Positions 1 to 64,000 of a stretch of DNA of 64,000 bases are shown here, piece by piece; positions within the stretch are counted from its first letter, which is position 1, and each line of letters opens with the position of its first letter. Source of the DNA: Rhodobacterales bacterium (GTDB lineage Bacteria; Pseudomonadota; Alphaproteobacteria; Rhodobacterales; CAZPXZ01); the NCBI GenBank assembly GCA_965221505.1, contig CBDCSI010000002.1:60341-124340 (forward strand), in the 5' to 3' direction. The translations under genes were made by a program, and so were the position numbers. The notes beneath the pieces are model-generated. The model made no database searches. It was not told where the DNA came from and was given only the letters and a program-made list of their open reading frames with translations.

Positions 1-286
1 GCGGGCCATGCGCCCGGCATCGATCTTGTGTCTCGTCGGCGCGATCGACCTGCCGATCGTCAAGTTTTCGGTCGACTGGTGGAACACGCTGCATCAGCCG
101 GCGAGCGTGCTGCGTCTCGACGGACCGACGATCCATCCCAGCATGCTGTGGCCGCTCCTGGTCATGGCGGTCGCGGTCTTCGCGTTTCTCGTCGCCGTCA
201 CCTGCCTGTCGACCCGGACGCAAATCCTGGAGATGCGGATCGCTTCGCTGCAGGCGGCCCGAAGGCCGGGCGTGTCGACGCCATGA
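1..286 (+). CDS. ccmC: Heme exporter protein C, 3' part (5'-truncated by window)
   Basis: IVKFSVDWWNTLHQ motif typical of the CcmC C-terminal half; stop overlaps the ccmD ATG (ATGA). Confidence 0.9.
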   Translation, partial: RAMRPASILCLVGAIDLPIVKFSVDWWNTLHQPASVLRLDGPTIHPSMLWPLLVMAVAVFAFLVAVTCLSTRTQILEMRIASLQAARRPGVSTP

Positions 287-456
287 TCGCGGACTTGTTC
301 TGGCTGGACGGCAACGGCCCCTTCGTGTGGGGCGCATGGTTTGCCGGCGGCGTACTGCTGAAGCTGTGCCTCGCTCAGGCGCTGCACCGGGACTGGCGCA
401 CGCGTCGGCGCCTGGAATCGCTCGCGGGTCCGAGCCCTCAGGGGGACGAGCGGTGA
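283..456 (+). CDS. ccmD: Heme exporter protein D
   Basis: Small ORF MIADLFWLDGNGPFVWGAW... with one TM segment and a basic tail, coupled to ccmC. Confidence 0.7.
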   Translation: MIADLFWLDGNGPFVWGAWFAGGVLLKLCLAQALHRDWRTRRRLESLAGPSPQGDER

Positions 457-594
457 GTCGGCCGACTCTCTTGCCGTTCTGCCCACCGTTTCTCGCGCGG
501 GCGATCGGGACGTCGACGCAGGGCGACGCTCGCGGGCATTCGCCGGCCCGCGCCGGCTGCCGCCGGCATTCGCACGGGCAGGAGACCGCGGGAC

Positions 595-2580
595 GTGTTT
601 GAGGGATCCCCGATCGAGACCGGCATGGCGGCGATGTCCGTCGCGCTTGCCCTGGCGGTCTTTTCCGTCGGCTCGGCCGCGTTCGGATTATGGCGGCGGG
701 TCCCTTCCTTCCAGGCGGCCGCCCGTCGGGCGCTCTACATGAACGTGCCGTTGACATGCCTCGCCTTCGCCGTTCTGGTCCATGCGTTTATCGTCAAGGA
801 TTACTCGGTCGCCTACGTCGCGCAAAACTCCAACAGCCTCCTGCCGCTGATCTACCGGGCGACCGCGACCTGGGGAGCGCACGAGGGCTCGTTGCTGCTC
901 TGGCTGTTCTATCTGGTGCTGGTTTCCGCTCTGGCGCTCCGGCTGCATCGGGACACTCACCCGCACTCCTCGCCCTGGATCGCCATGACGCTCGGGGCGA
1001 TTCAGACGGCTCTCATCGCCTTCATCCTGTTCCTGTCCAATCCGTTCACGGAAATCCTCCCCGCCCTGCCCGAGGGCCGGGATCTCAACCCGCTGCTTCA
1101 GGACCCGGGGCTGATTTTTCACCCGCCCCTCCTCTATCTCGGATATGTCGGCTTCTCGGTGCCGTTCGCCTTCGCGATCGCGGCTCTGGCCCGAGGGTCG
1201 GTCACCTCGGCCTGGATCGTCGCGACCCGTCGCTGGGCCCTCTTCTCCTGGGCGGCGCTCACCAGCGGAATCATGCTCGGCGGCTACTGGTCCTACTACG
1301 AGCTCGGCTGGGGCGGCTACTGGGCGTGGGATCCGGTCGAGAACGCGTCCTTCATGCCCTGGCTCACGGCGACCGCCTTCCTGCACTCGGTCATGGTCCA
1401 GGAGCGCAGGTCGTTCCACCAGGTGTGGAACCTGTTCCTGATCCTGGCGACCTTCTCGCTGTCGCTCTCCGGCACGTTCCTGGTGCGCTCGGGAATCCTG
1501 ACGTCGGTGCACGCCTTCGCCGTCGACCCGGACCGCGGCGTCTACATTCTCGGCTTCCTGGCCCTGACCCTGGCCGTCAGCTTCGGCCTGCTGCTCTGGC
1601 GCGCCGGGTCGCTCCGCCAACCGGAGGACCGCTACCTGGCCCCGGTCTCGCGGGAGTCGGTCATCCTCTACAACAACCTGGTCTTCATGGTCGCCCTGTT
1701 CACCGTGTTCTTCGGCACCATGCTGTCGCTGTTCGCAGAGTTCCTGTTCGGAATCCAGCTCTCGGTCTCGGCGCCGTATTTCAACACCGTCATGGTGCCG
1801 ATCATGCTCGTCGCGCTGATTCTCATGGGCGTGGGTCCGACCGTGCCGTGGCGACGCGCGAGCGCCTCGCTTCTCCGCCGGAGATTCCGCGTTCCGCTGG
1901 TTACCGCATTGCTGGCGGCGGCCGGGGTGCTTCTCTACGGAGAATGGATTGCGGCGGCCGCCCTGGCCGTCGTGACCTTCGCCGGCAGCGCGACCGTCCT
2001 CTCCGTGGCGTCGGACGCCCGCGCTCGCGCCGCAGGCGGCAACCGACTTCAGGCGCTCTCGAGTCTAGTGTCCGCGAACCGCCGCCGCTACGGCGGTCTC
2101 ACGGTGCATCTCGGAATCCTGGTCATTGCGCTCGGACTCATCGGGTCCGGTCTATTCAAGGACGAGCGCAGACTGGTCCTCGAGACCGGCGACCGCTTCG
2201 AAATCGGCGGCTACGACGCGGCCTATGTGAGCCGGGACGAGGTTCCCGGCCCGAACTACATGGCCAGCCGGCTGACCTTCGACGTTTCCCGCAACGGAGA
2301 GCCCGTCGCCCGGATGCAGACCGAGAAACGCGACTATCCGCGGGGCGAGATGGTGACCACGGAGGCCGCCATCCGGTCGACCCTGCTGGAGGATCTCTAC
2401 CTCAGCTTCGAGGGCGAGTTCTCGGACGGCCGGGTGTCGATCCGCGCCTACCGAAATCCGCTCGTGTCCTGGATCTGGATCGGATGGCTCGTCGTGGTCT
2501 TCGGAGCCGCAGTCTCGCTCTCCGGGCCGCGGCGGCGACAGGACCCGTTGCCCGCGCCGGGCGGTGCGGTGTCGGCCTGA
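595..2580 (+). CDS. ccmF: Cytochrome c heme lyase CcmF
   Basis: WGAHEGSLLLW, LNPLLQDPG, WGGYWAWDPVENASFMPW (WWD domain) and SVHAF motifs. Confidence 0.97.
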   Translation: MFEGSPIETGMAAMSVALALAVFSVGSAAFGLWRRVPSFQAAARRALYMNVPLTCLAFAVLVHAFIVKDYSVAYVAQNSNSLLPLIYRATATWGAHEGSLLLWLFYLVLVSALALRLHRDTHPHSSPWIAMTLGAIQTALIAFILFLSNPFTEILPALPEGRDLNPLLQDPGLIFHPPLLYLGYVGFSVPFAFAIAALARGSVTSAWIVATRRWALFSWAALTSGIMLGGYWSYYELGWGGYWAWDPVENASFMPWLTATAFLHSVMVQERRSFHQVWNLFLILATFSLSLSGTFLVRSGILTSVHAFAVDPDRGVYILGFLALTLAVSFGLLLWRAGSLRQPEDRYLAPVSRESVILYNNLVFMVALFTVFFGTMLSLFAEFLFGIQLSVSAPYFNTVMVPIMLVALILMGVGPTVPWRRASASLLRRRFRVPLVTALLAAAGVLLYGEWIAAAALAVVTFAGSATVLSVASDARARAAGGNRLQALSSLVSANRRRYGGLTVHLGILVIALGLIGSGLFKDERRLVLETGDRFEIGGYDAAYVSRDEVPGPNYMASRLTFDVSRNGEPVARMQTEKRDYPRGEMVTTEAAIRSTLLEDLYLSFEGEFSDGRVSIRAYRNPLVSWIWIGWLVVVFGAAVSLSGPRRRQDPLPAPGGAVSA

Positions 2581-2592
2581 GGAGCGCGCGGC

Positions 2593-3129
2593 ATGGCCCG
2601 ACACGCCTGGCGAGCGCTCGCCGTCATCGGCCCGCTGATCGTCGTCGCGGCCTTCGGATTCGGTCTGACTCGCGACCCCGGACGGATCGAGTCCGTGACC
2701 GTGGGCAAGCGCGCGCCCGCCTTCGAACTCGCGGCGCTGGAGGGAAGCGAGCCGATCCGGATGGCGGACTACCGGGATCGGGTCGTGGTGGTCAATTTCT
2801 GGGCGTCCTGGTGCGTGTCCTGCCGTGTGGAACACGACGTGTTGATCGAACTCGGAACGCGGTTCGCCGGCCGGGACGATATCGCGATGCTCGGCGTCAA
2901 CTACCGCGACACGCCCGACGGCGCACGAACCTTCCTGCTCCGATACGGTGCCTATCCGTATCCGAGCGCGGTCGACCCCCGCGGGCGCACCGGCATCGAC
3001 TTCGGCGTATACGGTCTGCCGGAGACGTATTTCGTCGACGAGTCGGGGCAAATCCGGTACCGACATCTCGGGCCGATCGATCGGGAGACCGCCTATGCCG
3101 TTCTCGACGATCTGGGAATCCGGCCGTGA
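2593..3129 (+). CDS. ccmG: Periplasmic thiol:disulfide interchange protein CcmG/DsbE
   Basis: N-terminal anchor, NFWASWCVSC, GVYGLPETY. Confidence 0.9.
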   Translation: MARHAWRALAVIGPLIVVAAFGFGLTRDPGRIESVTVGKRAPAFELAALEGSEPIRMADYRDRVVVVNFWASWCVSCRVEHDVLIELGTRFAGRDDIAMLGVNYRDTPDGARTFLLRYGAYPYPSAVDPRGRTGIDFGVYGLPETYFVDESGQIRYRHLGPIDRETAYAVLDDLGIRP

Positions 3130-3548
3130 CGCCCGCAGCCCGATCCGCATGCGCTGCGATCCTCTGCGGCTGGCTCGTGATCGTTGCCGTGCCGGCAGCT
3201 TCGGAGACGGTTCGGGAAGACCCGCTCGAGGCGTCCGTGCGGGACATTGCGGAACGGCTGCGCTGTCCGGTCTGCCAGGGAGAGAACCTGTACGATTCGC
3301 AATCCGGACTTGCCGCAGAGATGCGGGATATCATCCGGGACCAGCTGGCGGCAGACCGCTCGGAAGACGAGATCGTCGCGTTCTTCGTCGACCGGTACGG
3401 GGACTACGTGCGGCTGGCGCCGAGATGGGGCGGCGGCCAATTGATCGTGTGGCTGGCGCCGCTCCTGGCGTTTGCCGTCGGCGCCGCAGGCGTGACCCTC
3501 GCGATACGGCGCCGGGCCCGGGCCTCCGGGGCGAACGAGCGGCAATGA
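3126..3548 (+). CDS. ccmH: Cytochrome c biogenesis protein CcmH/CycL
   Basis: GTG start overlapping the ccmG stop; LRCPVCQ motif, FFVDRYGDYV, C-terminal TM. Confidence 0.92.
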   Translation: MTPAARSACAAILCGWLVIVAVPAASETVREDPLEASVRDIAERLRCPVCQGENLYDSQSGLAAEMRDIIRDQLAADRSEDEIVAFFVDRYGDYVRLAPRWGGGQLIVWLAPLLAFAVGAAGVTLAIRRRARASGANERQ

Positions 3549-3728
3549 GTATGAAGCCTGATTCCTTCGTGCCTAGCGATAACCCCAGCATGACCTGTGC
3601 ATCCATGCTCATGCCGGCCGTGTCCGGCCTCGTAGAATCCGTGCGGGTTCCCGACCGCTCGCGCGATCCGCTCCTGCGTTCTGGAAACTCTTCACGCACC
3701 CGGTCGACCTTCGACGGGATCGGACCCG

Positions 3729-4190
3729 ATGCGTAACGAGTTCGTCCATCCGGCCCGCCGCAGACGGCAACGGCTGGTCATGATTCTCCTGAGCGGAGTT
3801 CTGCTCGCGGGATCCACCGCCCTGATCCTGACCGCCCTCCGGGATTCCATCGTCTTCTTCTTCGGACCGACCGAACTGATGGAGAAGGCCGAGAGCCCCG
3901 ACAGTCGCATCCGACTCGGGGGTCTTGTCGCGGAGGCGTCGGTGCTCGAAGGCGAGAACGGAACCTATACGTTCGACGTCACCGACGGTGTCTCTTCGGT
4001 GCCCGTGTCATACCGGGGCGCATTGCCGGACCTGTTTCGCGAGGGACAGGGCGTAGTCGCCGAAGGACGCTTTCGAGAGGGTACGCTGCACGCCGACACC
4101 ATTCTCGCCAAGCACGACGAGAACTACATGCCCCGCGAGGTCGCCAACGCGCTGAAAGAAGCCGGAACCTGGCAGGGGGCGGACCCCTGA
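3729..4190 (+). CDS. ccmE: Heme chaperone CcmE
   Basis: LPDLFREGQGVVAEG and AKHDENYMP heme-binding motif. Confidence 0.96.
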   Translation: MRNEFVHPARRRRQRLVMILLSGVLLAGSTALILTALRDSIVFFFGPTELMEKAESPDSRIRLGGLVAEASVLEGENGTYTFDVTDGVSSVPVSYRGALPDLFREGQGVVAEGRFREGTLHADTILAKHDENYMPREVANALKEAGTWQGADP

Positions 4191-4714
4191 GCGAGGTCCC
4201 TCGGAAGGACGACTACGGCTCCGCGCAGCCTCGTGGGTGAACTCCGGGCTTTCTGAGGCAGGCGACTCCGCGGTGCCGTGAGCATCCGTATTCGCGGACG
4301 CGACCGCCTCCGAGACCGTTCGGCGCCCAGCGACCGTATCGCGCTCCGGGGCGCGCCGCTCCGGCGGCCCCGGCGCTTCCGGGCGACCGAAGGCACGGGA
4401 CATTGCCACCGACGGACCGGGCGAACCCCTGGGCCGGATCGTCCCCGGCGAGAGCGACGGTGATCGCTCGCCAATTCATGACGGACTTCGCCGAACCGGG
4501 CAGGCCGGCTGCGATTCCGCCCCGTACCGATTCCCCCGGTCCGCCGGATGCGTCGACCTGTCCCGGCCTCAGATTGCGTTCCGTCTCCGCATGGAGTAAG
4601 GGAATGACGCTGCGGCTGCGGCGCGGGTCCCGTCGCGGGGCTCCGGACCGGCCCGGCTACTCGAGAATACGCAGCCGCATGCCGGCTGCCGCCCGGGAGG
4701 AGGGGCGACACGGA

Positions 4715-6499
4715 ATGGCACATGACTTCAAGCTCCGCAGCAAGGCCTGGTTCGACAATCCGCATAACCGGGAAATGTCCTCGCTCTATACGGAGCGCTA
4801 TCTGAACTACGGCCTGACGCGCGAGGAACTGCGGGCCGGCAAGCCCATCATCGGCATCGCCCAGACCGGGAGCGACCTGTCGCCCTGCAACCGCCACCAC
4901 ATCGAGTTGACCAAGCGGGTTCGCGACGGAATCCACGCCGCCGGCGGAACCGCCATGGAAATCCCCGTGCATCCGATCCAGGAGACCGGCAAGCGCCCGA
5001 CCGCGATGCTGGACCGGAACCTGGCCTATCTGAGTCTCGTAGAGACCCTGTTCGGCTACCCCATCGACGGCGTGGTGCTGAATATCGGCTGCGACAAGAC
5101 AACCCCCGCCCTCCTGATGGCGGCGGCTACGGTCAACATTCCGGCGATCGCCTTCTCCGTCGGGCCGATGCTGAACGGCTGGTTCGACGGCAAGCGCACC
5201 GGCTCCGGCACCATCGTCTGGAAAGCCCGCGAGCTGCACGCGGCCGGCGAGATCGACGACGACGGGTTTGCCGATTTGGTGGCGTCCTCGGCCCCCTCCA
5301 CGGGTTACTGCAACACCATGGGAACGGCCACGACCATGAACTCGCTGGCGGAGGCGTTAGGCATGCAGCTTCCGGGATCCGCGTCCATTCCGGCGCCCTA
5401 CCGCGAGCGCGGCCAGATGGCGTATCGCGTCGGCCACAACATCGTCGAACAGGTGAACGCCGAGCGCAAGCCGTCGGACATCATGACCCGCGAGGCGTTC
5501 GAGAACGCCATCGTTGTCAACTCGGCGATCGGCGGCTCCACCAACGCGCCGATTCACCTGAACGCCATCGCGCGCCATCTGGGCGTCCCGCTCGACAACG
5601 ACGACTGGCAGCGGATCGGATACCGCGTGCCCCTCCTGGTCAATCTCCAGCCGGCCGGCGAATACCTCGGCGAGGACTATCACCGCGCGGGCGGCGTGTC
5701 GGCCGTGATCGGCGAGCTGCTCTCGGAGGGTCTGCTTCCGCATCCCGACGCCCCCACCGTCAACGGCAGTTCCATCGGCGAGAATTGCCGGGAGAGCCGC
5801 AGCAGCGATCGCGACGTGATCAAGACCGTCGGCGGGCCGATGCTCGCCGACGCCGGGTTCCTGAATCTGAAGGGGAACCTGTTCGACAGCGCGATCATGA
5901 AGACCAGCGTGATCGACGAGGAGTTCCGTCGGCGATATCTCGAAAACCCGAACGACCCGAACGCGTTCGAAGGCCGCGCGGTGGTATTCGACGGGCCGGA
6001 GGACTTCCACAGCCGCATCGACGATCCGGAGCTGGCGATCGACGAACGCTCCATCCTGATCATGCGCGGCGCGGGACCGATCGGATATCCGGGCGGCGCG
6101 GAAGTCGTGAACATGCGGCCGCCGTCCTATCTCCTCAAGCGCGGCGTACGCGCACTGCCCTGCATCGGCGACGGACGCCAGTCCGGCACGTCCGGCTCGC
6201 CGTCCATCCTGAACGCCTCGCCGGAGGCGGCGGAAGGAGGCGGCCTGGCTCTCGTCATGACCGGCGACCGGCTGCGAATCGACCTGAACGCCTCCTCGGC
6301 CGACATGCTGGTCGACGACGCGGAGCTCGAGGACCGCCGGGCTCGACTCGGAGACGGATTTGCGGTCCCGGACTCGCAGTCGCCGTGGCAGGAGATCTTC
6401 CGGGAGAAGGTGCGTCCCTTCATGGACGGCATGACGCTCCGAGGTGCGGAGGCGTACCGGGACATCGCGCAGAAGAACATTCCGCGCGATAACCATTAG
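4715..6499 (+). CDS. IlvD/Edd-family sugar-acid dehydratase, D-xylonate dehydratase (XylD)-like
   Basis: ATG 4715 after GGAGGAGG; [38 protein letters not shown] and C-terminal PRDNH resemble Caulobacter-type XylD. Confidence 0.85.
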
Positions 6500-6983
6500 C
6501 CGGCCCCGGGACGGTCTTCCGCCTCCCTCTTCGGCACCCGCGTGCGGAAATGCCGGCGCTTGCGGTCCTGCCAGACTCGCGCCGCAGTCCGCCCGACGCA
6601 TGTTCGGCACGAGCAGTGGCTTCTGCGAACTGACGCTCGGCAGGCGACGTCAACTTCAGCCGCCACAAGGTCCTCGGTCCAGCCGTTCGACCCGTCCTAC
6701 TCTCTCCCCCGGGGGCGGTCTCGGCCTGCCCCCGGAGTCACGTTGGACAGCCGAACCGTCGCGAAGTACCCTGCGTAGCGAGACTGGAGATCGGCGACGA
6801 TTGCCGGCCGGGGCGTCCACGCCGAAGGAATACTCGGAACGGACCCGCTGTCGAACCGCTTGCCGGACGACCAAGGATGGGCCGCGAAACACGCCGCCAT
6901 CCGATCCAGTCCGGACAAGGCGTAGCGAGTATACGGGCGGCATGCACCCGCCGCCTTTCTGATCCGGGTGTCGGAGAATCGCG

Positions 6984-8045
6984 ATGAAGATTCGATTGAA
7001 CGACTTCACTGCGGTCCGCTACCGTGGCATCTCCGGGCTGCACCTGGACCGCCTCGCCAAGTGTAACCTGATACTCGGCGCGAACGGCATCGGCAAGACT
7101 GCGCTGCTGGAAGCGATGTGGCTATTCGCCGGGAGATTCACTCCCACCTTGTTGTGGAGCGCAAACGTACAGCGAGCGCCCAATCGGTCGCTGAACCCGA
7201 TCGCTCGACTGACCGACGACCGCTTAGAGCTCCACGGAACGGAAAATGACGAGCATCACTCGATTCGGTACGAGTTTGAGCCACTAGCGAAGGACGCTCA
7301 AGCGATCGCGACTGTAGCCGCCTCGAAGGAGGACGCGCCGACCATGCCTCCAATAATCGGACGGCTCCATACGCTACTTGACAACAGGCACCTGTCGAAG
7401 GGGAATCAGCGTCCCTCCGTAACGCCTGCCGGCCTCGAGCTATTCGTTCCGCAAAACAGGCCTGCCGACAGGCCCGACTGCGCTATCGAAACAAGCCGCT
7501 CTCGTCACGATCACGATTTTTCGTCCGAATTGCCCGACCGCTATTCCGAACTCGTAAAGCTCGGACACAAGTCACATTTGGTCGAGACCCTCAACATTGT
7601 CTTGGATGGAATTTCAGACGTTGAACTTCTCACCCACGGAACGAACAACCCTCTCTTGTGGGTAACGGACTCGGCAGGCGCTCTTCGGCCGATTCATGAC
7701 CTTGGAAGAGGAGCCGAAAAGCTGGTCCGGTTGCTGCTGGACTTCTCATCCTCGCAAGGCGGCATTGTGTTCAGCGACGAATTGGAGATCGGTCTGCACT
7801 ATTCTGCGCATGCACTAATTTGGAAGACGTTGATGCAGTGGTTGGATCAGTGGAGCGTTCAATTCTTTGCGACGACCCATGATTGGGAACTGCTCACTTC
7901 GGCCATTGACGCGTTCGAGGGCGATTTGAATTCGCTCGCAATTCATCGACTCTATCTTGACTCAAAGCGCGGCTGCACGAGCGCAGTTACTTTTACGGGA
8001 GAGACCCTCGCCGGCGTACGCGACTTGAACCTGGAGATACGCTGA
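6984..8045 (+). CDS. ABC-type AAA ATPase (AAA_15/AAA_21-like)
   Basis: Walker A GANGIGKT, Walker B FSDELEIGLH, H-loop ATTHD; visibly lower GC than flanks. Confidence 0.85.
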   Translation: MKIRLNDFTAVRYRGISGLHLDRLAKCNLILGANGIGKTALLEAMWLFAGRFTPTLLWSANVQRAPNRSLNPIARLTDDRLELHGTENDEHHSIRYEFEPLAKDAQAIATVAASKEDAPTMPPIIGRLHTLLDNRHLSKGNQRPSVTPAGLELFVPQNRPADRPDCAIETSRSRHDHDFSSELPDRYSELVKLGHKSHLVETLNIVLDGISDVELLTHGTNNPLLWVTDSAGALRPIHDLGRGAEKLVRLLLDFSSSQGGIVFSDELEIGLHYSAHALIWKTLMQWLDQWSVQFFATTHDWELLTSAIDAFEGDLNSLAIHRLYLDSKRGCTSAVTFTGETLAGVRDLNLEIR

Positions 8046-8047
8046 CT

Positions 8048-8719
8048 GTGACCGGTCCACAGTCGCCCAGGACAGGAACGCGGGAATCCTTTCTACAGTT
8101 GACTTCCGATCGCCTTCTTCTTGTCGAGGGCCAGGACGAAGTAAACGTGTTTAGCGCACTGCTCGGATCCCTTCCCGACGGGGGAGTCGGTTCAAGAATT
8201 CAGGTAATTGAGGTTGGCGGGAAAAACGGGTTCTACAGGAGATTGAACGCAATCTGGGGCCTAATGAAGTCTGACCATACACTCCGGGCGATCGGGGTCG
8301 TTCGGGATGCAGACGAGAATGCGGACAGGGCATTCCAGAGCGTGACCCACGACCTGCGGAACGCTGGGTTTGAACCGCCTGACGCCCATGGCTGTTTCTC
8401 GGTCGGAACGCCGGTGGCAGGCGTATTCATCGTACCGGACGGACGGAATTCCGGCGCGCTGGAAACGCTACTTCGACGCTCGGTAGAGGAGACCCCAGCC
8501 GGGAGATGCGTCGATCAGTATCTGGACTGTCTCGAACAGCACGACGCCATGAAGTCGAGGAATGTCGACAAGAGCTTTGCGCATGCCTTTCTGGCCGCTT
8601 CCCGCAATCCGGTAGCACGAGTCGGCGAAGGGGCGCGCCAAGGCGTCTGGGATTTCGAGCATGCAGCCCTCGCCGATCTCGTTCGATTCGTTCGGGCGCT
8701 CGCCGAACGGGGAGGATGA
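8048..8719 (+). CDS. DUF3226-like TOPRIM-fold protein
   Basis: LLLVEGQDE and VVRDAD acidic TOPRIM motifs, GALETLL; 2 nt downstream of the ATPase. Confidence 0.75.
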   Translation: MTGPQSPRTGTRESFLQLTSDRLLLVEGQDEVNVFSALLGSLPDGGVGSRIQVIEVGGKNGFYRRLNAIWGLMKSDHTLRAIGVVRDADENADRAFQSVTHDLRNAGFEPPDAHGCFSVGTPVAGVFIVPDGRNSGALETLLRRSVEETPAGRCVDQYLDCLEQHDAMKSRNVDKSFAHAFLAASRNPVARVGEGARQGVWDFEHAALADLVRFVRALAERGG

Positions 8720-8821
8720 CCGTACGTTCGGCGGTTTCCGGCCCTCCGCTCGATCCTGTCTGTGAGCATATGGCCGAACTCGACCTCGATCCCGCTCTGA
8801 AGCCGTGCCCGCAAGATCGCG

Positions 8822-9325
8822 CTATTCCTCCACCAGCGTGAGCAGCCAGGCGACCACGTCCTCGATCTCCTGCGCCCGGTAGATCGTCTGACCCTCGTAT
8901 TCCGCCGCAACCCGGTGCAGCCCGTCGCGCCGGTAGTAGGACGGCATGACCGTCTCGGGATTGAACTGCTTGGGATCCACGAGCCGAAGCCGCAGTTCGC
9001 CCGCGGTGTAGCGGCTGCCGACGCCGTGCAAGGGCGGGCCGATGTCGCCCGGGTCAGGCTCGTCCGGAATCGGAAGCGCGTGACAGATGAGGCAGGTGGC
9101 GTTGTTAGCGTCCCGCACGATACGCTCGCCTCGGACCGGATCCCCCGGCATACGCGTAAGCGGCTCCGAAATCGCCAGTTCCAAAATCTCGAACGGGACC
9201 GGCTCCTCCGCCGGCGCTGCGTCGGCGAGGACAATACCGGCACAAGCCGTTGCAACTGCGAGCGTCGACGAGTTCCGGCGGCGCCGTCGGCGCTCAGTTG
9301 TACATGTCTGCGGTAATGCCGGCAT
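8822..9325 (-). CDS. soxX: Sulfur oxidation c-type cytochrome SoxX (start uncertain)
   Basis: PLTRMPGDPVRG, CLICH heme site, GDIGPPL, NPETVMP. Confidence 0.85.
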   Translation of the reverse strand: MPALPQTCTTERRRRRRNSSTLAVATACAGIVLADAAPAEEPVPFEILELAISEPLTRMPGDPVRGERIVRDANNATCLICHALPIPDEPDPGDIGPPLHGVGSRYTAGELRLRLVDPKQFNPETVMPSYYRRDGLHRVAAEYEGQTIYRAQEIEDVVAWLLTLVEE

Positions 9326-10592
9326 ACCAGCCTTGTGCGTAGATCGCCTCCGCCTTGCGGATTTCCGGCCCCGCATCGGCCGGGCTGACCCCGCCCGCGC
9401 CCGGAACAGACGCGATCTCGCCCTGCTCGTTCAGCCGGTAGACCGCCGCCACCGAAATCCCGTATTCCTCCGAAAGCAGGCTGTAGCAGGTGTTCATCAG
9501 CACCGGATCCGGCGTATCCTCTCCACCCAGCAAACCCGCTACCGCCCGAGCGCAGACCTTGGCCTGGTTGTTGGCGCTGAACCCCGACTTGGGCATGTCG
9601 CCGGCGAGAATCGCGTCGCCGAGAAGATGAATCCCCGGAACGACTTGCGACTCGAAGGTCCGGCCGTTCACCGGGCACCAGTCGCCGCCTGCGGCCAGGC
9701 CGGCGGTATCCACCAGGCGCCCGGCGCGCTGCGGCGGAACGACGTTGGCCACGTCCGCCCGAAACCGCTCGAAATCCGTCTGCAGGATCCTGTCCGTCGG
9801 TTCGACCGAGACGACGTTCCCCCCCTCCGAAAACCCGATCCACTCGATCATGCCGGGATAGAGTTCCTCCCAGCCCTGCCGAAACAGTCCCGCCTTGGAG
9901 AAGGAGTCCTTCGCGTCCAGGATCAGGACCTTCGAACGCGGCTTGTGCCGGTGCAGGTAGTTCGCGATCAGGCTCGCGCGCTCGTACGGGCCCGGCGGAC
10001 AGCGAAACGGATTGTCGGGCACCGCGATCGCCACGACGCCGCCGTCTTCCATGCTCTCGATCTGCCGACGCAGGAGCGCCGTTTGCGGTCCCGCCTTCCA
10101 GGCGTGCGGCATGCGCTCGGACGCCTCCGGGCCGTAATTCTCGATGGCGTTCCACTTGAAGTCGATGCCGGGCGACAGGACCAGCCGGTCGTAGGAAAGC
10201 GACTCCCCGTCGGCGAGGCGAACCCGCGACCTCTCCGGCTCGATCGCGACGGCGTCGCCCTGCACCACGGTCACGCCCTGCCGGCGCAACCCGTCGAACC
10301 CGTGGGTAATGGAGTCGAGATCCCGCAATCCGCCCAGAACCGCGTTGCTGAACGGGCAGGTCGCGAACGCCGCGCTGCGCTCGACCAGCGTGACCCTCAG
10401 GTCGGACGAGAGACGCCGCAGATACCGCGCACAGGTGGCGCCGCCGAAGCCGCCGCCCACGACCACGACCGCACCCTTGACCCGTGCCAGCCCCGGCGCA
10501 GGCAGCGCCCCCGCCACCATCGCAGCGCCCGCGAGTTTCAGGAGGTCGCGACGGGACCCCCTTTCCCCGGAAAGGCGGTTCTTCGTCCTCAT
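9294..10592 (-). CDS. fccB: Flavocytochrome c sulfide dehydrogenase flavoprotein subunit (FccB/SoxF)
   Basis: Tat motif SRRDLL, GGGFGG FAD site, TCPFSN, FRCPPGPYERA, MPKSGFSAN, NTCYS. Confidence 0.93.
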   Translation of the reverse strand: MRTKNRLSGERGSRRDLLKLAGAAMVAGALPAPGLARVKGAVVVVGGGFGGATCARYLRRLSSDLRVTLVERSAAFATCPFSNAVLGGLRDLDSITHGFDGLRRQGVTVVQGDAVAIEPERSRVRLADGESLSYDRLVLSPGIDFKWNAIENYGPEASERMPHAWKAGPQTALLRRQIESMEDGGVVAIAVPDNPFRCPPGPYERASLIANYLHRHKPRSKVLILDAKDSFSKAGLFRQGWEELYPGMIEWIGFSEGGNVVSVEPTDRILQTDFERFRADVANVVPPQRAGRLVDTAGLAAGGDWCPVNGRTFESQVVPGIHLLGDAILAGDMPKSGFSANNQAKVCARAVAGLLGGEDTPDPVLMNTCYSLLSEEYGISVAAVYRLNEQGEIASVPGAGGVSPADAGPEIRKAEAIYAQGWYAGITADMYN

Positions 10593-10912
10593 TGTCCGCC
10601 GGCCTCCGGATTGCCGGTACCGCCGAAGTGGCCGGCAAGGACGTCGATCTCCTCGTCGGTCAGAGCCCGGGCGATGCGGCCCATCACCGTGGATTCGATC
10701 TCGCCGGCGCGAAAGCCCTGCAGGAACGCGCGCATGACCGCCGCATTGAGAGATGCGATGTCGGGAATCGACCCAGCGCTCGCGCCGTCCGGACCGTGGC
10801 AGGCGGCGCACTGGTCCGCGAGCAGCGGCGGCGCAGGCTCCGCCGCCGAATCGGCTCCGGCCGCAAGACTAGCCGCCAGAGCGAGGGTGAAAACGACCCC
10901 GCGGGATCTCAT
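10589..10912 (-). CDS. fccA: Monoheme cytochrome c subunit of flavocytochrome c (FccA-like)
   Basis: Signal peptide, CAACH, STVMGRIARA; stop overlaps the fccB start. Confidence 0.8.
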   Translation of the reverse strand: MRSRGVVFTLALAASLAAGADSAAEPAPPLLADQCAACHGPDGASAGSIPDIASLNAAVMRAFLQGFRAGEIESTVMGRIARALTDEEIDVLAGHFGGTGNPEAGGQ

Positions 10913-10928
10913 CTCGCCTGCCTCCGAA

Positions 10929-10956
10929 GCCGGCGGCCGACCCGTCGGCCGCCGGC
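10929..10956 (-). promoter_or_regulatory. Intercistronic 12-bp GC stem-loop after the molybdoenzyme large subunit
   Basis: GCCGGCGGCCGA-cccg-TCGGCCGCCGGC perfect inverted repeat, no U tract. Confidence 0.6.
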
Positions 10957-10973
10957 CGGGTTCCGACCGTGCC

Positions 10974-13271
10974 TCAGCCGGTCAGATCGTGATTGCGAAT
11001 CGGCAATCTGCGGATGCGCTTGCCCGTGGCCGCGAAGATGGCGTTGGCGACCGCCGGAGCGACCGGGGGCACGCCGGGCTCGCCGATCCCGCCCCACTTG
11101 TCTCCGCCGGAGAGCGCCAGATGCGTCCGGATCTCCGGCATCTCGTTCATGCGCAGCATCAGATACTGGTCGAAATTGTCCTCGACGACCGCACCGTTGC
11201 GGATGTGGTTTTCGCCGTAGAGAGCCGCCGTCAATCCGTAGACGATGGAGCTCTCCATCTGCATCTCGACCGTCTTCGGATGAACGACGTTCCCGCAGTC
11301 CACCGCGCAATCGATCGTCTCGACCCGCAACTGACCGCGGCGACTGACCGTCACATAGGCGCACTGCGCCGTGATGGTCCCGAACGCTTCGGCGATGCCG
11401 ACGCCCATTCCTTCGCCGCGGCGAAGGTCGGTCGTATAGCCCGCCTTGTCGGCCACCACCCGAAGCACATGCGCGAACTCCGAATCTTCCGGCAACAGGC
11501 TCAGCCGGAACTCGACCGGATCCGCGCCTGCGGCGTGCGCCAGTTCGTCGACGAAGGATTCGACCGCAAACGCGTTCTGCGACGCGCCGACCGCTCGCCA
11601 CCAGTGCACCGGCAGATGCGAGTCGCGAATGGCGTAATCCACCTGCTTGCTGGCGAAATTGTACGGAAGCCGTTCGTCCAGCCCTTCCACCGCCTGCCCG
11701 TCGATCCCGTCGCTCAGGAACTGCGGAATGAGATGGTTGAAGATGGAGTGCGACACGATCCGGTTCCAGTAGGCCGTCGGCCGGTTGTCGTCCCCGAGCG
11801 CGGCGGAAAAGTGATACACCGAGTACGGACGGAGCTTGGCCTGCCGGGCCGTCTCCTCCCGCGTCCAGATCACCTGGACCGGCCGCCCGAGCGCCGTCGC
11901 GATCGCGGTCGCCTGACGAGCGTCGTCCGGACGCGAGCGCCGCCCGAAGCCGGTGCCGAGGAAGGTCTGGTGGACGTACACCTTTTCCGGCGGCAAGCCG
12001 GATTCCTCCACTGCGACCTGGTGCACCCTCGGGGGATTCTGGGTGCTCGCCCAGACGTCCGCCCGGTCCGCCGTCACGTGGGCCGTGCAGTTCATCGGTT
12101 CGATGCAGGCATGATCCAGATACGGGGTGACGTAGGTCGCTTCCAGCACGTTCGACGACGCTCCGATCGCGCCCCTCGCGTCCCCGACGGACTCGGCCGG
12201 GTTGTAGGTCGGATCGTCGGGATTGGCGAGGACCTCCAACGCACCGTCGATGATGCTCTCGTCGCTGACGTCGCCGTATCCCCCGTCGTCCCACTCCTTC
12301 GGCATGAGCTGCAGCGCGGTCAGGGCGCGATAGTAGGTGTCCGCCACGACCGCCACGCCGCTCTGTATGCCGGTGGAGCGGCCGGTGACGTCCTCGAGGT
12401 CGTAATGGACCTTGCCGATTCCGCCCTCGCCCAGCCGATACGCGCCGATCACTCCGGGCCGGTCCTTGACCGCGTCGAAGTCGTAGCTGACGAGACGTCC
12501 GCCGGGAACCGGAGACGCTTCAACGGCCGCATACACCATGTCCGGCACGCGAACGTCGATGCCGTAGACGGCGCTTCCGTTTACCTTTAACGGCGTATCG
12601 AGCCGGGGTACCGACGTACCGATCAGCGTGTACTCTTCGACCGGCTTGAGCGCCGGCTCGGTCTCCAGATCGATACCCGCGGCCGCCGCCGCGAACTCTC
12701 CGAAGGACCCGGTGTTGTCGCCCGCGCTCAGCATGCCGTTTTCCGCCGAAACCGCGGAGCGGTCCACGCCCCAGGCGTTCGCGGCAGCCTGCTTCAGCCG
12801 CTCGCGCGCGCTGGCGCCGGCCTGCAGCAGGTAAAGCCGGGACCTGCGCACTGCCCCGGAGCCGCCCGTTCCCATGCGCTGGTAGAGATTGTCCGTCTCC
12901 TTGGCCGCGCCGGCCTTGACCATATACGGCTCGGCCGTGTTCTGGACATGCCGGTTCACGTCGGCGTAGACCGCCTTGACCGTCGACCAGTCGCATTGCA
13001 GCTCTTCCGCGACCAGCATGGGCATGGAGGTAAACACGCCCTCGCCCATTTCGGCCTGGCCGACGCGGATCGTCACCGAATTGTCGGGATCGATCGCGAG
13101 CCAGGCGTTGACTTCCGGAGCTCCCTCCATGGCCGTCCACGGCTCGCCCATGATCGAGGCCGCGTCCGCCCGTACCGGAATGTGGAAGCCGATCGCCAGG
13201 CCGCCAGCGGCGCTGACGCCGGTTACGATGAACTTCCGCCGGTCCATTTCCATTCTTGTCATTTCATTCAT
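10974..13271 (-). CDS. Xanthine oxidase-family molybdopterin large subunit (isoquinoline 1-oxidoreductase beta / aldehyde oxidoreductase-like), Tat-exported
   Basis: Tat [48 protein letters not shown]. Confidence 0.92.
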
Positions 13272-13729
13272 CCCTGCGCGATTTCGGCGGCCCGGTGAAT
13301 CGCCTTGCGGATCTGGGCATAGGTGCCGCACCGGCAAATGTTGTCCGACATGGCCGCGTCGATGTCGAGGTCGGACGGACTCGGCCGCTCCTGCAGGAGC
13401 GCAGCCGCCGCCATGATCTGTCCCGACTGGCAATAGCCGCATTGCGGGACGTCCCCTTCGGTCCAGGCGATCTGGACCGGATGGGAACTGTCCTCGGACA
13501 GGCCTTCGATGGTGGTGATTTCCTTGCCGACGGCGGCGGAAACCTTGGTCTGGCAGGAAAACGCCTTGCGGCCGTCAATATGGACGGTGCAGACGCCGCA
13601 TTTGGCGATCCCGCATCCGTATTTCGTTCCCGTCAGTCCGATGTTGTCCCGGAGCACCCACAGGAGCGGGGTTTCCGGTTCGGCGTCGACCGTATAGGCC
13701 GTGCCGTTCACAGAGAGCGTCAAAGCCAT
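13268..13729 (-). CDS. 2x[2Fe-2S] small subunit of the molybdoenzyme (IorA/CoxS-like)
   Basis: [31 protein letters not shown]. Confidence 0.95.
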
Positions 13730-13934
13730 GCGCACTTCCTCCCTTGCTGGACCCGTCGTCCCGGCAAGCGGAGGCAAGAAGTCTGGCTTGTCGATTCAGG
13801 CTGGTTGCGCGCGCTCGCGGAACGCCGTCCACAGTCTACAGTAGGCAGACCGGGCGCTCAAGCGCCGATTCCCTCGCGTCCCGACGCGATCCGGACGATT
13901 CCCGCACTGTGCGACCGGCCGGCAAGAACGGTCG

Positions 13935-15245
13935 CTACCAGTGGGCCCGCTTCGCCGCGACGTGACCGGCCAGATCTTCCCAGGCCGGGAGGTCGGTGAA
14001 GTGCCAGCGGACGAATCCGAGCAGGTCCACGATGTCCGAATCCGAAATCGACGCGCCGAAGGAAGGCATCGATCGCTGAAGCGCGCCGCGCGGCGGGCGA
14101 ATTCCGTCGAATACGATGTGGACGACGTTGCGCGGGTCAGGAGCGTTCACCGTACCGGTCAGGGCGAGCGACACCGGAAACTGTCCGCCGCCGCGCTTGT
14201 GACAGGTGGCGCACTGGTCCCGGAACACCTCCATCCCGCGCACCAGCGACGGATCTTCCGGAACCCGCTCGGGCCATGCTCCGTCCGACGCGTCCCAGTC
14301 CAAGGTTCGCGCTCTTGCGAGAACCTCTTCGCGCGCCTCCGGGGACAGCGGGGGACGCTGCAGCGATTCGAAATACGCCGCGATCGCGAACACGTCGTCC
14401 TCCGACTGGTCGTAGAGGTGGTTGACCACGGGCGCCATCGGCCCCGCCGCGATCCCGTGTTCCTCGTCCCAACCGTCGAACAGGTAATTGACCAGTTGCA
14501 GCTGGCTCCAGGGAATGGGAGTCGGAGAGCTGGCGTCGAGCGCGGGCGCATGCCAATGTTCCGCCTCGCCGCCGGAATAGGCCGCGCTCCGAATCACCGC
14601 CCCGAAGACGTTGCGCGGCGAATGGCACGCGCCGCAATGCGCGACGCCTTCCGCAAGATACGCGCCCCGATTCCATTCTTCGCTGCGGTCCGGATCCGGT
14701 TCGAGTTCGCCGGATTCCAGGAACAGGAGCTTCCACCCGGCCAGGAGCGTGCGGACGTTGAACGGAAACCCCAGTTCGTTCGGCGAGGCTTCCCGGTTCA
14801 CCGGATCGATCGTCATGAGATAGGCGTAGGCCGCCCGGATGTCCCCGTCCGTCATGAGGCGGAAGTGGTCGTAGGGAAACGCCGGATAGAGATGGCGCCC
14901 GCGCCGGTCGACGCCCTCCCGCATGGCGCGCAGGAAGGCTTCCTCCGACCAGCTTCCGATCCCGGTCTCCGGGTCCGGCGTTATGTTGGTCGAATAGATC
15001 GTTCCGAACGGCGTCGGCAGCGGCAGTCCGCCCGCGAAGGGCTCCCCGCCATGGGCCGTATGGCAGACGGCGCATGCGCCCATGCCGACCATGGCCTTTC
15101 CGCTGCGCACCAGGGCGGTATCGAACGAGGCGCCGTCCAGCGGCGAAATCGGCGGAATCTCCGCATGCCGGTTGGCCCAGGCCAACGCCGCCGCGAATGC
15201 GACCAGTACGACCGCGACCGAAATCCAGACCCGTCGTCTACGCAT
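13935..15245 (-). CDS. Triheme cytochrome c subunit (aldehyde/gluconate dehydrogenase cytochrome type)
   Basis: CAVCH, CGACH and CATCH; TPFGTIYSTNITPD, LYPAFPY; N-terminal anchor. Confidence 0.9.
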   Translation of the reverse strand: MRRRRVWISVAVVLVAFAAALAWANRHAEIPPISPLDGASFDTALVRSGKAMVGMGACAVCHTAHGGEPFAGGLPLPTPFGTIYSTNITPDPETGIGSWSEEAFLRAMREGVDRRGRHLYPAFPYDHFRLMTDGDIRAAYAYLMTIDPVNREASPNELGFPFNVRTLLAGWKLLFLESGELEPDPDRSEEWNRGAYLAEGVAHCGACHSPRNVFGAVIRSAAYSGGEAEHWHAPALDASSPTPIPWSQLQLVNYLFDGWDEEHGIAAGPMAPVVNHLYDQSEDDVFAIAAYFESLQRPPLSPEAREEVLARARTLDWDASDGAWPERVPEDPSLVRGMEVFRDQCATCHKRGGGQFPVSLALTGTVNAPDPRNVVHIVFDGIRPPRGALQRSMPSFGASISDSDIVDLLGFVRWHFTDLPAWEDLAGHVAAKRAHW

Positions 15246-15257
15246 CGCCGAAACGCC

Positions 15258-16160
15258 CTATCGGCATGCGGGCGTAAACTCGCTTTCGGCATGGCGGTCG
15301 AAGGCCGTATCGGAATCCGGTCCTTCGAGTTCGCGCACGAGCCGGAATCCCAGATCGTTGCGGCCCTCTCCGGCCGGGCGCGGCACCCGGTAGCGCGCGA
15401 TTCCGGCCCAGTCGGAATGGAACGCTCCGCCCCGCGTGATGCGCTCCGCGCAATCGCCGCTCTCGCCGACGCTGCCGTCGCGCGGCGCGTCGGAGAGGGG
15501 ACCGTTGCAGTCCGCCGTCCACTCCGCAACGTTTCCGAGCATGTCGGCGAGACCGAAGGCGTTCCGGAATCCCCCGCCGATATTGGCCGTCGCGAGCTCG
15601 TCCTCGAGACCCATCACGTCGGACCCGAAGCAGGTGGCGCACTTGGCCTGGCCGGCCTTGAGGTTGCCGGTCACGAACCAGGTCGATTCGTGACCCGCTC
15701 CGGCGCGGGCGGCATATTCCCACTCGGCCTCGCTCGGGAGACGGTAGGCGCTTCCGGTCCGTTCAGAGAGCCAGGCGGCGTAGGCGGCGGCGTCCTCCCA
15801 GGTCACGCAGACGACCGGACGACTGTCGCGCTGGCGAAAGCCCGGATCGTCCCAGCCGCCTTCGGGGTAGTCCTTGTCGCCGGTGGTGCTGTATCGCGTG
15901 CATCCCCGAAGCGGGATCCCCGCAGCCTCGGCGTACGGGCGAAATTCGCCGACCGAGACCTCGCACACGCCGAGCGCAAAGGCGTCGCCGACGGTCACCG
16001 TCACCGGTTCGGCGTCGAAATTCTCCGCCCGGGGAAAGGTCCCCGCCTCCACCTTGACCATGAGCGGACAGGTTTCGCACTCCTGAAGCAATTCCGCGGC
16101 GCCCGCCAGGCGGGAACTCGCCAGCCATGCGGCAACGAGAACGAGGACGGCTCTGTTCAT
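15258..16160 (-). CDS. Exported formylglycine-generating-enzyme (SUMF1/FGE-sulfatase) fold protein
   Basis: Signal peptide, ECETCPLMV, YRLPSEAEWEYAARAG, NAFGLADMLGNVAEW, RGGAF, GFRLVRE; GGAGGAG RBS. Confidence 0.85.
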   Translation of the reverse strand: MNRAVLVLVAAWLASSRLAGAAELLQECETCPLMVKVEAGTFPRAENFDAEPVTVTVGDAFALGVCEVSVGEFRPYAEAAGIPLRGCTRYSTTGDKDYPEGGWDDPGFRQRDSRPVVCVTWEDAAAYAAWLSERTGSAYRLPSEAEWEYAARAGAGHESTWFVTGNLKAGQAKCATCFGSDVMGLEDELATANIGGGFRNAFGLADMLGNVAEWTADCNGPLSDAPRDGSVGESGDCAERITRGGAFHSDWAGIARYRVPRPAGEGRNDLGFRLVRELEGPDSDTAFDRHAESEFTPACR

Positions 16161-16224
16161 GGTCTCTCCTCCCATGCCGCAAGGATACCGGCGTCTGACG
16201 AACGCGTGCGGACTCGACGCTCGC

Positions 16225-17043
16225 TCACGGGCGAACGGCAGGGGCCTCGATCGGCAACCCCCGGCCGCGCCAGGCCAGATACAACTCCAGCCCCAGATAC
16301 TCCCGCGAACCGAGTTCGAACGTCTCGGCGCGAACCGCCCAGTTGCACCAGCGAAACATGCGGTGACGTGACCCCATCGAGCCCCACATCAGACGATAGA
16401 ACGGGAATCCGTTCACGTGGCCCTGGCTGATTCGGTCCCCCCGCAAATATGACCCGGTCAAGTCCTCATGGCACTGACGGCAGGCCAGGTCCAGCTGCCC
16501 CCTGCGCCGCATGTAGAATTCTCGCCCCTCTTCCCAATACTGCCGCGCACCCCCGGACACGTCGACGTTCATCGGCATCCCCCGCGACTGGAACGCGACG
16601 AACGCCGAGAGCGCGAGCATCTCCTCGGACTCGAGCTCCCAGGACGGCGCCCCCATATAGTCGGTCCGCATCCGGTTGATGCGCGCCTCGAGATTCATCA
16701 GGCGTCCGAGATCCGGGTCGTATTCGGGATACCGCGCTGCCACGCCCCGCATCGATTCGCCGCCGTCGCCATGGCAGGAAGAACAAGCGTGTCCGTCGGT
16801 GCCGGCCGGCTCGTTCCACAGTTCGGCGCCTCGCTCCACGGCAAACATCCCGGGGTTCAGGAAATCGTCGTCCTGCAGCGCCCGGATTTGCGCGCCCATG
16901 TATTCGTATCCGGAAATCGGACCGTCGCTGCCCGTCGGGTCCGGCTCGCCGGCATGCGCCGCGAATCCGGAGAGACCCAGCGCCAGCGCGACGAGCGCCC
17001 GCCGCGCCCTGCCGGCGGCATCCCGTTCGGGGGGTGCGCTCAG
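16225..17043 (-). CDS. soxA: Diheme SoxA (L-cysteine S-thiosulfotransferase subunit); start uncertain
   Basis: CSSCH and CRQCH, GQLDLAC, GFPFYRL, active-site-type RMFRWC, LELYLAWRG, PAVRP end. Confidence 0.9.
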   Translation of the reverse strand: MSAPPERDAAGRARRALVALALGLSGFAAHAGEPDPTGSDGPISGYEYMGAQIRALQDDDFLNPGMFAVERGAELWNEPAGTDGHACSSCHGDGGESMRGVAARYPEYDPDLGRLMNLEARINRMRTDYMGAPSWELESEEMLALSAFVAFQSRGMPMNVDVSGGARQYWEEGREFYMRRRGQLDLACRQCHEDLTGSYLRGDRISQGHVNGFPFYRLMWGSMGSRHRMFRWCNWAVRAETFELGSREYLGLELYLAWRGRGLPIEAPAVRP

Positions 17044-17366
17044 ACTATTTCGATGTCGGCCCAATCGGCGTATTCGCTTCCGTCGTCGTCGTACCACCGG
17101 AACTCCATCCGACCCGATTCCCGGATCGCGGCAAAGAAGGTCAGGAAGGGATTCTCCGACACCGCTTCGTGCCAGTCCGCCTGAAACACCGTCTCGCCGT
17201 TGAAGGTCGCCTCGAAGCGGTGAATCAGGCGCCGGGGAATGCGCTCGCCGTCCCGGTTGAACATGAAGCCGTTGTCCATCGGATGGGAGACCAGCGTCTT
17301 GACCTGGAAGGGTTCCCCCGCGATCGCCCGTTCGGGCACCGATTTGCGAATTCGAACCGCTGTCAT
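17040..17366 (-). CDS. soxZ: Sulfur carrier subunit SoxZ
   Basis: VKTLVSHPMDNG, AVSENPFLTF, WYDDDG. Confidence 0.92.
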   Translation of the reverse strand: MTAVRIRKSVPERAIAGEPFQVKTLVSHPMDNGFMFNRDGERIPRRLIHRFEATFNGETVFQADWHEAVSENPFLTFFAAIRESGRMEFRWYDDDGSEYADWADIEIV

Positions 17367-17400
17367 TGCCGAGCGCTCCCTTGCGTTCCGGAATTTCGGG

Positions 17401-17973
17401 CTACTGCCGCTCCCGCTGCCGCCTGCGTCGCGCCGCTTCCCTGTCCGGCAGGAAGATCTCCACCGCGCAGGCGCCGAGCGTGACCGATACGTATCGGGCC
17501 GACATCCACGCGGTATCGTCGCTCATCAGCGCGAACCCGTAGACGTACTGGGTCTGGGCCAAGCGAATGCGCTGGGCGACGCGGGCGATTCCGGACGCGG
17601 GCGTGAAGCGATAGTCGGCGACCAGAGGCTGCGGATTCCGCGTCGCGATCACGTGCAGGCTGCGGACGTGGTCCGTCCGGGTCATCGGAGAATCCGGGAC
17701 CGACACGTCCATCGGGACGGACAAGCCCGAATCCGCCCGATCCGGCAGGTCGAGCACGACCCGGCCCTCCCGGAAGTCCCGCCGGCCGAGCCGCTCCTCG
17801 ACCAGCGCGAGCATCCATTCGGGCATTTGCGGAATTGCCTGTGCGGCCGACAGGGGCGTCGAGGTTACCGTCGCGACGGAGCCCGCAACGGCGCACAACG
17901 CTCCCCTGCGGCTGATCCGTTCCGCCCCCAGCCGGTCTCCGGCGGGCCGGTCAACGTCGATCGCCCGTCCCAT
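17401..17973 (-). CDS. SoxY-related carrier protein with a non-canonical Cys arm
   Basis: Tat SRRGAL, ADSGLSVP, RNPQP, RIRLAQTQ; ends VSVTLGACAVEIF... instead of GGCGG. Confidence 0.85.
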   Translation of the reverse strand: MGRAIDVDRPAGDRLGAERISRRGALCAVAGSVATVTSTPLSAAQAIPQMPEWMLALVEERLGRRDFREGRVVLDLPDRADSGLSVPMDVSVPDSPMTRTDHVRSLHVIATRNPQPLVADYRFTPASGIARVAQRIRLAQTQYVYGFALMSDDTAWMSARYVSVTLGACAVEIFLPDREAARRRRQRERQ

Positions 17974-18153
17974 CGCGGCGTTCCTGTCCCCTCTTCCGGG
18001 CACGCCGAATGCGGGACGCTCGCCCGACCGGGCCCGTATCGCCCCGCTCGGGAACCGGGCGCGTCCGCAAACGCGCGGCTCGGGTTCAGCTAATCCGGCT
18101 TCGCGCCGGATGTCAACCGGCGAACTGTCGTCTCAGGACGCCGCGACGCGCAC

Positions 18154-19431
18154 TCAGCGGTAGAACGCCGACGGCAACCAGAGCGCGATCTCGGGCACGA
18201 AGGTGATCAACAGGAGCACCAGGATCAGCGGCACGAGGAACGGCATGGTGGCCCGGAAGCACTGTTCGAATTTCACTCCGGAGACCTCGGCCAGCACGAA
18301 CAGCACCATCCCGACCGGCGGCGTCAGCAGCCCGAGCATCAGGTTCAGGATCAGGAGAATGCCGAGATGCACCGGATCGATGCCCGCGGTGGCTGCGATC
18401 GGCAGGAGTACCGGAACCAGAATGGTGATCGCGGCGATGGTCTCCATGAACAGCCCGATGAGCAGCACGATGACCATCATGATCAGAAGCAGGACGTGCT
18501 TGTTGTCGGTGATCCCGAGCAGGGTGTTGCCGAGCAGCGTCGCCACCTGTTCCGCCGTCAGGATCCAGGCGAAGACCGCAGCGGCCGAGACGATCATCAG
18601 AATGGCGGCCGACGTTTCGATGGTGTCGATCGAGACGCGCACCAGATGGCGCCATGTGAGGGAGCGATAGACCACCAGACCGAGAAACAGCGCGTAGCAA
18701 ACCGCGGCCACCGCCGCTTCCGTCGGCGTGAAGATGCCGGTCGCGATTCCCCCGACGATGATGATCGGCGTCATGAGCGGCAGAACCGCGTCCTTGAGGC
18801 AGGCCCAGATGCGGCAGAAGTCGATCCGGCTGTCGCGCGGATAGTTCCGGCGCTTCGCGTACCAGGCCACCATGACGATCAGGGACGCGGCCATGAGGAG
18901 GCCGGGCACCAGGCCGGCGGCGAACAATTCGCCGATGGAGGCCGACGCCATCACGCCGTAGATCACGAGCGGAAGCGAGGGCGGAATGATCGGACCGATG
19001 GTCGAGGAGGCGGCGGTCACCCCGACCGAGAAATCCGTGTCGTAGCCGGCCTCGCGCATCGCCTTGATCTCGACGTTGCCGAGCCCGCCGGCGTCGGCGA
19101 CGGCCGCGCCGGACATCCCGGCGAAGATCACGCTGGCCCCCACGTTCACGTGCCCGAGCCCGCCGGGCAGCCAGCCGACGAGGGAACGCGCGAACGCGAA
19201 GATCTTGGTGGTGATTCCGCCGGTGTTCATCAAGTGCCCGGCCAGGATGAAGAACGGAATCGCGAGGAGCGGAAAGCTGTCGATCCCGCCGATCATCCGG
19301 TGAATCAACACGACGTCCGGCAAGCCCTTGATCAGGACGTAGGCGAGGGACGCCAGACCCAGCGACACCGCGACGGGCACGCCGAGAAACAGGAATACGG
19401 CAAGCAGGATCAGCAGGATTGCGAGCGCCAT
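18154..19431 (-). CDS. dctM: TRAP transporter large permease
   Basis: SFPLLAIPFFILAG, GPIIPPS, FTPTEAA, LLTPPVG. Confidence 0.95.
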   Translation of the reverse strand: MALAILLILLAVFLFLGVPVAVSLGLASLAYVLIKGLPDVVLIHRMIGGIDSFPLLAIPFFILAGHLMNTGGITTKIFAFARSLVGWLPGGLGHVNVGASVIFAGMSGAAVADAGGLGNVEIKAMREAGYDTDFSVGVTAASSTIGPIIPPSLPLVIYGVMASASIGELFAAGLVPGLLMAASLIVMVAWYAKRRNYPRDSRIDFCRIWACLKDAVLPLMTPIIIVGGIATGIFTPTEAAVAAVCYALFLGLVVYRSLTWRHLVRVSIDTIETSAAILMIVSAAAVFAWILTAEQVATLLGNTLLGITDNKHVLLLIMMVIVLLIGLFMETIAAITILVPVLLPIAATAGIDPVHLGILLILNLMLGLLTPPVGMVLFVLAEVSGVKFEQCFRATMPFLVPLILVLLLITFVPEIALWLPSAFYR

Positions 19432-19447
19432 GACGGTGTCCCTCCCT

Positions 19448-19999
19448 TCAGGTTTGCGGACTCTCCGGAATGATCTCCTCGACCGGCTGACCGGCCTTCT
19501 TGACGAGATTTGCGAGCGCGAAAACGGCCATCAGGAAGCAGGCGGCCGAGACCACGTAGTAGAGATACGCCTTCGGCAGCGCGATCGAGACCATGTTCGA
19601 TGCGGTGCGCTGCGAGAGTTCGATGGCGAGCCAGCCCGCGTATCCCCAGAATCCGCAGACCGCCGCCTCCACCGCCAGGACGATCGGCTTCAGCGTCCCG
19701 ACCGGCAGCATGTGATAGGCAAATTCCAGGAATATGTGCTTGCCCTTGCGAACGCAGGTAATTCCCCCGACAAATCCGAGCAGTATCAGGAAGTAGCGGG
19801 CGATCTCCTCGGTCCAGCCGAGGCTGTCGTTCAGGACGTAGCGGGTAAAGAACTGAAGCGCGACGATGACGAACAGGACGAAGAAGATCAGCAATACCGG
19901 AACGTCGAAGGCCCGGACGTCCGAAATGTCGTCCGAGACCTCTTCCAGCTGGCCGACCAGCTCGTCGATCGCGTCGTGGGCCTTCGGGTCAGACATCAT
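19448..19999 (-). CDS. dctQ: TRAP transporter small permease
   Basis: QFFTRYVLNDSLGWTEEIARY; four TM segments. Confidence 0.92.
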   Translation of the reverse strand: MMSDPKAHDAIDELVGQLEEVSDDISDVRAFDVPVLLIFFVLFVIVALQFFTRYVLNDSLGWTEEIARYFLILLGFVGGITCVRKGKHIFLEFAYHMLPVGTLKPIVLAVEAAVCGFWGYAGWLAIELSQRTASNMVSIALPKAYLYYVVSAACFLMAVFALANLVKKAGQPVEEIIPESPQT

Positions 20000-20019
20000 C
20001 CTCGCTCCTGTCTTGCGGG

Positions 20020-20050
20020 CGCCCGGCCGCCGCTCTCGGGCGGCCGGGCG
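20020..20050 (-). promoter_or_regulatory. Stem-loop after the TRAP binding-protein gene
   Basis: CGCCCGGCCGCC-N7-GGCGGCCGGGCG perfect 12-bp inverted repeat. Confidence 0.6.
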
Positions 20051-20068
20051 AACGGGTCGGGTTCGGAA

Positions 20069-21055
20069 CTACTCGGCGTCCGGCACGGCCTGAAGCCGCT
20101 CGTAGAGTTCCGTCGAAAACGGCAGGTCGCCCGCGGTAAGGGCGGGCGCGACAGCCGCGATGAAGGGCCCGCGGTCCACTTCGTTGACGTTGACGCCCTG
20201 GTCGCGGAACCAGCCGACGAGTTCGGCCTCGGACGCGACGATCTGCTCGGTCACCCAGTCGGCCGTCTCGTCCAGCACGCCGTGCAGGATCTCGCGGTCC
20301 TCGTCGCTCAGCTGCATGAGGCGGAGCCCCGACACCACCGTGAAGGTCGAGTTGGTGATATGGCCGGTGAGGTTGATGTCGCTCTGCACTTCGTGGAACC
20401 GCTTTGCCTGGATGGTCGGGAGCGGATTCTCCTGCGCGTCGACCACGCCCTGCTGCAGGGCGAGATAGACCTCGGCGAAGGCCATGGGCGTCGGGTTGGC
20501 GCCGACCGCCGCGGGGAAGAGCACGTAGGCGGGCGCGTTGGGGACGCGAATCTTCAGGTCCTCCATGTCCCCGGGCGTCAGGATCGGCTTGTTCGACGTC
20601 ACGTGGCGAGAGCCGTAGTAGCTGACTGCGGCGACGACGTTGCCGCCGGTCGTGTCGGCGTAGCCCTGCGCGACCTCGGCCCAGACGTCGCTGTCGTAGT
20701 AGGCTTCCCAGTGCTTCAGGTTGCGAAGCGTGAAGGGAAAGTCCGTCATGGACGCAGGGCCGTAGATGGAACCCGCAAATCCGGCGCCGGTATAGATGAC
20801 GTCCACCGTCCCGAGCGACAGGGACTCGTTGAGGTCCGCCTCCTTGCCGAGCGAGGACGCCGGGAAGACCTCCATGCTGTGCCGTCCGCCGGTGCGCTCC
20901 TCGAACAACGCGGCCGCGTCCAGCGCCGCCTGGTGCAGCGGGTGCCCGACCTCGTAGACATGCGCGAATCTCAGCGTGTCCGCCCTTGCGTCGTTCCCCC
21001 CCGCCGCGGCCAGCGCCACGACTGCGGCAGCGAGGAACATGTACCTGCAATTCAT
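20069..21055 (-). CDS. dctP: TRAP substrate-binding protein (DctP/SiaP family)
   Basis: Signal peptide, YGSRH, LKIRVP, EVYLALQQGVVDAQENPL. Confidence 0.93.
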   Translation of the reverse strand: MNCRYMFLAAAVVALAAAGGNDARADTLRFAHVYEVGHPLHQAALDAAALFEERTGGRHSMEVFPASSLGKEADLNESLSLGTVDVIYTGAGFAGSIYGPASMTDFPFTLRNLKHWEAYYDSDVWAEVAQGYADTTGGNVVAAVSYYGSRHVTSNKPILTPGDMEDLKIRVPNAPAYVLFPAAVGANPTPMAFAEVYLALQQGVVDAQENPLPTIQAKRFHEVQSDINLTGHITNSTFTVVSGLRLMQLSDEDREILHGVLDETADWVTEQIVASEAELVGWFRDQGVNVNEVDRGPFIAAVAPALTAGDLPFSTELYERLQAVPDAE

Positions 21056-21107
21056 CGTTCTACCTCCTTCTCTCCTCCATGGAGTGGTTCCTGCGTGCGA
21101 GCGCCGT

Positions 21108-22205
21108 TCATGAAACGGCTTCGTGATGCGCCCGCAGCATCGCGAAGTCGAACTCGACCCCGGTTCCCGGCGTGGACGGAGCCACGGCCAGATGGTCCTC
21201 CACCGCCAGCGGGCGGGTCGTGTATTCGTCGATGGGAAAGCTGTGCACCTCGAGCCAACCGGCGTTGGGCTGCGCCGAGACGAGGCTCGCGTGCAACTCC
21301 TGCATCCCGTGGCTGCAGACCGGCATGCCCTGCGCGCGCGCCGCCTTCGCGACCTCGAGCCAAACGGTGACGCCGCCGCAATTCGACGCGTCGGGCTGGA
21401 TGTAGGACAGCCCCGCGTCCCGGAAGGCGCATTCGAACTCGTGCAGCGTACGCAGGTTCTCGCCCATGGCCAGCGGACAGCCGGTCTCGCGCGCAATCTC
21501 GCCATATCCCCGGTAGTCCTCCGGAACGATGGGCTCCTCGAACCAGAGAACGCCGAGTTCCCCAAAGGCGCGCGCCGCTTCCTTGGCACGGTCGATATCG
21601 AGCGCGTAGTTGGCGTCGACCATGAAGGCGACGTCGGGACCGATCAGGTCGCGCACCGCACGGGCCCGTTCGAGATCCTCGTCGAGCCGCTCCTTTCCGA
21701 CCTTGATCTTGACGCCGTCGAACCCGTCGGCCAGATACCCGCGGACGCTCTCCAGGAGACGGGGCAGCGAATAGTTGAGGTCGATGCCGCCCCGGTACGC
21801 CTTGCATCGGTCCGACGCGCCGCCGGCGACCTTCCACAGCGGTTCGTCCCTCCCGCGGCACCGCAGGTCCCACAGGGCGATGTCCAGCGCCGAAATGGCG
21901 AAGGAAGCGATTCCGCCGCGGCCGACGTAATGGATATGCCAGTTCATCGCCGCATTGAGCGATTCGACGCGCCCCGCGTCCCGGCCGAGGAGAAACGGTC
22001 CGAGATCCTGCCGGATCAGCGCGAGGATCGCCTCGCCCCCGATCCCGCCCGTGTAGGTATAGCCCGTCCCGCACAATCCGGAATCGGTCCGGACGCGAAC
22101 CACCACCAGCTCGAAATGCGTGTGGTCGCCGTGCATGGCGTCACGCAACACCTCCTTCAGAGGCAGGCGGAAGTGTTCCGCGTCTATGGAAGCGATTCGG
22201 TTCAT
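21108..22205 (-). CDS. Mandelate racemase/MLE-family enzyme, 3,6-anhydro-L-galactonate cycloisomerase-like
   Basis: [73 protein letters not shown] match my recollection of the Vibrio EJY3-type cycloisomerase. Confidence 0.8.
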
Positions 22206-22223
22206 ATGATTCTCCGCGCGGTT

Positions 22224-22234
22224 TTGTATAACAA
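22224..22234. promoter_or_regulatory. Putative GntR/FadR-family operator
   Basis: TTGTATAACAA palindrome about 20 nt upstream of the cycloisomerase start. Confidence 0.55.
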
Positions 22235-22719
22235 CTCGATGTGCGTTGTCAAGCTACGAATCGGTAACGCAACACTACTCGTACCGGTTCCCGTTCATGT
22301 CCCGCCATCGGGAACGGCAAGATTCGCTGCGCTCCGTTCGTCGTGCTCCACGGGCTCGCGTGGAAGACTGGGCGGAATGCCTGGAGACGTAGAATCGAGT
22401 CGGCGGCCTCCCGAGAACCCCTTCCGGCACAGGCCGGCCGTCCCGCAAGCGATCGTTTCGGCGCAAGCCGCACGGGCGCACCCTTCACGATACCGTCCGA
22501 GTCGGCAGTCTCCGGCGTGACGCCTTCCGTGACCCATGGGCGCCTGCGCGGGCCGTGCCCGGAACGAAGCCTGGGCCCTGGCGGGCGGCAAGCGGTGGAT
22601 TCCCGTCCCGCATGCCGCAACGCCGTACCGACCGGGCCGCCGGCAGACGTTCGGGACGGCTCGAATTCGGCTCTCGTAGTCTATAGAATGCGTTCGGTGC
22701 ACCGATGTTCCATGGACTA

Positions 22720-22731
22720 TTGTCATACCAA
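22720..22731. promoter_or_regulatory. Second putative GntR/FadR-family operator
   Basis: TTGTCATACCAA (reverse TTGGTATGACAA), FadR-like TGGT-N3-ACxA, in an AT-rich patch. Confidence 0.45.
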
Positions 22732-23106
22732 ACGAGAGCCAGACGTGAGCCCATTGGCATTCGCAGCGTCCGTCCGGTCCGCAAACCGCGGGCGGTCGGG
22801 CGACCCGGAAGCGCGTCCCGTCTCGCGACGGGAGGCGGTCCGTTCGGCGAGGTCTGCAACGGCAGGGAGACCCCCCGACATCCAGTCGCCCCGGAACCGT
22901 CGACCGGTCAGCGGGCCGCCGTTGGTCTTCCGCCTGCCGCATCCGGGCGAGCGGCGCTCCGGGGACCGGTGGCGCCCGCCGAATCGCTTGCCGCAGCCAG
23001 CATCGTGCAGGCACGCGACCCAGACGCCGGCGTCGCCCGGCTCCCGTCGCAGGCGTCCGCGACGGATTGCGGGTTGCAACGGTCCGCTGTAGGGGAATAG
23101 CATGGC

Positions 23107-23856
23107 ATGAGCGCAAAGCCGGACCCGGAGACCATGAGCCCGATTGACGAAGACGTACTGGATCGCAGCGTTCGGGCGACGGACCGGGTCGTCGCGGCGC
23201 TCGAGGACCGGATCTATTCGGGCGAACTGAAGTTCGGACAGGCGCTACCCGCCGAGCGGGAGATCATCGACGAGTTTTCGGTAAGCCGCACGGTCGCGCG
23301 CGAGGCGATCATGTTCCTCGGCGGGCGCGGACTCGTGGAAACCCGCCCGAGGCACCGGCCGGTCGTGCGCAAGCCGGACTACGACGCCGTGCTCGGCATG
23401 CTCGGCGGCCTGGTGAAGCATCTTCTGGCCCAGCCCGGCGGGGTACGGCAAGTCTTCGACATCCGGATATTCACCGAGGCGGGGCTGGTCCGCGTGGCCG
23501 CCGAGGAGGCGCGCAAGGACGACATTCGTCGCCTGCGCGAGGCGCTGGCGCAAAACGAATCCCGTATCCGGGACTCGGACGCGTTCTACGACACGGACAT
23601 GGCGTTCCACGCCGTTCTCTACACCATCCCCGGCAACCCGATCTTTCCCGCCGTTCACCGGTCCTTCTGCGACTGGCTGGACTGGCACTGGCGGCAGATG
23701 CCGCGCCTGCCCGAGCGGAATCGGAGGAACTACCTCGCCCACAAGGCGATTCTGGAGAGAATTCTGGACCGCGACCCGGAGGCCGCGGAGGCCGCCTTGC
23801 GGTCGCATCTCGACGACGCCTGGCGGCAGGTCGAGGATACCTTCGACAACCTCTGA
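23107..23856 (+). CDS. GntR/FadR-family transcriptional regulator (FCD domain)
   Basis: LPAEREIIDEFSVSRTVAREA HTH; DMAFH and HKAILERI FCD motifs. Confidence 0.93.
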   Translation: MSAKPDPETMSPIDEDVLDRSVRATDRVVAALEDRIYSGELKFGQALPAEREIIDEFSVSRTVAREAIMFLGGRGLVETRPRHRPVVRKPDYDAVLGMLGGLVKHLLAQPGGVRQVFDIRIFTEAGLVRVAAEEARKDDIRRLREALAQNESRIRDSDAFYDTDMAFHAVLYTIPGNPIFPAVHRSFCDWLDWHWRQMPRLPERNRRNYLAHKAILERILDRDPEAAEAALRSHLDDAWRQVEDTFDNL

Positions 23857-23913
23857 ACAGAGCGCGACAGTCCACGACGTGCCGGCGCAAACGCCGGGGC
23901 GACGGGGCTCCGA

Positions 23914-25101
23914 TCAGTCGGGGGCGATTATTCCCCGCAGTCTTTCGGATCGCCGCCGCAGGAGTTCCACCGCGATCAGGAGCGCGATCGATAGCATGAC
24001 CAGTACGGTCGCCACGGCGAGGATCGTCGGGCTGATCTGCTCGCGCAGCCCCGTGAACATCTGCCAGGGCAGCGTCTGCTGCGCGGCGGAGCCGACGAAG
24101 ATCACGATCACCACCTCGTCGAAGGACGTGATGAAGGCGAACAACCCGCCGGAAATCACGCCGGGCAAGATCAGCGGCATCTGAACCTTGAAAAACGTTC
24201 GCACCGGCCCCGCGCCCAAACTGGCCGCGGCCCGCGTCAACGACCGGTCGAAGCCGACCAGGGTCGCGGTCACGGTGATGATGACGAAGGGGATCCCCAG
24301 CGCGGCATGCGCCAGGACCACGCCCAGATAGGTGCCCTGAAGGCCGACGCGCGAATAGAAGAAATACATGCCTGCGGCCGAGATGATCAGCGGAACGATC
24401 ATCGGGGAGATCAGAATCGCCATGATCGAACGCCGGAACGGGACGTGGCTGTCGCTTAGCCCGATCGCCGCGAGCGTTCCGAGCGTGACCGACACCAGCG
24501 TCGCCGCCGGCGCGATCCGGAGGGAATTCCTGAGCGGCTGCTGCCAGTCTGGATTGGTGAAGAAATCCCGGTAATGCTTCAACGAGAACCCCTCGAGCTC
24601 CAGCGCCAGCATCGCCGGGGTGAAGGTGAAGAAATCCTCGGCGTTGAAGCTTAGCGGCATGATCACGACGATGGGTGCAATCAGGAAGAAGAAGACGATG
24701 CCGCAGATCAGGTTGAGGGAATTGTGCCAGAGAACCTGCAGCCCCGTCGCGTAGACGGGTACGCCTTGCCGGTAGCGGCCGGTGGAGAGATAGAAGACGA
24801 ACCAGCCGGCGACGAGGCCGAGCGCCAGGCCGCCGGCGAGTCCTGGCACGTCCGCCGCCGCGAGCCCCGCCGCGCCCAGAACCCCGGCCGCCGCGACCCG
24901 TCCGAGCGCGAGCGAGGGCGACAGCACCGGCAGCGCCCAACCGAGCGCTGCCCCGACCGCCCCGCCGGCGAACAGCCCGGCGAACCAGGCGCCGCCGGCG
25001 ACACCGAGCCACAGTCCCGCCGCCGCTCCCGCCAGCGCCGACAGCGGAACGACGAAACGGAAGAGGTCCGTACGGGACGAGAGCAGCGCCGGATTCTTCA
25101 T
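23914..25101 (-). CDS. Polyamine-type ABC transporter permease (PotC-like)
   Basis: ISPMIVPLII, AAASLGA, FITSFDEVV; N-terminal hydrophobic extension. Confidence 0.9.
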   Translation of the reverse strand: MKNPALLSSRTDLFRFVVPLSALAGAAAGLWLGVAGGAWFAGLFAGGAVGAALGWALPVLSPSLALGRVAAAGVLGAAGLAAADVPGLAGGLALGLVAGWFVFYLSTGRYRQGVPVYATGLQVLWHNSLNLICGIVFFFLIAPIVVIMPLSFNAEDFFTFTPAMLALELEGFSLKHYRDFFTNPDWQQPLRNSLRIAPAATLVSVTLGTLAAIGLSDSHVPFRRSIMAILISPMIVPLIISAAGMYFFYSRVGLQGTYLGVVLAHAALGIPFVIITVTATLVGFDRSLTRAAASLGAGPVRTFFKVQMPLILPGVISGGLFAFITSFDEVVIVIFVGSAAQQTLPWQMFTGLREQISPTILAVATVLVMLSIALLIAVELLRRRSERLRGIIAPD

Positions 25102-25106
25102 CGAGC

Positions 25107-26693
25107 CTATCCGAGCTTCACGTTGTCGATGCCGACCACGCGGTCGTAGACCCAGTAAAGCGCCAGGACGGCGGCGAGCAGGATCGTGCCCAGCGCGGCC
25201 GCCAGGCCCCAATTGAGCGAACTCGAAATGTGATACGCGATCCGGTTGGAGATGAAGGTGCCGGTGCGGCCGCCGACCAGTTCGGGCGTGATGTAGTAGC
25301 CGATCGCGAGAATGAACACCAGGATGCAGCCGGCGCCGATCCCCGGCACGCTGAGCGGAAAATACACGCGCCAGAACGCGGTCCAGTTCGTCGCACCGAG
25401 ACTCTTCGCGGCGCGCTCGTAGGCCGGCGGAATGGTCTTCATCACGGAATAGAGCGGCAGGATCATGAAGGGCAGCAGAATGTGGGTCATCGCCACGATC
25501 GTACCGAACTGGTTGTTGATCATGACGAAGCGAGCGTCGTCCGCCACGATGCCGGTCCACACTAGAAGGTCGTTGATCACGCCTTGCTGTTGCAGAAGCA
25601 CCTTCCAGGCCGAGGTACGGACCAGGAGCGACGTCCAGAACGGGAGCAGCACCAGAATCAGCAGCAGGTTCGACGTACGGAGCGGAAGGGAGGCCAGGAG
25701 CCAGGCGACGGGATAGCCGAGAAGCAGGCAGGCAACCGTGATCGCCAGGCTCATGAACAGCGTGCGCAGGAACAGCGTGACGTAGAGCCGTTCGTTCTCG
25801 GGGCGCGCCCGAACCCCGTCCGGGGTCTGTTGCAGATCGACGGCGGATAGAAAATACCCTTCCGTATACGGCGCAGAAAACGCCTGGATCGCGCCCCAGA
25901 CCTCGACGTCGGACCAGTCTTCGTCGATGTCGACGAATTGGTCTCGAACTGACACGGACTCGAAGCCGGGAACCGCGACGGCGGCCTGCCGGAGCAATTC
26001 CGCCCCCGGCCCGGCATAGCCGCCCGGGTCTGCCCCCTCCCCGAATAGATCGCGGTAAAGCGCCGTGTAAACGAAGTCGTCCGGCGCGCCGGCCCCAGGT
26101 TCCTTGCCCTTCGACTCGGACATTCGGCCCCAACTCCGCCAGGCGGAGACGGCTTCGGGGAGGATCCGCATCGCATCCGGCGCGGAGAAAATCTTGTCGA
26201 GCGTCTCGCCGTCCTCCCACGCGGGGTCGAGTTCGGCGAATTGATCGCGATATACGTCCGTGTCCAGTCGCCGGATTCCACGCCCCGTCTTGCGGAAGAG
26301 CGAAGAGGTGCCGGACAGTTCGTAGTTCAGCCTGGATCCGAGGCGGGTGTGAACCTTAAACTCGCGCGCTTCGGCCAGATCGACGTACAAAGCGGCGAAA
26401 ACGTCCTCCTCCGGAACCTCGCCGGACGCGTATTCCCAATCCGCCAGCGCCTCAACGGTCCGCGGAAGCACGCGGCCGACCAGATCGTTCTCCACCGAAC
26501 GGAACAGCATGTCCGCGATCGGACCGACGAAGCTCACCAGGATGAAACAGAGGAGCGGCAGGATCAGCATGAGCGCCCGCAGCCGCTGGCGGCGGAGCGC
26601 ACGGCGCAAGCTCCTCTTAAGCGGCGTTCCGTCAGCCGCCAGCATCGGGCCCGTCGCGGGGCTCTCGCCGGTCCCGATCCCGGATTCAGCCAC
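25107..26693 (-). CDS. Polyamine-type ABC transporter permease (PotB-like, large periplasmic insert)
   Basis: LLPFWTSLLVR, HILLPFMILPLY, GYYITPELVGG. Confidence 0.9.
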   Translation of the reverse strand: MAESGIGTGESPATGPMLAADGTPLKRSLRRALRRQRLRALMLILPLLCFILVSFVGPIADMLFRSVENDLVGRVLPRTVEALADWEYASGEVPEEDVFAALYVDLAEAREFKVHTRLGSRLNYELSGTSSLFRKTGRGIRRLDTDVYRDQFAELDPAWEDGETLDKIFSAPDAMRILPEAVSAWRSWGRMSESKGKEPGAGAPDDFVYTALYRDLFGEGADPGGYAGPGAELLRQAAVAVPGFESVSVRDQFVDIDEDWSDVEVWGAIQAFSAPYTEGYFLSAVDLQQTPDGVRARPENERLYVTLFLRTLFMSLAITVACLLLGYPVAWLLASLPLRTSNLLLILVLLPFWTSLLVRTSAWKVLLQQQGVINDLLVWTGIVADDARFVMINNQFGTIVAMTHILLPFMILPLYSVMKTIPPAYERAAKSLGATNWTAFWRVYFPLSVPGIGAGCILVFILAIGYYITPELVGGRTGTFISNRIAYHISSSLNWGLAAALGTILLAAVLALYWVYDRVVGIDNVKLG

Positions 26694-26758
26694 GCTTCCC
26701 GCCTCCGAAGCGGGCGTTCCGGGGCGCGAGACGCGATCGCCCGCTCCCCATGAACGGC

Positions 26759-26788
26759 GGGGCGGACCGCGACAACCCGGTCCGCCCC
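26759..26788 (-). promoter_or_regulatory. Stem-loop after the ABC binding-protein gene
   Basis: GGGGCGGACCG-N8-CGGTCCGCCCC perfect 11-bp inverted repeat. Confidence 0.6.
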
Positions 26789-26804
26789 CGGTTGGTCAAT
26801 TTGA

Positions 26805-27917
26805 CTATTGCGCAAGCCACGCCTGGAACTTCGCGTCGATATCGTCCCGATAATCGGCCCACCACTCGTAGTTGTAGAGGAACGTGTTCTTGGCGTTCTC
26901 GGGATCCGTCGGCATGTGGGGCGCCATGTCAATGCCCAGCGTGGCGTGCTTGCCGACGAGGGGCGCGGACGACATGCGCGCCGGCCCGTACGAGATATAC
27001 TTGGCTTGGTCGGCCAGACGCTGCGTGTCGGTCGCGAATACGAGGAAGTCCCTCGCCCGCGCCAGACGGTCCTCCGAGAGGCCGACCGGAATGATCCAGC
27101 CGTCGAGATCGAACACCTGGGCGTCCCAGATCATGCCGACCGGCTGCCCCTGTTCCTCGATGACCGAGAACAGTCGTCCGTTGTAGGTCGAACCGATGAC
27201 GACTTCGCCGTCGGCCAGGAGCTGCGGCGTGTCGGCGCCCGACGACCACCAGATCACGTCGTCCTTGATGGTGTCGAGCTTGGCGAGCGCCTGCGCGAGG
27301 CCCTCGTCGGTCTCCAGCACGTCGTAGACATCCTCCTTGGCGACGCCGTCGCAAAGGAGCGCCCATTCGAGATTGTTGATCGGCCGCTTCTCGAGGCTGC
27401 GCTTGCCAGGATAGGTTTCCAGGTCGAACAGCGCGCACACGTCCGTCGGTGGGGTGTCGCCGACCAAGTCCGTCCGGTATCCCAGGGTCGTCGAGTAGAC
27501 GATCTGCGGGATGAAGCACTCGGAGACGATCAGGTCGCCGAAATCCTCGGACGCCGGCGTGCCGTCCGGCGCAGGGGCGAGCATCGCGTCATGGTCGATT
27601 TCCAGCGCAAGCCCTTCGTCGCACAGGCGAATGGCGTCGGACGCGACCACGTCCACCACGTCCCAGGTCACGTTGCCGGCCTCGTCCATGGCGCGAAGAC
27701 GGGCGACGGCTTCGTACGAACTCTCGTCCCAGACCACTTCCAGCTCCGGGTGCATGGCCTTGTAGGGTTCGGCATAGGCGTTGGTCTGGCTGGCCTGATA
27801 GGCGCCGCCCCAAGACACCAGGGTCATGCTGTTGGCCATCTCCTGGGCCTGGGCCGATGCGGTCGCTGCCGCGACGCCTCCCAGGATCAGGCCTGCGTGG
27901 ATCAATCGTGCTTTCAT
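26805..27917 (-). CDS. Polyamine-type ABC substrate-binding protein (PotD/PotF-like)
   Basis: Signal peptide, VSWGGAYQ, WDVVDV, YNGR, ISYGP. Confidence 0.9.
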   Translation of the reverse strand: MKARLIHAGLILGGVAAATASAQAQEMANSMTLVSWGGAYQASQTNAYAEPYKAMHPELEVVWDESSYEAVARLRAMDEAGNVTWDVVDVVASDAIRLCDEGLALEIDHDAMLAPAPDGTPASEDFGDLIVSECFIPQIVYSTTLGYRTDLVGDTPPTDVCALFDLETYPGKRSLEKRPINNLEWALLCDGVAKEDVYDVLETDEGLAQALAKLDTIKDDVIWWSSGADTPQLLADGEVVIGSTYNGRLFSVIEEQGQPVGMIWDAQVFDLDGWIIPVGLSEDRLARARDFLVFATDTQRLADQAKYISYGPARMSSAPLVGKHATLGIDMAPHMPTDPENAKNTFLYNYEWWADYRDDIDAKFQAWLAQ

Positions 27918-27988
27918 GTCGATTCCCTCTTGCGATTGCCCGTTCGGTTGCATGCGGGGATGGGCAGATCCCGCAAACGATTCCGCAG

Positions 27989-29089
27989 TCAGGCGTCCAG
28001 CGCGCGACAATCCTCGGGCAGCCAGCCGATATCGACTACCTGCCCGGGCCGCATTCGGATCTGGTCCGCCGCGTTGCGGGTCTTGAGAATGAAGTCGTCG
28101 CTGCCGGCGACCCGGAGCCTCGTGCGGTACGTGTCTCCCATGTAAATGAACTCCAGCACCGTGGCCTTGATAGTATGCGCCGAGTCTCCGAGACGTTCGG
28201 GGTTGGCCTCCACGCGCTCGGGGCGAATGGACACGCTGGTGCGGGCGCCGACGCCGGACACGTTCACCGGGACGGTCCGGATGCGCTCCCCGCTGTCGAG
28301 TTCGACTACCGCGACCCCGTCGCTGATATCCCTGACCGTGCCGTCCAGGATGTTGTTCTCGCCGATGAACTGGGCGACGAAGCTGTTCTGCGGCTTCTCG
28401 TAGAGTTCGGCCGGAGGCGCGAGCTGCTGGATCACCCCGTCGTCGAAGACCGCGACGCGGTCCGACATGGTCAGCGCTTCGGTCTGGTCGTGGGTCACGT
28501 ACAGGGTCGTGATGCCGAGGTCGTGCACGAGTCGCGTGATCTCGAACTGCAACGATTCGCGCAGCTGCTTGTCGAGAGCCCCAAGCGGCTCGTCCATGAG
28601 CACGAGGTCGGGCTCGAACACCAGCGCGCGGGCGAGCGCGATCCGCTGCTGCTGCCCGCCGGACAGCTGGGCCGGGCGGCGCCCGCCAAATTCGCCCATC
28701 TGGACCATGTCGAGCGCGCGACGGATCTTCGACTCCCGGTCCGCCTGGCCCAATCCGCGGACCTGCAGCGGAAAGGCGAGATTCTCCGCCACTGTCATGT
28801 GCGGAAACAGGGCGTAATTCTGGAACACCATTCCGATGCCGCGCTTGTGCGGCGGAATGTTGTTGATCGGCTTTCCGTCCAGGCGAATTTCGCCGTGCGT
28901 CGCGGTCTCGAAACCGGCCAGCATGAGCAGACAGGTCGTCTTCCCGGAACCCGACGGGCCGAGAAGGGTGAGGAATTCGCCCTTTCCGATCGAGAGGTTG
29001 AGATCCTTCACGCACAGCGTTTCGCCGTCGTAGCTCTTCTGGACCCTATCGAAGACGACAAAGCCGTCCCCGTCGCGCAGTTCTGCCAC
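27989..29089 (-). CDS. Polyamine-type ABC ATP-binding protein (PotA-like)
   Basis: GPSGSGKT, LSGGQQQR, LMDEPLGALD; GTG start after GGAG. Confidence 0.93.
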   Translation of the reverse strand: MAELRDGDGFVVFDRVQKSYDGETLCVKDLNLSIGKGEFLTLLGPSGSGKTTCLLMLAGFETATHGEIRLDGKPINNIPPHKRGIGMVFQNYALFPHMTVAENLAFPLQVRGLGQADRESKIRRALDMVQMGEFGGRRPAQLSGGQQQRIALARALVFEPDLVLMDEPLGALDKQLRESLQFEITRLVHDLGITTLYVTHDQTEALTMSDRVAVFDDGVIQQLAPPAELYEKPQNSFVAQFIGENNILDGTVRDISDGVAVVELDSGERIRTVPVNVSGVGARTSVSIRPERVEANPERLGDSAHTIKATVLEFIYMGDTYRTRLRVAGSDDFILKTRNAADQIRMRPGQVVDIGWLPEDCRALDA

Positions 29090-29233
29090 ACCGGCTCCCG
29101 TCAGAATTCCCGCGCCGCCCACGCCGGCCGGCGGGGCGGGGTCGGGGTTATTGTTACTACGGTACCGGCTCGTTTTCAAACGCGGAGCCGAAACCGCGAC
29201 CGCGAACCGCAGGGCCATCGAGAGGAAACGCTC

Positions 29234-30073
29234 ATGTCCGCTTCCCGTCCGTCCCCGCCGGCTGGCCGGCGGGTGCAGGCCGTCGTCCTCGACTGGAGCG
29301 GCACCACGGTCGACGCCTACGTCGTCGCGCCGACGGTCACGTTCGTGGAGGTCTTTCGCCGCCGGGGCGTGGAGATCTCCATGGAGGAGGCGCGGGGTCC
29401 GATGGGACTCCGCAAGGATCTGCACATCCAGGCGCTGACGGAGACGCCGGCGATCGCGCGGCGCTGGGAATCGACGCTGGGCGCGCCGCCGACCGATGCG
29501 GACGTGGCGGCCATGTTCGCGGAATTCGTACCGCTGCAGCTCGCGTGCCTGCGCGACTACGCGACCCTGCTGCCGGGCGTCGCGGACGTCGTTCGGCGAC
29601 TGCAGGCGCGCGGCGTCAAGATCGGATCGACCACGGGCTTTACCCGCGCCATGGCGGACGTCCTCGAGGAAGAGGCTGCGAAGCAGGGATACCGGCCGGA
29701 CGCATCGGTGGCGGGAGACGAGGTGATCCACGGCGCCCGCCCGGCGCCGCACATGCTGTACCGCAACCTCGATCTCCTGGGCGTGAGCGACATCCGGACG
29801 GTGGTAAAGGTCGACGATACCGCTTCCGGAATCGGCGAGGCCCAGAACGGCGGCTGTTGGGGCGTCGGCGTGGCCCGGTTCTCGAATTACATGAACGTCG
29901 ATACGCCGGAACAGGGTTCGTCCATGCCCCAGGCGGAGACGGAGCGCCGCCTGGCCCGCTCGCGCAGCACTCTCCGGGAAGCCGGCGCCCATTACGTGAT
30001 CGACAGTCTCGCAGAAATCGAACCGGTCATCGACGACATCGACGCGCGGCTCGAGCGAGGCGAGCGACCGTAA
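29234..30073 (+). CDS. phnX: Phosphonoacetaldehyde hydrolase (phosphonatase)
   Basis: HAD DWSGT, PMGLRKDLHI with Schiff-base Lys, RPAPHM, KVDDT. Confidence 0.88.
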   Translation: MSASRPSPPAGRRVQAVVLDWSGTTVDAYVVAPTVTFVEVFRRRGVEISMEEARGPMGLRKDLHIQALTETPAIARRWESTLGAPPTDADVAAMFAEFVPLQLACLRDYATLLPGVADVVRRLQARGVKIGSTTGFTRAMADVLEEEAAKQGYRPDASVAGDEVIHGARPAPHMLYRNLDLLGVSDIRTVVKVDDTASGIGEAQNGGCWGVGVARFSNYMNVDTPEQGSSMPQAETERRLARSRSTLREAGAHYVIDSLAEIEPVIDDIDARLERGERP

Positions 30074-30419
30074 CGCGGAAGCGCCCGGCGCGGCGTCCCC
30101 GGGGCAATGGGGCCGTCCGACGAACTCCGGCCCGCACGGGATAGCGGCAGACTCTCGGTGCTTCCAAGGACCGCTGAGCGTTGCGAAGCGGCCGAACGCC
30201 AATACCGGCAGTTGCGCGACACGGTCGGCGAGGAGCACGTCGAACCCGTGCGACGTCCCCGAACCGTCGAAACGCGGAAACCCGACGGTACGCCCGGCCT
30301 TCTGCCCTGTCCCTCGCCTGCGCGATCGGTCTCCGAACCGCCGAAAGGCCGTCCGCTACCGATTCCTCACGCCCCGCTTCGGAACGGCGGCGCCCATGCG
30401 GGGCGAACGGAATACGCTC

Positions 30420-31190
30420 TCAACGGCCCATCCATCCCCCGTCCACCACCAGGATCTCGCCATGCACGTATTCCGCCGCCGCAGAGGACAGGAACAGGGC
30501 CGGTCCGGCAAAATCCTCCGGCGTGCCCCAGCGCCCGGCCGGAATGCGTTCGAGAATCGCCTTGTAGCGATCCGGATCGTTCACCAGCGCCTCGGTGTTG
30601 TCGGTAGCGATGTAGCCGGGCGCGATCGCGTTGACGTTGACGCCGCGCCCCGCCCATTCGTTGGCGAGCGCCTTGGTCAACTGGCCGACGCCGCCCTTCG
30701 ACACCGAGTACCCCGGCACGTTGATGCCGCCCTGGAAGGTCAGCAAGGACGCCGTGAAGACGATCCTGCCGGATCCGCGCCGGAGCATGCCCCGCCCGAT
30801 CTCCCGGGCCAGGACGAACTGGGCGGTGAGATTGACCTCCAGTACCTCGTCCCACCATTCGTCCGGGTGCTCGGCGGCCGGCGCGCGCCGGATGGTCCCC
30901 GCGTTGTTGATCAGAATGTCCGGCGCGACCCCGTCGGCCTCCAGCCGCGCGACGAGCGACGTCACGGCGCCGCGGTCCGAGAAGTCGCAAGGATAGGCAC
31001 GGAACCGGCGCCCCATTTCCTCCACCGACTGCGCAACCGCGCTGCCGGTCTCTTCGAGCGACGCGCTGACCCCGACAATGTCCGCGCCCGCACCGGCCAG
31101 CGCCTCCGCGATGGCGCGGCCGATCCCGCGCCGGCAGCCGGTGACGAGCGCCAGCTTCCCTGTGAGATCGAACAAAGACAGAACGCTCAT
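30420..31190 (-). CDS. kduD: SDR, KduD-like 2-dehydro-3-deoxy-D-gluconate 5-dehydrogenase / 2,5-diketo-3-deoxygalactonate reductase
   Basis: TGCRRGIG, NNAG, ASLLTFQGGINVPGYSVSK, RIPAGRWG, VDGGWMGR. Confidence 0.85.
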   Translation of the reverse strand: MSVLSLFDLTGKLALVTGCRRGIGRAIAEALAGAGADIVGVSASLEETGSAVAQSVEEMGRRFRAYPCDFSDRGAVTSLVARLEADGVAPDILINNAGTIRRAPAAEHPDEWWDEVLEVNLTAQFVLAREIGRGMLRRGSGRIVFTASLLTFQGGINVPGYSVSKGGVGQLTKALANEWAGRGVNVNAIAPGYIATDNTEALVNDPDRYKAILERIPAGRWGTPEDFAGPALFLSSAAAEYVHGEILVVDGGWMGR

Positions 31191-32236
31191 CGGTACTCTC
31201 CCACCCTTACCAGGCTCTTCATGGCCGTCGGCGACGACTCCAGCGCTTCGAACGCTTCCTGGACCGAGTCCAGCGGGCTGACATGGGTGATGACGGTATC
31301 GGCCGCGATCCCCCCGCGCGCGACGATCCCGATCGCCGCGTCGTAGTCCTCCGGCTCGTAGACCCTGGCGCCCATGAGCCGAAGCTCGCGCCAGAAGAAG
31401 CGGAACAGGTCGATCTGCGGCCTCGACGCGTGGATCGCGACCATGACGATTCGCGCCCGAACGGAAGCGACCTCCGTCATCGCGTCGACGCCGGCCTGCG
31501 TGCCGGAGACCTCGAACACCACGTCCGCGCCCTTGCCGCCGGTGCGACGGTGCACTTCCCCTCCAAGGTCGTCTTCGAGCGGATTCAGCGCGTCGAATCC
31601 GAGCGACCGCGCAACCGCCAGCCGGTTCGGGTTCACCTCGGACACCAACACCTCGCCGCCGGCCTCCCTCGCCACGGAAGCCACCAGGATTCCGATCGGG
31701 CCGCCCCCGATCACGAGGGCGGTCTCGCCGGAGGCGAGCCCCGAGAGCCGAACGTCGTGACAGGCGACCGCGACCGGTTCGATCAGCGCGGCGTGGTCCA
31801 GGCCGAGCGTATCCGGCAGCGCGTGCAGCGTGTGCGCCGGCACGGTCCACCATTCCTGGAAGGCGCCGTCGGTGTCGAGGCCGAGGAACTTCAGGTTGTG
31901 GCAGACGTGCCGGTGCCCTGCATGGCAGGCCGGACAGTCGTCGCAGTGATCCAGCGGACGCACGACCACCCGCTGGCCGACCGCAAGGTTCTCGCACCCC
32001 TCTCCCAGCGCGGCAACCGTTCCCGACATCTCGTGACCGATCACGCGGTCGAACCCGACCCGAGTGTCCATGTTGCCGTGAAACACGTGCATGTCCGTGC
32101 CGCAAATCCCGCAATAGGCGACGCGAATCGCCGCCTCGCCGGGCGCCGGGGCGGCCGAGGCTCGCCGGACGACCTCGAACGCCCGGTTGCCGCGATAGAC
32201 CGCCGCCGCATGTTCCTGTCCTGTCATGTTCGCCAC
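31187..32236 (-). CDS. Zn-dependent dehydrogenase, 2-keto-3-deoxy-L-galactonate 5-dehydrogenase-like
   Basis: CGICGTD, GHE, CDDCPAC...C structural Zn, GGGPIG; coupled to the kduD-like gene. Confidence 0.8.
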   Translation of the reverse strand: MANMTGQEHAAAVYRGNRAFEVVRRASAAPAPGEAAIRVAYCGICGTDMHVFHGNMDTRVGFDRVIGHEMSGTVAALGEGCENLAVGQRVVVRPLDHCDDCPACHAGHRHVCHNLKFLGLDTDGAFQEWWTVPAHTLHALPDTLGLDHAALIEPVAVACHDVRLSGLASGETALVIGGGPIGILVASVAREAGGEVLVSEVNPNRLAVARSLGFDALNPLEDDLGGEVHRRTGGKGADVVFEVSGTQAGVDAMTEVASVRARIVMVAIHASRPQIDLFRFFWRELRLMGARVYEPEDYDAAIGIVARGGIAADTVITHVSPLDSVQEAFEALESSPTAMKSLVRVGEYR

Positions 32237-32505
32237 CGATCCTCCCTCTCTTCAGGCCCCGGATGCCGTACCGTCATGCGACTCCGGCCCCGACGCCTCG
32301 CATGCCCGTCCACCCGCTTGCTCCCTGCGGAGCGCCAGTCTCCACGTACGGCGGCGTCGGCAGGAACGTCGCAAGAAACGCACAGGGAACGGGCGCGCGC
32401 GCTCGTCCCGACGATCGACGCCGACGACGCCCTCCAGGTCCGATCGGCGACCGGACGTCCGGGCGAGCATAGTGCCCCGAAGCGTCCCCGGCCATCGAGC
32501 CACGC

Positions 32506-34125
32506 TCACAGCCGTCCCAGGAGAAGGTCGGCGCAGCGGTCGCCCAGCATCATGGCGGGCGCCGCGGTGTTTCCCGCGTTGATGTCCGGAACGGCCGACA
32601 TGTCGCACACCCGCAATCCCTCGATACCGCGAACGCGCATGCGCGGGTCGAGAACGGCAAGGGGGTCGCCGTCGCCGCCCATCCGGGCCGTGCCGGCCGG
32701 GTGGTAGTTGGTCTTGACGAAACGCCGGCAATGCCGCCGCAACCCGTTCGCGTCCCGGTCGTCCGGCCCGGGCAGAAGGACCCGGTCGATCTTCCCCGCC
32801 AGCGGCGCTCTGGCGAACGCCTCCAGGAAGAACGCTTGCCCGCGCACCATTTCGTCCATGTCCTGCGCTTCCCGGAGCAGGTTCGGCGACACGAGCGGCA
32901 TCGCGGCGGGATCCGCCGACGCCAGCCGGACCTCGCCCCGGGAAACCGGCTTGACGACCACGGTGGTCACGGTCAGGCCATGGCCGTCCCGGACCAGATG
33001 GCGGGTGTCCCGGTCGACGTAGACGATGGGCACGCAAAAGGCCTGAACGGTCGGCGGCGCGTCCCGATTCCGGGGATTGACGAACGCGCCGGCCTCCACC
33101 CCCGCCGAGGTCACCGGTCCGCTTCCGAAGAGCCGGAACTGGACGCCGTTTCGCAGCATCCGCCATCCCGCTCCCTGCCGGTAGTAGCCGTAGGGGCCGG
33201 CGACGCTGGCCGTGATGGGAACTTCGGGATGGTCGATCAGGTTTTGCCCGACGCCCGGCAGGTCGTGGATACAGTCGATTCCGGTCTCGGCGAGGTGCTC
33301 CGCGGGGCCGATTCCCGAGAGCATGAGAATCTTCGGGGTGACCAGCGCGCCGGCTGCGAGGACGACTTCGCCGTCGCATCGCACCTCGACCCGGCGGCCG
33401 CGACGGTCGCGATAGACGACCCCCCTCGCGCGTTCGCGTTCGACGACGATCGTTTCGACCTCGGCATGCAGCCGGACGGCGAGATTGGGGTTCCCCGATT
33501 GCGGCGACAGGTAGGCGTAGGCGGAGGAGGACCTTCGACCGTCGCGATTCATGAACTGGTAGAATCCGACGCCGCGCTGAAGCGATCCGTTGAAGTCCGG
33601 GTTGAACGGCTCTCCCATCGCCTGGACCGCCTGAACGAAGAGCCGCGACAACAGGTCGATATGGCCTGGGTCGGACACCAGGAGCGGCCCGTCGACGCCG
33701 TGATTCTCGTTGCACAAGCGGTCGTTTCCCTCCATCCGCCGAAAATGCGGCAGCACGTCCTCCCACTTCCACCCGACGCCCTGGTTGCTGCCCCGGAGCG
33801 CCTCGTCCCAGGCGTCGTAGTCGGACGGCCTGCCGCGCATGTAGACCTGGGCGTTGACCGAGGTGCCGCCGCCGAGAACGTGACCCTGGGGAATGTCGTG
33901 CCGGCGACCTTCCAGATGCTCCTGCGGAACCGTGGTGTGGAACTGCATGAACTTCGAGCCGTTGATCATCTTGAAAATGCCCGGCGGCATGTCGAGCAGG
34001 GGGTGTCGGTTCGAATGTCCCGCCTCGAGGAGCAGCACCCTGGCGCCGCCGTCTCCGGCGATCCTCGCCGCCGCCACGCAACCGGCCGCGCCGCCGCCAA
34101 TCACGATGTGATCGAAGGTCTGCAT
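32506..34125 (-). CDS. GMC-family FAD oxidoreductase (sorbose dehydrogenase/choline dehydrogenase-like)
   Basis: GGGAAG, LGGGTSVNAQVYMRG, VGQNLIDH, YHPAGTARMG, NTAAP; no signal peptide. Confidence 0.9.
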   Translation of the reverse strand: MQTFDHIVIGGGAAGCVAAARIAGDGGARVLLLEAGHSNRHPLLDMPPGIFKMINGSKFMQFHTTVPQEHLEGRRHDIPQGHVLGGGTSVNAQVYMRGRPSDYDAWDEALRGSNQGVGWKWEDVLPHFRRMEGNDRLCNENHGVDGPLLVSDPGHIDLLSRLFVQAVQAMGEPFNPDFNGSLQRGVGFYQFMNRDGRRSSSAYAYLSPQSGNPNLAVRLHAEVETIVVERERARGVVYRDRRGRRVEVRCDGEVVLAAGALVTPKILMLSGIGPAEHLAETGIDCIHDLPGVGQNLIDHPEVPITASVAGPYGYYRQGAGWRMLRNGVQFRLFGSGPVTSAGVEAGAFVNPRNRDAPPTVQAFCVPIVYVDRDTRHLVRDGHGLTVTTVVVKPVSRGEVRLASADPAAMPLVSPNLLREAQDMDEMVRGQAFFLEAFARAPLAGKIDRVLLPGPDDRDANGLRRHCRRFVKTNYHPAGTARMGGDGDPLAVLDPRMRVRGIEGLRVCDMSAVPDINAGNTAAPAMMLGDRCADLLLGRL

Positions 34126-34230
34126 GGTCCTTTTCCCGTCTTTCGTCCGACACGGCCCCCGGCGGCGGCCGGCAACCGCATGTTGACACGAATGCCAAAC
34201 GGACGCATCATATCCAATTAGCGGAACCAA

Positions 34231-34247
34231 GTTCTATTAAATGGAAC
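34231..34247. promoter_or_regulatory. Imperfect palindrome in the divergent promoter (IclR-like operator candidate)
   Basis: GTTCTATTAAATGGAAC with one mismatch; a similar site at 34211-34227; TTGACA at 34183. Confidence 0.45.
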
Positions 34248-34419
34248 AGTCGGGGGCAGGAAGGCGGCGTGCAAACCTCTCCGTCGTCGACGGGCCGATG
34301 GTGTACATTAGGGCGCCCTGCCTCCGAGCTTTCGCTGCCCGAATCGGGGCGGGCGCCCCGTAGGCACCGGAGCAGGCGACTGTCGCCGCTCCGAACGGAA
34401 CTGATTATGGAGGAGACTC

Positions 34420-35394
34420 ATGAAACACCGATTGATGATTCATGCGGCGGCCGCGCTGGGTGTCGGCCTGATGTCCGGCGTTGGTCTGGCGGAGACGCCC
34501 CCGCTTGCGATGAAGGACACCTACAAGGTCGGCTTCTCGCAAATGGAATCGAACAATCCGTGGCGCATCGCGGAAACCAAGTCATTCCAGGATACGGCCG
34601 AATCCTGCGGATGGGACCTGATCACGACGGACGCGGCCGGTTCGGCGGCGAAGCAGGTGGCCGACGTCGACTCGATGATCGCGCAGGGCATCGACGTTCT
34701 GTTTCTCCCGCCCCGAGAGGAGAAGCCGCTGATTCCGGCGGTCATGAAGGCCCGGGCCGCGGGGATTCCGGTGTTCCTGGTCGACCGTTCGGTTGACCCG
34801 AACGTCGCCAAGGCCGGCGAGCACTACGTCGCGTTTCTCGGATCCGACTTCGTCGACCAGGGGCGGCGCGTGGCCGAATGGCTGATCGAGAATTTCGAGG
34901 GCGAAAAGGGAATCATCGTCGAACTCGAAGGCACGACCGGCTCTTCGCCGGCCAACGACCGCAAGAGCGGATTCGACGACCGGATCATGCAGGACGACCG
35001 GTTCGAGATCGTCGCCTCGCAAACCGGCGACTTCGCCCGCGACCTCGGCCGGCAGGTCATGGAGACCCTGCTGCAGGCGCATCCGGACGTGAACGTCGTC
35101 TACGCGCATAACGACGAGATGGCCATCGGCGCCATTCAGGCGCTCGAACTGGCCGGCCGCAAGCCCGGCGAAGACGTTCTGGTCGTCTCCATCGACGGGA
35201 CGCGGGACGCGCTGCAGGCGATCATCGACGGCAAGATGGGCGTCACCGTCGAGAGTTCGCCCTTCTTCGGACCGCTCGCTTGCGACGTCATGAAACGGTA
35301 CGCCGCGGGCGAGGAGATTCCCGCCTGGGTCAAGGTGGAAGACCGCATCTTCACCGCCGAGAACGCGGCCGACCACATCGACGAGGCCTACTGA
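34420..35394 (+). CDS. Sugar ABC substrate-binding protein (YtfQ galactofuranose-type)
   Basis: VGFSQMESNNPWRIAET, GTTGSSPANDR, HNDEMAIGA, SIDG. Confidence 0.88.
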   Translation: MKHRLMIHAAAALGVGLMSGVGLAETPPLAMKDTYKVGFSQMESNNPWRIAETKSFQDTAESCGWDLITTDAAGSAAKQVADVDSMIAQGIDVLFLPPREEKPLIPAVMKARAAGIPVFLVDRSVDPNVAKAGEHYVAFLGSDFVDQGRRVAEWLIENFEGEKGIIVELEGTTGSSPANDRKSGFDDRIMQDDRFEIVASQTGDFARDLGRQVMETLLQAHPDVNVVYAHNDEMAIGAIQALELAGRKPGEDVLVVSIDGTRDALQAIIDGKMGVTVESSPFFGPLACDVMKRYAAGEEIPAWVKVEDRIFTAENAADHIDEAY

Positions 35395-35406
35395 GCCGAA
35401 GGCTTC

Positions 35407-35431
35407 CGGAGGGGCGGCCGCCGCCCCTCCG
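35407..35431 (+). promoter_or_regulatory. Stem-loop after the sugar-binding-protein gene
   Basis: CGGAGGGGCGG-ccg-CCGCCCCTCCG perfect 11-bp inverted repeat. Confidence 0.6.
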
Positions 35432-35458
35432 CACGCAACGAAGGACATTCCACGGGCG

Positions 35459-36982
35459 ATGCGACCCTTCGTCGAAATGCGGAACGTCGCCAAGTCCTTC
35501 GCCGGCGTGGTCGCGCTCCGTTCGGCGGAACTCGAAGTCGCTCCCGGCGAGGTCCACGCCGTCATCGGCCAGAACGGCGCCGGCAAGTCCACTCTGATCA
35601 AGATCCTCACAGGGGTCTATCGCAAGGATTCGGGCTCGGTCCGAATCGAGCAGGAAGAGCGCGAAATCCTCAGCCCGCGCGAAGCGCAGGACGCCGGAAT
35701 CGCGACGATCTATCAGGAACTCAGCCTGGTTCCCCTCCGGAGCGTCGCCGAGAACGTCACGATGGGCTACGAGCCGCGCACCCGGCTCGGCCTGATCGAC
35801 TGGCGGCGCGCGCATCGGGAGACGCGGGAGGTTCTCGACCGCTTCGGAATCGACGTCGACGTTCGCGCCCCGCTCGGAGACTATTCCACCGCGATCCAGC
35901 AGCTGGTCGCCATCGCCCGCGCGGTGTCGCGCAACGCCCGGCTCGTCGTCATGGACGAACCGACTTCCTCGCTGGACGACAAGGAGATCGAGACCCTGTT
36001 CGGCGTCGTGCGGGAGTTGCGCGACAGCGGCGTGTCCGTGTTGTACATTTCCCACTTTCTCGACGAGCTGTTCGAGATCTGCGATCGGGTCACGATCATG
36101 CGGGACGGCGAGACGGTCGACGTCCGGGAAATCGCCTCGACCGACAAGCTCGAATTGATCGCCGACATGTTGGGCCGCTCCGCCGACGAGATCGCCGCCG
36201 TCGGCATGACCGGTCTCGGCGGGACCGCCCGCGAGCCGGGCGACGAGTTGATCGAGGCGCGAAACGTCGCTTCGACCCGGCTCCTGAAGGACGTCTCCGT
36301 CGGTGTCCGAACCGGCGAAATCGTCGGCCTGGGCGGGCTCCTCGGCTCGGGACGAACCGAGACCGCACGCGCCCTGTTCGGCGCCGACCGGCTGACCGCC
36401 GGCGCCGTCCGGCTCCGTGGCGAGGCGCGACGGCTCGAGAGCCCGGCGCAGGCGATCGAAGAAGGGATCGGGTTCCTGTCCGAGGACCGGAAGGCGGAGG
36501 GGATCGTCCCGCACATGTCCGTGCGCGAGAACGTAACCCTCGCGCTTCTGCCCAGACTGAGCCGCAGGGGCGGCGTGGACGTGCGCCGGGAGAGGCGCCT
36601 GGTAGAACGGTTCGTCGCGGCGCTGGGTATCAAGGCGGCCAGCATGGACCAGCCCATCCGCGAGCTCTCGGGCGGGAACCAGCAGAAGGTCCTCCTCGCG
36701 CGCTGGCTCGCCAGCGAGCCGGCGGTGCTGATCCTGGACGAACCGACGCGCGGCGTCGACGTCGGAGCCAAATACGAGATCCAGTCGATCATCCGGGAAT
36801 ACGTCGACAAGGGGCTCGGCGTTCTCCTGATCAGCTCCGAGTTCGAGGAGCTGGTCGAAGGCGCCGACCGGATCGTGGTCCTGCAGGACGGACGGTCGGT
36901 GGCCGAACTGGAAAACCCCGGGGTCACGGAAGAGATTCTGATCGGCGCCATCGCACATCGCCACGACGGAACCGGGCCGTGA
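35459..36982 (+). CDS. Sugar ABC ATP-binding protein (CUT2, YtfR-like)
   Basis: GQNGAGKST; second domain LSGGNQQK and DEPTRGVDVGAK. Confidence 0.93.
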   Translation: MRPFVEMRNVAKSFAGVVALRSAELEVAPGEVHAVIGQNGAGKSTLIKILTGVYRKDSGSVRIEQEEREILSPREAQDAGIATIYQELSLVPLRSVAENVTMGYEPRTRLGLIDWRRAHRETREVLDRFGIDVDVRAPLGDYSTAIQQLVAIARAVSRNARLVVMDEPTSSLDDKEIETLFGVVRELRDSGVSVLYISHFLDELFEICDRVTIMRDGETVDVREIASTDKLELIADMLGRSADEIAAVGMTGLGGTAREPGDELIEARNVASTRLLKDVSVGVRTGEIVGLGGLLGSGRTETARALFGADRLTAGAVRLRGEARRLESPAQAIEEGIGFLSEDRKAEGIVPHMSVRENVTLALLPRLSRRGGVDVRRERRLVERFVAALGIKAASMDQPIRELSGGNQQKVLLARWLASEPAVLILDEPTRGVDVGAKYEIQSIIREYVDKGLGVLLISSEFEELVEGADRIVVLQDGRSVAELENPGVTEEILIGAIAHRHDGTGP

Positions 36983-37986
36983 CCCGGACTTCGCCGCAAG
37001 CGCCCGCCGCGCTCTCCTCGGAGCCTGGCAGGGCCGCGCTGGAGTGGGGTCGGATCGCGCGTTACGGCGGTCCGATCGCGCTCGTCGCGATCCTTCTCTT
37101 CAACGCGCTGGTCACGCCGAACTTCCTGCACCCCCAGACCCTGTTCGTCAACATCAGCCAGGTCGCCACCATCGCGATCGTCGCGGTCGGCATGACCCTG
37201 GTCATCGCGACCGGCGGAATCGACCTCAGCGTGGGCGCGGTGATGGCGCTCGCCGGTGCCCTCGCGCCCCTGATCTTCACTTCGCCCTTCGCGGAGGCCA
37301 ACCCCGCGATCGGCCTGGTCGCCGCCTTCGCGATTCCGGTGCTCGTCGCGCTCCTCTGCGGCGCGTTCAACGGCGTTCTGGTCAGCCACCTGCACGTGCA
37401 GCCGATCGTCGCGACGCTGATCTTCTTCATCTCGGGTCGCGGAATCGCGCTGGTCCTGACCAACGGCAACCTCCAGACCTTCTCCAACCCGGAGTTCAGC
37501 TATCTCGGCACCGGACGGATACTCGGCCTCCCGTTCCAGGGCTGGCTCGTGGTGCTGATCGCCCTCGGCGCCTGGTGGCTGGTCAACCGGACCGTGTACG
37601 GCCGGCAATTGCTGGCGGTCGGTGGAAACGAACGCGCGGCAACGCTGTCGGGCGTTCCGGTCAAGCGGGTGAAAATCGGCGCCTACGTGATCTGCGCCGG
37701 ACTGTCGGGCGTCGCCGGCCTGATCGTCGTGGCGATCAATTCCGCATCGGACGCGGCCCGGATCGGCAACCTGATGGAACTCGACGCGATCGCGGCGGCC
37801 GTGGTCGGCGGCGCGCTTCTCCTTGGCGGAAAGGCGCCGATCTTCGGCGCCATCCTCGGGGCGGTCATCATCCAGCTGGTCAGATACACCCTGCTCGCCA
37901 ACGGCGTCGCCGACGAGGTGGCGCTGATCGCCAAGGCGGGGATCATCGTCCTGGCGGTCTACGTCCAGCAGGCCCGGAGAGAATAG
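36979..37986 (+). CDS. Sugar ABC permease (YtfT-like)
   Basis: TGGIDLSVG, GGNERAA, ELDAIAA. Confidence 0.92.
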   Translation: MTRTSPQAPAALSSEPGRAALEWGRIARYGGPIALVAILLFNALVTPNFLHPQTLFVNISQVATIAIVAVGMTLVIATGGIDLSVGAVMALAGALAPLIFTSPFAEANPAIGLVAAFAIPVLVALLCGAFNGVLVSHLHVQPIVATLIFFISGRGIALVLTNGNLQTFSNPEFSYLGTGRILGLPFQGWLVVLIALGAWWLVNRTVYGRQLLAVGGNERAATLSGVPVKRVKIGAYVICAGLSGVAGLIVVAINSASDAARIGNLMELDAIAAAVVGGALLLGGKAPIFGAILGAVIIQLVRYTLLANGVADEVALIAKAGIIVLAVYVQQARRE

Positions 37987-37990
37987 TCCG

Positions 37991-38986
37991 ATGCGCGACT
38001 TTCCGGCCTTCGACCTCCGGCGGACGATCAACCGGAACCGGCACTCCTCCGGGGTCTGGATCGCGCTCGCGCTCCTGATCGCCTTCGGCCTCCTGCGCTA
38101 CGAGAATTTCGGCAGCGCCTACAACGTCTCCTCGTTCCTGAACTACAACGCCATGTTCATCGCTATCTCGGTGGGCATGTGCTTCGTGATCATGACCGGC
38201 GGCATCGACCTTTCCGTCGGTTCGGTCGCGGCCTTCACCTCGGTGATCGCGGCATATCTGTCGCCCTGGGGAATTCAGGCCGCCCTGCCTGGCGCCGTCG
38301 CCGCCGGAATCGCGCTCGGCGGGCTGAACGGGTTCTTCGTCGTGGCCATGAGAATTCCCCCGTTCATCGCCACGCTGGCCACCATGCTCGGCGCCAAGGG
38401 CGGTGCGCTGGTGATCTCCGGCGCCCAGACGATTTCCGTCGACTGGGGATCGAACTTCACCCGGCTCGGGATGGAGCAGGCGTTCGGCGTGGTGCCGTGG
38501 TCCATCCTGATCGTCGCGATTCTCGTCGCGTTCCTGTGGGTGGTCCTCGAACACACGTCGCTGGGACGGACGGTCCTGGCCGTCGGCGGCGGCGAGGACG
38601 CCAGCGTGATGATGGGGCTGAAGGTCGTCAGAGCGAAGTTCTTCGTCTACTCGCTGAGCGGCGGTTGCGCGGGCCTGGCCGGAGTGTTCCTGGCTTCCGG
38701 GTTCGGCGCGGGGCAGCCGCTCGAGGGCGTGGGCTGGGAACTCTCGGCCATCGCCTCGGTGGTGGTCGGCGGCACGCTGCTCACCGGCGGTCTGGGCTCC
38801 GTTCCCGCCACCGTCGCGGGAGCGCTGCTGCTCGGCCTGGTGTTCAACGTCCTGAACTTCGAGAACGGCCGCGGCACCATCAGCCTGAGCGCCTACTGGC
38901 AGCTTGTCATACGCGGCGGGTTCCTGCTCGCGGTCATCCTGCTGCAGAGCCGATTCGCGGCAGCGGGCAGGAAGCGTACGACCTGA
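37991..38986 (+). CDS. Sugar ABC permease (YjfF-like)
   Basis: TGGIDLSVGS, GWELSAIASVVVGG. Confidence 0.92.
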   Translation: MRDFPAFDLRRTINRNRHSSGVWIALALLIAFGLLRYENFGSAYNVSSFLNYNAMFIAISVGMCFVIMTGGIDLSVGSVAAFTSVIAAYLSPWGIQAALPGAVAAGIALGGLNGFFVVAMRIPPFIATLATMLGAKGGALVISGAQTISVDWGSNFTRLGMEQAFGVVPWSILIVAILVAFLWVVLEHTSLGRTVLAVGGGEDASVMMGLKVVRAKFFVYSLSGGCAGLAGVFLASGFGAGQPLEGVGWELSAIASVVVGGTLLTGGLGSVPATVAGALLLGLVFNVLNFENGRGTISLSAYWQLVIRGGFLLAVILLQSRFAAAGRKRTT

Positions 38987-39107
38987 CTCGTGACGGCGGT
39001 CGAACGGATGCCGAGCGCACGGCGCCGACGGTTGCATTCGGACGCGCGAGAAGCCAGGAACGCTGCGGCTACGACCTGGAGCGGAGCGTGACCGCAGGGA
39101 GGAAGCC

Positions 39108-39389
39108 GTGGAAGACCGGAACGACGCGATGACGGAGAACGGGTTCGAAAGACCCTCGCCCTGGCTTCCGATCGAACTTCGTACCCGGCTCTACGAGCAT
39201 CGGCTCGCTCTCGCGAAGTTGCGCTACGACCTGATCCTGCGCAGAGCCGAACTACGGTGGCATCTCGGGCGAACGACATGTCCGATCGCGATCTTCGGCC
39301 CGGGCACGACGCCCGTTCCGCCCGTATTCGCGCAGGTTGACGCCGGGACGAACCGACTGCCGCGCAGGTCGACACGCACCGCGCCGTGA
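39108..39389 (+). CDS. Small hypothetical protein (possibly a relic)
   Basis: GGGAGG RBS before GTG; amphipathic LRTRLYEHRLALAKLRYDLILRR; no recognised family. Confidence 0.3.
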   Translation: MEDRNDAMTENGFERPSPWLPIELRTRLYEHRLALAKLRYDLILRRAELRWHLGRTTCPIAIFGPGTTPVPPVFAQVDAGTNRLPRRSTRTAP

Positions 39390-39491
39390 CCGCCGCTCGT
39401 CGGCACCGACCTCGAGCGACGCCGGATCTCCCGCCGCCCGATCCGCCCTCCCTCCGGCGAACCGCCAGCAGGCGACGGCAGATTCCGACGA

Positions 39492-40598
39492 TCATTCGTA
39501 GACCGCAACCGGCTCACCCAGCAACTTCGGGTCCGGCGCGACGCCGAGGCCGGGCGCCGTCGGGGGACGCGCGTAGCCGTCGGCGTTCCTGGATCCCTGC
39601 CCCGGCACGGGATCGACGGCGAGATGTTCGTGGCCGAGCCAGCTCGCCAGCCGGAACTCGGCGGGAGTCGAGGATGCGAGGTGAATCGCGGCCGTGTCGG
39701 CCAGCGCCGTGCCGCCCACGTCTTCGATATGCATCTGCCAACCCACGGAAACCCCGAAGTCCCGCACCTGCCGTGCCCGGGTCAGGCCGCCGAGTCGATT
39801 CGGCTTGACCTTCACGCCCTCGAACGCGCCCGTGCGCCAGGCCTCCAGGTGGTCCGCAAAGTCGTGCAGGCACTCGTCGAGCAAGATTGGACACGAGACC
39901 TTCCGGGCGACCTGCGCACATTCGCGCATCGACTCGCAGGGCTGTTCGACCCATTCCCGAACGACGGCGGCGTTCAGCGCCTGTACGGCGATGCCGGGAG
40001 TCCAGGCCCGGTTGACGTCGAAGGTCACGCGATCCTCCCCGGTCAGCGAGGATCGGACCGCCTCGATCCGCGCGACGTCGAGCGCCGGATCCGCGCCGCC
40101 GATTTTCGCGGAATGCGTGCGATAGCCCCTCGAACGGGCGCTCCGGATGCGCTCCGCCATTTCCTCCGGCGAACCGGTCGGGATGGAGGAGTTGAGCGGA
40201 ACCCGCTCCGCCGCCTCGCCGCCCAGGAGCTGCCAGAGCGGTAGGCCGGCGTCCTGACCCAGGAGATCCCAGCAGGCAATGTCCAACGGAGACTTGGCGT
40301 ACGGGTGCCCGGGCAGGGCGAGATCCATGGCGCGGACGATCGCGTCGAGCGAGCGCGGATCGCGACCGATCAGGACCGGCGCCAGCGTCGCCAGCGCCGC
40401 CCGCAACCCCGGCCCGTGGGCCGGCAGGTAGGACGCCCCCCAGGGGCACCCCTCGCCCCACCCCGACCGGCCGCATGCGGTTTCGACGCGAACCAGGGTC
40501 GAGTCGAGTCGCTCGAACCGCAACCGGCCGCCGGAGAGCCGATACGGCTCGGCAAGCGGCAGATCCGCCGCCCAGACGACTATTCGGGCGATCTTCAT
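39492..40598 (-). CDS. Enolase-superfamily enzyme, proline-betaine racemase/hydroxyproline subgroup
   Basis: LSGGRLRFERLDST, GEGCPWGASYLPAH, HSAKIG, DVNRAW, EQPC, LDE, IEDVGG. Confidence 0.82.
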   Translation of the reverse strand: MKIARIVVWAADLPLAEPYRLSGGRLRFERLDSTLVRVETACGRSGWGEGCPWGASYLPAHGPGLRAALATLAPVLIGRDPRSLDAIVRAMDLALPGHPYAKSPLDIACWDLLGQDAGLPLWQLLGGEAAERVPLNSSIPTGSPEEMAERIRSARSRGYRTHSAKIGGADPALDVARIEAVRSSLTGEDRVTFDVNRAWTPGIAVQALNAAVVREWVEQPCESMRECAQVARKVSCPILLDECLHDFADHLEAWRTGAFEGVKVKPNRLGGLTRARQVRDFGVSVGWQMHIEDVGGTALADTAAIHLASSTPAEFRLASWLGHEHLAVDPVPGQGSRNADGYARPPTAPGLGVAPDPKLLGEPVAVYE

Positions 40599-41704
40599 GG
40601 CGTCCCGAAGCGCGCGACCAGCGGCCCGAGCGCCTCGAAATCCGGCTCGACGCCGAGCCCGGGAGCGGCTGACGCGAACATCTTGCCGCCGGCCGTTCGG
40701 GGACCCGGCCGTCCGGTCGAGCGCGTGTTGTAGTTGTGCAGGTCCGTCGAGGCGAGAAGCGCGTCGTCCGGCGTCGATGCCGCGAGATGGACGGCGGCCG
40801 ACGTCGCGATCTCTCCGCCCCAACTGTCCTCGACCACCATCGGCACCTGACGCTCGACCAGAAAGTCGCGCACCCTGCGCGCCTTCGAGAGGCCCCCGAG
40901 ATTGGACACCTTCAGCGCGACCGCGTCCGCCGCATGGTCGTCGACGATTCTCCGCGCCGCGTCGATCCCGGTCACGATCTCGTCCAGCTTCATCGGCAAG
41001 TCGATCCGCCGGCGAACCCGCAGGCAGGCCTCGTAGGTGCCGCAGGGCTGCTCCATGACGTAGTCCAGATCGCGCGTCGCCCGGGCGACCCGAACGGCGT
41101 CGTCCGGCCGCCAGCCGCGATTGGCGTCGACGTAGACCCGCTCCTCCGCCCGGATCAGAGGCACGGTCGAGCGGATCCGCTCGACGTCGTCCCTCCAGTC
41201 GGCGCCCGCCTTGACCTGAAACTGCCGGTAGCCCTCCGCCCGATACGCTTCCAGCGCGCTCCGGGTGCGCTCGACGCTGTCCTGCGGCGCGACCCGGTAG
41301 AGCGGCACGCCGTCGTTCAGCGTGCCGCCGAGGAGCAGCCACACGGGCGCGCCGACGGACTTGCCGAGCAAGTCCCAGCATGCCGCGTCGAACGGGGCCT
41401 TGGCGTAGCCGTGACCGAGCACGGCGCGATCCATGGCGCGCTCGATTCGCCCGACCTGCCGGGGGTCCTCGCCGACGAGGGCCGGCGCGATCAGTCGAGC
41501 CGCGGCCTCGACGCCGTAGGAATGCGCCTCCATGTAGTTCTCGCCGCAGGGGCAGAACTCGCCGAATCCCGAGATTCCGGCGTCGGTATCGACCGCGACC
41601 ACGGTCGAGCGAGCCGACTCGAGCGCGTTTCCCCGTCCCCAGGCATAGGTGCCGCCGACATAGGGCAGGTCGATCCGATAGACGCGTATGCCGACGATGC
41701 GCAT
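40595..41704 (-). CDS. Enolase-superfamily enzyme, cis-3-hydroxy-L-proline dehydratase/HpbD-like
   Basis: YAWGRGN, GEFCPCGENYMEAH, FQVKAG, DANRGW, EQPC, LDE, VEDSWGG. Confidence 0.82.
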   Translation of the reverse strand: MRIVGIRVYRIDLPYVGGTYAWGRGNALESARSTVVAVDTDAGISGFGEFCPCGENYMEAHSYGVEAAARLIAPALVGEDPRQVGRIERAMDRAVLGHGYAKAPFDAACWDLLGKSVGAPVWLLLGGTLNDGVPLYRVAPQDSVERTRSALEAYRAEGYRQFQVKAGADWRDDVERIRSTVPLIRAEERVYVDANRGWRPDDAVRVARATRDLDYVMEQPCGTYEACLRVRRRIDLPMKLDEIVTGIDAARRIVDDHAADAVALKVSNLGGLSKARRVRDFLVERQVPMVVEDSWGGEIATSAAVHLAASTPDDALLASTDLHNYNTRSTGRPGPRTAGGKMFASAAPGLGVEPDFEALGPLVARFGTP

Positions 41705-42255
41705 GTCGCCCTCCGCTCTCGCGCGGCGGAATCGGAGATGCGCCGTCCCGCCCCGCTCCCGACGGGTTCCGGATCCGCTCGGCCGAGGCGCCGAGCGATT
41801 CCGCCGCCGGTGGAGCCGGGTATCGGCGATCCTGCGATCCGCCGTTTCGCCCGTTCCCGGACGCTCCCGCCGGAGCGCGAGAGGCGCTTCCGTCCGGGAG
41901 ACGATCGCGTGGCATCCATACGCCTGCCCCGTGCGCCGTTCAACCCCGATCCGCGGCGATTCGAACGCCGATTCCTCCCTGCAGCGAACGCCGCCGGCCG
42001 ACCTGCGTCGGACCCGGGCTCCGGAACGCAGGGCTGCAACGGCCCGCCGCGCCGCCAGGTCCCGATCGGGCGGCGACGGCGGCCGGTGCCGGGCCGTCAC
42101 CCTCGAGAGCCTCGAAGTCCGACGACGGGAGTCGGTCCCGACTGCCGGAGGACGCCATGGCCTGCTTCGCCGCCGCGAACGCAAGGTCGGATTTCCCGCA
42201 ATCCGCTTCCGCATTCGGCGGCCCGGATCGGCTGCGGAGCCGGACCGTTCGGGCC

Positions 42256-42283
42256 TTGACCTGCAGGCGCGCGTCAGTACCAT
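42256..42283 (+). promoter_or_regulatory. Sigma70-type promoter of the tRNA-Thr gene
   Basis: TTGACC-N16-TACCAT followed by a GC-rich discriminator, ending 11 nt before the tRNA 5' end. Confidence 0.7.
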
Positions 42284-42294
42284 GCTCCCCCAGC

Positions 42295-42584
42295 GCCGCC
42301 GTAGCTCAGTGGTAGAGCACACCCTTGGTAGCAATTGCCCGCCCGTCGGGAAACCGGCGGGATCGCACCGTTCAAATTCGGGGAACGCTGCGGGCCGCAA
42401 GCCCATGCCGATCCCGAGCCAAGCCCGGCAAGCCGGGAAGGTGTAGAGGCCAGACGGACGGGACCTTCGCCGCGGACGGCGGCATGGTCAAGGGATGGTC
42501 CAGACCGCAAACCCTTCGGGGGCCGCGAAAGCGGTGGCGGCAGGAAGGGTGGGGTCGCGAGTTCGATTCTCGCCGGCGGCACCA
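42295..42584 (+). tRNA. tRNA-Thr(GGT), intron-containing; exons 42295-42329 and 42545-42584
   Basis: Joined exons give a 75-nt cloverleaf: acceptor GCCGCCG/CGGCGGC, D-arm GCTC/GAGC, anticodon stem CACCC/GGGTG with loop TTGGTAA, T-arm GCGAG-TTCGATT-CTCGC, encoded ACCA. Confidence 0.95.
42330..42544 (+). ncRNA. Group I self-splicing intron (IC3/Azoarcus-like), 215 nt
   Basis: U before the 5' splice site and terminal G; IGS GCC pairs with exon GGU; core blocks TCAAATTCGGGGAA, CCCGAGCCAAGC, GAAGGTGTAGAGGCCAGACGG, GGGATGGTCCAG; GAAA loops at L2 and L9. Confidence 0.92.
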
Positions 42585-42686
42585 GCAACCGGGTTCCCTG
42601 CGTTCGTTCGTCGCCGTCGACGCGAGACGGAAGCGTGCAGGCGTCGACCGCGAAACGCGCCGGACTCCGAAGCGAGTGAGGTACGG

Positions 42687-43211
42687 GTGACGATTCGGCA
42701 ATCCAGCTTTTCCCGCGAGGAACTCATCGAATGCGCCAACGGCGCGATGTTCGGCAAGGACAACGCGCAGTTGCCCGCTCCTCCCCTGCTGATGTTCGAC
42801 CGCATCTCCAGCATTACCGAGACCGGCGGCAAGCACGGCGCCGGCACCGTGGTGGCGGAACTCGACGTCAAGCCGAGCGCGTGGTACTTCGACTGCCACT
42901 TCATCGGCGATCCGGTCATGCCGGGATGCCTCGGCCTGGACGCGCTCTGGCAGATGACCGGCTTCTTCCTCGGATGGCTCGGCGAGAAGGGGCGCGGACG
43001 CGCCCTCGGCGTCGACTCGGTCAAATTCGCCGGCATGGTCACCCCGGCAGCCCGACTGCTTCGCTACGTGGTGGACATTCGGCGCGTCCGCCGCGGCCGG
43101 ATCGTGCTGGGCATCGCCGACGGCGAACTCCTCGCCGACGGCAAGGCGGTGTTCACCGCCGCCGGCATGCGGGTCGGGCTCTTCCGGCCCGCTGCGGCCC
43201 CGGCGGCCTGA
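42687..43211 (+). CDS. fabA: 3-hydroxyacyl-ACP dehydratase/isomerase FabA
   Basis: [34 protein letters not shown]; GTG start after GAGG. Confidence 0.95.
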
Positions 43212-43224
43212 GGAGCCGGCCGGA

Positions 43225-44442
43225 ATGCGCCGGGTCGCGGTTACCGGAATCGGCATCGTCTCCGCCATCGGCAGCGACGCTGCGGAGGTCGAGGCCAGCC
43301 TTCGGTCCGGAAGCTCCGGAATCGTCTTCGCGGAAGACTACGCCGAGCGCGGCTTCCGAAGCCAGGTGAAGGGCCAGCCCGGGCTGGATCCGGCAAGCGC
43401 GGTCGAAAAGCGCGTTCGCCGCTTCATGGGCGACGGCGCGGCCTGGAACCATGTCGCGCTGCAACAGGCGATCGGGGACGCGGGGCTGGAGCCGGAGGAG
43501 GTGAGCCACGAGCGAACCGGGCTCGTCATGGGTTCCGGCGGTCCCTCGACGCACAACCAGGTGCTCGCCTGCGACATCGCCCGCGAGAAGGGCGTACGCC
43601 GGGTCGGCCCCTTCATGGTTCCGCGCGCGATGTCGTCGACCAACTCGGCCACGCTCGCGACCCCGTTCCGAATTCGGGGCGTCAATTACTCGATCTCGTC
43701 CGCATGCTCCACCTCCGCGCATTGCATCGGCAACGCCGCCGAGTTGATCCAGTGGGGCAAGCAGGACATCGTCTTCGCCGGCGGCGGCGAAGAGCTCGAC
43801 TGGACGCTGTCCCTTCTCTTCGACGCCATGGGGGCGCTGTCCGGCGGCTTCAACGACACGCCGTCGATCGCCTCCCGCGCCTTCTGCAGCCGCCGGGACG
43901 GTTTCGTCATCGCCGGCGGCGCCGGCGCGCTGGTGCTCGAGGAAATGGATCGGGCCCAGGCGCGCGGGGCCCGGATCTACGCGGAGGTCACCGGCTACGG
44001 CGCCACCTCGGACGGCTTCGACATGGTGCAGCCTTCCGGCGAGGGCGCCGTGCGCTGCATGCGAATGGCGACCGCGGGGCTGGACGGGCGCAGGGTCGAC
44101 TACATCAACGCCCACGGCACCTCGACCCCGGTGGGCGACGTGCGCGAGCTGGAAGCCATTCGGGAGGCCTTCGGCAACGACGTCCCGAACATCAGCTCCA
44201 CCAAGTCGCTGACCGGCCACTCGCTCGGCGCGGCCGGCGTACAGGAAGCGATCTACAGCCTGATCATGATGCAGGGCGACTTCGTCGCCGCGTCGGCGCA
44301 TATCGACGAGCTCATGCCCGAAGCGGACGGGTTTCCGATCGTCACCGAACGAATCGACGGCGCCGGAATCGACACGGTCATGTCGAACAGTTTCGGCTTC
44401 GGCGGCACCAACGCCTGCCTCGTCTTCTCGCGGCCGAATTGA
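43225..44442 (+). CDS. fabB: Beta-ketoacyl-ACP synthase I
   Basis: [35 protein letters not shown]. Confidence 0.95.
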
Positions 44443-44449
44443 GGCCCTG

Positions 44450-45244
44450 ATGCCGCATCGAGCAAGCCTGTCCGGCCGGCGCGGACTGGTCGTCGGCGTC
44501 GCCAACGAACGGTCCATCGCATGGGGAGTCGCCCAGGCCGCCGCCGCGCTCGGAGCAGAGCTGGCCTTCACCTATCAGGGCGAGGCCTTCGGAAAGCGGG
44601 TTCGTCCGCTGGCCGAAAGCGTAGGCTCCAGCGTCGTCTTCGACATGGACCTGGAGCGGGACGACTCGGTCGACGCGGCGTTCGCCGGCGTCGCGAAGGC
44701 CTGGGGACGTCTGGATTTTCTGGTTCACGCCGTCGCCTGGTCGGACAAGCGGGAGTTGACCGGCCGCTACGTCGACACTACCCGAGACAACTTCCGGCGG
44801 AGTCTCGACATCTCCTGCTATTCCTTCGCCGATCTCGCGCGCCGGGCGGCGCCCATGATGAACGACGGCGGCTCCATGCTCACCCTCACCTATCTGGGCT
44901 CCGAGCGGGTCATGCCGAATTACAACGTGATGGGCGTGGCCAAGGCCGCGCTCGAAGCCAGCGTGCGGTATCTGGCGCAGGATCTCGGACCGCTCGGCAT
45001 CCGCGTCAACGCCCTGTCGCCGGGCCCCATGCGAACGCTCGCCGGCTCCGCCATCGGAGGCGCCCGGAAGGTCTATCGCGCGACCGCGGCCAACGCGCCG
45101 CTGCGACGCAACGTCTCCATGGACGACGTCGGCGGAGCGGCCGCCTTCCTGTTGTCCGATCTCGGCGCCGGCGTGACCGGCGAAGTCGTCTACGTGGACG
45201 GCGGCTACCATGTCCTCGGCATGGCGATCGAGGAGAACCTGTAA
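44450..45244 (+). CDS. fabI: Enoyl-ACP reductase FabI
   Basis: GVANERSIAWG, YNVMGVAKAALE, SPGPMRTLA. Confidence 0.95.
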   Translation: MPHRASLSGRRGLVVGVANERSIAWGVAQAAAALGAELAFTYQGEAFGKRVRPLAESVGSSVVFDMDLERDDSVDAAFAGVAKAWGRLDFLVHAVAWSDKRELTGRYVDTTRDNFRRSLDISCYSFADLARRAAPMMNDGGSMLTLTYLGSERVMPNYNVMGVAKAALEASVRYLAQDLGPLGIRVNALSPGPMRTLAGSAIGGARKVYRATAANAPLRRNVSMDDVGGAAAFLLSDLGAGVTGEVVYVDGGYHVLGMAIEENL

Positions 45245-45248
45245 CCCT

Positions 45249-45875
45249 TCAGCCGTCCTCCGCCGGCAGGATCTCGCATCCGAATTGCGCCGCCGACTCG
45301 ACCAGTTCCGTCCAGCCGAACTCTGCGTAGCTGCGGTGCAGCAGGAGCCGGTATTCCGGCTTGCCCTGCCGGTCGACGCGAAGGACGACCGCCGATCCGT
45401 GACCGAACTGCCCGGTCGCGGCCGCGCCGCGCGAGAACTGCGCCGGGCGCAGGTCCAGGGGCATGAACCGCATCAACAACTCCGCCGCTTGCGGACCGCC
45501 GATCCGGATGCCGGTTCGCGCATGCGAGAGGTCGAGACCGGCCCCGTCCCCGGGAGCGAGCTCCGGCGGCGGCGGCGCCTCGCGCAGGGCGGCGGCGGTG
45601 CCGAGCAGCCACCACTTCAGCGGCTCTACGCGCAAGACGCACGCGCCCGCGCCGCTTCCCCAGGGAATCCAGCGTCCCGGTCCCGGCGGCGGCCGGCCGC
45701 CGTTCGCCGCGGCCAGCAGCGTGCGCACGCGCTCCAGGGATTCCGGCCAGACGGCGATCTGGGCGATCCGAAGGCCCCGAATCTCCCGGAGTCGGACGCG
45801 GGGCCCCTCCGCGGAGACGGAACCCGCAGTCCCCGGCTCGTAAACGGCCGCAAGAGCGGACACCCGCTCAACCAT
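45249..45875 (-). CDS. soxG: Sarcosine oxidase gamma subunit
   Basis: DLSHART, PLDLRP, RSYAEF; last gene of the sarcosine oxidase operon. Confidence 0.85.
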   Translation of the reverse strand: MVERVSALAAVYEPGTAGSVSAEGPRVRLREIRGLRIAQIAVWPESLERVRTLLAAANGGRPPPGPGRWIPWGSGAGACVLRVEPLKWWLLGTAAALREAPPPPELAPGDGAGLDLSHARTGIRIGGPQAAELLMRFMPLDLRPAQFSRGAAATGQFGHGSAVVLRVDRQGKPEYRLLLHRSYAEFGWTELVESAAQFGCEILPAEDG

Positions 45876-48840
45876 GGAGACGCTCGCCCGCCGGATCGAA
45901 CATGTGCGGCGAGACGATTTCGACCGCCGTCTCCGTCCCGCGCACCGGGTCCGCGGCGACCAGCGTCCGCGGCCCGGAATCCGCCGCTCCGCCCAGCGCG
46001 AAGCCGAGACCGATCCAGTGCCCCAGCGCCGGGGAATGCGTCACTGCCGTGATCCAGCCGACGCCGTGGCCGCGCACCTCGCCGCGCTCGCAGAGAATCG
46101 CGCCCGAGCGGAACGTCTTCGAACGGTCGGCCGGCAGGATTCCCACCAGTTTCGGCCGATCCTCGCCGAGAAGCTCGGGCCGGCTCGCCAGCGTCCGGCC
46201 GACATACGCCTTCTTCCGGGACGCCATGCGGCCGAGACCGGCGTCGGCCAGCGTCACGCGTCCGTCCAGTTCCGCGGCCGTCACGTGGCCCTTCTCGATG
46301 CGCAGCGCCCCCAGCGCCTCCAGTCCGTAGAGCGAGCCTCCCTCCGCCTCGACCGCCGTCCGAAGCGCCTCCATGGCAGCCTCGCCGTAGTCGGCGCCGA
46401 CATAGACCTCGTAGCCCAACTCGCCCGAGAAGCTGATCCGGGCGATGCGGCAGCGCACGGCTCCGCCGGAAACCGCCAGGCGGCCCTCTCGCACGCCCAT
46501 GAACGGGAACGCCTCGTCGCCGAGGTCGATCCCCTCCACCGTCGCCTCCAGGACGGCCCGGGCACGCGGTCCCGCGACCGACGCGCCGGACCACTGGTCC
46601 GTGACCGAGGTCAGATGCACCCGGAACTCCCGCAACCGCGTCGCCAGCAACCCTTCGAGCCAGGCCATCACCCGCGCGGCCTGCGCCGTGGTGGTGGTCA
46701 TGAACCAGTCGGTCTCGCCGATCCGCCAGGTCGTGCCGTCGTCCAGGACGAACCCGTCGTCGCGTAGCATGACTCCGTAGCGAGCCCGACCGACCGGCAG
46801 GGCCGAGAAGCCGTTCACGTACACGGCGTCCAGAAACCGGCCCGCATCCGGCCCCTGTACGGCGATCTTGCCGAGGGACGACACGTCGGCGAGTCCGACG
46901 CGTTCCCGGACGACGGCCGCCTCCCGAACGTAGGCCTCGTCGAGGCCCTCGCCTTCGAGCGGATAGTATTGCGGGCGGCGCCACACGCCGGCCTCGATCA
47001 TCACGGACGCGTTGCGGTAATGCCATGCGTGCGCCGGCACGCGGCGAACGGGGCGGAAAGCGCGGCCCCGCGCCCGCCCGGCCATCGCCCCGATCTCGAC
47101 CGGATCGTAGGGCGGACGAAACCCCGTGACGCCGCATTCCGGCAGGGCCACGCCGCGCGCCTCGGCGAGAATGCCGAGCCCGACCACGTTCGACGTCTTG
47201 CCCTGATCCGGCGACATTCCGAGGGTCGTGTAGCGCTTGACGTGCTCCGCCTCGTAGTATCCCTCCTCCGCCGAGAGCCGAATGTCGGCCGCCGTGACGT
47301 CGTTTTGCAGGTCGACGAAGCTCTTTGCGCCGCGGGAGCCGGGCAGCCGGACCTCGTAGATCGGCCGGAGCGGCTCCCGCCATCCGCCGGGCGCCGGCAT
47401 CGGAAGCGATTCCGCCGCGACGCCGAGCGCGCGGGCCGCGCGCGCCGCCGCCGAGCGGCCGGAACGGCACGCCGCATCCGCGTCCCAGATCCCGCGCGCC
47501 GCGCCCGCGACCTCGACCCCGTCCATGTCGTCCGGCGGCAGAAACGCGGCGAGAGCGTCGTTCCAGACCGGACGGACGCCGCGGTGGCAGATGAGGTGCA
47601 CCGCCGGGTTCCACCCGCCCGACACGCCGACGACGTCGCATGGGACGCGGCGGCTGGCGCCGCCCGCCACCGGTTCGAGCACGGCGCCGCGGACGCCGCG
47701 CCGCCCGGTCGCGCTCACCGGCACGTGCCCCCGAAGCAGGTCGAACCTCTCGGCCGGAGGCCCGCCGCTCCCGCTTCGCGTATCCGCAAGCGTCACCTGG
47801 AGTCCCGCCCGCGCCAGGTCGCCGGCGACCCCGTAGGCGGAATCGTTGTTGGTCGCGACGAGCACTCGAGCGCCGCAGGCGACGCCGAACCGGTTGAGAT
47901 AGGCCCGGAGGGCGGTCGCGCTCATGACGCCCGGAAGGTCGTTGCAGCGGAACGCGAAGCCGCGTTCCGTCGCGCCCGCGGCGACGACGGTGCGGCGCGC
48001 GCGCACGACGCGGAAGCGTCCTCGAACGTCGTGCTCTCCCCTCTCGCCGTCGGCCTCCGGGCGCTCGATCAGTCCCGCCACGCCGCCGTCGTAGAGCCCG
48101 AACGCAGTGGTCCGGTACAGGATTCTGACGCCAGGACGGGAAGCGAGCGCCGCCAGCCGGGCCGCGGTCCAGGCGTCCGAGGGCGCGCCCTCGATCTCGG
48201 CCGATTCGAACAGCAGGCTTCCGCCCGGGCGGAAGTCCCGTTCGACGAGAAGGACGTCGAGGCCCGCTTCGGAGGCGGTTTCCGCCGCGGCCAGGCCGGC
48301 CGGGCCGGCGCCGACCACCAGCACGTCGCAAAAGTCGTTCGCCCGCTCGTAACAGTCCGGATCCGGCTCGCGCGAGGCCCGTCCCATCCCGGCGGCGCGC
48401 CGAACGAACCGCTCGCAGAACATCCAGAATCCGGTTCCCCGAACGGGCCCCATGAAGGTCTTGTAGTAGAACCCGGCGGGCAGGAAGGGGGAGAGGATTC
48501 CGGCGACCGCGCCGAAGTCGAGGCGAACGCCGGGCCACGCGTTCTGGCCCCGCACGTCCATTCCGTCCGCGAGTTCGAGCGTGGTGGCCCTGGCGTTGGG
48601 CGTCGTCCTCGCCCCGGAGCCCAGGGTGACGTAGGCGCCCGGCTCCTCGACCCCGGCGGACCAGACCCCGCGCGGCCGATGATACTTGAAGCTGCGGCCC
48701 AGGATCCGTTCGCCGGAGGCGAGGAGCGCGGACGCGACCGTGTCGCCGGCGTATCCCGAGCGGGCCTGGCCGTCCCAGGTGAAGCGGACGGGTCGCTCGC
48801 GGTCGATCAGGCCGCCCGTATCCAGACGATAGCCGGTCAC
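45868..48840 (-). CDS. soxA: Sarcosine oxidase alpha subunit
   Basis: GDTVASALLA, RSFKYHRPRG, GAGPAG, KRYTTLGM, DVSSLGK, RIEKGH; GcvT-like C-terminus. Symbol is the sarcosine oxidase homonym, not sulfur SoxA. Confidence 0.93.
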   Translation of the reverse strand: MTGYRLDTGGLIDRERPVRFTWDGQARSGYAGDTVASALLASGERILGRSFKYHRPRGVWSAGVEEPGAYVTLGSGARTTPNARATTLELADGMDVRGQNAWPGVRLDFGAVAGILSPFLPAGFYYKTFMGPVRGTGFWMFCERFVRRAAGMGRASREPDPDCYERANDFCDVLVVGAGPAGLAAAETASEAGLDVLLVERDFRPGGSLLFESAEIEGAPSDAWTAARLAALASRPGVRILYRTTAFGLYDGGVAGLIERPEADGERGEHDVRGRFRVVRARRTVVAAGATERGFAFRCNDLPGVMSATALRAYLNRFGVACGARVLVATNNDSAYGVAGDLARAGLQVTLADTRSGSGGPPAERFDLLRGHVPVSATGRRGVRGAVLEPVAGGASRRVPCDVVGVSGGWNPAVHLICHRGVRPVWNDALAAFLPPDDMDGVEVAGAARGIWDADAACRSGRSAAARAARALGVAAESLPMPAPGGWREPLRPIYEVRLPGSRGAKSFVDLQNDVTAADIRLSAEEGYYEAEHVKRYTTLGMSPDQGKTSNVVGLGILAEARGVALPECGVTGFRPPYDPVEIGAMAGRARGRAFRPVRRVPAHAWHYRNASVMIEAGVWRRPQYYPLEGEGLDEAYVREAAVVRERVGLADVSSLGKIAVQGPDAGRFLDAVYVNGFSALPVGRARYGVMLRDDGFVLDDGTTWRIGETDWFMTTTTAQAARVMAWLEGLLATRLREFRVHLTSVTDQWSGASVAGPRARAVLEATVEGIDLGDEAFPFMGVREGRLAVSGGAVRCRIARISFSGELGYEVYVGADYGEAAMEALRTAVEAEGGSLYGLEALGALRIEKGHVTAAELDGRVTLADAGLGRMASRKKAYVGRTLASRPELLGEDRPKLVGILPADRSKTFRSGAILCERGEVRGHGVGWITAVTHSPALGHWIGLGFALGGAADSGPRTLVAADPVRGTETAVEIVSPHMFDPAGERLHG

Positions 48841-49133
48841 CCTTCGCTCCTCTCCCGGCGCAGCGCCGCTTCCAGATCGGGATGCGCGGGCGACACGCTC
48901 AGGATCTCGTGGGTGCAGGTGTCGCGCTCGACTTCCAGCCACATCCGGCAGCCTTGGGAATGCTGCCAGTATTCCCGGTGGGGACCGGCCGGGTTCCGGC
49001 GAAGAAACACGGCGCGGTGCCACGCCGCCCGGTCTTCGTCCCCGAGCGCCGGCCAGAGGACGGTCGCGTCGCCCTCGTAGGAGAACTCGGCGTGGTCCCG
49101 CGGGCCGCAGAAGGGACAGGCGATCCGGAGCAT
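48837..49133 (-). CDS. soxD: Sarcosine oxidase delta subunit
   Basis: CPFCGPR and WQHSQGC Zn motif. Confidence 0.92.
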   Translation of the reverse strand: MLRIACPFCGPRDHAEFSYEGDATVLWPALGDEDRAAWHRAVFLRRNPAGPHREYWQHSQGCRMWLEVERDTCTHEILSVSPAHPDLEAALRRERSEG

Positions 49134-49145
49134 CCGCGGGCCTCG

Positions 49146-50411
49146 CTAGTGCAGCCTCGGGACAGGGCCGACGCCCTTTTCGTCGATATGCAGTCCGCGC
49201 TCGAAACGGTCGAGGGTAAAGGCGGAATTGAACTCGTGCGGGCGGTCGTTGGCGATCGTGTGCGCAAAGCACCAGCCGGACGCCGGCGTGGCCTTGAACC
49301 CGCCGTAGTTCCAACCGGCGTTCAGATAGAGTCCGTCTATGGGCGTGCGGCAGATGAAGGGCGAGCCGTCCATCGACATGTCCATGACCCCCGCCCACTG
49401 CCGCACCAGCCGCACCCGCCCCAGGCACGGCATCAGCATCGTCGCGCAGCTGGCTACGTCCTCGACGATCGGCAGGTTGCCGCGCTGGGCGTAGGAGTTG
49501 TACCCGTCCAGATCGCCGCCCATCACCATTCCGCCCTTGTCGGACTGGCTGATGTAGAAATGTCCGCCCGGAACGCCGTAGGCGACCACCACGTCGAGGA
49601 GCGGTTTCAGCGGCTCGGAAACGAAGGCCTGCAGCTTGTGGCTCTCGATCGGCAACGGACCCAGCCCGGCCTTCGCGGCGACGCGGGAGGTGTTGCCGGC
49701 GACCGCCAGGCCGATTTTTTCGGCCCGGATCTCGCCCCGGTCGGTCTCCACGCCCACGATTCGGCCGGCCTCGCGCAGGAAACCGGTGACCTCGCAGCGC
49801 TGGACGATGTCCACGCCGAGTCCGTCTGCGGCCCGCGCGTAGCCCCACGCCACAGCGTCGTGCCGCGCCGTGCCGGCCCGGCGTTGGCGAACCGCGCCGT
49901 GGATGCGGAACCGGGCGTCCGGCGCGTAGTCGAGATGCGGCAAGAGCCGCATCACCTCGTCGCGAGACAGGAGTTCGGCGTCGATTCCGTTCAGCCGCAT
50001 GACGTTCGCCCGTCGGGCGGCCGCGTCGCGCTCCGTCGGGCCGTAGAACAGGCCGATCAGTCCGCGCTGGCTGAACATGACGTTGTAGTTCAACTCTCGG
50101 GAGAGGTCCTCCCAGAGCTTCAGCGAATGCTCGTAAAACTCGGTGTTGCCCGGCATCATGTAGTTCGAGCGCACGATCGTGGTGTTGCGCCCGACGTTGC
50201 CGGAGCCGATCCAGTTCTTCTCCAGCACCGCCACCCGCCGGACCCCGTGGCGCCGGGCGAGGTAGTAGGCCGTGGCGAGACCGTGGCCGCCCCCGCCGAC
50301 GACGATCGCGTCGTAGGCCGGCTTCGGATCCGGGCTGCGCCAGGCCTGCGACCAGGACCGCTGCCCCGTCAGACCGTTCCAGAACAGGGACCAGGCGGAG
50401 TATCGTCTCAT
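49146..50411 (-). CDS. soxB: Sarcosine oxidase beta subunit
   Basis: GGGGHGLATAYYLA, GNVGRNTTIVRSNY, ARHDAVAWG, GGFKATP. Not thiosulfohydrolase SoxB. Confidence 0.94.
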   Translation of the reverse strand: MRRYSAWSLFWNGLTGQRSWSQAWRSPDPKPAYDAIVVGGGGHGLATAYYLARRHGVRRVAVLEKNWIGSGNVGRNTTIVRSNYMMPGNTEFYEHSLKLWEDLSRELNYNVMFSQRGLIGLFYGPTERDAAARRANVMRLNGIDAELLSRDEVMRLLPHLDYAPDARFRIHGAVRQRRAGTARHDAVAWGYARAADGLGVDIVQRCEVTGFLREAGRIVGVETDRGEIRAEKIGLAVAGNTSRVAAKAGLGPLPIESHKLQAFVSEPLKPLLDVVVAYGVPGGHFYISQSDKGGMVMGGDLDGYNSYAQRGNLPIVEDVASCATMLMPCLGRVRLVRQWAGVMDMSMDGSPFICRTPIDGLYLNAGWNYGGFKATPASGWCFAHTIANDRPHEFNSAFTLDRFERGLHIDEKGVGPVPRLH

Positions 50412-50548
50412 GTCCGATGCCACCGTCCTGTCCCTGCCGGATGGGCGCCCGACGTTGCCGCAGCCGCCGCGCACCGGACGGTAGCGGTTCGTGGAACGGG
50501 ACCGTAGCGCCGTCTCTTTCGAGCGCAAGTGCCGCCGAATCCCGCCGT

Positions 50549-51394
50549 TCAACCGTGCGGAGGCCGCCACGAAACCCCGCCGCGCATCCGCCCCGATCCG
50601 TCGCCGCCCTCGATCCAGAGCGCCATCCCGTCCTCGCGCGGCGCCCCGCAGGCGCGGAAGGTCTCGACGTGAAAGACCGGCGCCTCCGCCCGGTATTCGA
50701 ACCGGCGGATTCGCCGGCCCTCCTCCGCGGCCGCGGTCTGCGCCAGATCGAACATCGCGCTCGCGAGGAGCGGGCCGTGCACCACCAGCCCCGGATACCC
50801 CTCCACGGTGCGGCACCAGTCGAGGTCGTAGTGGATTCGGTGGGCGTTGTACGTCAGCGCCGAGTAGCGGAACAGCATCCGCTCGTCCGCCTGCCAGTCG
50901 CGACTCCGGGACGCGGCCTCGCCCGGTTCGAATCCGGCCGCCGGCGCTCCCTTCTCCCGCGCCGTGCGATAGACGATCGTCTGCCGCTCCTCGAGTCCGC
51001 CCATGGCGTGCCGAACGGCGACGAAACAGAGCGGTCCCGATCGTCCCCGCTTCGACTCGACGGACTCGATCCGGGAGACGCGCTCCGCGGATCGCCCGAT
51101 CCGCGGGGCCGGCTCTCCGATCTCGAAGGAGCCGGCCGCCCACATCCGGCTCGGCAACGGGACCGGCGGCATGAACTGCCCGCGCGCCAGATGGCCGTCC
51201 GGTCCGAGAGACGTATGACGGTGCGCTGCGAGAAAATACGCCCAGTTCCAGGTCGCCGGCAGCGGGTCGCCGAACTGCGGCGCCGCCGCCTCGAGCTCCA
51301 GCGCCCCGGCGAGCGCTGCGGCGCGCCAGGCGTCGAGCGTATCCGCGACGCGATCCCCGCGCCCGATCCAGTCGCTCCAGTCCGATCGCGTCAC
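50549..51394 (-). CDS. Double hot-dog (MaoC-like) acyl-CoA hydratase, mesaconyl-C4-CoA/itaconyl-CoA hydratase-like
   Basis: LGPDGH, PVPLPSRMWAAG, FRYSALTYNAHRIHYD, GLVVHGPL. Confidence 0.85.
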   Translation of the reverse strand: MTRSDWSDWIGRGDRVADTLDAWRAAALAGALELEAAAPQFGDPLPATWNWAYFLAAHRHTSLGPDGHLARGQFMPPVPLPSRMWAAGSFEIGEPAPRIGRSAERVSRIESVESKRGRSGPLCFVAVRHAMGGLEERQTIVYRTAREKGAPAAGFEPGEAASRSRDWQADERMLFRYSALTYNAHRIHYDLDWCRTVEGYPGLVVHGPLLASAMFDLAQTAAAEEGRRIRRFEYRAEAPVFHVETFRACGAPREDGMALWIEGGDGSGRMRGGVSWRPPHG

Positions 51395-51460
51395 CGGCGC
51401 GTTCCCCCCGTATCCGGTGCGCTCCGCGAATGCGTGACCCCGCTCCGCAAGGCGACCCCC

Positions 51461-53212
51461 TCAGCCGCTCCGCGCTTCGGGCGGCGCCGACCCGAACCCG
51501 ACCGGGCGAAGCAGGGCGAAGTCGCAACCCTCGTCGGCCTGCAACACCTCCTCGGCGAAAAGCCGGTCGTAGCCGCGCTTCGCGGGCGCGCCCCGACGGG
51601 CTTCCCACTGCTTCCGTCGAGCCGCCATCTCCTCCGGCCCGACACGGAGATCGAGGCGGCGTTCGGCCACCGAAATCGAGATGCGGTCGCCGCTTCGAAC
51701 GAGCGCCAGCGGACCGCCCGCGGCCGCCTCCGGCGAGACGTGTAGCACGACGGTCCCGAAGGCGGTTCCGGACATGCGCGCATCCGAGACGCGGATCATG
51801 TCCCGCACGCCGGCGGCGGCCAGCTTTCGGGGAATGGGCAGATACCCCGCCTCGGGCATGCCGGCCGGACTCCTCGGGCCGGCGTTCTGCAGCACCAGGA
51901 CGTCGCCGGGCTCCACGTCCAGATCCGGATCGTCGATGCGGGCCGCCAGGTCTTCCAGCGAGGCGAACACGACCGCGCGCCCCTCGGTCTCGAACAGCGA
52001 CGGATCGGCGGCGGACCGCTTCAGGATGGCCCCCCGCGGAGCGAGGGTACCGTAGAGGGCCACCAGACCGCCTTGCGGCTCGACCGGATCGGACGCACAA
52101 CGGACGACGTCGCCCTTCGGCGCAGGGGCCGCTCCGGCGATGCGCGCGCCGAGCGTCTCTCCCGTGACCGTCGGACAGTCGAGGTCCAGGAGCGGCTCCA
52201 ATTCCTGCAGCACCGCAGTGAGGCCGCCGGCGGCGAAGAAATCCTCCATGTAGTGCGGCCCGGTCGGCTTCAGGTTCACCAGCACAGGGGTGGCGTCCGA
52301 GAGTTCGTTGAGCCAGGAGAGCGGCAGGTCGATTCCCGCCCGGCCCGCGATCGCAGTGAGATGGATGACCGCGTTGGTCGAGCCGCCGAGCGCCAGGACG
52401 ACCCGAAGGGCGTTGCCGACGGACGCCCGCGTGACGATTTCGCTCGGGCGCACCGGGCGCTCGACGAGCCGAACAGCCGCGCGCCCCGTCTCTTCCGCCG
52501 CCCGGAGACGGTCGGCGTGAACCGCAGGAATTGCCGCGGTTCCGGGCAGCGTCATGCCGAGCGCCTCGGCCACGCAAGCCATGGTGGACGCGGTGCCCAT
52601 GACCGGACAGGTGCCGGCCGTGGTCGCGAGCCGCCCCTCGATCGCGGAGATTTGCGCCCGGTCGATCCGGCCGGCGCGATACTGGTGCCAGAACCTGCGG
52701 CAATCCGTGCAGGCGCCGAGGCGCTCCGTACCGTGGCGGCCCGTCGTCATCGGGCCCGCGACCAGCTGGATCGAAGGTCGGTCCGCCGACACCGCCCCCA
52801 TCAACTGGGCCGGGACCGTCTTGTCGCAGCCGCCCATCAGCACCACGGAGTCCATCGGCTGGGCCCGGATCATCTCCTCGGTATCCATCGACATGAGGTT
52901 GCGGAACTTCATGCTGGTCGGGCTCAGGAACGCCTCCCCGAGCGAGACGGTCGGAAACTCGATCGGCAGCGCCCCGGCGCACAGGACCCCGCGCTTCACC
53001 GCCTCGAGCAGCTCCGGAAAATGCCGGTGGCAATTGTTGAACCCGGACGCGGTATACGCGATGCCCACCACCGGTCGGGCGAGCGTCGAATCGGTGTAGC
53101 CCATCGACCTGGCGAAGGAGCGCCGGAGATAGAGCGCAAATCCGGAGTCGCCGTAGTGGGTCAGCCCGCCCGACAGCCCCTGCCCCGTGCCTGCTTCGTC
53201 CGCCACGCGCAC
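51461..53212 (-). CDS. IlvD/Edd-family dehydratase (uncharacterised subfamily)
   Basis: FNNCH, GGCDKT, GTCPVMGTAST, GGSTN, SDARMSGT. Confidence 0.9.
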   Translation of the reverse strand: MRVADEAGTGQGLSGGLTHYGDSGFALYLRRSFARSMGYTDSTLARPVVGIAYTASGFNNCHRHFPELLEAVKRGVLCAGALPIEFPTVSLGEAFLSPTSMKFRNLMSMDTEEMIRAQPMDSVVLMGGCDKTVPAQLMGAVSADRPSIQLVAGPMTTGRHGTERLGACTDCRRFWHQYRAGRIDRAQISAIEGRLATTAGTCPVMGTASTMACVAEALGMTLPGTAAIPAVHADRLRAAEETGRAAVRLVERPVRPSEIVTRASVGNALRVVLALGGSTNAVIHLTAIAGRAGIDLPLSWLNELSDATPVLVNLKPTGPHYMEDFFAAGGLTAVLQELEPLLDLDCPTVTGETLGARIAGAAPAPKGDVVRCASDPVEPQGGLVALYGTLAPRGAILKRSAADPSLFETEGRAVVFASLEDLAARIDDPDLDVEPGDVLVLQNAGPRSPAGMPEAGYLPIPRKLAAAGVRDMIRVSDARMSGTAFGTVVLHVSPEAAAGGPLALVRSGDRISISVAERRLDLRVGPEEMAARRKQWEARRGAPAKRGYDRLFAEEVLQADEGCDFALLRPVGFGSAPPEARSG

Positions 53213-53479
53213 CTCCCATCCCCGGTGTCCGGCCGGCCTTCCGTCCCCGAACGGTCGCGGCCGGCTCGCCGGTGGCCGATCATACTGCGAACGGGCCGTG
53301 CGGAATGCGGAACGCCGGCAGAGACAGGCGAAGGCGAGCCGGTCGTCGACCGGGGTCCCGGCCTCGATCGACGGTCAAACCGGATTCGCCGCCCCGTCGC
53401 GACCGTACCCTGAATCCGTAGCGATGCGTTCGCGCAGGTCGATCGCTGCACTTCCGGTCAATTGGCTACTCTCTCCTGC

Positions 53480-54660
53480 GACGATCGGGGTTCCGGTCGA
53501 AGTTCGCGCGTCGAACGACGGAGCGACGCCGTCGGGCGGCGTCGGACCGCGGCTCCGGGGATGAAGCGTAGCGGCGCGCTGCGCCGGCTTGCGTCGTGCG
53601 AGTCTCCCGATCGGGGTTGGCCGGAGGTTCGGACGACGCCGACGCTGGGCCCGCCGACCCTGCGCGGGCTCGAGTCGGAGTCCGACGACTCGGTGGCGGA
53701 GACGGACCCGGGTCCTTGCGAATCGGTTCGGCGACACGAGGCGCGCGACATCGGCGGTTGGCATGGGCGGACTGCCCGTCGGCACCGGGAGGGCCAGGAG
53801 CGAACGGTTTCGTCGGAGACGGCGATCAGGGAGCTGCTGTTTCCGCATCATGACGAGGCTGCGGCGCGGGAGCGAGCGAAGGACAAGGCGCATGGGGGCG
53901 CAGGTCCCGGCTCTGTCGCCGTCGCTGGCACCGACCCGGGGCCGCCGGGCGGCGTTCGGCGTCGATCGGGCTATCGGAGGCGTCCGTGGCACAGGCGACG
54001 CCGGACAAGGGGAATACGAACGATCCTTCGTTCGAGCCGGTGGCGTCGGCGACCTGTCGTTCGGCGCTGGGCACGCCCCCGGAGAGCGCGGCGACCAGCC
54101 GCTCGCCGTCCACGTCCCGCAGATCGGGACGAAGGAGCGTTCGGAGATGCGAGGCGGCGACGCTTCGGCCATGGAGGGCAACGCGCGGACGCTTGCGACG
54201 GCAGCGAAGGCACTTCCCGCTTCTGCGCGACGTTTGCAAGTTCGCGGCAACTCGGCCGGGCACGGCCGGGACGCATTTCGGAACTGCGATCCTCGGGAGT
54301 CCCGGTCGAATTCTGCGCAACGCCTCGGGGCGATCGGATTCGCGATTTCGGACGTTCGCTCCGGAAATTTGCGGAAAGCGGTGGCGTAGGTCCCGGACGC
54401 AGACCGGCAACTCCTGGTGCGCCGGGAGCTCGAATATCCGAAGGAAGACGGGAAGCCCGTGCAGGTCGTCGAGGTTGCGGAGGTTCGGGCGGCCGTCGAA
54501 GTGAATTCGGTCTCCAGCGGGAACGGTGGCGGCAAGCGAGAAGAGAGCGTTCGACATGTCGTCCGTCGACGGGAGTCGGCGAACGGGTTCGGTACGGACG
54601 AAGAGGAGATCCCCGACAACGGGAGAGCCGACGCTTCGCACGCGCGTGCCGGCGGCCGAC
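53480..54660 (+). pseudogene. Degenerate IS1380-family transposase remnant
   Basis: Across three frames: DRGW, RTVSSETAIRELL..HDE, QATPD, DQPL..SEMRGGD, RGNSAG, IGFAIS..KAVA*VPDAD, EVAEV; frameshifts and in-frame TAG at 54387-54389; limits approximate. Confidence 0.6.
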
Positions 54661-54929
54661 TTCCCGCGCAACTACCCCGCCCGGGTACAGTGGCCCGCCG
54701 GAACCACGGGACAGGCCGAGTCCCGTTCCCAAATCACCCGCGAGATCCACATGTCCAGGATCGCGTCGGCAGCCCGGCATCACGCTCGAGACGAGGCGAA
54801 GCGGCCTTTGGAAGAGGCCAGCTGGGCAATCGGACCGATGATCCGGGAACCGGGCAACGGATTGACTCGCGCTCCGTTGGGTGCCAATAATCGTCGTCCA
54901 AGAGTTCTTTTCGACAGGAACCTCGCAAA

Positions 54930-57900
54930 ATGACCCCGACGGACTCCCGCCCGCCCTTCCGTTCCGGCGAATTCGTAGCGCCGACAGCCAGCGCGTTCGC
55001 CGGCTTCCTGCAAACGGCCGTCAATCGGTTGGCCGCGGCAGTGCCGGCCCGGCGTTCGCTGATCGCTCTCGTCAACGTCTTGTCGGGGCACGGCTCCCGC
55101 CCGTTCGGCGTTTCTCCGGTTCGGTCTCGACTCTGCAGAGTACTTTGCTTCGCAATTTCGGTAATTTCGACCGGCGGCATTCTCGCCACGAGCGCCAGTG
55201 CCCAGCTCGGCACTCCGAGTCTTACTCTTTCCGCCGGAAACGCGAGCGTCGTTGCGCGATACTCGACACAGTGCTACGTGGATCGGGCACAGATCTACAA
55301 GAAAGAAGCGACGGATACCGCGTTCGTACGGGTGGTAAACGATTCCGGACTAAACGTCCCCAGAAGCAAGTCCTACACGATCCGGAATCTGGCAAACGGA
55401 TTCGAGGTAGAGTTTTATGCCAGATTGTATTACAGTTCGCAGTCCGGGACCTGCGTGGGCGTCAGTGCCGGGTGGTATACTTCGAGCACGAGTAAGGCAA
55501 CGCCGCTCCGAATTTACGCCCCGCCCGACAACTTCGCCGCCACACCCGGCGACGGCCAGGTCACGCTTACGTGGGACGCCATCGGCGAGGCCACCAAGTG
55601 GCAGTCTCGTCATCGGCAAACGGGCACGGGCTGGCCGTCCGCATGGACCGACATCTCCGGCAGCGGAGCGACTACGGCCACCCACACGGTTTCAGGACTG
55701 AGCAACGGTACGTCCTACGATTTCCAGGTGCGCCCCATCAGGGGCACCACGGAAGGCAGCTCGGGCACGGCGACGGCGACGCCCATGCCGGCGCCGTCGG
55801 CCGCGACACTGAGCGCATCGCCCGGCGCAGGGCAGGTTACCCTGACGTGGACGCTCGCCGCGGCCGACGAGAGCATTCTCAGGTGGCAGTACCGGCAGCG
55901 CGCGGGCAATGCGGCGTTCGTGGACGATTGGGCCGACGTTCCGGACAGCGACGCGGCGACGCGGCGGCACACCGTAAGCCAACTGACGAACAATACGGAA
56001 TACGGCTTCCAGGTTCGTGCGATAAACGCCTACGGCGACGGCGCGGAGTCGAACGAGGCGAAATCGACGCCCAAGCCGGTGCCGTCCGCTGCGGTTCTCA
56101 CCGCGTCGCCTGGCGTACGGCAGGTCGCCCTGTCCTGGACGCTTGCAGGAGCGGACACCGGGATTCTCAGGTGGCAGTACCGGCAGCGTGCGGGCAATGC
56201 GGCGTTCGCGGACGATTGGGCCGACGTTCCGGACAGCGGCGCGGCGACGCGGCGGCTTACCGTAAGCCAACTGACGAACAATACCGAATACGGCTTCCAG
56301 GTTCGTGCGATCAACGCCTCCGGCAACGGCGCGGAGTCGAACGAGGCGAAATCGACGCCCATGCCGGCGCCGTCCGCTGCGGTTCTCACCGCGTCGCCTG
56401 GCATACGGCAAGTCGCCCTGTCCTGGACGCTTGCAGGAGCGGACACCGGGATTCTCAGGTGGCAGTACCGGCAGCGCGCGGGCAATGCGGCGTTCGCGGA
56501 CGATTGGGCCGACGTTCCGGACAGCGGCGCGGCGACGCGGCGGCTTACCGTAAGCCAACTGACGAACAATACCGAATACGGCTTCCAGGTTCGTGCGATA
56601 AACGCCTACGGCGACGGCGCGGAGTCGAACGAGGCGAAATCGACGCCCATGCCGCTGCCGTCCGCTGCGGTTCTCACCGCGTCGCCTGGCGTACGTCAGG
56701 TCGCCCTGTCCTGGACGCTTGCAGGAGCGGACACCGGGATTCTCGGGTGGCAGTACCGGCAGCGTGAGGGCAGCGCCGCGTTCGGGGACGACTGGACGGA
56801 CGTACCGGGCAGCGGCGCGGCGACGCGGGACCATACGGTGACGGAACTGACCAGGGATGCCGAATTCGGCTTCCAGGTTCGCGCGGTGAACGCCGTCGGC
56901 GAAGGCGCGAGCTCGAACGAGGCAACGGCGACGCCCCAGCAGGGACCGTCGTCCGAAATGGAAGAGCGAGTGTTGAATCGCGTGGTGGCCGCGGTGGCGC
57001 AGGAAACGCTCGCGGGTGCGGCGCATACCATCGGGCAGCGCTTCGATGCGGCGCCGGGCGCACAGTCGTTGACGCTGGCCGGACGGCGAGTGGGCGGCGC
57101 CGGACCGGGTCTTCGACCCGGCCGCGGAATTGCCCTTGGCGGCGCGCTTGACGGGATCGGGAGCCGGGGCGACGACCCGTCGTACGGCGTCGACGGGGAG
57201 GCACTCCTTCGGGACAGCGCGTTCGCCCTCTCGCTCGCGAACGAGGAGGCGGGCGCGGACGGCCCGTACTGGACCGTCTGGGGCCGTGGCGACTGGCGCG
57301 GATTCGAGGGTCGCAGGAACGGCGACAGCTGGGACGGCAAGCAACGAGCGGGCTGGCTGGGCGCGGACGTCCGTCTGAACGATCGGTTGATGGCAGGGGC
57401 GGCAGCGTCCCGGAGCCGGAGCGAAGCGAACTACCGACTGGACGAATTCGACGGAAGTCTCGATACGACTCTGACGGCAATATGGCCCTATGCGCAAATG
57501 ACGGCGAACAACGGCGGTGCCTTGCGCCTGGTCCTGGGCGCGGGCAAGGGCGAAGCAGAACACCGGGCGTTTACCGGCAATGTGGAGAAGGCGGACCTGT
57601 CGCTTCTGACGGGTTCGGCGAGCGGTCGGCTGCCGGTGGCGCGGCTGGGCGGTCTGTCGCTGTCGGCGTTCGGCAGTGCGAGCCTCTCCCAAATCGAAAC
57701 CGACAAGTCGTCTTCGGCACCGTCGCTCGGCGGTCTTTCGGCAAGGAGCTGGCGCCTGCGCGGCGGCGTGGAAGCGGAACGCGACGGCTTCGCGCCGTTT
57801 TCGGTTTCGGACTGGCTGCTTCGACCGCGCGGCGCGCTGACGGTGCGCCAGGACGGCGGCGACGGGGTGACCGGCTCCGGCATCGAGGTTTCGGGCGGAA

Positions 57901-58358
57901 TGCGGATGTCGGCGCCGGGCGGGCGCTTCAGCGTCGATGCGAGCGGCCGCTGGCTGGCGCTGCATTCCGAGAGCGGCACGCAGGAATGGGGCGCGAGTCT
58001 GGAATCGCGACTCGCGCCGGAGTCCGACGGGCGCGGCCTGTCGCTCGCGCTCGGTCCGTCATGGGGGTCGCAGCTGCCCGGTGCGCTGACGCGCGAGCCG
58101 CTGTTCGACCGGATGCGCGACCAAGACACGCCGCAGCGTCTGTCGCTGGCCGCGCGCGCCGGCTACGGCATCGCGGCGGCCGGCGGGCTTCTGACGCCGT
58201 TTGCCGACCTGGCGCTCGACGACGGGTCGGGCACGCAGCACTACCGGACGGGCATTCGTTTCGCCCGGCGCGGAATCGGCACCGCTCTGACGGTCGAACG
58301 CCGCAACGGCATCGAGCCTGACACCCGCGTCGGACTCGACCTGCGAATTCACAACTGA
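54930..58358 (+). CDS. Fibronectin type III repeat protein with autotransporter-like beta-barrel C-terminus (start uncertain)
   Basis: Signal-like ILATSASA/Q; FN3 units (VTLTW, WQYRQR, LTNNTEYGFQVRAIN); C-terminal WTVWGRG, RQDGGDGVTGSGIEV, LLTPF. Confidence 0.85.
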   Translation: MTPTDSRPPFRSGEFVAPTASAFAGFLQTAVNRLAAAVPARRSLIALVNVLSGHGSRPFGVSPVRSRLCRVLCFAISVISTGGILATSASAQLGTPSLTLSAGNASVVARYSTQCYVDRAQIYKKEATDTAFVRVVNDSGLNVPRSKSYTIRNLANGFEVEFYARLYYSSQSGTCVGVSAGWYTSSTSKATPLRIYAPPDNFAATPGDGQVTLTWDAIGEATKWQSRHRQTGTGWPSAWTDISGSGATTATHTVSGLSNGTSYDFQVRPIRGTTEGSSGTATATPMPAPSAATLSASPGAGQVTLTWTLAAADESILRWQYRQRAGNAAFVDDWADVPDSDAATRRHTVSQLTNNTEYGFQVRAINAYGDGAESNEAKSTPKPVPSAAVLTASPGVRQVALSWTLAGADTGILRWQYRQRAGNAAFADDWADVPDSGAATRRLTVSQLTNNTEYGFQVRAINASGNGAESNEAKSTPMPAPSAAVLTASPGIRQVALSWTLAGADTGILRWQYRQRAGNAAFADDWADVPDSGAATRRLTVSQLTNNTEYGFQVRAINAYGDGAESNEAKSTPMPLPSAAVLTASPGVRQVALSWTLAGADTGILGWQYRQREGSAAFGDDWTDVPGSGAATRDHTVTELTRDAEFGFQVRAVNAVGEGASSNEATATPQQGPSSEMEERVLNRVVAAVAQETLAGAAHTIGQRFDAAPGAQSLTLAGRRVGGAGPGLRPGRGIALGGALDGIGSRGDDPSYGVDGEALLRDSAFALSLANEEAGADGPYWTVWGRGDWRGFEGRRNGDSWDGKQRAGWLGADVRLNDRLMAGAAASRSRSEANYRLDEFDGSLDTTLTAIWPYAQMTANNGGALRLVLGAGKGEAEHRAFTGNVEKADLSLLTGSASGRLPVARLGGLSLSAFGSASLSQIETDKSSSAPSLGGLSARSWRLRGGVEAERDGFAPFSVSDWLLRPRGALTVRQDGGDGVTGSGIEVSGGMRMSAPGGRFSVDASGRWLALHSESGTQEWGASLESRLAPESDGRGLSLALGPSWGSQLPGALTREPLFDRMRDQDTPQRLSLAARAGYGIAAAGGLLTPFADLALDDGSGTQHYRTGIRFARRGIGTALTVERRNGIEPDTRVGLDLRIHN
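55782..56933 (+). repeat. Four tandem 288-bp (96-aa) FN3-coding repeats
   Basis: Unit starts at 55782, 56070, 56358 and 56646, exact 288-nt period; middle copies near-identical at DNA level. Confidence 0.95.
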
Positions 58359-59118
58359 CGCTCCGATGTCCGGCGCGCCGACCTGACGGCTGCCGCCTCG
58401 CCGAGGGACCGCTACCCAGCCGCCCTGCCGTCAGCCGCGTTCCGACCGCTGCCGCATAGCGTGTGAGGTGCGCGAGGAAGGCCTGCGCGAGCGCCTCTGC
58501 AGTTCCGCCCCCCCGGACTCGATCCGCCTCGACCGCTCCGTCGTCTCCGACCTGGCGTGGACCTCGGTCAAGGAGTCGGCCCGCCGCCAGGCGGGTCTCT
58601 CGCTACGATATCGGAGGTCAGCTTGCGAGCGGGAGCAGTCCGCGACGCGAGAGAGCGGTCGCGACATGAGACCCTCGTCTACGCGGGCATCGGCCGCAAT
58701 GGTCCCGGCCCGCGTTTGCCGACGGGATCGCCGTCGCGGCCTGGCTCCCACGGACGGGCCGACATCCGGCGACCGGCGGCCCCGAAACGCGCCCGATGCC
58801 CGGCGAATCGGTCCCCAGGGGCCAGTTGGGCAATTGGACCGACAATCCCGATTCCTGCGCATCGCCTTGCAGCGCGTCGAATTCCGCGTAAGATGCGGCA
58901 CGGTCCGAAACGATCGGACGCTCGAGCGGCGCAGAGCCTGTGACGGCCGTCGGCGGCTCGAGCGCGAACCCGGATCGCACCTCGTTGCGCCTCCCGCCCC
59001 GACCAGGCACGGCTTCCCGAAACGGCGGGTATCGGGTTGGGTTGCGCAGGACGATCCGGTCCGACGGAGTCGCCGGGAAAACGGGCGCCGGTGCAGCTGG
59101 GACGGGGAGGAGGCACAG

Positions 59119-60186
59119 ATGAAGACGATCCGGGGACCTGCCCTGTTTCTGGCTCAGTTCGCCGGCGACGAGCCGCCGTTCGACAGCTGGGACGGCATCA
59201 CGCGCTGGGCGGCCGAGTGCGGCTACGTCGGCGTGCAGGTGCCGAGCTGGGACGGTCGGCTGATCGATCTGGCCGAGGCGGCGCGGTCGAAGGACTATTG
59301 CGACGCGTTCAAGGGCGTCGCCAAGGAGAACGGCGTCGAGGTCACGGAACTCTCCGCACACCTGCAGGGACAGCTGGTCGCGGTGCATCCGGCGTACGAC
59401 GAGCCGTTCGACGGATTTGCCGCTCCGGAGGTTCGCGGCGACCCCGCCGCCCGCCAGGCCTGGGCGGAAGACCAGGTTCGCCTGGCGCTGGACGCCTCGC
59501 GCAACATGGGAATCGGCGCCCTCGCCGCATTTTCCGGCGCCCTGGTCTGGCCGTTCGTCTATCCGTGGCCGCAGCGCCCGGCGGGGCTGGTCGAAGCCGG
59601 GTTCGACGAACTGGCCCGCCGCTGGCGCCCGCTGCTCGACCATGCGGACGACCGCGGCGTGGACATCTGCTACGAAATCCACCCCGGCGAAGACCTGCAC
59701 GACGGAATCACCTACGAGATGTTCCTCGAGCGGACCGGCGACCACGCCCGCGCCCGCATGCTCTACGACCCCTCGCATTACGTGCTGCAGTGTCTCGACT
59801 ACCTGGACAATCTCGACATATACAAGGACCGGATCGGGATGTTCCACGTGAAGGACGCGGAGTTCAATCCGACGGGACGGCAGGGGGTCTATTCCGGATT
59901 CCAGAACTGGGTGGACCGGGCCGGCCGGTTCCGCTCGCTCGGCGACGGACAGGTCGATTTCGGCGCCGTTTTCTCCAAGCTGGCCGCGAACGATTTCGAC
60001 GGATGGGCCGTGGTCGAGTGGGAGTGCTGCCTGAAACATCCCGAGGACGGCGCCCGCGAGGGGGCGGAATTCGTCGCCGCCCACATCATCCGGGTGACCG
60101 AGACCGCGTTCGACGATTTCGCCAGCGCCGGAACGGACGAAGAGGCCAACCGCCGGATTCTCGGCATTGCCGGAGTCGGCGCGTGA
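59119..60186 (+). CDS. Sugar phosphate isomerase/epimerase, AP-endonuclease-2 TIM barrel (IolH-like)
   Basis: MKTIRGPALFLAQF, YEIHPGEDLHDG, YDPSH, FHVKDAE, VVEWEC; GGAGGAGG RBS. Confidence 0.88.
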   Translation: MKTIRGPALFLAQFAGDEPPFDSWDGITRWAAECGYVGVQVPSWDGRLIDLAEAARSKDYCDAFKGVAKENGVEVTELSAHLQGQLVAVHPAYDEPFDGFAAPEVRGDPAARQAWAEDQVRLALDASRNMGIGALAAFSGALVWPFVYPWPQRPAGLVEAGFDELARRWRPLLDHADDRGVDICYEIHPGEDLHDGITYEMFLERTGDHARARMLYDPSHYVLQCLDYLDNLDIYKDRIGMFHVKDAEFNPTGRQGVYSGFQNWVDRAGRFRSLGDGQVDFGAVFSKLAANDFDGWAVVEWECCLKHPEDGAREGAEFVAAHIIRVTETAFDDFASAGTDEEANRRILGIAGVGA

Positions 60187-60260
60187 ACGCCGGCTCGACC
60201 CGCCGCAGGCGGAGTCTCCGGGCGCCGGGCCCGCGCCGGGCCGGCTGACGCGAGCGCGCC

Positions 60261-61358
60261 ATGTCGGAGCTGAGAGTCGAGGGCATTTGCCGCCGCTTCG
60301 GAGAGACGCTCGCGCTCGACGACATGACCTTCGACGTTGCCGAGGGCGAGTTCTTCTGCCTGCTCGGCCCCTCCTCCTCCGGCAAGACCACGACGCTGCG
60401 TTCGATTTCCGGGCTCGAGACGCTGGAGTCGGGACGGGTCTTGTTCGGCGGACAGGACGTCACCCACGCGCCGGTGCAGGGCCGCGGGATGGCGATGATC
60501 TTTCAGACCTTCGCCCTCTATCCGCATCTCACCATCGAGGAGAATCTCGCCTATCCCCTGCGACGGCAGGGATTGTCGGCGGACGAGGTTCGCAGGCGCG
60601 TCGGCGAGGCGGCAGAACTGCTGCGGGTCGAGCACACCCTGGCCCGCAAGCCGGCCACTCTTTCGGGGGGCGAACAACAGCGGGTCGCCATCGGACGGGC
60701 CATCATCGGGCGACCGCGACTTCTCCTCCTGGACGAGCCCCTGACCAACCTGGACGCGAAGCTGCGCCACGACATGCGTGCGGAGTTCAAGCGCTTGCAC
60801 CGCGAGCTGGGCATGACGATGTTGTACGCGACGCCCGACCAGCTCGAAGCCCTGACCATGGGCCAGCGTATCGGCGTAATCCGCGACGGCAGGGTGGTGT
60901 CCACCGGTACGCCGGGCGATCTCTATCGGGAACCCGACAGCGTCTACGTCGCCAACATGGTCGGGGCTCCGGCGATCAACCTCGTCGACGCGACGACGGA
61001 CGCGGACCAGCGCCTCGGCATGCCCCTTCTCGCGGAGCCGATTCCGACATCCGGAATCGGCGGGGAGCGTCAGGTCACGCTGGGCGTCCGGCCGCACGAC
61101 CTCGGACTCGCGGCGGCGGAAGCCGGCGACGCGTTCCGCTTTCCGGCCCGCGTCACGCTCACCGAGCCCCTGGGCGACGTGACCGTCATCGACCTCGAGG
61201 TCCGCGACGCCAGACTCAAGATGGTTCTTCGCGAGGAGGTCGCGTCACGATATGCGGCGGGCAGCGAGGTCGAAGTCGCCTTCGACCCTGCCGACGTCCA
61301 CCTGTTCGACCGCGAATCCGGCGCCCGCATGGGCAGCCTGTCGCGGTTCGGCGCTTGA
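60261..61358 (+). CDS. Carbohydrate ABC ATP-binding protein (CUT1, MalK-like)
   Basis: GPSSSGKT, LSGGEQQR, LLDEPLTNLDAKLR, TOBE C-terminus. Confidence 0.92.
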   Translation: MSELRVEGICRRFGETLALDDMTFDVAEGEFFCLLGPSSSGKTTTLRSISGLETLESGRVLFGGQDVTHAPVQGRGMAMIFQTFALYPHLTIEENLAYPLRRQGLSADEVRRRVGEAAELLRVEHTLARKPATLSGGEQQRVAIGRAIIGRPRLLLLDEPLTNLDAKLRHDMRAEFKRLHRELGMTMLYATPDQLEALTMGQRIGVIRDGRVVSTGTPGDLYREPDSVYVANMVGAPAINLVDATTDADQRLGMPLLAEPIPTSGIGGERQVTLGVRPHDLGLAAAEAGDAFRFPARVTLTEPLGDVTVIDLEVRDARLKMVLREEVASRYAAGSEVEVAFDPADVHLFDRESGARMGSLSRFGA

Positions 61359-61413
61359 GGCAGAGCAGCGCAAGCAAAACCCCATACCCCAAGTCTTCAA
61401 TCAGGAGGAAACC

Positions 61414-62889
61414 ATGAATATCCGATCGCTCCGGTCGATTCTCGGAGGTGCGCTCGGCGCCTTCGTTCTGGTAATCGGCGTCTCCGCCCAGCCGGCGGCG
61501 GCGGCCGACATCACCATCACCATGGCGGCGCCCGACTGGCCGCCTACCCGCTTCATGAAGGAGCATTTCGATCAGACGTACCAATCGCCCGACGGTCACA
61601 ACACGACGCTCGACATGGACTTCATTCCGTGGCCGAGTTTCTATGAGCGGGTCTCCGCCTCGCTGACCTCGGGCGAGCAAAAGTACCAGATGATCGTAAC
61701 CGACAGCCAGTGGCTCGGCGCCTTCGTCGAGGGCGGCTATTACATGGACCTGACGGAACTGATCAAGGCCGACCCGGAACTGCTCGCCATCCTGCAGGAC
61801 CTGCATCCGGCGCTGGTTTCGGCCTACTCGACCTACCCGCACCGTACCCGCGCGCAGCTCGAGGAAGCGGGCGAGGTTCCGGCCCCCGGCGTGCACTATT
61901 ACGGCTTCCCGCAGTTCCCCGACACCTACGTGACCTTCTACCGCGAGGACATCTTCTGCCACGAGGGCGAGATGGCGGCCTTCCAGGAGCGGTACGGCAG
62001 CAACCTGCCCTGCACCTACGAGGACTGGCAGGACACCGACTGGACCAAGTTCGCGCAGATCGGCGAGTTCCTGCGTCGCGACGCCGGCGAGACCGTCGGG
62101 GACACGGTTCTCGATGACGATTTCTACGGCATCGCCTACCAGGCGGGCAAGGGCTACGACTTCTCGACCATGGCCATCAACGCCTTCATCTGGCAGTACG
62201 GCGGGAGCATCTGGGACGAGACCATGGCCCCCGAAGCGCAGGCCGAAGGCGTGGTGAACTCCGATATCGCCGTCGAGGCGTTCGAACACTACCTCTCGAT
62301 GCTGCAGTACATGCCTCCGGTCGCCCAGACCGGCCAGATGGACATCTTCGTCATTCAGGACCTCTACATGCAGGGCAAGGTTGCGGCCATCATCGACTGG
62401 GTCGGCCTCGGCGAGCCGGTTCTCGACCCGAACGCCTCCGTCGCGCACGACAAGTCGGCGTTCGGTCCGGCGCCCGGACTGCGCAAGGAAGACGGCAGCA
62501 TCGACCGCACCGGCAATATCGGCGGACAGCCCTTCGTTCTGACTACCTGGAACAGCGACGAGATCGTAAACGAGGCGCTCAACGTCGTGAAGTGGTGGCT
62601 GAGCCCCGAGACCCAGATCCAGGCCGTCGCGAGCGGCGGACAGTCGGGCCGGATGAGCGTCATGGCCATGCCGGAGTACAACGACCTTCGGCCGTGGAAC
62701 CGCGCCCATGTCGAAATGATCGACTGGCAGCGGGACGTCTGGCATACGCCCGAGTTCTTCGAGTTGCTGATCCAGCAACAGGAGGAGTTCGACAAGGCGA
62801 TCACCGGCCAGATCTCCGCCCGGGAAGCGCTCGACGCGGTGGCCGAGTTCCAGCAGGAGCTGCTGGAAGACGCGGGCATGATCGAGTAA
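61414..62889 (+). CDS. Carbohydrate ABC substrate-binding protein
   Basis: AGGAGG RBS, signal peptide, DSQWLGAF, GNIGGQP. Confidence 0.88.
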   Translation: MNIRSLRSILGGALGAFVLVIGVSAQPAAAADITITMAAPDWPPTRFMKEHFDQTYQSPDGHNTTLDMDFIPWPSFYERVSASLTSGEQKYQMIVTDSQWLGAFVEGGYYMDLTELIKADPELLAILQDLHPALVSAYSTYPHRTRAQLEEAGEVPAPGVHYYGFPQFPDTYVTFYREDIFCHEGEMAAFQERYGSNLPCTYEDWQDTDWTKFAQIGEFLRRDAGETVGDTVLDDDFYGIAYQAGKGYDFSTMAINAFIWQYGGSIWDETMAPEAQAEGVVNSDIAVEAFEHYLSMLQYMPPVAQTGQMDIFVIQDLYMQGKVAAIIDWVGLGEPVLDPNASVAHDKSAFGPAPGLRKEDGSIDRTGNIGGQPFVLTTWNSDEIVNEALNVVKWWLSPETQIQAVASGGQSGRMSVMAMPEYNDLRPWNRAHVEMIDWQRDVWHTPEFFELLIQQQEEFDKAITGQISAREALDAVAEFQQELLEDAGMIE

Positions 62890-62897
62890 CTCCGCTC

Positions 62898-62926
62898 GCG
62901 GGGGCCGGACCGCGTCCGGCCCCCGC
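62898..62926 (+). promoter_or_regulatory. Stem-loop after the binding-protein gene
   Basis: GCGGGGGCCGGAC-cgc-GTCCGGCCCCCGC perfect 13-bp inverted repeat. Confidence 0.6.
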
Positions 62927-62994
62927 ATTCCGCCCGGCACGCAACGACGCCGCGAAGGCGAGGCCCGCCCGGCCCGCCCTGCAATGAGGTTCCG

Positions 62995-63912
62995 ATGACC
63001 AATACCGCACAAGGCGGAGAAGGATTCGGCGCGTGGCTCCTGTCCCCGAAGCGGCGCGGGCCGCTTCTGGTCGCCCCGGCCGTCATCGTGCTGTTCGTGA
63101 TGAACATCTTTCCGTTGCTGTGGTCGTTCGGTCTGAGTTTCTTCAACTACCGCGCCAACCGGCTGACGGTTCCGAAGTTCCGCGACTTCAGCAATTACGA
63201 GCGGGTCCTGACCGACGAAAAGGTCTGGGAACGGTTCCAGACCACGGCCCTGATCGTGGGAAGCTCGGTGCTCCTGCAACTGATCGTCGGCTTCCTTCTG
63301 GCGCTGATGTTCGCCAAGGAGTTTCCGCTCAGGCGTATCGTGCTGATGCTCGTCCTGACGCCGATGATGCTCTCCTTCGTGTCCGTCGGCGTGTTTTTCA
63401 AACTCTTCTACGAGCCGACCTTCGGCCTCGTCTCCTACGTGATCAACTTCTTCACCGCAGACCCGTTCGTCACCCTCGCGACGCCCGCCGGCGCCATCGC
63501 CGGCATCGTGATCGCGGACGCCTGGATGTGGTCGCCCTTCGTGATGCTGCTGGTGCTCGCGGGACTGGTTTCGGTCCCCAAATATCTCTACGAGGCGGCG
63601 GAGATCGACCGGGCGTCGAAATGGCGCACGTTCTGGACGATCACCTTTCCGTATATCCGTAGCCTCCTGCTCCTCGCGATCCTGTTCCGGACCATCGAGA
63701 CGTTCAAGCTCTTCGACATCGTCTACATCATCACCGAGGGCGGTCCGGGTTCCTCGACCGAGACCATCGCCGTCTATCTCTACCGGGTCGCCTTCCAGTT
63801 CTTCAAGACCAGCCAGTCCTCGGCGCTGGCCTACATCGTCCTGTTCATCGTCATCGTGCTGACCAACCTGTATCTCTACGCCGTGAACCGTCGCGCAAGG
63901 GAGGTTGGCTGA
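62995..63912 (+). CDS. Carbohydrate ABC permease
   Basis: DAWMWSPF, YEAAEIDRAS (EAA loop), TEGGPG. Confidence 0.92.
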   Translation: MTNTAQGGEGFGAWLLSPKRRGPLLVAPAVIVLFVMNIFPLLWSFGLSFFNYRANRLTVPKFRDFSNYERVLTDEKVWERFQTTALIVGSSVLLQLIVGFLLALMFAKEFPLRRIVLMLVLTPMMLSFVSVGVFFKLFYEPTFGLVSYVINFFTADPFVTLATPAGAIAGIVIADAWMWSPFVMLLVLAGLVSVPKYLYEAAEIDRASKWRTFWTITFPYIRSLLLLAILFRTIETFKLFDIVYIITEGGPGSSTETIAVYLYRVAFQFFKTSQSSALAYIVLFIVIVLTNLYLYAVNRRAREVG

Positions 63913-64000
63913 TGTTCCGGGGCAATCGCGAAATCGGCAAGGCGGGCTGGGGCTACACGCTGGTCACCGGGATCGTCGGCCTGGTGTATTTCTTTCCGGT
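63912..64000 (+). CDS. Second carbohydrate ABC permease, 5' part (truncated by window)
   Basis: ATG overlaps the previous TGA; MFRGNREIGKAGWGYTLVTGIVGLVYFFP. Confidence 0.7.
   Translation, partial: MFRGNREIGKAGWGYTLVTGIVGLVYFFP

What the first reader, a model, noticed from the sequence alone, without database searches (positions are those of the whole stretch)
8822..17973. Variant Sox relay built around a periplasmic xanthine-oxidase-family molybdoenzyme, without SoxB or SoxCD
Seen: ten co-oriented genes, several overlapping: soxY-like, soxZ, soxA, FGE-fold protein, triheme cytochrome c, [2Fe-2S] subunit, Tat-signal Mo large subunit, fccA, fccB, soxX. soxA and soxX, normally adjacent, bracket the inserted genes. 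Known: thiosulfate oxidation by the Kelly-Friedrich pathway needs SoxB and usually SoxCD; neither is in this window, and xanthine-oxidase-family enzymes carry a Mo-sulfido ligand. Inference: an uncharacterised periplasmic system in which the Mo enzyme oxidises an organosulfur or heterocyclic substrate (or a carrier-bound adduct), released sulfur is captured by SoxAX/SoxYZ and FccAB, and electrons leave through the triheme cytochrome. Alternatively the carrier supplies sulfur to the Mo centre. The neighbouring ccm genes fit the heavy c-type heme demand.
Basis: partly seen in the sequence, partly recalled or inferred. Interest (0 to 1): 0.8.

Follow-up and report, generated by a model that had tools for sequence, protein, structure and literature searches.

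The report
Variant Sox cluster with molybdoenzyme
This is a real ten-gene operon that joins an unusual set of sulfur-carrier (Sox) proteins to a molybdenum enzyme of the aldehyde/xanthine-oxidase type; clusters of this kind are widespread and were noted in print in 2013, but nobody knows what they do.

Summary

The linkage is conserved. All 15 close orthologues of the Mo subunit sit beside the 2Fe-2S subunit, fccAB and soxX. The soxY-soxZ-soxA block lies within about 21 kb in the 14 with enough contig to tell.

The cluster is a separate lineage of a known but uncharacterised cassette. That cassette is FeS-Mo-(fccAB)-soxX-soxY-soxZ-soxA, with an 'AACIE-arm' SoxY (NCBIfam TIGR04487). It was seen in 17 of 18 loci fetched. 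It is in print as the 'second sox cluster' of Starkeya novella (PMC3797975). This scan has also met the kind before, on other DNA.

New here:
- an extended, conserved arm, GACAVEIFLPD
- an AldF-like trihaem cytochrome
- a PvdO-like FGE-fold protein
- a permuted gene order

SoxB is missing from 32 of 37 genomes that carry a cassette. A complex model supports SoxYZ docking on the Mo subunit: score 0.73, best control 0.53.

Best reading, at 0.4: the Mo enzyme works on the carrier-bound adduct. Its function remains untested.

The parts
17401..17973 (-). Variant SoxY carrier, 190 aa. It has an SRRGAL twin-arginine leader. The carrier cysteine is Cys169, in the arm LGACAVEIFLPD, followed by a basic tail.
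   Evidence: Pfam SoxY, 98 bits. Best NCBIfam match is TIGR04487 'AACIE arm', 118 bits against a cut-off of 172; the true-SoxY model gives 82.9 bits against 125. The arm is conserved in 80 of 81 database homologues.
17040..17366 (-). SoxZ, 108 aa.
   Evidence: TIGR04490, 84 bits against a cut-off of 76.
16225..17097 (-). Dihaem SoxA, with CSSCH and CRQCH motifs. The start codon is uncertain; the GTG start overlaps soxZ by 58 nt.
   Evidence: TIGR04484, 230 bits against 110. Best solved relative is 1h31_A, E 1.5e-63. A cysteine (FRWCN) aligns with a cysteine of that chain (FRGCI); that this is the active-site haem ligand is recalled, not shown by a call.
15258..16175 (-). Periplasmic FGE-fold protein of the PvdO type, 305 aa, with a signal peptide and 10 cysteines.
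   Evidence: PF03781, 146 bits. Best solved relative is PvdO, 5hha, E 1.5e-26, over the full length. A 41% identical copy sits in the G101 variant cluster.
13935..15245 (-). Membrane-anchored trihaem cytochrome c of the AldF type, 436 aa, with CAVCH, CGACH and CATCH motifs.
   Evidence: Best solved relative is 8gy3_A, the cytochrome c subunit of aldehyde dehydrogenase, E 4.2e-88, aligned over residues 20-434. Haem motifs.
13730..13934 (-). 205-nt spacer between module A (soxYZA-FGE-cytochrome) and module B (FeS-Mo-fccAB-soxX). In relatives this is where inserts of variable size sit.
   Evidence: Gap. The insert holds an AMP-binding gene in L004 and aldehyde dehydrogenase plus AMP-binding genes in L006. 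The modules are 15-21 kb apart in G001, G002, G004 and G005. No terminator-like site on the minus strand.
13268..13729 (-). [2Fe-2S] small subunit, 153 aa, with no signal peptide. Its end overlaps the Mo subunit start by 4 nt.
   Evidence: PF01799, 99.7 bits, plus PF00111. A ribosome-binding site, GGGAGGA, precedes the ATG.
10974..13271 (-). Xanthine-oxidase-family Mo large subunit, 765 aa, with a Tat leader.
   Evidence: PF02738 plus PF20256. Best solved relative is 8gy3_C, the AldH large subunit, E 5.1e-71, aligned over residues 8-763. GGGFGRR and GEP(E731) are invariant across 32 carrier-linked homologues.
10589..10912 (-). Monohaem cytochrome c (FccA/SoxE-like), 107 aa.
   Evidence: PF00034. 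One CAACH motif.
9294..10592 (-). Flavocytochrome c sulfide dehydrogenase flavoprotein (FccB/SoxF-like), 432 aa, with a Tat leader.
   Evidence: PF21706, 159 bits; PF09242, 100 bits; a weak TAT_signal match.
8822..9376 (-). SoxX, monohaem (CLICH), 184 aa. It overlaps the end of fccB by 83 nt.
   Evidence: TIGR04485, 67.8 bits against a cut-off of 61. The N-terminal extension aligns from residue 1 in 8 of the 15 relatives and from residue 5-7 in 4 more.

Best explanation
This is a self-contained periplasmic carrier-protein oxidation module that needs neither SoxB nor SoxCD.

Proposed steps:
1. SoxAX, the only SoxAX in the genome, oxidatively attaches a sulfur compound to Cys169 of the variant SoxY. 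The compound is most likely sulfide, polysulfide or thiosulfate.
2. FccAB oxidises free sulfide alongside this.
3. The SoxYZ arm then docks on the xanthine-oxidase-family Mo/[2Fe-2S] enzyme, which oxidises the carrier-bound adduct. The Mo enzyme thus takes the place that SoxCD, and in effect SoxB, hold in the Kelly-Friedrich pathway.
4. In this lineage the electrons go through the AldF-like trihaem cytochrome towards the quinone pool or the respiratory chain.
5. The PvdO-like FGE-fold protein is an accessory of the extended-arm lineages.

Shown: the parts, their families, their conserved linkage, and the absence of SoxB and SoxCD.

Supported by a model only: SoxYZ-Mo subunit contact.

Inferred: the substrate, the chemistry at the Mo centre, how the product leaves the carrier, and the role of the FGE-fold protein.
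For: 1. Linkage in close relatives. All 15 of 15 close Mo-subunit orthologues (77-87% identity; Rhodobacterales MAGs and one Immundisolibacterales MAG) sit beside FeS, fccA, fccB and soxX. In 10 of 15, soxYZA lies within 10 kb. The other 5 genomes hold the same SoxY type. In the 4 of those 5 that I fetched, soxY-soxZ-soxA-FGE-cytochrome is contiguous 15-21 kb upstream.

2. The two modules each hold half of two enzymes. soxA and the cytochrome are in module A; soxX and FeS-Mo are in module B. The modules stay together despite variable inserts between them.

3. Linkage in the wider family. I fetched 18 AACIE-arm SoxY loci: 15 of the 18 places over the TIGR04487 cut-off in 401 genomes of the class, plus 3 places just under it. 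Of these, 17 have FeS-Mo next to soxX-soxY-soxZ-soxA.

4. Further variants keep the Mo enzyme beside a SoxYZ-type carrier. These are G101 (arm GACVEDIF..., with an FGE-like gene), G109 and G272 (arm GACAETFE), and G332:C24 (FeS-Mo beside soxYZ, with no soxAX seen).

5. The cassettes carry no other recurrent gene. At most 4 of 20 loci share any flank family.

6. SoxB is over its cut-off in only 5 of 37 cassette genomes and in 0 of the 15 window-type genomes. The window's own genome has none either.

7. SoxA splits into three groups that follow arm type: GGCGG-linked (19 rows, support 99), AACIE-linked (19 rows, 98) and extended-arm-linked (11 rows, 90). The Mo subunits split likewise.

8. Complex model of SoxY(47-190) + SoxZ + Mo subunit(37-765). 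Score 0.73 (median of three runs), best control 0.53. That mark was reached by 58 of 80 solved complexes and 2 of 110 mismatched pairs. The runs agree in at least 78% of contacts, and the partner's pLDDT is at least 87. The interface includes SoxY 165-188 (Cys169 among them) and the SoxZ loop 34-42. I know of no solved complex of an XO-family enzyme with SoxYZ (from recall).
Against: - No xanthine-oxidase-family enzyme is known to act on a protein-bound or an inorganic sulfur substrate (established knowledge). The closest solved relative is an aldehyde dehydrogenase.
- The complex model passes only at the margin, +0.20 over the best control. The control that kept SoxZ but replaced SoxY still scored 0.53. 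The model holds no cofactors. My own alignments were used, so the calibration counts hold only roughly.
- In Starkeya novella the homologous second sox cluster was expressed at very low levels on thiosulfate, methanol and glucose, and its SoxAX and SoxYZ proteins were not detected (PMC3797975, passages).
- In Bradyrhizobium diazoefficiens the second soxY copy (soxY2) is not the one essential for thiosulfate oxidation (PMC5748708, passage). I could not verify that soxY2 is of this type.
- Cys169 here lies 21 residues from the C-terminus, so it is not at the end of a free swinging arm.
- Nothing in the cluster is an evident hydrolase that could release the product.
- Some Mo-subunit homologues inside the same clades show no sox genes in view (L019 and L032; L022 and L023 are cut by contig ends).
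Confidence: 0.4

Rival explanations
1. Free-substrate model. The Mo enzyme hydroxylates a free small sulfur-bearing carbon compound, for example thiocyanate, COS or CS2, a thione heterocycle or a thio-aldehyde. The sulfide or sulfane sulfur released is then captured and oxidised by FccAB and SoxAX/SoxYZ.
For: - The Mo subunit keeps the catalytic XO-family motifs GGGFGRR and GEP(E731), so ordinary hydroxylase chemistry on carbon is the default expectation.
- FccAB is in the operon and in 10 of 18 AACIE cassettes.
- Aldehyde dehydrogenase and acyl-CoA-ligase genes are inserted between the modules in L004 and L006.
Against: - No recurrent transporter, regulator or downstream enzyme accompanies the cassettes.
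- 8 of 18 AACIE cassettes lack FccAB.
- One variant keeps FeS-Mo with SoxYZ but no SoxAX.
- The complex model favours direct contact.
- The inserts are present in only 2 of 15 window-type loci.
Confidence: 0.22
2. Maintenance model. SoxAX, SoxYZ and FccAB build a persulfide on the carrier. The carrier delivers it to the periplasmic Mo centre to install or restore the terminal Mo=S ligand. That ligand is essential in this family and is easily lost, for example to cyanide. The Mo enzyme's real substrate is an unrelated aldehyde or heterocycle.
For: - Predicted direct SoxYZ-Mo subunit contact.
- Mo enzyme and carrier are the common denominator of all variants.
- The window-type enzyme has the full AldFGH architecture.
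Against: - Sulfuration of XO-family cofactors is normally done in the cytoplasm by XdhC/PaoD-type chaperones before Tat export (established knowledge).
- Well-studied periplasmic relatives such as PaoABC and AldFGH need no such system.
- Four to six genes is a heavy outlay for repair.
Confidence: 0.12
3. Aldehyde-carrier model. The carrier cysteine captures a reactive periplasmic aldehyde as a thiohemiacetal. The AldFGH-like Mo enzyme then oxidises this tethered form. This would parallel the SoxYZ-like carriers that sit beside PQQ alcohol and methanol dehydrogenases.
For: - All three subunits are full-length homologues of the membrane-bound aldehyde dehydrogenase 8gy3.
- NCBIfam holds a 'quinoprotein dehydrogenase-associated SoxYZ-like carrier' family, TIGR04557, which gives secondary hits here.
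- Divergent SoxYZ next to PQQ-ADH and XoxF, with a proposed role in carbon metabolism, is described in PMC11237559 (passages).
- Predicted docking.
Against: - It gives no role to SoxAX or FccAB, which are sulfur enzymes and are conserved in nearly all cassettes.
- XO-family aldehyde oxidation needs no thiol.
Confidence: 0.12
4. No functional coupling. The Mo enzyme and the Sox genes are merely neighbours on a mobile cassette, or share only an electron acceptor.
For: - Mo-subunit homologues without sox genes exist in the same clades (L019, L032).
- The S. novella cluster was almost silent under the conditions tested.
Against: - Linkage persists through at least four gene orders, several arm types, two Mo-subunit clades and several classes of Pseudomonadota.
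- The two modules of the window type each hold half of SoxAX and half of the Mo enzyme.
Confidence: 0.05

Closest known systems
'Second sox cluster' of Starkeya novella (soxX2Y2Z2A2F2 plus XO-family Mo enzyme, Snov_1975-1982; PMC3797975). This is the AACIE-arm SoxY cassette of NCBIfam TIGR04487. A copy annotated by PGAP lies on a Methylobacterium plasmid, NZ_CP087107.
   Same: - Same core parts: [2Fe-2S] subunit, XO-family Mo subunit, FccAB, SoxX, variant SoxY, SoxZ and SoxA.
- No SoxB or SoxCD in the cluster.
- The invariant Ala-Cys dipeptide in the arm.
- Function unknown.
   Different: - The window's SoxY scores under the family cut-off: 118 bits against 172.
- The arm is GACAVEIFLPD plus a tail, instead of AAC[ILVT][ED] plus 1-4 residues.
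- The gene order is circularly permuted and split into two modules.
- An AldF-like trihaem cytochrome and a PvdO-like protein are added. Both are absent from all 18 AACIE loci.
- The Mo subunit and SoxA each fall in separate clades.
- Here it is the genome's only SoxAX.
Kelly-Friedrich Sox pathway (SoxAX, SoxYZ, SoxB, SoxCD)
   Same: SoxA, SoxX and SoxZ pass their NCBIfam equivalog cut-offs. The SoxA cysteine that aligns with the one in 1h31_A is kept; its role as the active-site ligand is recalled. The carrier cysteine is present.
   Different: - No SoxB and no SoxCD in the genome.
- The SoxY arm is not GGCGG, and the true-SoxY model scores under its cut-off.
- An XO-family enzyme stands where the sulfite-oxidase-family SoxCD would be.
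Membrane-bound aldehyde dehydrogenase AldFGH of Gluconobacter oxydans (PDB 8gy3)
   Same: Three-subunit architecture. Mo large subunit, E 5e-71. Trihaem cytochrome c, E 4e-88. Both align over their full length. A [2Fe-2S] small subunit is present.
   Different: - The cytochrome gene lies in another module from FeS-Mo.
- The enzyme is embedded among Sox genes.
- The substrate is unknown.
- The AACIE relatives lack the cytochrome altogether.
Divergent SoxYZ-like carriers beside periplasmic PQQ alcohol, methanol or formate dehydrogenases (NCBIfam TIGR04557; PMC11237559)
   Same: A non-GGCGG SoxY(Z) carrier sits next to a periplasmic dehydrogenase of carbon compounds, in organisms that need not oxidise thiosulfate (passages).
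   Different: Those carriers are SoxYZ fusions without SoxAX or FccAB, and their partner is a PQQ enzyme. That paper does not mention a molybdenum or XO-family partner: 0 occurrences of 'molybd' and of 'xanthine'.
PvdO (PDB 5hha), the periplasmic FGE-fold protein of pyoverdine maturation
   Same: Best solved relative of the FGE-fold protein, E 1.5e-26, over the full length. Periplasmic.
   Different: No pyoverdine genes here. NCBIfam PvdO scores 122 bits against a cut-off of 500. The genome holds 12 or more paralogues.

Membership tests
SoxY-related AACIE arm protein (NCBIfam TIGR04487) | HMM score at or above the curated cut-off (172 bits) | tested here: not met
   118 bits. It is the best-scoring NCBIfam model but is under its cut-off; 118.6 bits in the genome search.
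SoxY-related AACIE arm protein (NCBIfam TIGR04487) | Short C-terminal arm, AAC[ILVT][ED] plus 1-4 residues | tested here: not met
   The arm is LGACAVEIFLPD plus an 11-residue basic tail. Only the Ala-Cys dipeptide is shared; it is invariant in 30 of 30 aligned sequences.
SoxY-related AACIE arm protein (NCBIfam TIGR04487) | Neighbourhood: FeS and XO-family Mo subunit with soxX, soxZ and soxA. This was observed here in 17 of 18 loci; it is not part of the HMM definition. | tested here: met
   The same parts are present in the window, in permuted order.
Kelly-Friedrich Sox system | SoxAX cytochrome complex | tested here: met
   TIGR04484, 230 bits against 110. TIGR04485, 67.8 bits against 61. 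A SoxA cysteine aligns with a cysteine of 1h31_A; that it is the haem ligand is recalled.
Kelly-Friedrich Sox system | SoxY with a GGCGG carrier arm | tested here: not met
   TIGR04488, 82.9 bits against 125. The arm is GACAVE.... A separate SoxY ending in GGCG lies on the other contig, without SoxAX.
Kelly-Friedrich Sox system | SoxB thiosulfohydrolase | tested here: not met
   0 candidates in the own genome, which is 94.6% complete.
Kelly-Friedrich Sox system | SoxCD sulfane dehydrogenase | tested here: not met
   The best SoxC-model match is 184.6 bits against a cut-off of 420, on the other contig. SoxD was not searched for separately.
AldFGH-type three-subunit Mo dehydrogenase | Full-length homology of the Mo subunit, the 2Fe-2S subunit and the trihaem cytochrome c | tested here: met
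   8gy3_C, E 5.1e-71. 8gy3_A, E 4.2e-88. Fer2_2 plus Fer2. Three CXXCH motifs.
AldFGH-type three-subunit Mo dehydrogenase | Oxidises free aldehydes and reduces ubiquinone | not testable with these tools
   Needs an enzyme assay.
Flavocytochrome c sulfide dehydrogenase (FccAB/SoxEF) | FCSD central and flavin-binding domains, with a c-type cytochrome partner | tested here: met
   PF21706, 159 bits. PF09242, 100 bits. The adjacent cytochrome is monohaem.
Formylglycine-generating enzyme (FGE) | FGE-sulfatase fold | tested here: met
   PF03781, 146 bits.
Formylglycine-generating enzyme (FGE) | Catalytic cysteine pair near the C-terminus | not tested
   By eye, the stretch RGGAFHSDWAGIARYR has no cysteine where I recall the FGE pair to be. 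That motif is recalled, not aligned here. True FGE structures score far below PvdO: E about 1e-12 against 1.5e-26.

The most novel reading that the evidence does not exclude
A xanthine-oxidase-family molybdenum enzyme takes a protein-tethered substrate. The Cys169 arm of a dedicated SoxYZ carrier docks on the enzyme and its sulfur adduct is oxidised there. This would be a third route of periplasmic sulfur oxidation, free of SoxB and SoxCD, wired to the respiratory chain through an AldF-type cytochrome. In the extended-arm lineages a PvdO-like protein would service the arm.
Probability: 0.3. Interest if true: 0.85.

Novelty: new variant of a known kind. Interest (0 to 1): 0.62.

Why it matters
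'Second' sox clusters linked to an XO-family Mo enzyme occur in many Pseudomonadota. The AACIE type alone was over its cut-off in 18 of 401 sampled genomes of the class and in 8 of 401 of the phylum sample. They have had no function since they were noted in 2013.

Most carriers of the cassette lack SoxB (32 of 37). These genes are therefore probably miscounted in metagenome surveys, either as 'partial Sox pathway' or as thiosulfate oxidation.

If the Mo enzyme really works on the carrier, that would be new chemistry for the xanthine-oxidase family and a new way of oxidising sulfur.

The window's lineage is found in Rhodobacterales MAGs, and 81 related protein clusters turned up, mostly from metagenomes. 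It offers the most complete version, because it carries its own route to the membrane. The extended, conserved arm gives a handle for experiments.

Tried and rejected
- RNA evidence. No RNA holder is listed among the sequencing runs.
- Complex prediction. The same job was accepted and collected.
- Substrate hints from flanks. Clustering flank ORFs around 20 AACIE-type loci found no family in more than 4 loci. Around 16 window-type loci, only relatedness-level synteny appeared: enolase-superfamily, arginase-family, ADH and CoA-transferase genes.
- The TRAP transporter just upstream in the window, and the ccm genes, are found in 0 of 15 related loci. I rejected both as parts of the system.
- Promoter and terminator scan. 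0 promoter-like sites and no minus-strand terminator. Uninformative in this G+C-rich DNA.
- Residues conserved only in carrier-linked Mo subunits. 18 positions were found. Three of them (412, 547, 549) fall in the 69-residue predicted interface, against about 1.7 expected by chance. This is too weak to use.
- A conserved cysteine, C93, is present in 34 of 35 carrier-linked Mo subunits against 2 of 16 others. I could not place it in the structure.
- SoxA identity alone does not separate cassette copies from canonical ones: 42-54% to both. A tree was needed.
- The SoxY tree is poorly resolved: 36 of 65 inner branches are open.
- Literature. No paper holds 'SoxY' with 'AACIE' or 'TIGR04487'. Searches for soxY/soxA with 'isoquinoline 1-oxidoreductase' and for 'second sox' with 'xanthine oxidase family' found only PMC3797975 as relevant.
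- Masuda et al. 2010 (PMC2849208) is not held, so I could not check the type of Bradyrhizobium soxY2.
- PMC11582611 was irrelevant.
- I did not open the supplements of PMC11237559 (Fig. S6, Table S4) or of PMC3797975. They may list arm signatures or expression data that bear on this.
- Plasmid hits in Sinorhizobium (soxYZ-cytochrome-fccB only) and in Indioceanicola (soxX-soxA-soxY-soxZ only, with a GGCGG arm) are not this system.

Full report
**What is in the window.**
On the minus strand between 8822 and 17973 lie ten tightly packed genes. Gaps between them run from -83 to +61 nt, apart from one 205-nt spacer. Pfam and NCBIfam identify them as follows:
- a SoxY-like carrier
- SoxZ, over its equivalog cut-off
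- dihaem SoxA, 230 bits against a cut-off of 110
- an FGE-fold protein
- a trihaem cytochrome c with an N-terminal anchor
- a [2Fe-2S] subunit
- a Tat-exported xanthine-oxidase-family Mo subunit
- a monohaem cytochrome c
- an FccB-type flavoprotein
- SoxX, 67.8 bits against 61

There are seven CXXCH sites in all.

**The rest of the genome.**
The genome has two contigs, totals 4.54 Mb and is 94.6% complete.
- It has no SoxB candidate.
- Nothing reaches the SoxC cut-off.
- This cluster holds the only soxA and soxX (tblastn).
- A second carrier pair lies on the other contig. Its SoxY ends in GGCG, and it sits with a dihaem cytochrome and an FccB paralogue but no SoxAX.

**The carrier.**
The SoxY scores best on NCBIfam TIGR04487, 'SoxY-related AACIE arm protein', but stays under the cut-off at 118 bits against 172. 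Its cysteine sits in LGACAVEIFLPD, followed by a basic tail. Of 81 database homologues (48-82% identity, nearly all unnamed metagenome proteins), 80 carry the same GACA-x-[ED]-IF arm. The arm is a conserved feature, not a read-through.

**The Mo enzyme.**
- The large subunit aligns end to end with the large subunit of the Gluconobacter membrane-bound aldehyde dehydrogenase (8gy3_C, E 5e-71).
- The trihaem cytochrome aligns with that enzyme's cytochrome subunit (8gy3_A, E 4e-88).
- The family motifs GGGFGRR and GEP(E731) are invariant in 32 carrier-linked homologues.
- The FGE-fold protein is closest to PvdO (5hha, E 1.5e-26), not to true FGEs.

**Conservation in close relatives.**
A scan of one genome per species with the Mo subunit gave 31 loci. 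Fifteen are close orthologues at 77-87% identity, from Rhodobacterales/Paracoccaceae MAGs and one Immundisolibacterales MAG.
- All 15 have FeS, Mo, fccA, fccB and soxX together.
- Ten also have soxY-soxZ-soxA within 10 kb. Nine of those ten have the cytochrome. Seven show the FGE gene, one of them (L014) only as a fragment.
- The other five genomes hold the same SoxY type.
- In the four of those five that I fetched, soxY-soxZ-soxA-FGE-cytochrome is contiguous 15-21 kb upstream of FeS-Mo. In G004 the FGE and cytochrome matches are broken into pieces.

The cluster is therefore two modules separated by a variable insert. The insert is 205 nt here. It holds an acyl-CoA ligase gene in L004, aldehyde dehydrogenase plus ligase genes in L006, and is far longer elsewhere. 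Each module holds half of SoxAX and part of the Mo enzyme. That argues that the modules work together.

Gene order also varies:
- L005 has FeS-Mo-fccAB-soxYZA-cytochrome-soxX.
- L014 has Mo-fccAB-soxX-soxYZA, then fragments of the FGE and cytochrome genes, then a second FeS-Mo copy.

The window's order is thus a circular permutation of the cassette order described next.

**The wider family.**
TIGR04487 is over its cut-off in 18 of 401 sampled genomes of the class. In a phylum-wide sample it is over the cut-off in 8 of 401, three of them outside the class.

I fetched 15 of those 18 places; the other three lie on very short contigs. I added three places just under the cut-off. Results for these 18 loci:
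- 17 show FeS-Mo-(fccAB)-soxX-soxY-soxZ-soxA.
- 10 include fccB.
- None has the trihaem cytochrome or the FGE-fold gene.

A Methylobacterium plasmid carries the same eight genes with PGAP names. No other gene family recurs around these cassettes; the most any flank family reaches is 4 of 20 loci.

Further variants turned up:
- G101: two FeS-Mo copies (50-51% identical to the window's), a SoxY with arm YGACVEDIFAVENEEY..., an FGE-fold gene, fccAB and soxX-soxA.
- G109 and G272: arm SGACAETFE.
- G332:C24: FeS-Mo facing soxY-soxZ, with no soxAX in view.

The constant pair across all variants is the Mo enzyme and a SoxYZ-type carrier with an [AGS]-A-C arm.

**Trees.**
- In a careful tree of the Mo subunit, the window type (100/100) groups with G101, G332:C24 and one locus without sox genes (L019), with support 98/99. 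The AACIE and GACAETFE types form a second clade (95/95).
- SoxA falls into three groups that follow arm type: GGCGG-linked (19 rows, 99), AACIE-linked (19 rows, 98) and extended-arm-linked (11 rows, 90).
- The SoxY tree is too short to resolve the deep order.

A caution on sampling: most rows were fetched through SoxY, so the converse direction is weaker. Among the 7 more distant proteobacterial Mo-subunit loci found through the Mo subunit itself (L019-L024, L032), only L024 shows sox genes, and two of the seven are cut by contig ends.

**Independence from the canonical pathway.**
SoxB is over its cut-off in 5 of 37 genomes that carry a cassette. It is in none of the 15 window-type genomes and not in the window's own genome. 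The system therefore cannot be an accessory of the Kelly-Friedrich pathway.

**Direct contact.**
I folded mature SoxY (47-190), SoxZ and the mature Mo subunit (37-765), using my own alignments.
- The score was 0.73 (median of three runs) against a best control of 0.53.
- That mark was reached by 58 of 80 solved complexes and 2 of 110 mismatched pairs.
- The runs agree in at least 78% of contacts, and the partner's pLDDT is at least 87.
- The interface names SoxY 165-188, including Cys169 and the tail; the SoxZ loop 34-42; and Mo-subunit segments 412-428, 448, 509-538, 547-561, 594-598 and 628-631.
- The pass is marginal. The control that kept SoxZ but replaced SoxY still scored 0.53. The model holds no cofactors.

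It supports binding. It does not show binding.

**What is in print.**
Kappler and co-workers described a second sox cluster in Starkeya novella, soxX2Y2Z2A2F2, which lacks SoxB and SoxCD and includes an XO-family Mo enzyme. It was expressed at very low levels on thiosulfate, methanol and glucose, and its function was left open (PMC3797975, passages read).

In Bradyrhizobium diazoefficiens only one of the two soxY copies is essential for thiosulfate oxidation (PMC5748708, passage). I could not check the type of the other copy.

A 2024 study links other divergent SoxYZ fusions to PQQ alcohol and methanol dehydrogenases, but it does not mention a Mo partner (PMC11237559, passages).

Searches for 'AACIE' and for 'TIGR04487' found nothing.

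I had reached the AACIE cassette and the Starkeya paper before reading that note.

**Reading.**
The most economical account is that the Mo enzyme acts on what SoxAX puts on the carrier. It would then fill the role of SoxCD/SoxB, with FccAB handling sulfide and, in this lineage, the AldF-like cytochrome carrying electrons to the membrane. I put this at 0.4.

Rivals:
- a free-substrate hydroxylase with sulfur capture (0.22)
- carrier-mediated sulfuration of the Mo centre (0.12)
- a tethered-aldehyde model (0.12)
- no functional coupling (0.05)

The substrate, the chemistry and the release step are all inferred.

The ccm genes, the TRAP transporter and the two-gene AAA_21/DUF3226 insert next to the cluster are not conserved neighbours. 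They are not part of the system.

**Verdict.**
This is a real, conserved and functionally unknown system. It is a new lineage of a kind already noticed. It differs in having an extended carrier arm, its own membrane cytochrome and a PvdO-like accessory, and it sits in genomes without SoxB.

Noticed in passing
window 6984-8719 (+): A two-gene insert of lower G+C (0.62): an AAA_21 ATPase plus a DUF3226 protein. It matches the PADLOC candidate defence system PDC-M38A/B, and AbiLi. It sits between the ilvD/edd-like gene and soxX. In L004 and L006 the ilvD-like gene follows soxX directly.
   Followed up: partly
own genome, C1:2108979-2111772 (locus L001): A second carrier module without SoxAX: SoxY ending in VTVGGCG (one Gly short of GGCGG), SoxZ, a 244-aa dihaem cytochrome c, and an FccB paralogue 47% identical to the window's. 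The same VGGCG SoxY occurs in three related genomes (L040-L042). Sinorhizobium pSymA plasmids carry a like soxYZ-cytochrome-fccB set.
   Followed up: partly
own genome, C2:1184778-1189165 and C1:2688258-2692603: At least 12 paralogues of the FGE/PvdO-fold protein (32-44% identity), including two tandem arrays.
   Followed up: no
L112 (G332:C24), 8857-12554: FeS and an XO-family Mo subunit (41% identical to the window's) are transcribed divergently from soxY (arm VIGACEGLGFTY) and soxZ, with no soxA or soxX in view. This is a minimal Mo-enzyme-plus-carrier pair.
   Followed up: partly
L094 (G101:C18), 8351-19703: A sister variant: two tandem FeS-Mo copies, a SoxY with a 37-residue tail after the cysteine (YGACVEDIFAVENEEY...), SoxZ, a 117-aa ORF with no Pfam match, an FGE-fold protein, fccAB and soxX-soxA.
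   Followed up: partly
L014, 1158-12295: Two FeS-Mo copies bracket fccAB-soxX-soxYZA, with only fragments of the FGE and cytochrome genes. This may be a remnant of the duplication that permuted the gene order.
   Followed up: no
window 16225-17097 (SoxA), alignment to 1h31_A: Where the Rhodovulum chain has a cysteine in INACRT, the window's SoxA has methionine (INRMRT). That this cysteine ligates the first haem is recalled, not shown by a call. If so, the first haem may be His/Met-ligated here.
   Followed up: no
window 18154-22205 (-): TRAP transporter genes dctP, dctQ and dctM, plus an enolase-superfamily gene, lie directly upstream of soxY on the same strand. They are absent from all 15 related loci. 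In L004 the ABC-permease genes found at window 25107-26693 abut soxY instead. The TRAP block therefore looks like a local insertion.
   Followed up: partly

Follow-up and report, generated by a model that had tools for sequence, protein, structure and literature searches.

A predicted IC3-like group I intron that splits the anticodon loop of the only tRNA-Thr(GGU) gene found in an alphaproteobacterial genome

The only tRNA-Thr(GGU) gene found in the genome is split between U36 and A37 by a 215-nt insert without an open reading frame. On the sequence evidence, the insert is best read as an IC3-like group I intron that is spliced and that belongs to a coherent lineage of Thr(GGU) introns found in many Alphaproteobacteria. 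We put the probability of this reading as a whole, including vertical inheritance of the intron within the genus at the locus upstream of fabA, at about 0.9. The Thr(GGU) intron is genuine, and it is a fairly ordinary example of a class of tRNA introns well known from bacteria.

The interrupted gene and the fold of its intron

The gene lies at 42295-42584 on the forward strand of the window, by which we mean the whole 64-kb stretch of DNA analysed; the exons, the intron and its helices are all given on this strand. With introns allowed (option -i), ARAGORN reports a 75-base tRNA-Thr(ggt) whose intron of 215 nt occupies 42330-42544; the junction is given as 'ttggt-Intron-aaggg'. The 5' exon (42295-42329, 35 nt) comprises the 5' strand of the acceptor stem, the D arm, the 5' strand of the anticodon stem and the anticodon loop as far as U36; it ends in GGT and is the same, or nearly the same, as the matching part of the intronless Thr(GGU) genes in the sister family. 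The 3' exon (42545-42584, 40 nt) starts with AAGGG and supplies A37, A38, the 3' strand of the anticodon stem, the variable loop, the T arm, the 3' strand of the acceptor stem and an encoded CCA. Joining the exons by their coordinates gives the same complete cloverleaf as the ARAGORN call in intron mode, and removal of exactly 42330-42544 from the anticodon loop restores a standard tRNA. The intron starts after U36, carries its omega-G at 42544, contains no ORF and, at 215 nt, is too short for a homing-endonuclease gene.

An earlier, sequence-only reading of this DNA had placed the two exons and a 215-nt insert, following a U and ending in G, at these positions, and both the raw sequence and ARAGORN -i confirm every coordinate. 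It had also warned that standard tRNA calling could miss the gene, as is indeed the case: ARAGORN in default mode finds no tRNA gene in the whole 64-kb window, and no Rfam family is found there at gathering scores. Upstream on the forward strand, a promoter-like site at 42256-42283 (TTGACC, a 16-nt spacer, TACCAT) ends 11 nt before the 5' end of the tRNA; it is a match to a sigma-70-like pattern only, found once by the consensus scan against a mean of 0.0 in 50 shuffles. The neighbours at the locus are a gene for a mandelate racemase/muconate lactonizing enzyme family (MR/MLE) protein, fabA (42687-43211), which is the downstream neighbour of the tRNA gene, and a ketoacyl synthase gene.

A structure combining the tRNA cloverleaf with helices P1 to P10 was drawn on the window sequence and counted on a MAFFT alignment of 31 Thr(GGU) pre-tRNAs, which was not itself fitted to the structure. 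This alignment (A2) took 21 of the 26 Thr(ggt) loci from a motif scan of GTDB; L103, L105, L116, L117 and L134 were left out because their ends, the only parts compared, matched rows already present, L039, truncated where its contig ends, was left out, and the typing of L127 and L197 came later. Standard pairs fill 96.8% of the 2606 cells, and 44 of the 85 pairs change on both sides, values that none of 500 shuffles attains. When the 3' partners were slid by one to three columns, pairing fell to 33-45%, a comparison that somewhat favours the drawn structure, since this was derived from the window sequence, itself one of the aligned rows. All peripheral helices (P2, P5a, P6a, P8, P9, P9a and P9b) covary, and unpaired columns between the core helices are invariant, for example precursor positions 80-82 and 196-201.

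P1 (42327-42339) pairs the exon GGU (42327-42329) with the guide GCC (42337-42339) and sets a U36.G wobble at the 5' splice site; its pairs are G-C, G-C and U.G in all 31 pre-tRNAs, never varying. The P10 guide UU (42335-42336) pairs with the AA of the 3' exon (42545-42546), the two U-A pairs being present in 30 and 31 of the 31 sequences. The P2 hairpin (42342-42361) joins 42342-42349 to 42354-42361 under a GAAA tetraloop at 42350-42353; all eight of its pairs change on both sides among the 31 sequences, and 94% of its cells are paired. P3 (42368-42373 with 42456-42461) is paired in 100% of cells, with changes on both sides in three of six pairs. Within 42377-42418, P4 (42377-42383/42412-42418) encloses P5 (42387-42388/42407-42408) and P5a (42392-42395/42401-42404); across the 31 pre-tRNAs P4 is nearly invariant, P5 and P5a covary, and P5a is 84% paired. 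P5 is a simple hairpin with an internal loop, and the lack of a P5abc extension makes for a compact intron. P6 and P6a occupy 42419-42441, with P6 at 42419-42420/42440-42441 and P6a at 42424-42428/42433-42437, where five of five pairs change on both sides.

P7, which by analogy with known group I introns we take to be the guanosine-binding helix, pairs GGCCA (42448-42452) with UGGUC (42496-42500) and forms a pseudoknot with P3; it is 100% paired, and at one pair G.U alternates with A-U. P8 (42462-42489) consists of 42462-42465/42486-42489, in which three of four pairs change on both sides, and 42469-42473/42479-42483, in which four of five do so. The 3' part of the intron (42505-42540) folds as a three-way junction of P9 (42505-42508/42537-42540), P9a (42512-42514/42519-42521, with a UUCG loop) and P9b (42523-42526/42531-42534, with a GAAA loop at 42527-42530); the three helices have 99%, 80% and 98% of their cells paired, respectively, and changes on both sides occur in each. 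The column of the omega-G at 42544 is invariant in all 31 pre-tRNAs. The helices named by the sequence-only reading (P1, P10, P2, P3, P4 and P7, together with both GAAA loops) all pair where it had drawn them.

The GAAA loops on P2 and P9b are both present, and P8 in the genus reads CCUUCG...CAUGG. A motif of the CCUAAG...UAUGG type, presumably a GAAA-tetraloop receptor, is found in P8 of many other Thr introns and is absent from P8 in the genus, where this one tertiary contact may differ. Minimum-free-energy folding of the intron alone gave -95.6 kcal/mol, no better than chance against shuffles (z = 0.05), and recovered P2, P9a and P9b while mispairing the core; single-sequence folding is uninformative for a GC-rich pseudoknotted RNA.

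In Rfam, the group I intron model RF00028 (Intron_gpI) matches part of the core, from the 5' strand of P3 through P4, P5 and P6 to the 3' strand of P3 (42368-42461), with 20.6 bits and an E-value of 0.0049 against a gathering score of 50 bits. At the gathering score it has no match in the window or in any of 20 other Thr loci searched. Not one of the 12 sequences in the seed of RF00028 is bacterial (Williams 2020, 10.1101/2020.01.27.920355). Homologous introns of relatives in other tRNAs score only 35.7-54.7 bits, two of them above the cut-off (Leu 54.7, Lys 50.6), so that RF00028 performs poorly for the Thr lineage, and its miss is not evidence against an intron. Further matches under permissive Rfam settings were disregarded as chance-level, namely Plastid-ycf2, lying over the T arm on the minus strand, a tRNA match of 17.7 bits that was misaligned, and microRNA models.

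A BLASTN search with the whole gene recovered introns, 67-75% identical, that interrupt other tRNA genes within the order and the class; from ARAGORN and a reading of the exons, their hosts are tRNA-Leu(UAA), tRNA-Arg(CCU) and tRNA-Lys(UUU). For the introns in Leu(UAA) and Arg(CCU) genes, identity is 70-75% and E-values run from 1e-16 to 1e-24. A covariance model, R1, was built from 26 cores of these three hosts and no Thr sequence, and covers P3 to the 3' strand of P7 in 134 positions with 31 pairs; a motif search had located this core in all but three (L047, L050 and L058) of 31 non-Thr loci, and 26 of the resulting 28 were aligned, L061 and L067 being dropped for long inserts. R1 matches the window over its full length at 42368-42501 with 114.5 bits and an E-value of 7e-29, which is rough owing to a shortened calibration; the runner-up in the 64 kb scores 8.7 bits. 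The sequence-only reading had looked to covariance models for a check, which came out clearly in its favour with R1 and only in part with RF00028, whose match stays below the gathering score. Because three independent lines, the partial Rfam match, homology and covariation, point the same way, the insert is classed as a predicted group I intron, IC3-like and thus of the small type known from bacterial tRNAs.

Need for the tRNA and evidence on splicing

The genome assembly consists of two large contigs (4.54 Mb, 67% G+C) and is estimated to be 94.6% complete. It contains genes for Thr(CGT) and Thr(TGT). A second, uninterrupted Thr(GGT) gene, the presence of which the sequence-only reading had proposed to check, was not found in this assembly. 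By our own reading of the tRNA list, Thr(GGU) and Lys(UUU) are the only isoacceptors missing from the usual bacterial set. A search of the genome with R1 returned exactly two introns, both in tRNA anticodon loops: the Thr intron and another at C2:1310673-1310800 (130.4 bits), which by our reading of the exons interrupts tRNA-Lys(UUU). The two missing isoacceptors are the two intron-bearing genes. In 928 non-overlapping ORFs of at least 500 codons, taken as a rough proxy for genes, ACC and ACT together make up about 46% of Thr codons.

All five other genomes of the same genus keep the Thr intron at 89-94% identity, with fabA directly downstream in each. Of the paired intron columns, only 12 of 123 vary within the genus, compared with 40 of 96 among the unpaired columns, and pairing is kept in 99.2% of cells, a pattern that bespeaks a structure under selection. 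In the sister family, uninterrupted Thr(GGU) genes are present at all 21 loci, which read ccttggt followed directly by aaggg across the insertion point; either this family lost the intron or the genus gained it.

The intron is very probably spliced, as the genome has no other tRNA-Thr(GGU), ACC and ACU account for such a share of its Thr codons, and the five sister genomes keep the intron with changes mostly in loops. The steps would follow the known chemistry of group I introns. The gene would be transcribed, possibly from the promoter-like site at 42256-42283, and the intron would fold into its P3-P8 core, including the P3/P7 pseudoknot, with the anticodon stem maintained by the exons. The guide GCC and the anticodon GGU would form P1, setting the U36.G wobble at the 5' splice site, which a free guanosine bound in P7 would then attack. 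The guide UU would pair with A37 and A38 as P10, omega-G 42544 would take the place of the guanosine, and the freed 3'-OH of U36 would attack after omega-G, joining the exons into a normal 75-nt tRNA. Since tRNA-Thr(GGU) is needed for ACC and ACU, this splicing would have to work well in the cell.

The proposal of the sequence-only reading, a group I intron after U36 of tRNA-Thr(GGU) with its guide matched to GGU, is thus upheld by homology, by covariation, by the U-1.G wobble and omega-G, both invariant in 31 of 31 sequences, and by the need of the genome for the tRNA.

Three public metatranscriptome runs from two studies each yielded one contig, corresponding to 42303-42585, 42300-42585 and 42305-42555 with 16 differences, which represent the intron-containing gene of a relative about 94% identical; as contigs from RNA libraries they are not proof of transcription. 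No ligated exon joint was found in the three runs, where only the intron-containing contigs of the relative were present. Some contigs look spliced, matching 42295-42330 and continuing into an uninterrupted anticodon arm; their T arms are different, and they were set aside as intronless Thr(GGU) genes of other organisms. One public run contains the stretch almost in full and could be the sample from which it came.

The ribozyme might be as described and yet depend on a host protein or chaperone for efficient splicing in the cell, so that it would not be truly self-splicing under physiological conditions. Host factors do help group I introns to fold, according to PMC3984707, and the absence of the receptor-like motif from P8 in the genus could weaken folding. 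Against this, the related alphaproteobacterial tRNA-Arg(CCU) intron self-splices in vitro, as stated in PMC7717549, the very GC-rich helices should fold stably, and none of the genes beside the locus (MR/MLE protein, fabA, ketoacyl synthase) is a candidate for a cofactor. We regard such dependence as unlikely.

A much less probable reading is that of a dead relic, in which the intron no longer splices, the gene is a pseudogene, and ACC and ACU are read by a Thr(GGU) copy that escaped assembly or, through wobble, by Thr(UGU). The low Rfam score and the lack of ligated exons among the RNA-library contigs would agree with it, and an assembly estimated to be 94.6% complete could be missing a tRNA gene, but this one consists of two large contigs. 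Moreover, no genome of the genus has a match across the exon junction, each showing only the intron-bearing Thr locus and the Lys intron locus. A relic would also hardly be kept by all six genomes of the genus with 99.2% of its pairs intact and its changes mostly in unpaired columns, nor would the U-1.G wobble, the omega-G and the columns between the core helices be invariant across 31 sequences.

That the insert is something else that came by chance to lie in an anticodon loop (a miniature mobile element, a tRNA intron of the archaeal type, removed by a splicing endonuclease, or an assembly chimera) might be read from the lack of any Rfam family at gathering score, but the full-length 114.5-bit match to a model of Leu, Arg and Lys group I cores, covariation in support of every core helix including the P3/P7 pseudoknot, the recurrence of the insert in independent assemblies, and a genomic copy number of only two, both in tRNA anticodon loops, refute any non-group-I reading as far as sequence analysis allows.

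Distribution, origin and significance of the Thr(GGU) introns

When 401 genomes, sampled evenly across the class, were searched, an intron match was found in 52, and Thr(GGU) introns at site 36/37 were typed in seven of these 52: G000, which is the window's own genome, G448, where the locus is cut by a contig end, G333, G362, G178, G073 and G245. The motif scan of GTDB species genomes gave at least 119 stretches. Among the 80 loci listed from it, at least 27 are Thr(GGU) introns inserted after position 36, 26 called by ARAGORN -i and one, L127, by reading. All 27 come from metagenome-assembled genomes (MAGs), mostly labelled Alphaproteobacteria; the labels include Hyphomicrobiales/Hyphomicrobiaceae, Bradyrhizobium-like, Rhodoplanes, Acetobacteraceae, Rhodospirillales, Rhodobacterales, 'Alphaproteobacteria bacterium' and one 'Chloroflexia' MAG. 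The Thr(GGU) intron is neither unique nor rare and occurs in many alphaproteobacterial genomes.

Host assignments at sites other than 36/37 required care. Many ARAGORN -i calls there were rejected as wrong, with Lys(UUU) reported as Arg(tcg), SeC, Gly or Thr(tgt), and Leu(UAA) reported as Ser(tga) or Phe(gaa); these hosts were retyped by our own reading of the exons. By this reading, Lys(UUU) introns in the class also occupy two sites that are a single base apart, and further hosts are Thr(UGU), Lys(CUU) and Arg(UCU).

Maximum-likelihood trees were computed from 133 columns of the intron core; they are unrooted and many of their forks are unresolved. A single branch sets the Thr(GGU) rows apart, with support of 97/93 in the tree of 57 rows and 91/86 in that of 77 rows, L197 being present in the second only. 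This single lineage is partly a product of the sampling, since 21 of the Thr rows were collected by a motif inside the tree columns and the rest by BLAST with the intron of the window, so that a Thr(GGU) intron of another lineage would escape collection. The nearest non-Thr rows are alphaproteobacterial Leu(UAA) introns, inserted at site 34/35, and not the Arg(CCU) introns, which share site 36/37; as the trees are unrooted and short, this proximity is a hint only. The sequence-only reading had suggested that an Azoarcus-type intron took up a Thr host, an origin that would place Ile(CAU) and Arg(CCU) introns nearest; of these two, the trees comprise Arg(CCU) rows. The trees are compatible with a single host change and subsequent inheritance, loss and, perhaps, transfer from one Thr gene to another.

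A more far-reaching account can be built on these observations, in which the Thr(GGU) 36/37 introns are a host setting not yet in print, form one lineage that began when an intron of the Leu(UAA) type jumped, once, into a different anticodon loop and had its guide adapted to GGU, and are widespread in Alphaproteobacteria while being invisible to Rfam and tRNA finders, the essential tRNA-Thr(GGU) that seems 'missing' from many genomes and MAGs being an annotation artefact. Taken together, this combination is doubtful, and we offer it as a tentative proposal. On this account, the Thr(GGU) introns together with the Lys(UUU), Thr(UGU), Lys(CUU) and Arg(UCU) settings would make a natural series on the change of target by group I introns.

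The practical consequences concern annotation. The sole gene for a tRNA that reads nearly half of the Thr codons escapes both default tRNA calling and Rfam, and the same holds for the tRNA-Lys(UUU) of this genome and for the Thr gene in at least 27 of the 80 typed GTDB loci. Completeness checks, or claims of codon reassignment, that build on 'missing tRNAs' in Alphaproteobacteria and their MAGs can be led astray by this. The Thr lineage and its neighbours, in which the same small ribozyme carries a guide matched to different anticodon loops, provide useful material for studies of intron transposition and a pool from which new compact, GC-rich ribozymes could be picked for structural work. Knowledge of how group I introns work is left unchanged.

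Comparison with known bacterial tRNA introns

The classical settings in which bacterial tRNA genes carry group I introns are Leu(UAA), fMet(CAU), Ile(CAU) and Arg(CCU). Through a survey that covered 80,413 genomes of bacteria and 1,028 of archaea, the count of tRNA/site settings grew from four, namely Leu.3Ug, Arg.5Ug, fMet.2Ug and Ile2.5Ug, to 21 (Williams 2020, 10.1101/2020.01.27.920355). Its search was of the same kind as ours, combining a covariance model with ARAGORN run with introns, and in its notation the Thr(GGU) intron would be 'Thr.5Ug' (10.1101/2020.01.27.920355). A bacterial group I intron in tRNA-Thr(GGU) is named in no full text that we found, in a literature search that lay outside subscription journals and for which the 17 new settings of Williams 2020 are given only in a table or figure and in supplements. 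Since the Thr lineage is common in the scans made here, we lean towards Thr(GGU) being one of these 17 settings. The program tRNAscan-SE 2.0 is, by its own account (PMC8450103), not designed to detect such introns.

The tRNA-Arg(CCU) introns of the Agrobacterium family offer a close parallel. The group I intron of this kind in Bartonella bacilliformis (BbgpI) self-splices and sits in an unannotated tRNA gene, as described in PMC7717549. Both it and the Thr intron are small and ORF-less, are inserted after position 36, are preceded by U, and lie in a gene missed by annotation (PMC7717549). The Arg(CCU) introns of the same class as the window are homologous to the Thr intron, which differs from them in its host tRNA and in its guide, GCC being matched to GGU. 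A further difference is seen in P7, where the Thr intron has GGCCA/UGGUC and the Arg(CCU) introns have strands of the GACUA type and the UAGUC type.

With the Leu(UAA) introns of the same class, the Thr intron shares its core, with J3/4, J6/7 and J8/7 nearly identical, and both have a three-way junction at P9 with a GAAA loop. The Leu intron is inserted between positions 34 and 35, whereas the Thr intron lies between 36 and 37, and the P1 and P10 guides differ accordingly.

The structural model for IC3 introns is that of Azoarcus tRNA-Ile(CAU), an intron of about 200 nt at site 36/37 in which the exon contributes 3 bp to P1 and both P2 and P9 carry GAAA tetraloops. In the Azoarcus structure these two tetraloops dock into receptors in P8 and P5. 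In the Thr intron, P9 forms a three-way junction, and the canonical receptor-like motif is missing from P8.

A second intron, probably in tRNA-Lys(UUU)

Outside the window, the source genome contains a second group I intron, located at positions 1310601-1310890 of its contig C2 (locus L031, 1477-1766), which scored 40.4 bits with the Rfam model Intron_gpI (RF00028) and 130.4 bits with R1, a covariance model built from 26 non-Thr (Leu, Arg and Lys) intron cores. Our reading of the exons identifies the probable host as tRNA-Lys(UUU), split between U35 and U36; the Arg(tcg) call made by ARAGORN -i for this gene was rejected as a miscall. The Lys(UUU) intron is also present in all five sister genomes of the genus (L032-L036).

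According to our reading of the exons, Lys(UUU) introns occupy two sites one base apart: loci L063 and L088 have the insertion after U34, and L031-L036, L079, L106, L131, L194, L196, L202 and L204 have it after U35. All of them have a U directly 5' of the intron and G as the last intron base. The introns at both sites are homologous, and our reading of this pattern suggests that the splice site moved within a single intron lineage.

ARAGORN also returned several odd or over-long tRNA calls in contig C1 of the source genome (8435-8524, 9335-9428, 582758-582845, 1823570-1823661 and 1846285-1846378), including a four-base anticodon 'ccgg' and Gly and Arg calls of 88-94 nt. They appear to be either false positives or genes of an unusual kind.

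Other tRNA hosts and wider motif matches

Further hosts within the class were recognised by our exon readings, namely Lys(CUU) with an intron after U35 (L144), Arg(UCU) with an intron after U34 in Acetobacteraceae-labelled MAGs (L082, L098, L109, L118 and L142), and Thr(UGU) with an intron after U36 in a sister-family genome (L205, contig C24 of G006). ARAGORN called the latter Ile(tat), a call rejected in favour of Thr(UGU). On the intron-core tree the L205 intron falls outside the Thr(GGU) lineage, although its branch is long.

The listed matches to the J6/7-P7 motif (L068-L147) also comprise records labelled Planctomycetota (many of them Pirellula-like), Chloroflexota, Rhodothermales, Bacillaceae and others. 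Introns in these non-alphaproteobacterial-labelled records are about 240-520 nt long by ARAGORN -i, whose host calls there are unreliable. One MAG labelled Chloroflexia carries a Thr(GGU) gene with an intron (L096, 1821-2111) that is placed among Hyphomicrobiales rows in the tree; this placement could reflect misbinning or a transfer.

Surroundings and P8 of the tRNA-Thr(GGU) intron

Upstream of the tRNA-Thr(GGU) gene, on the opposite strand, lies an 807-aa ORF (39492-41915, minus strand) whose C-terminal half contains mandelate racemase/muconate lactonizing enzyme domains. Downstream, on the plus strand, are fabA (42687-43211) and a fabB-like beta-ketoacyl synthase gene (43225-44442).

Within the intron, P8 (42462-42489) reads CCUUCG...CAUGG in the source genus, whereas many other Thr introns carry a CCUAAG...UAUGG-like motif; in the Thr alignment, a neighbouring subgroup (L040, L042, L090, L095 and L112) has only a short hairpin as P8. 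In this branch of introns the usual L2-P8 docking may have changed or been lost.
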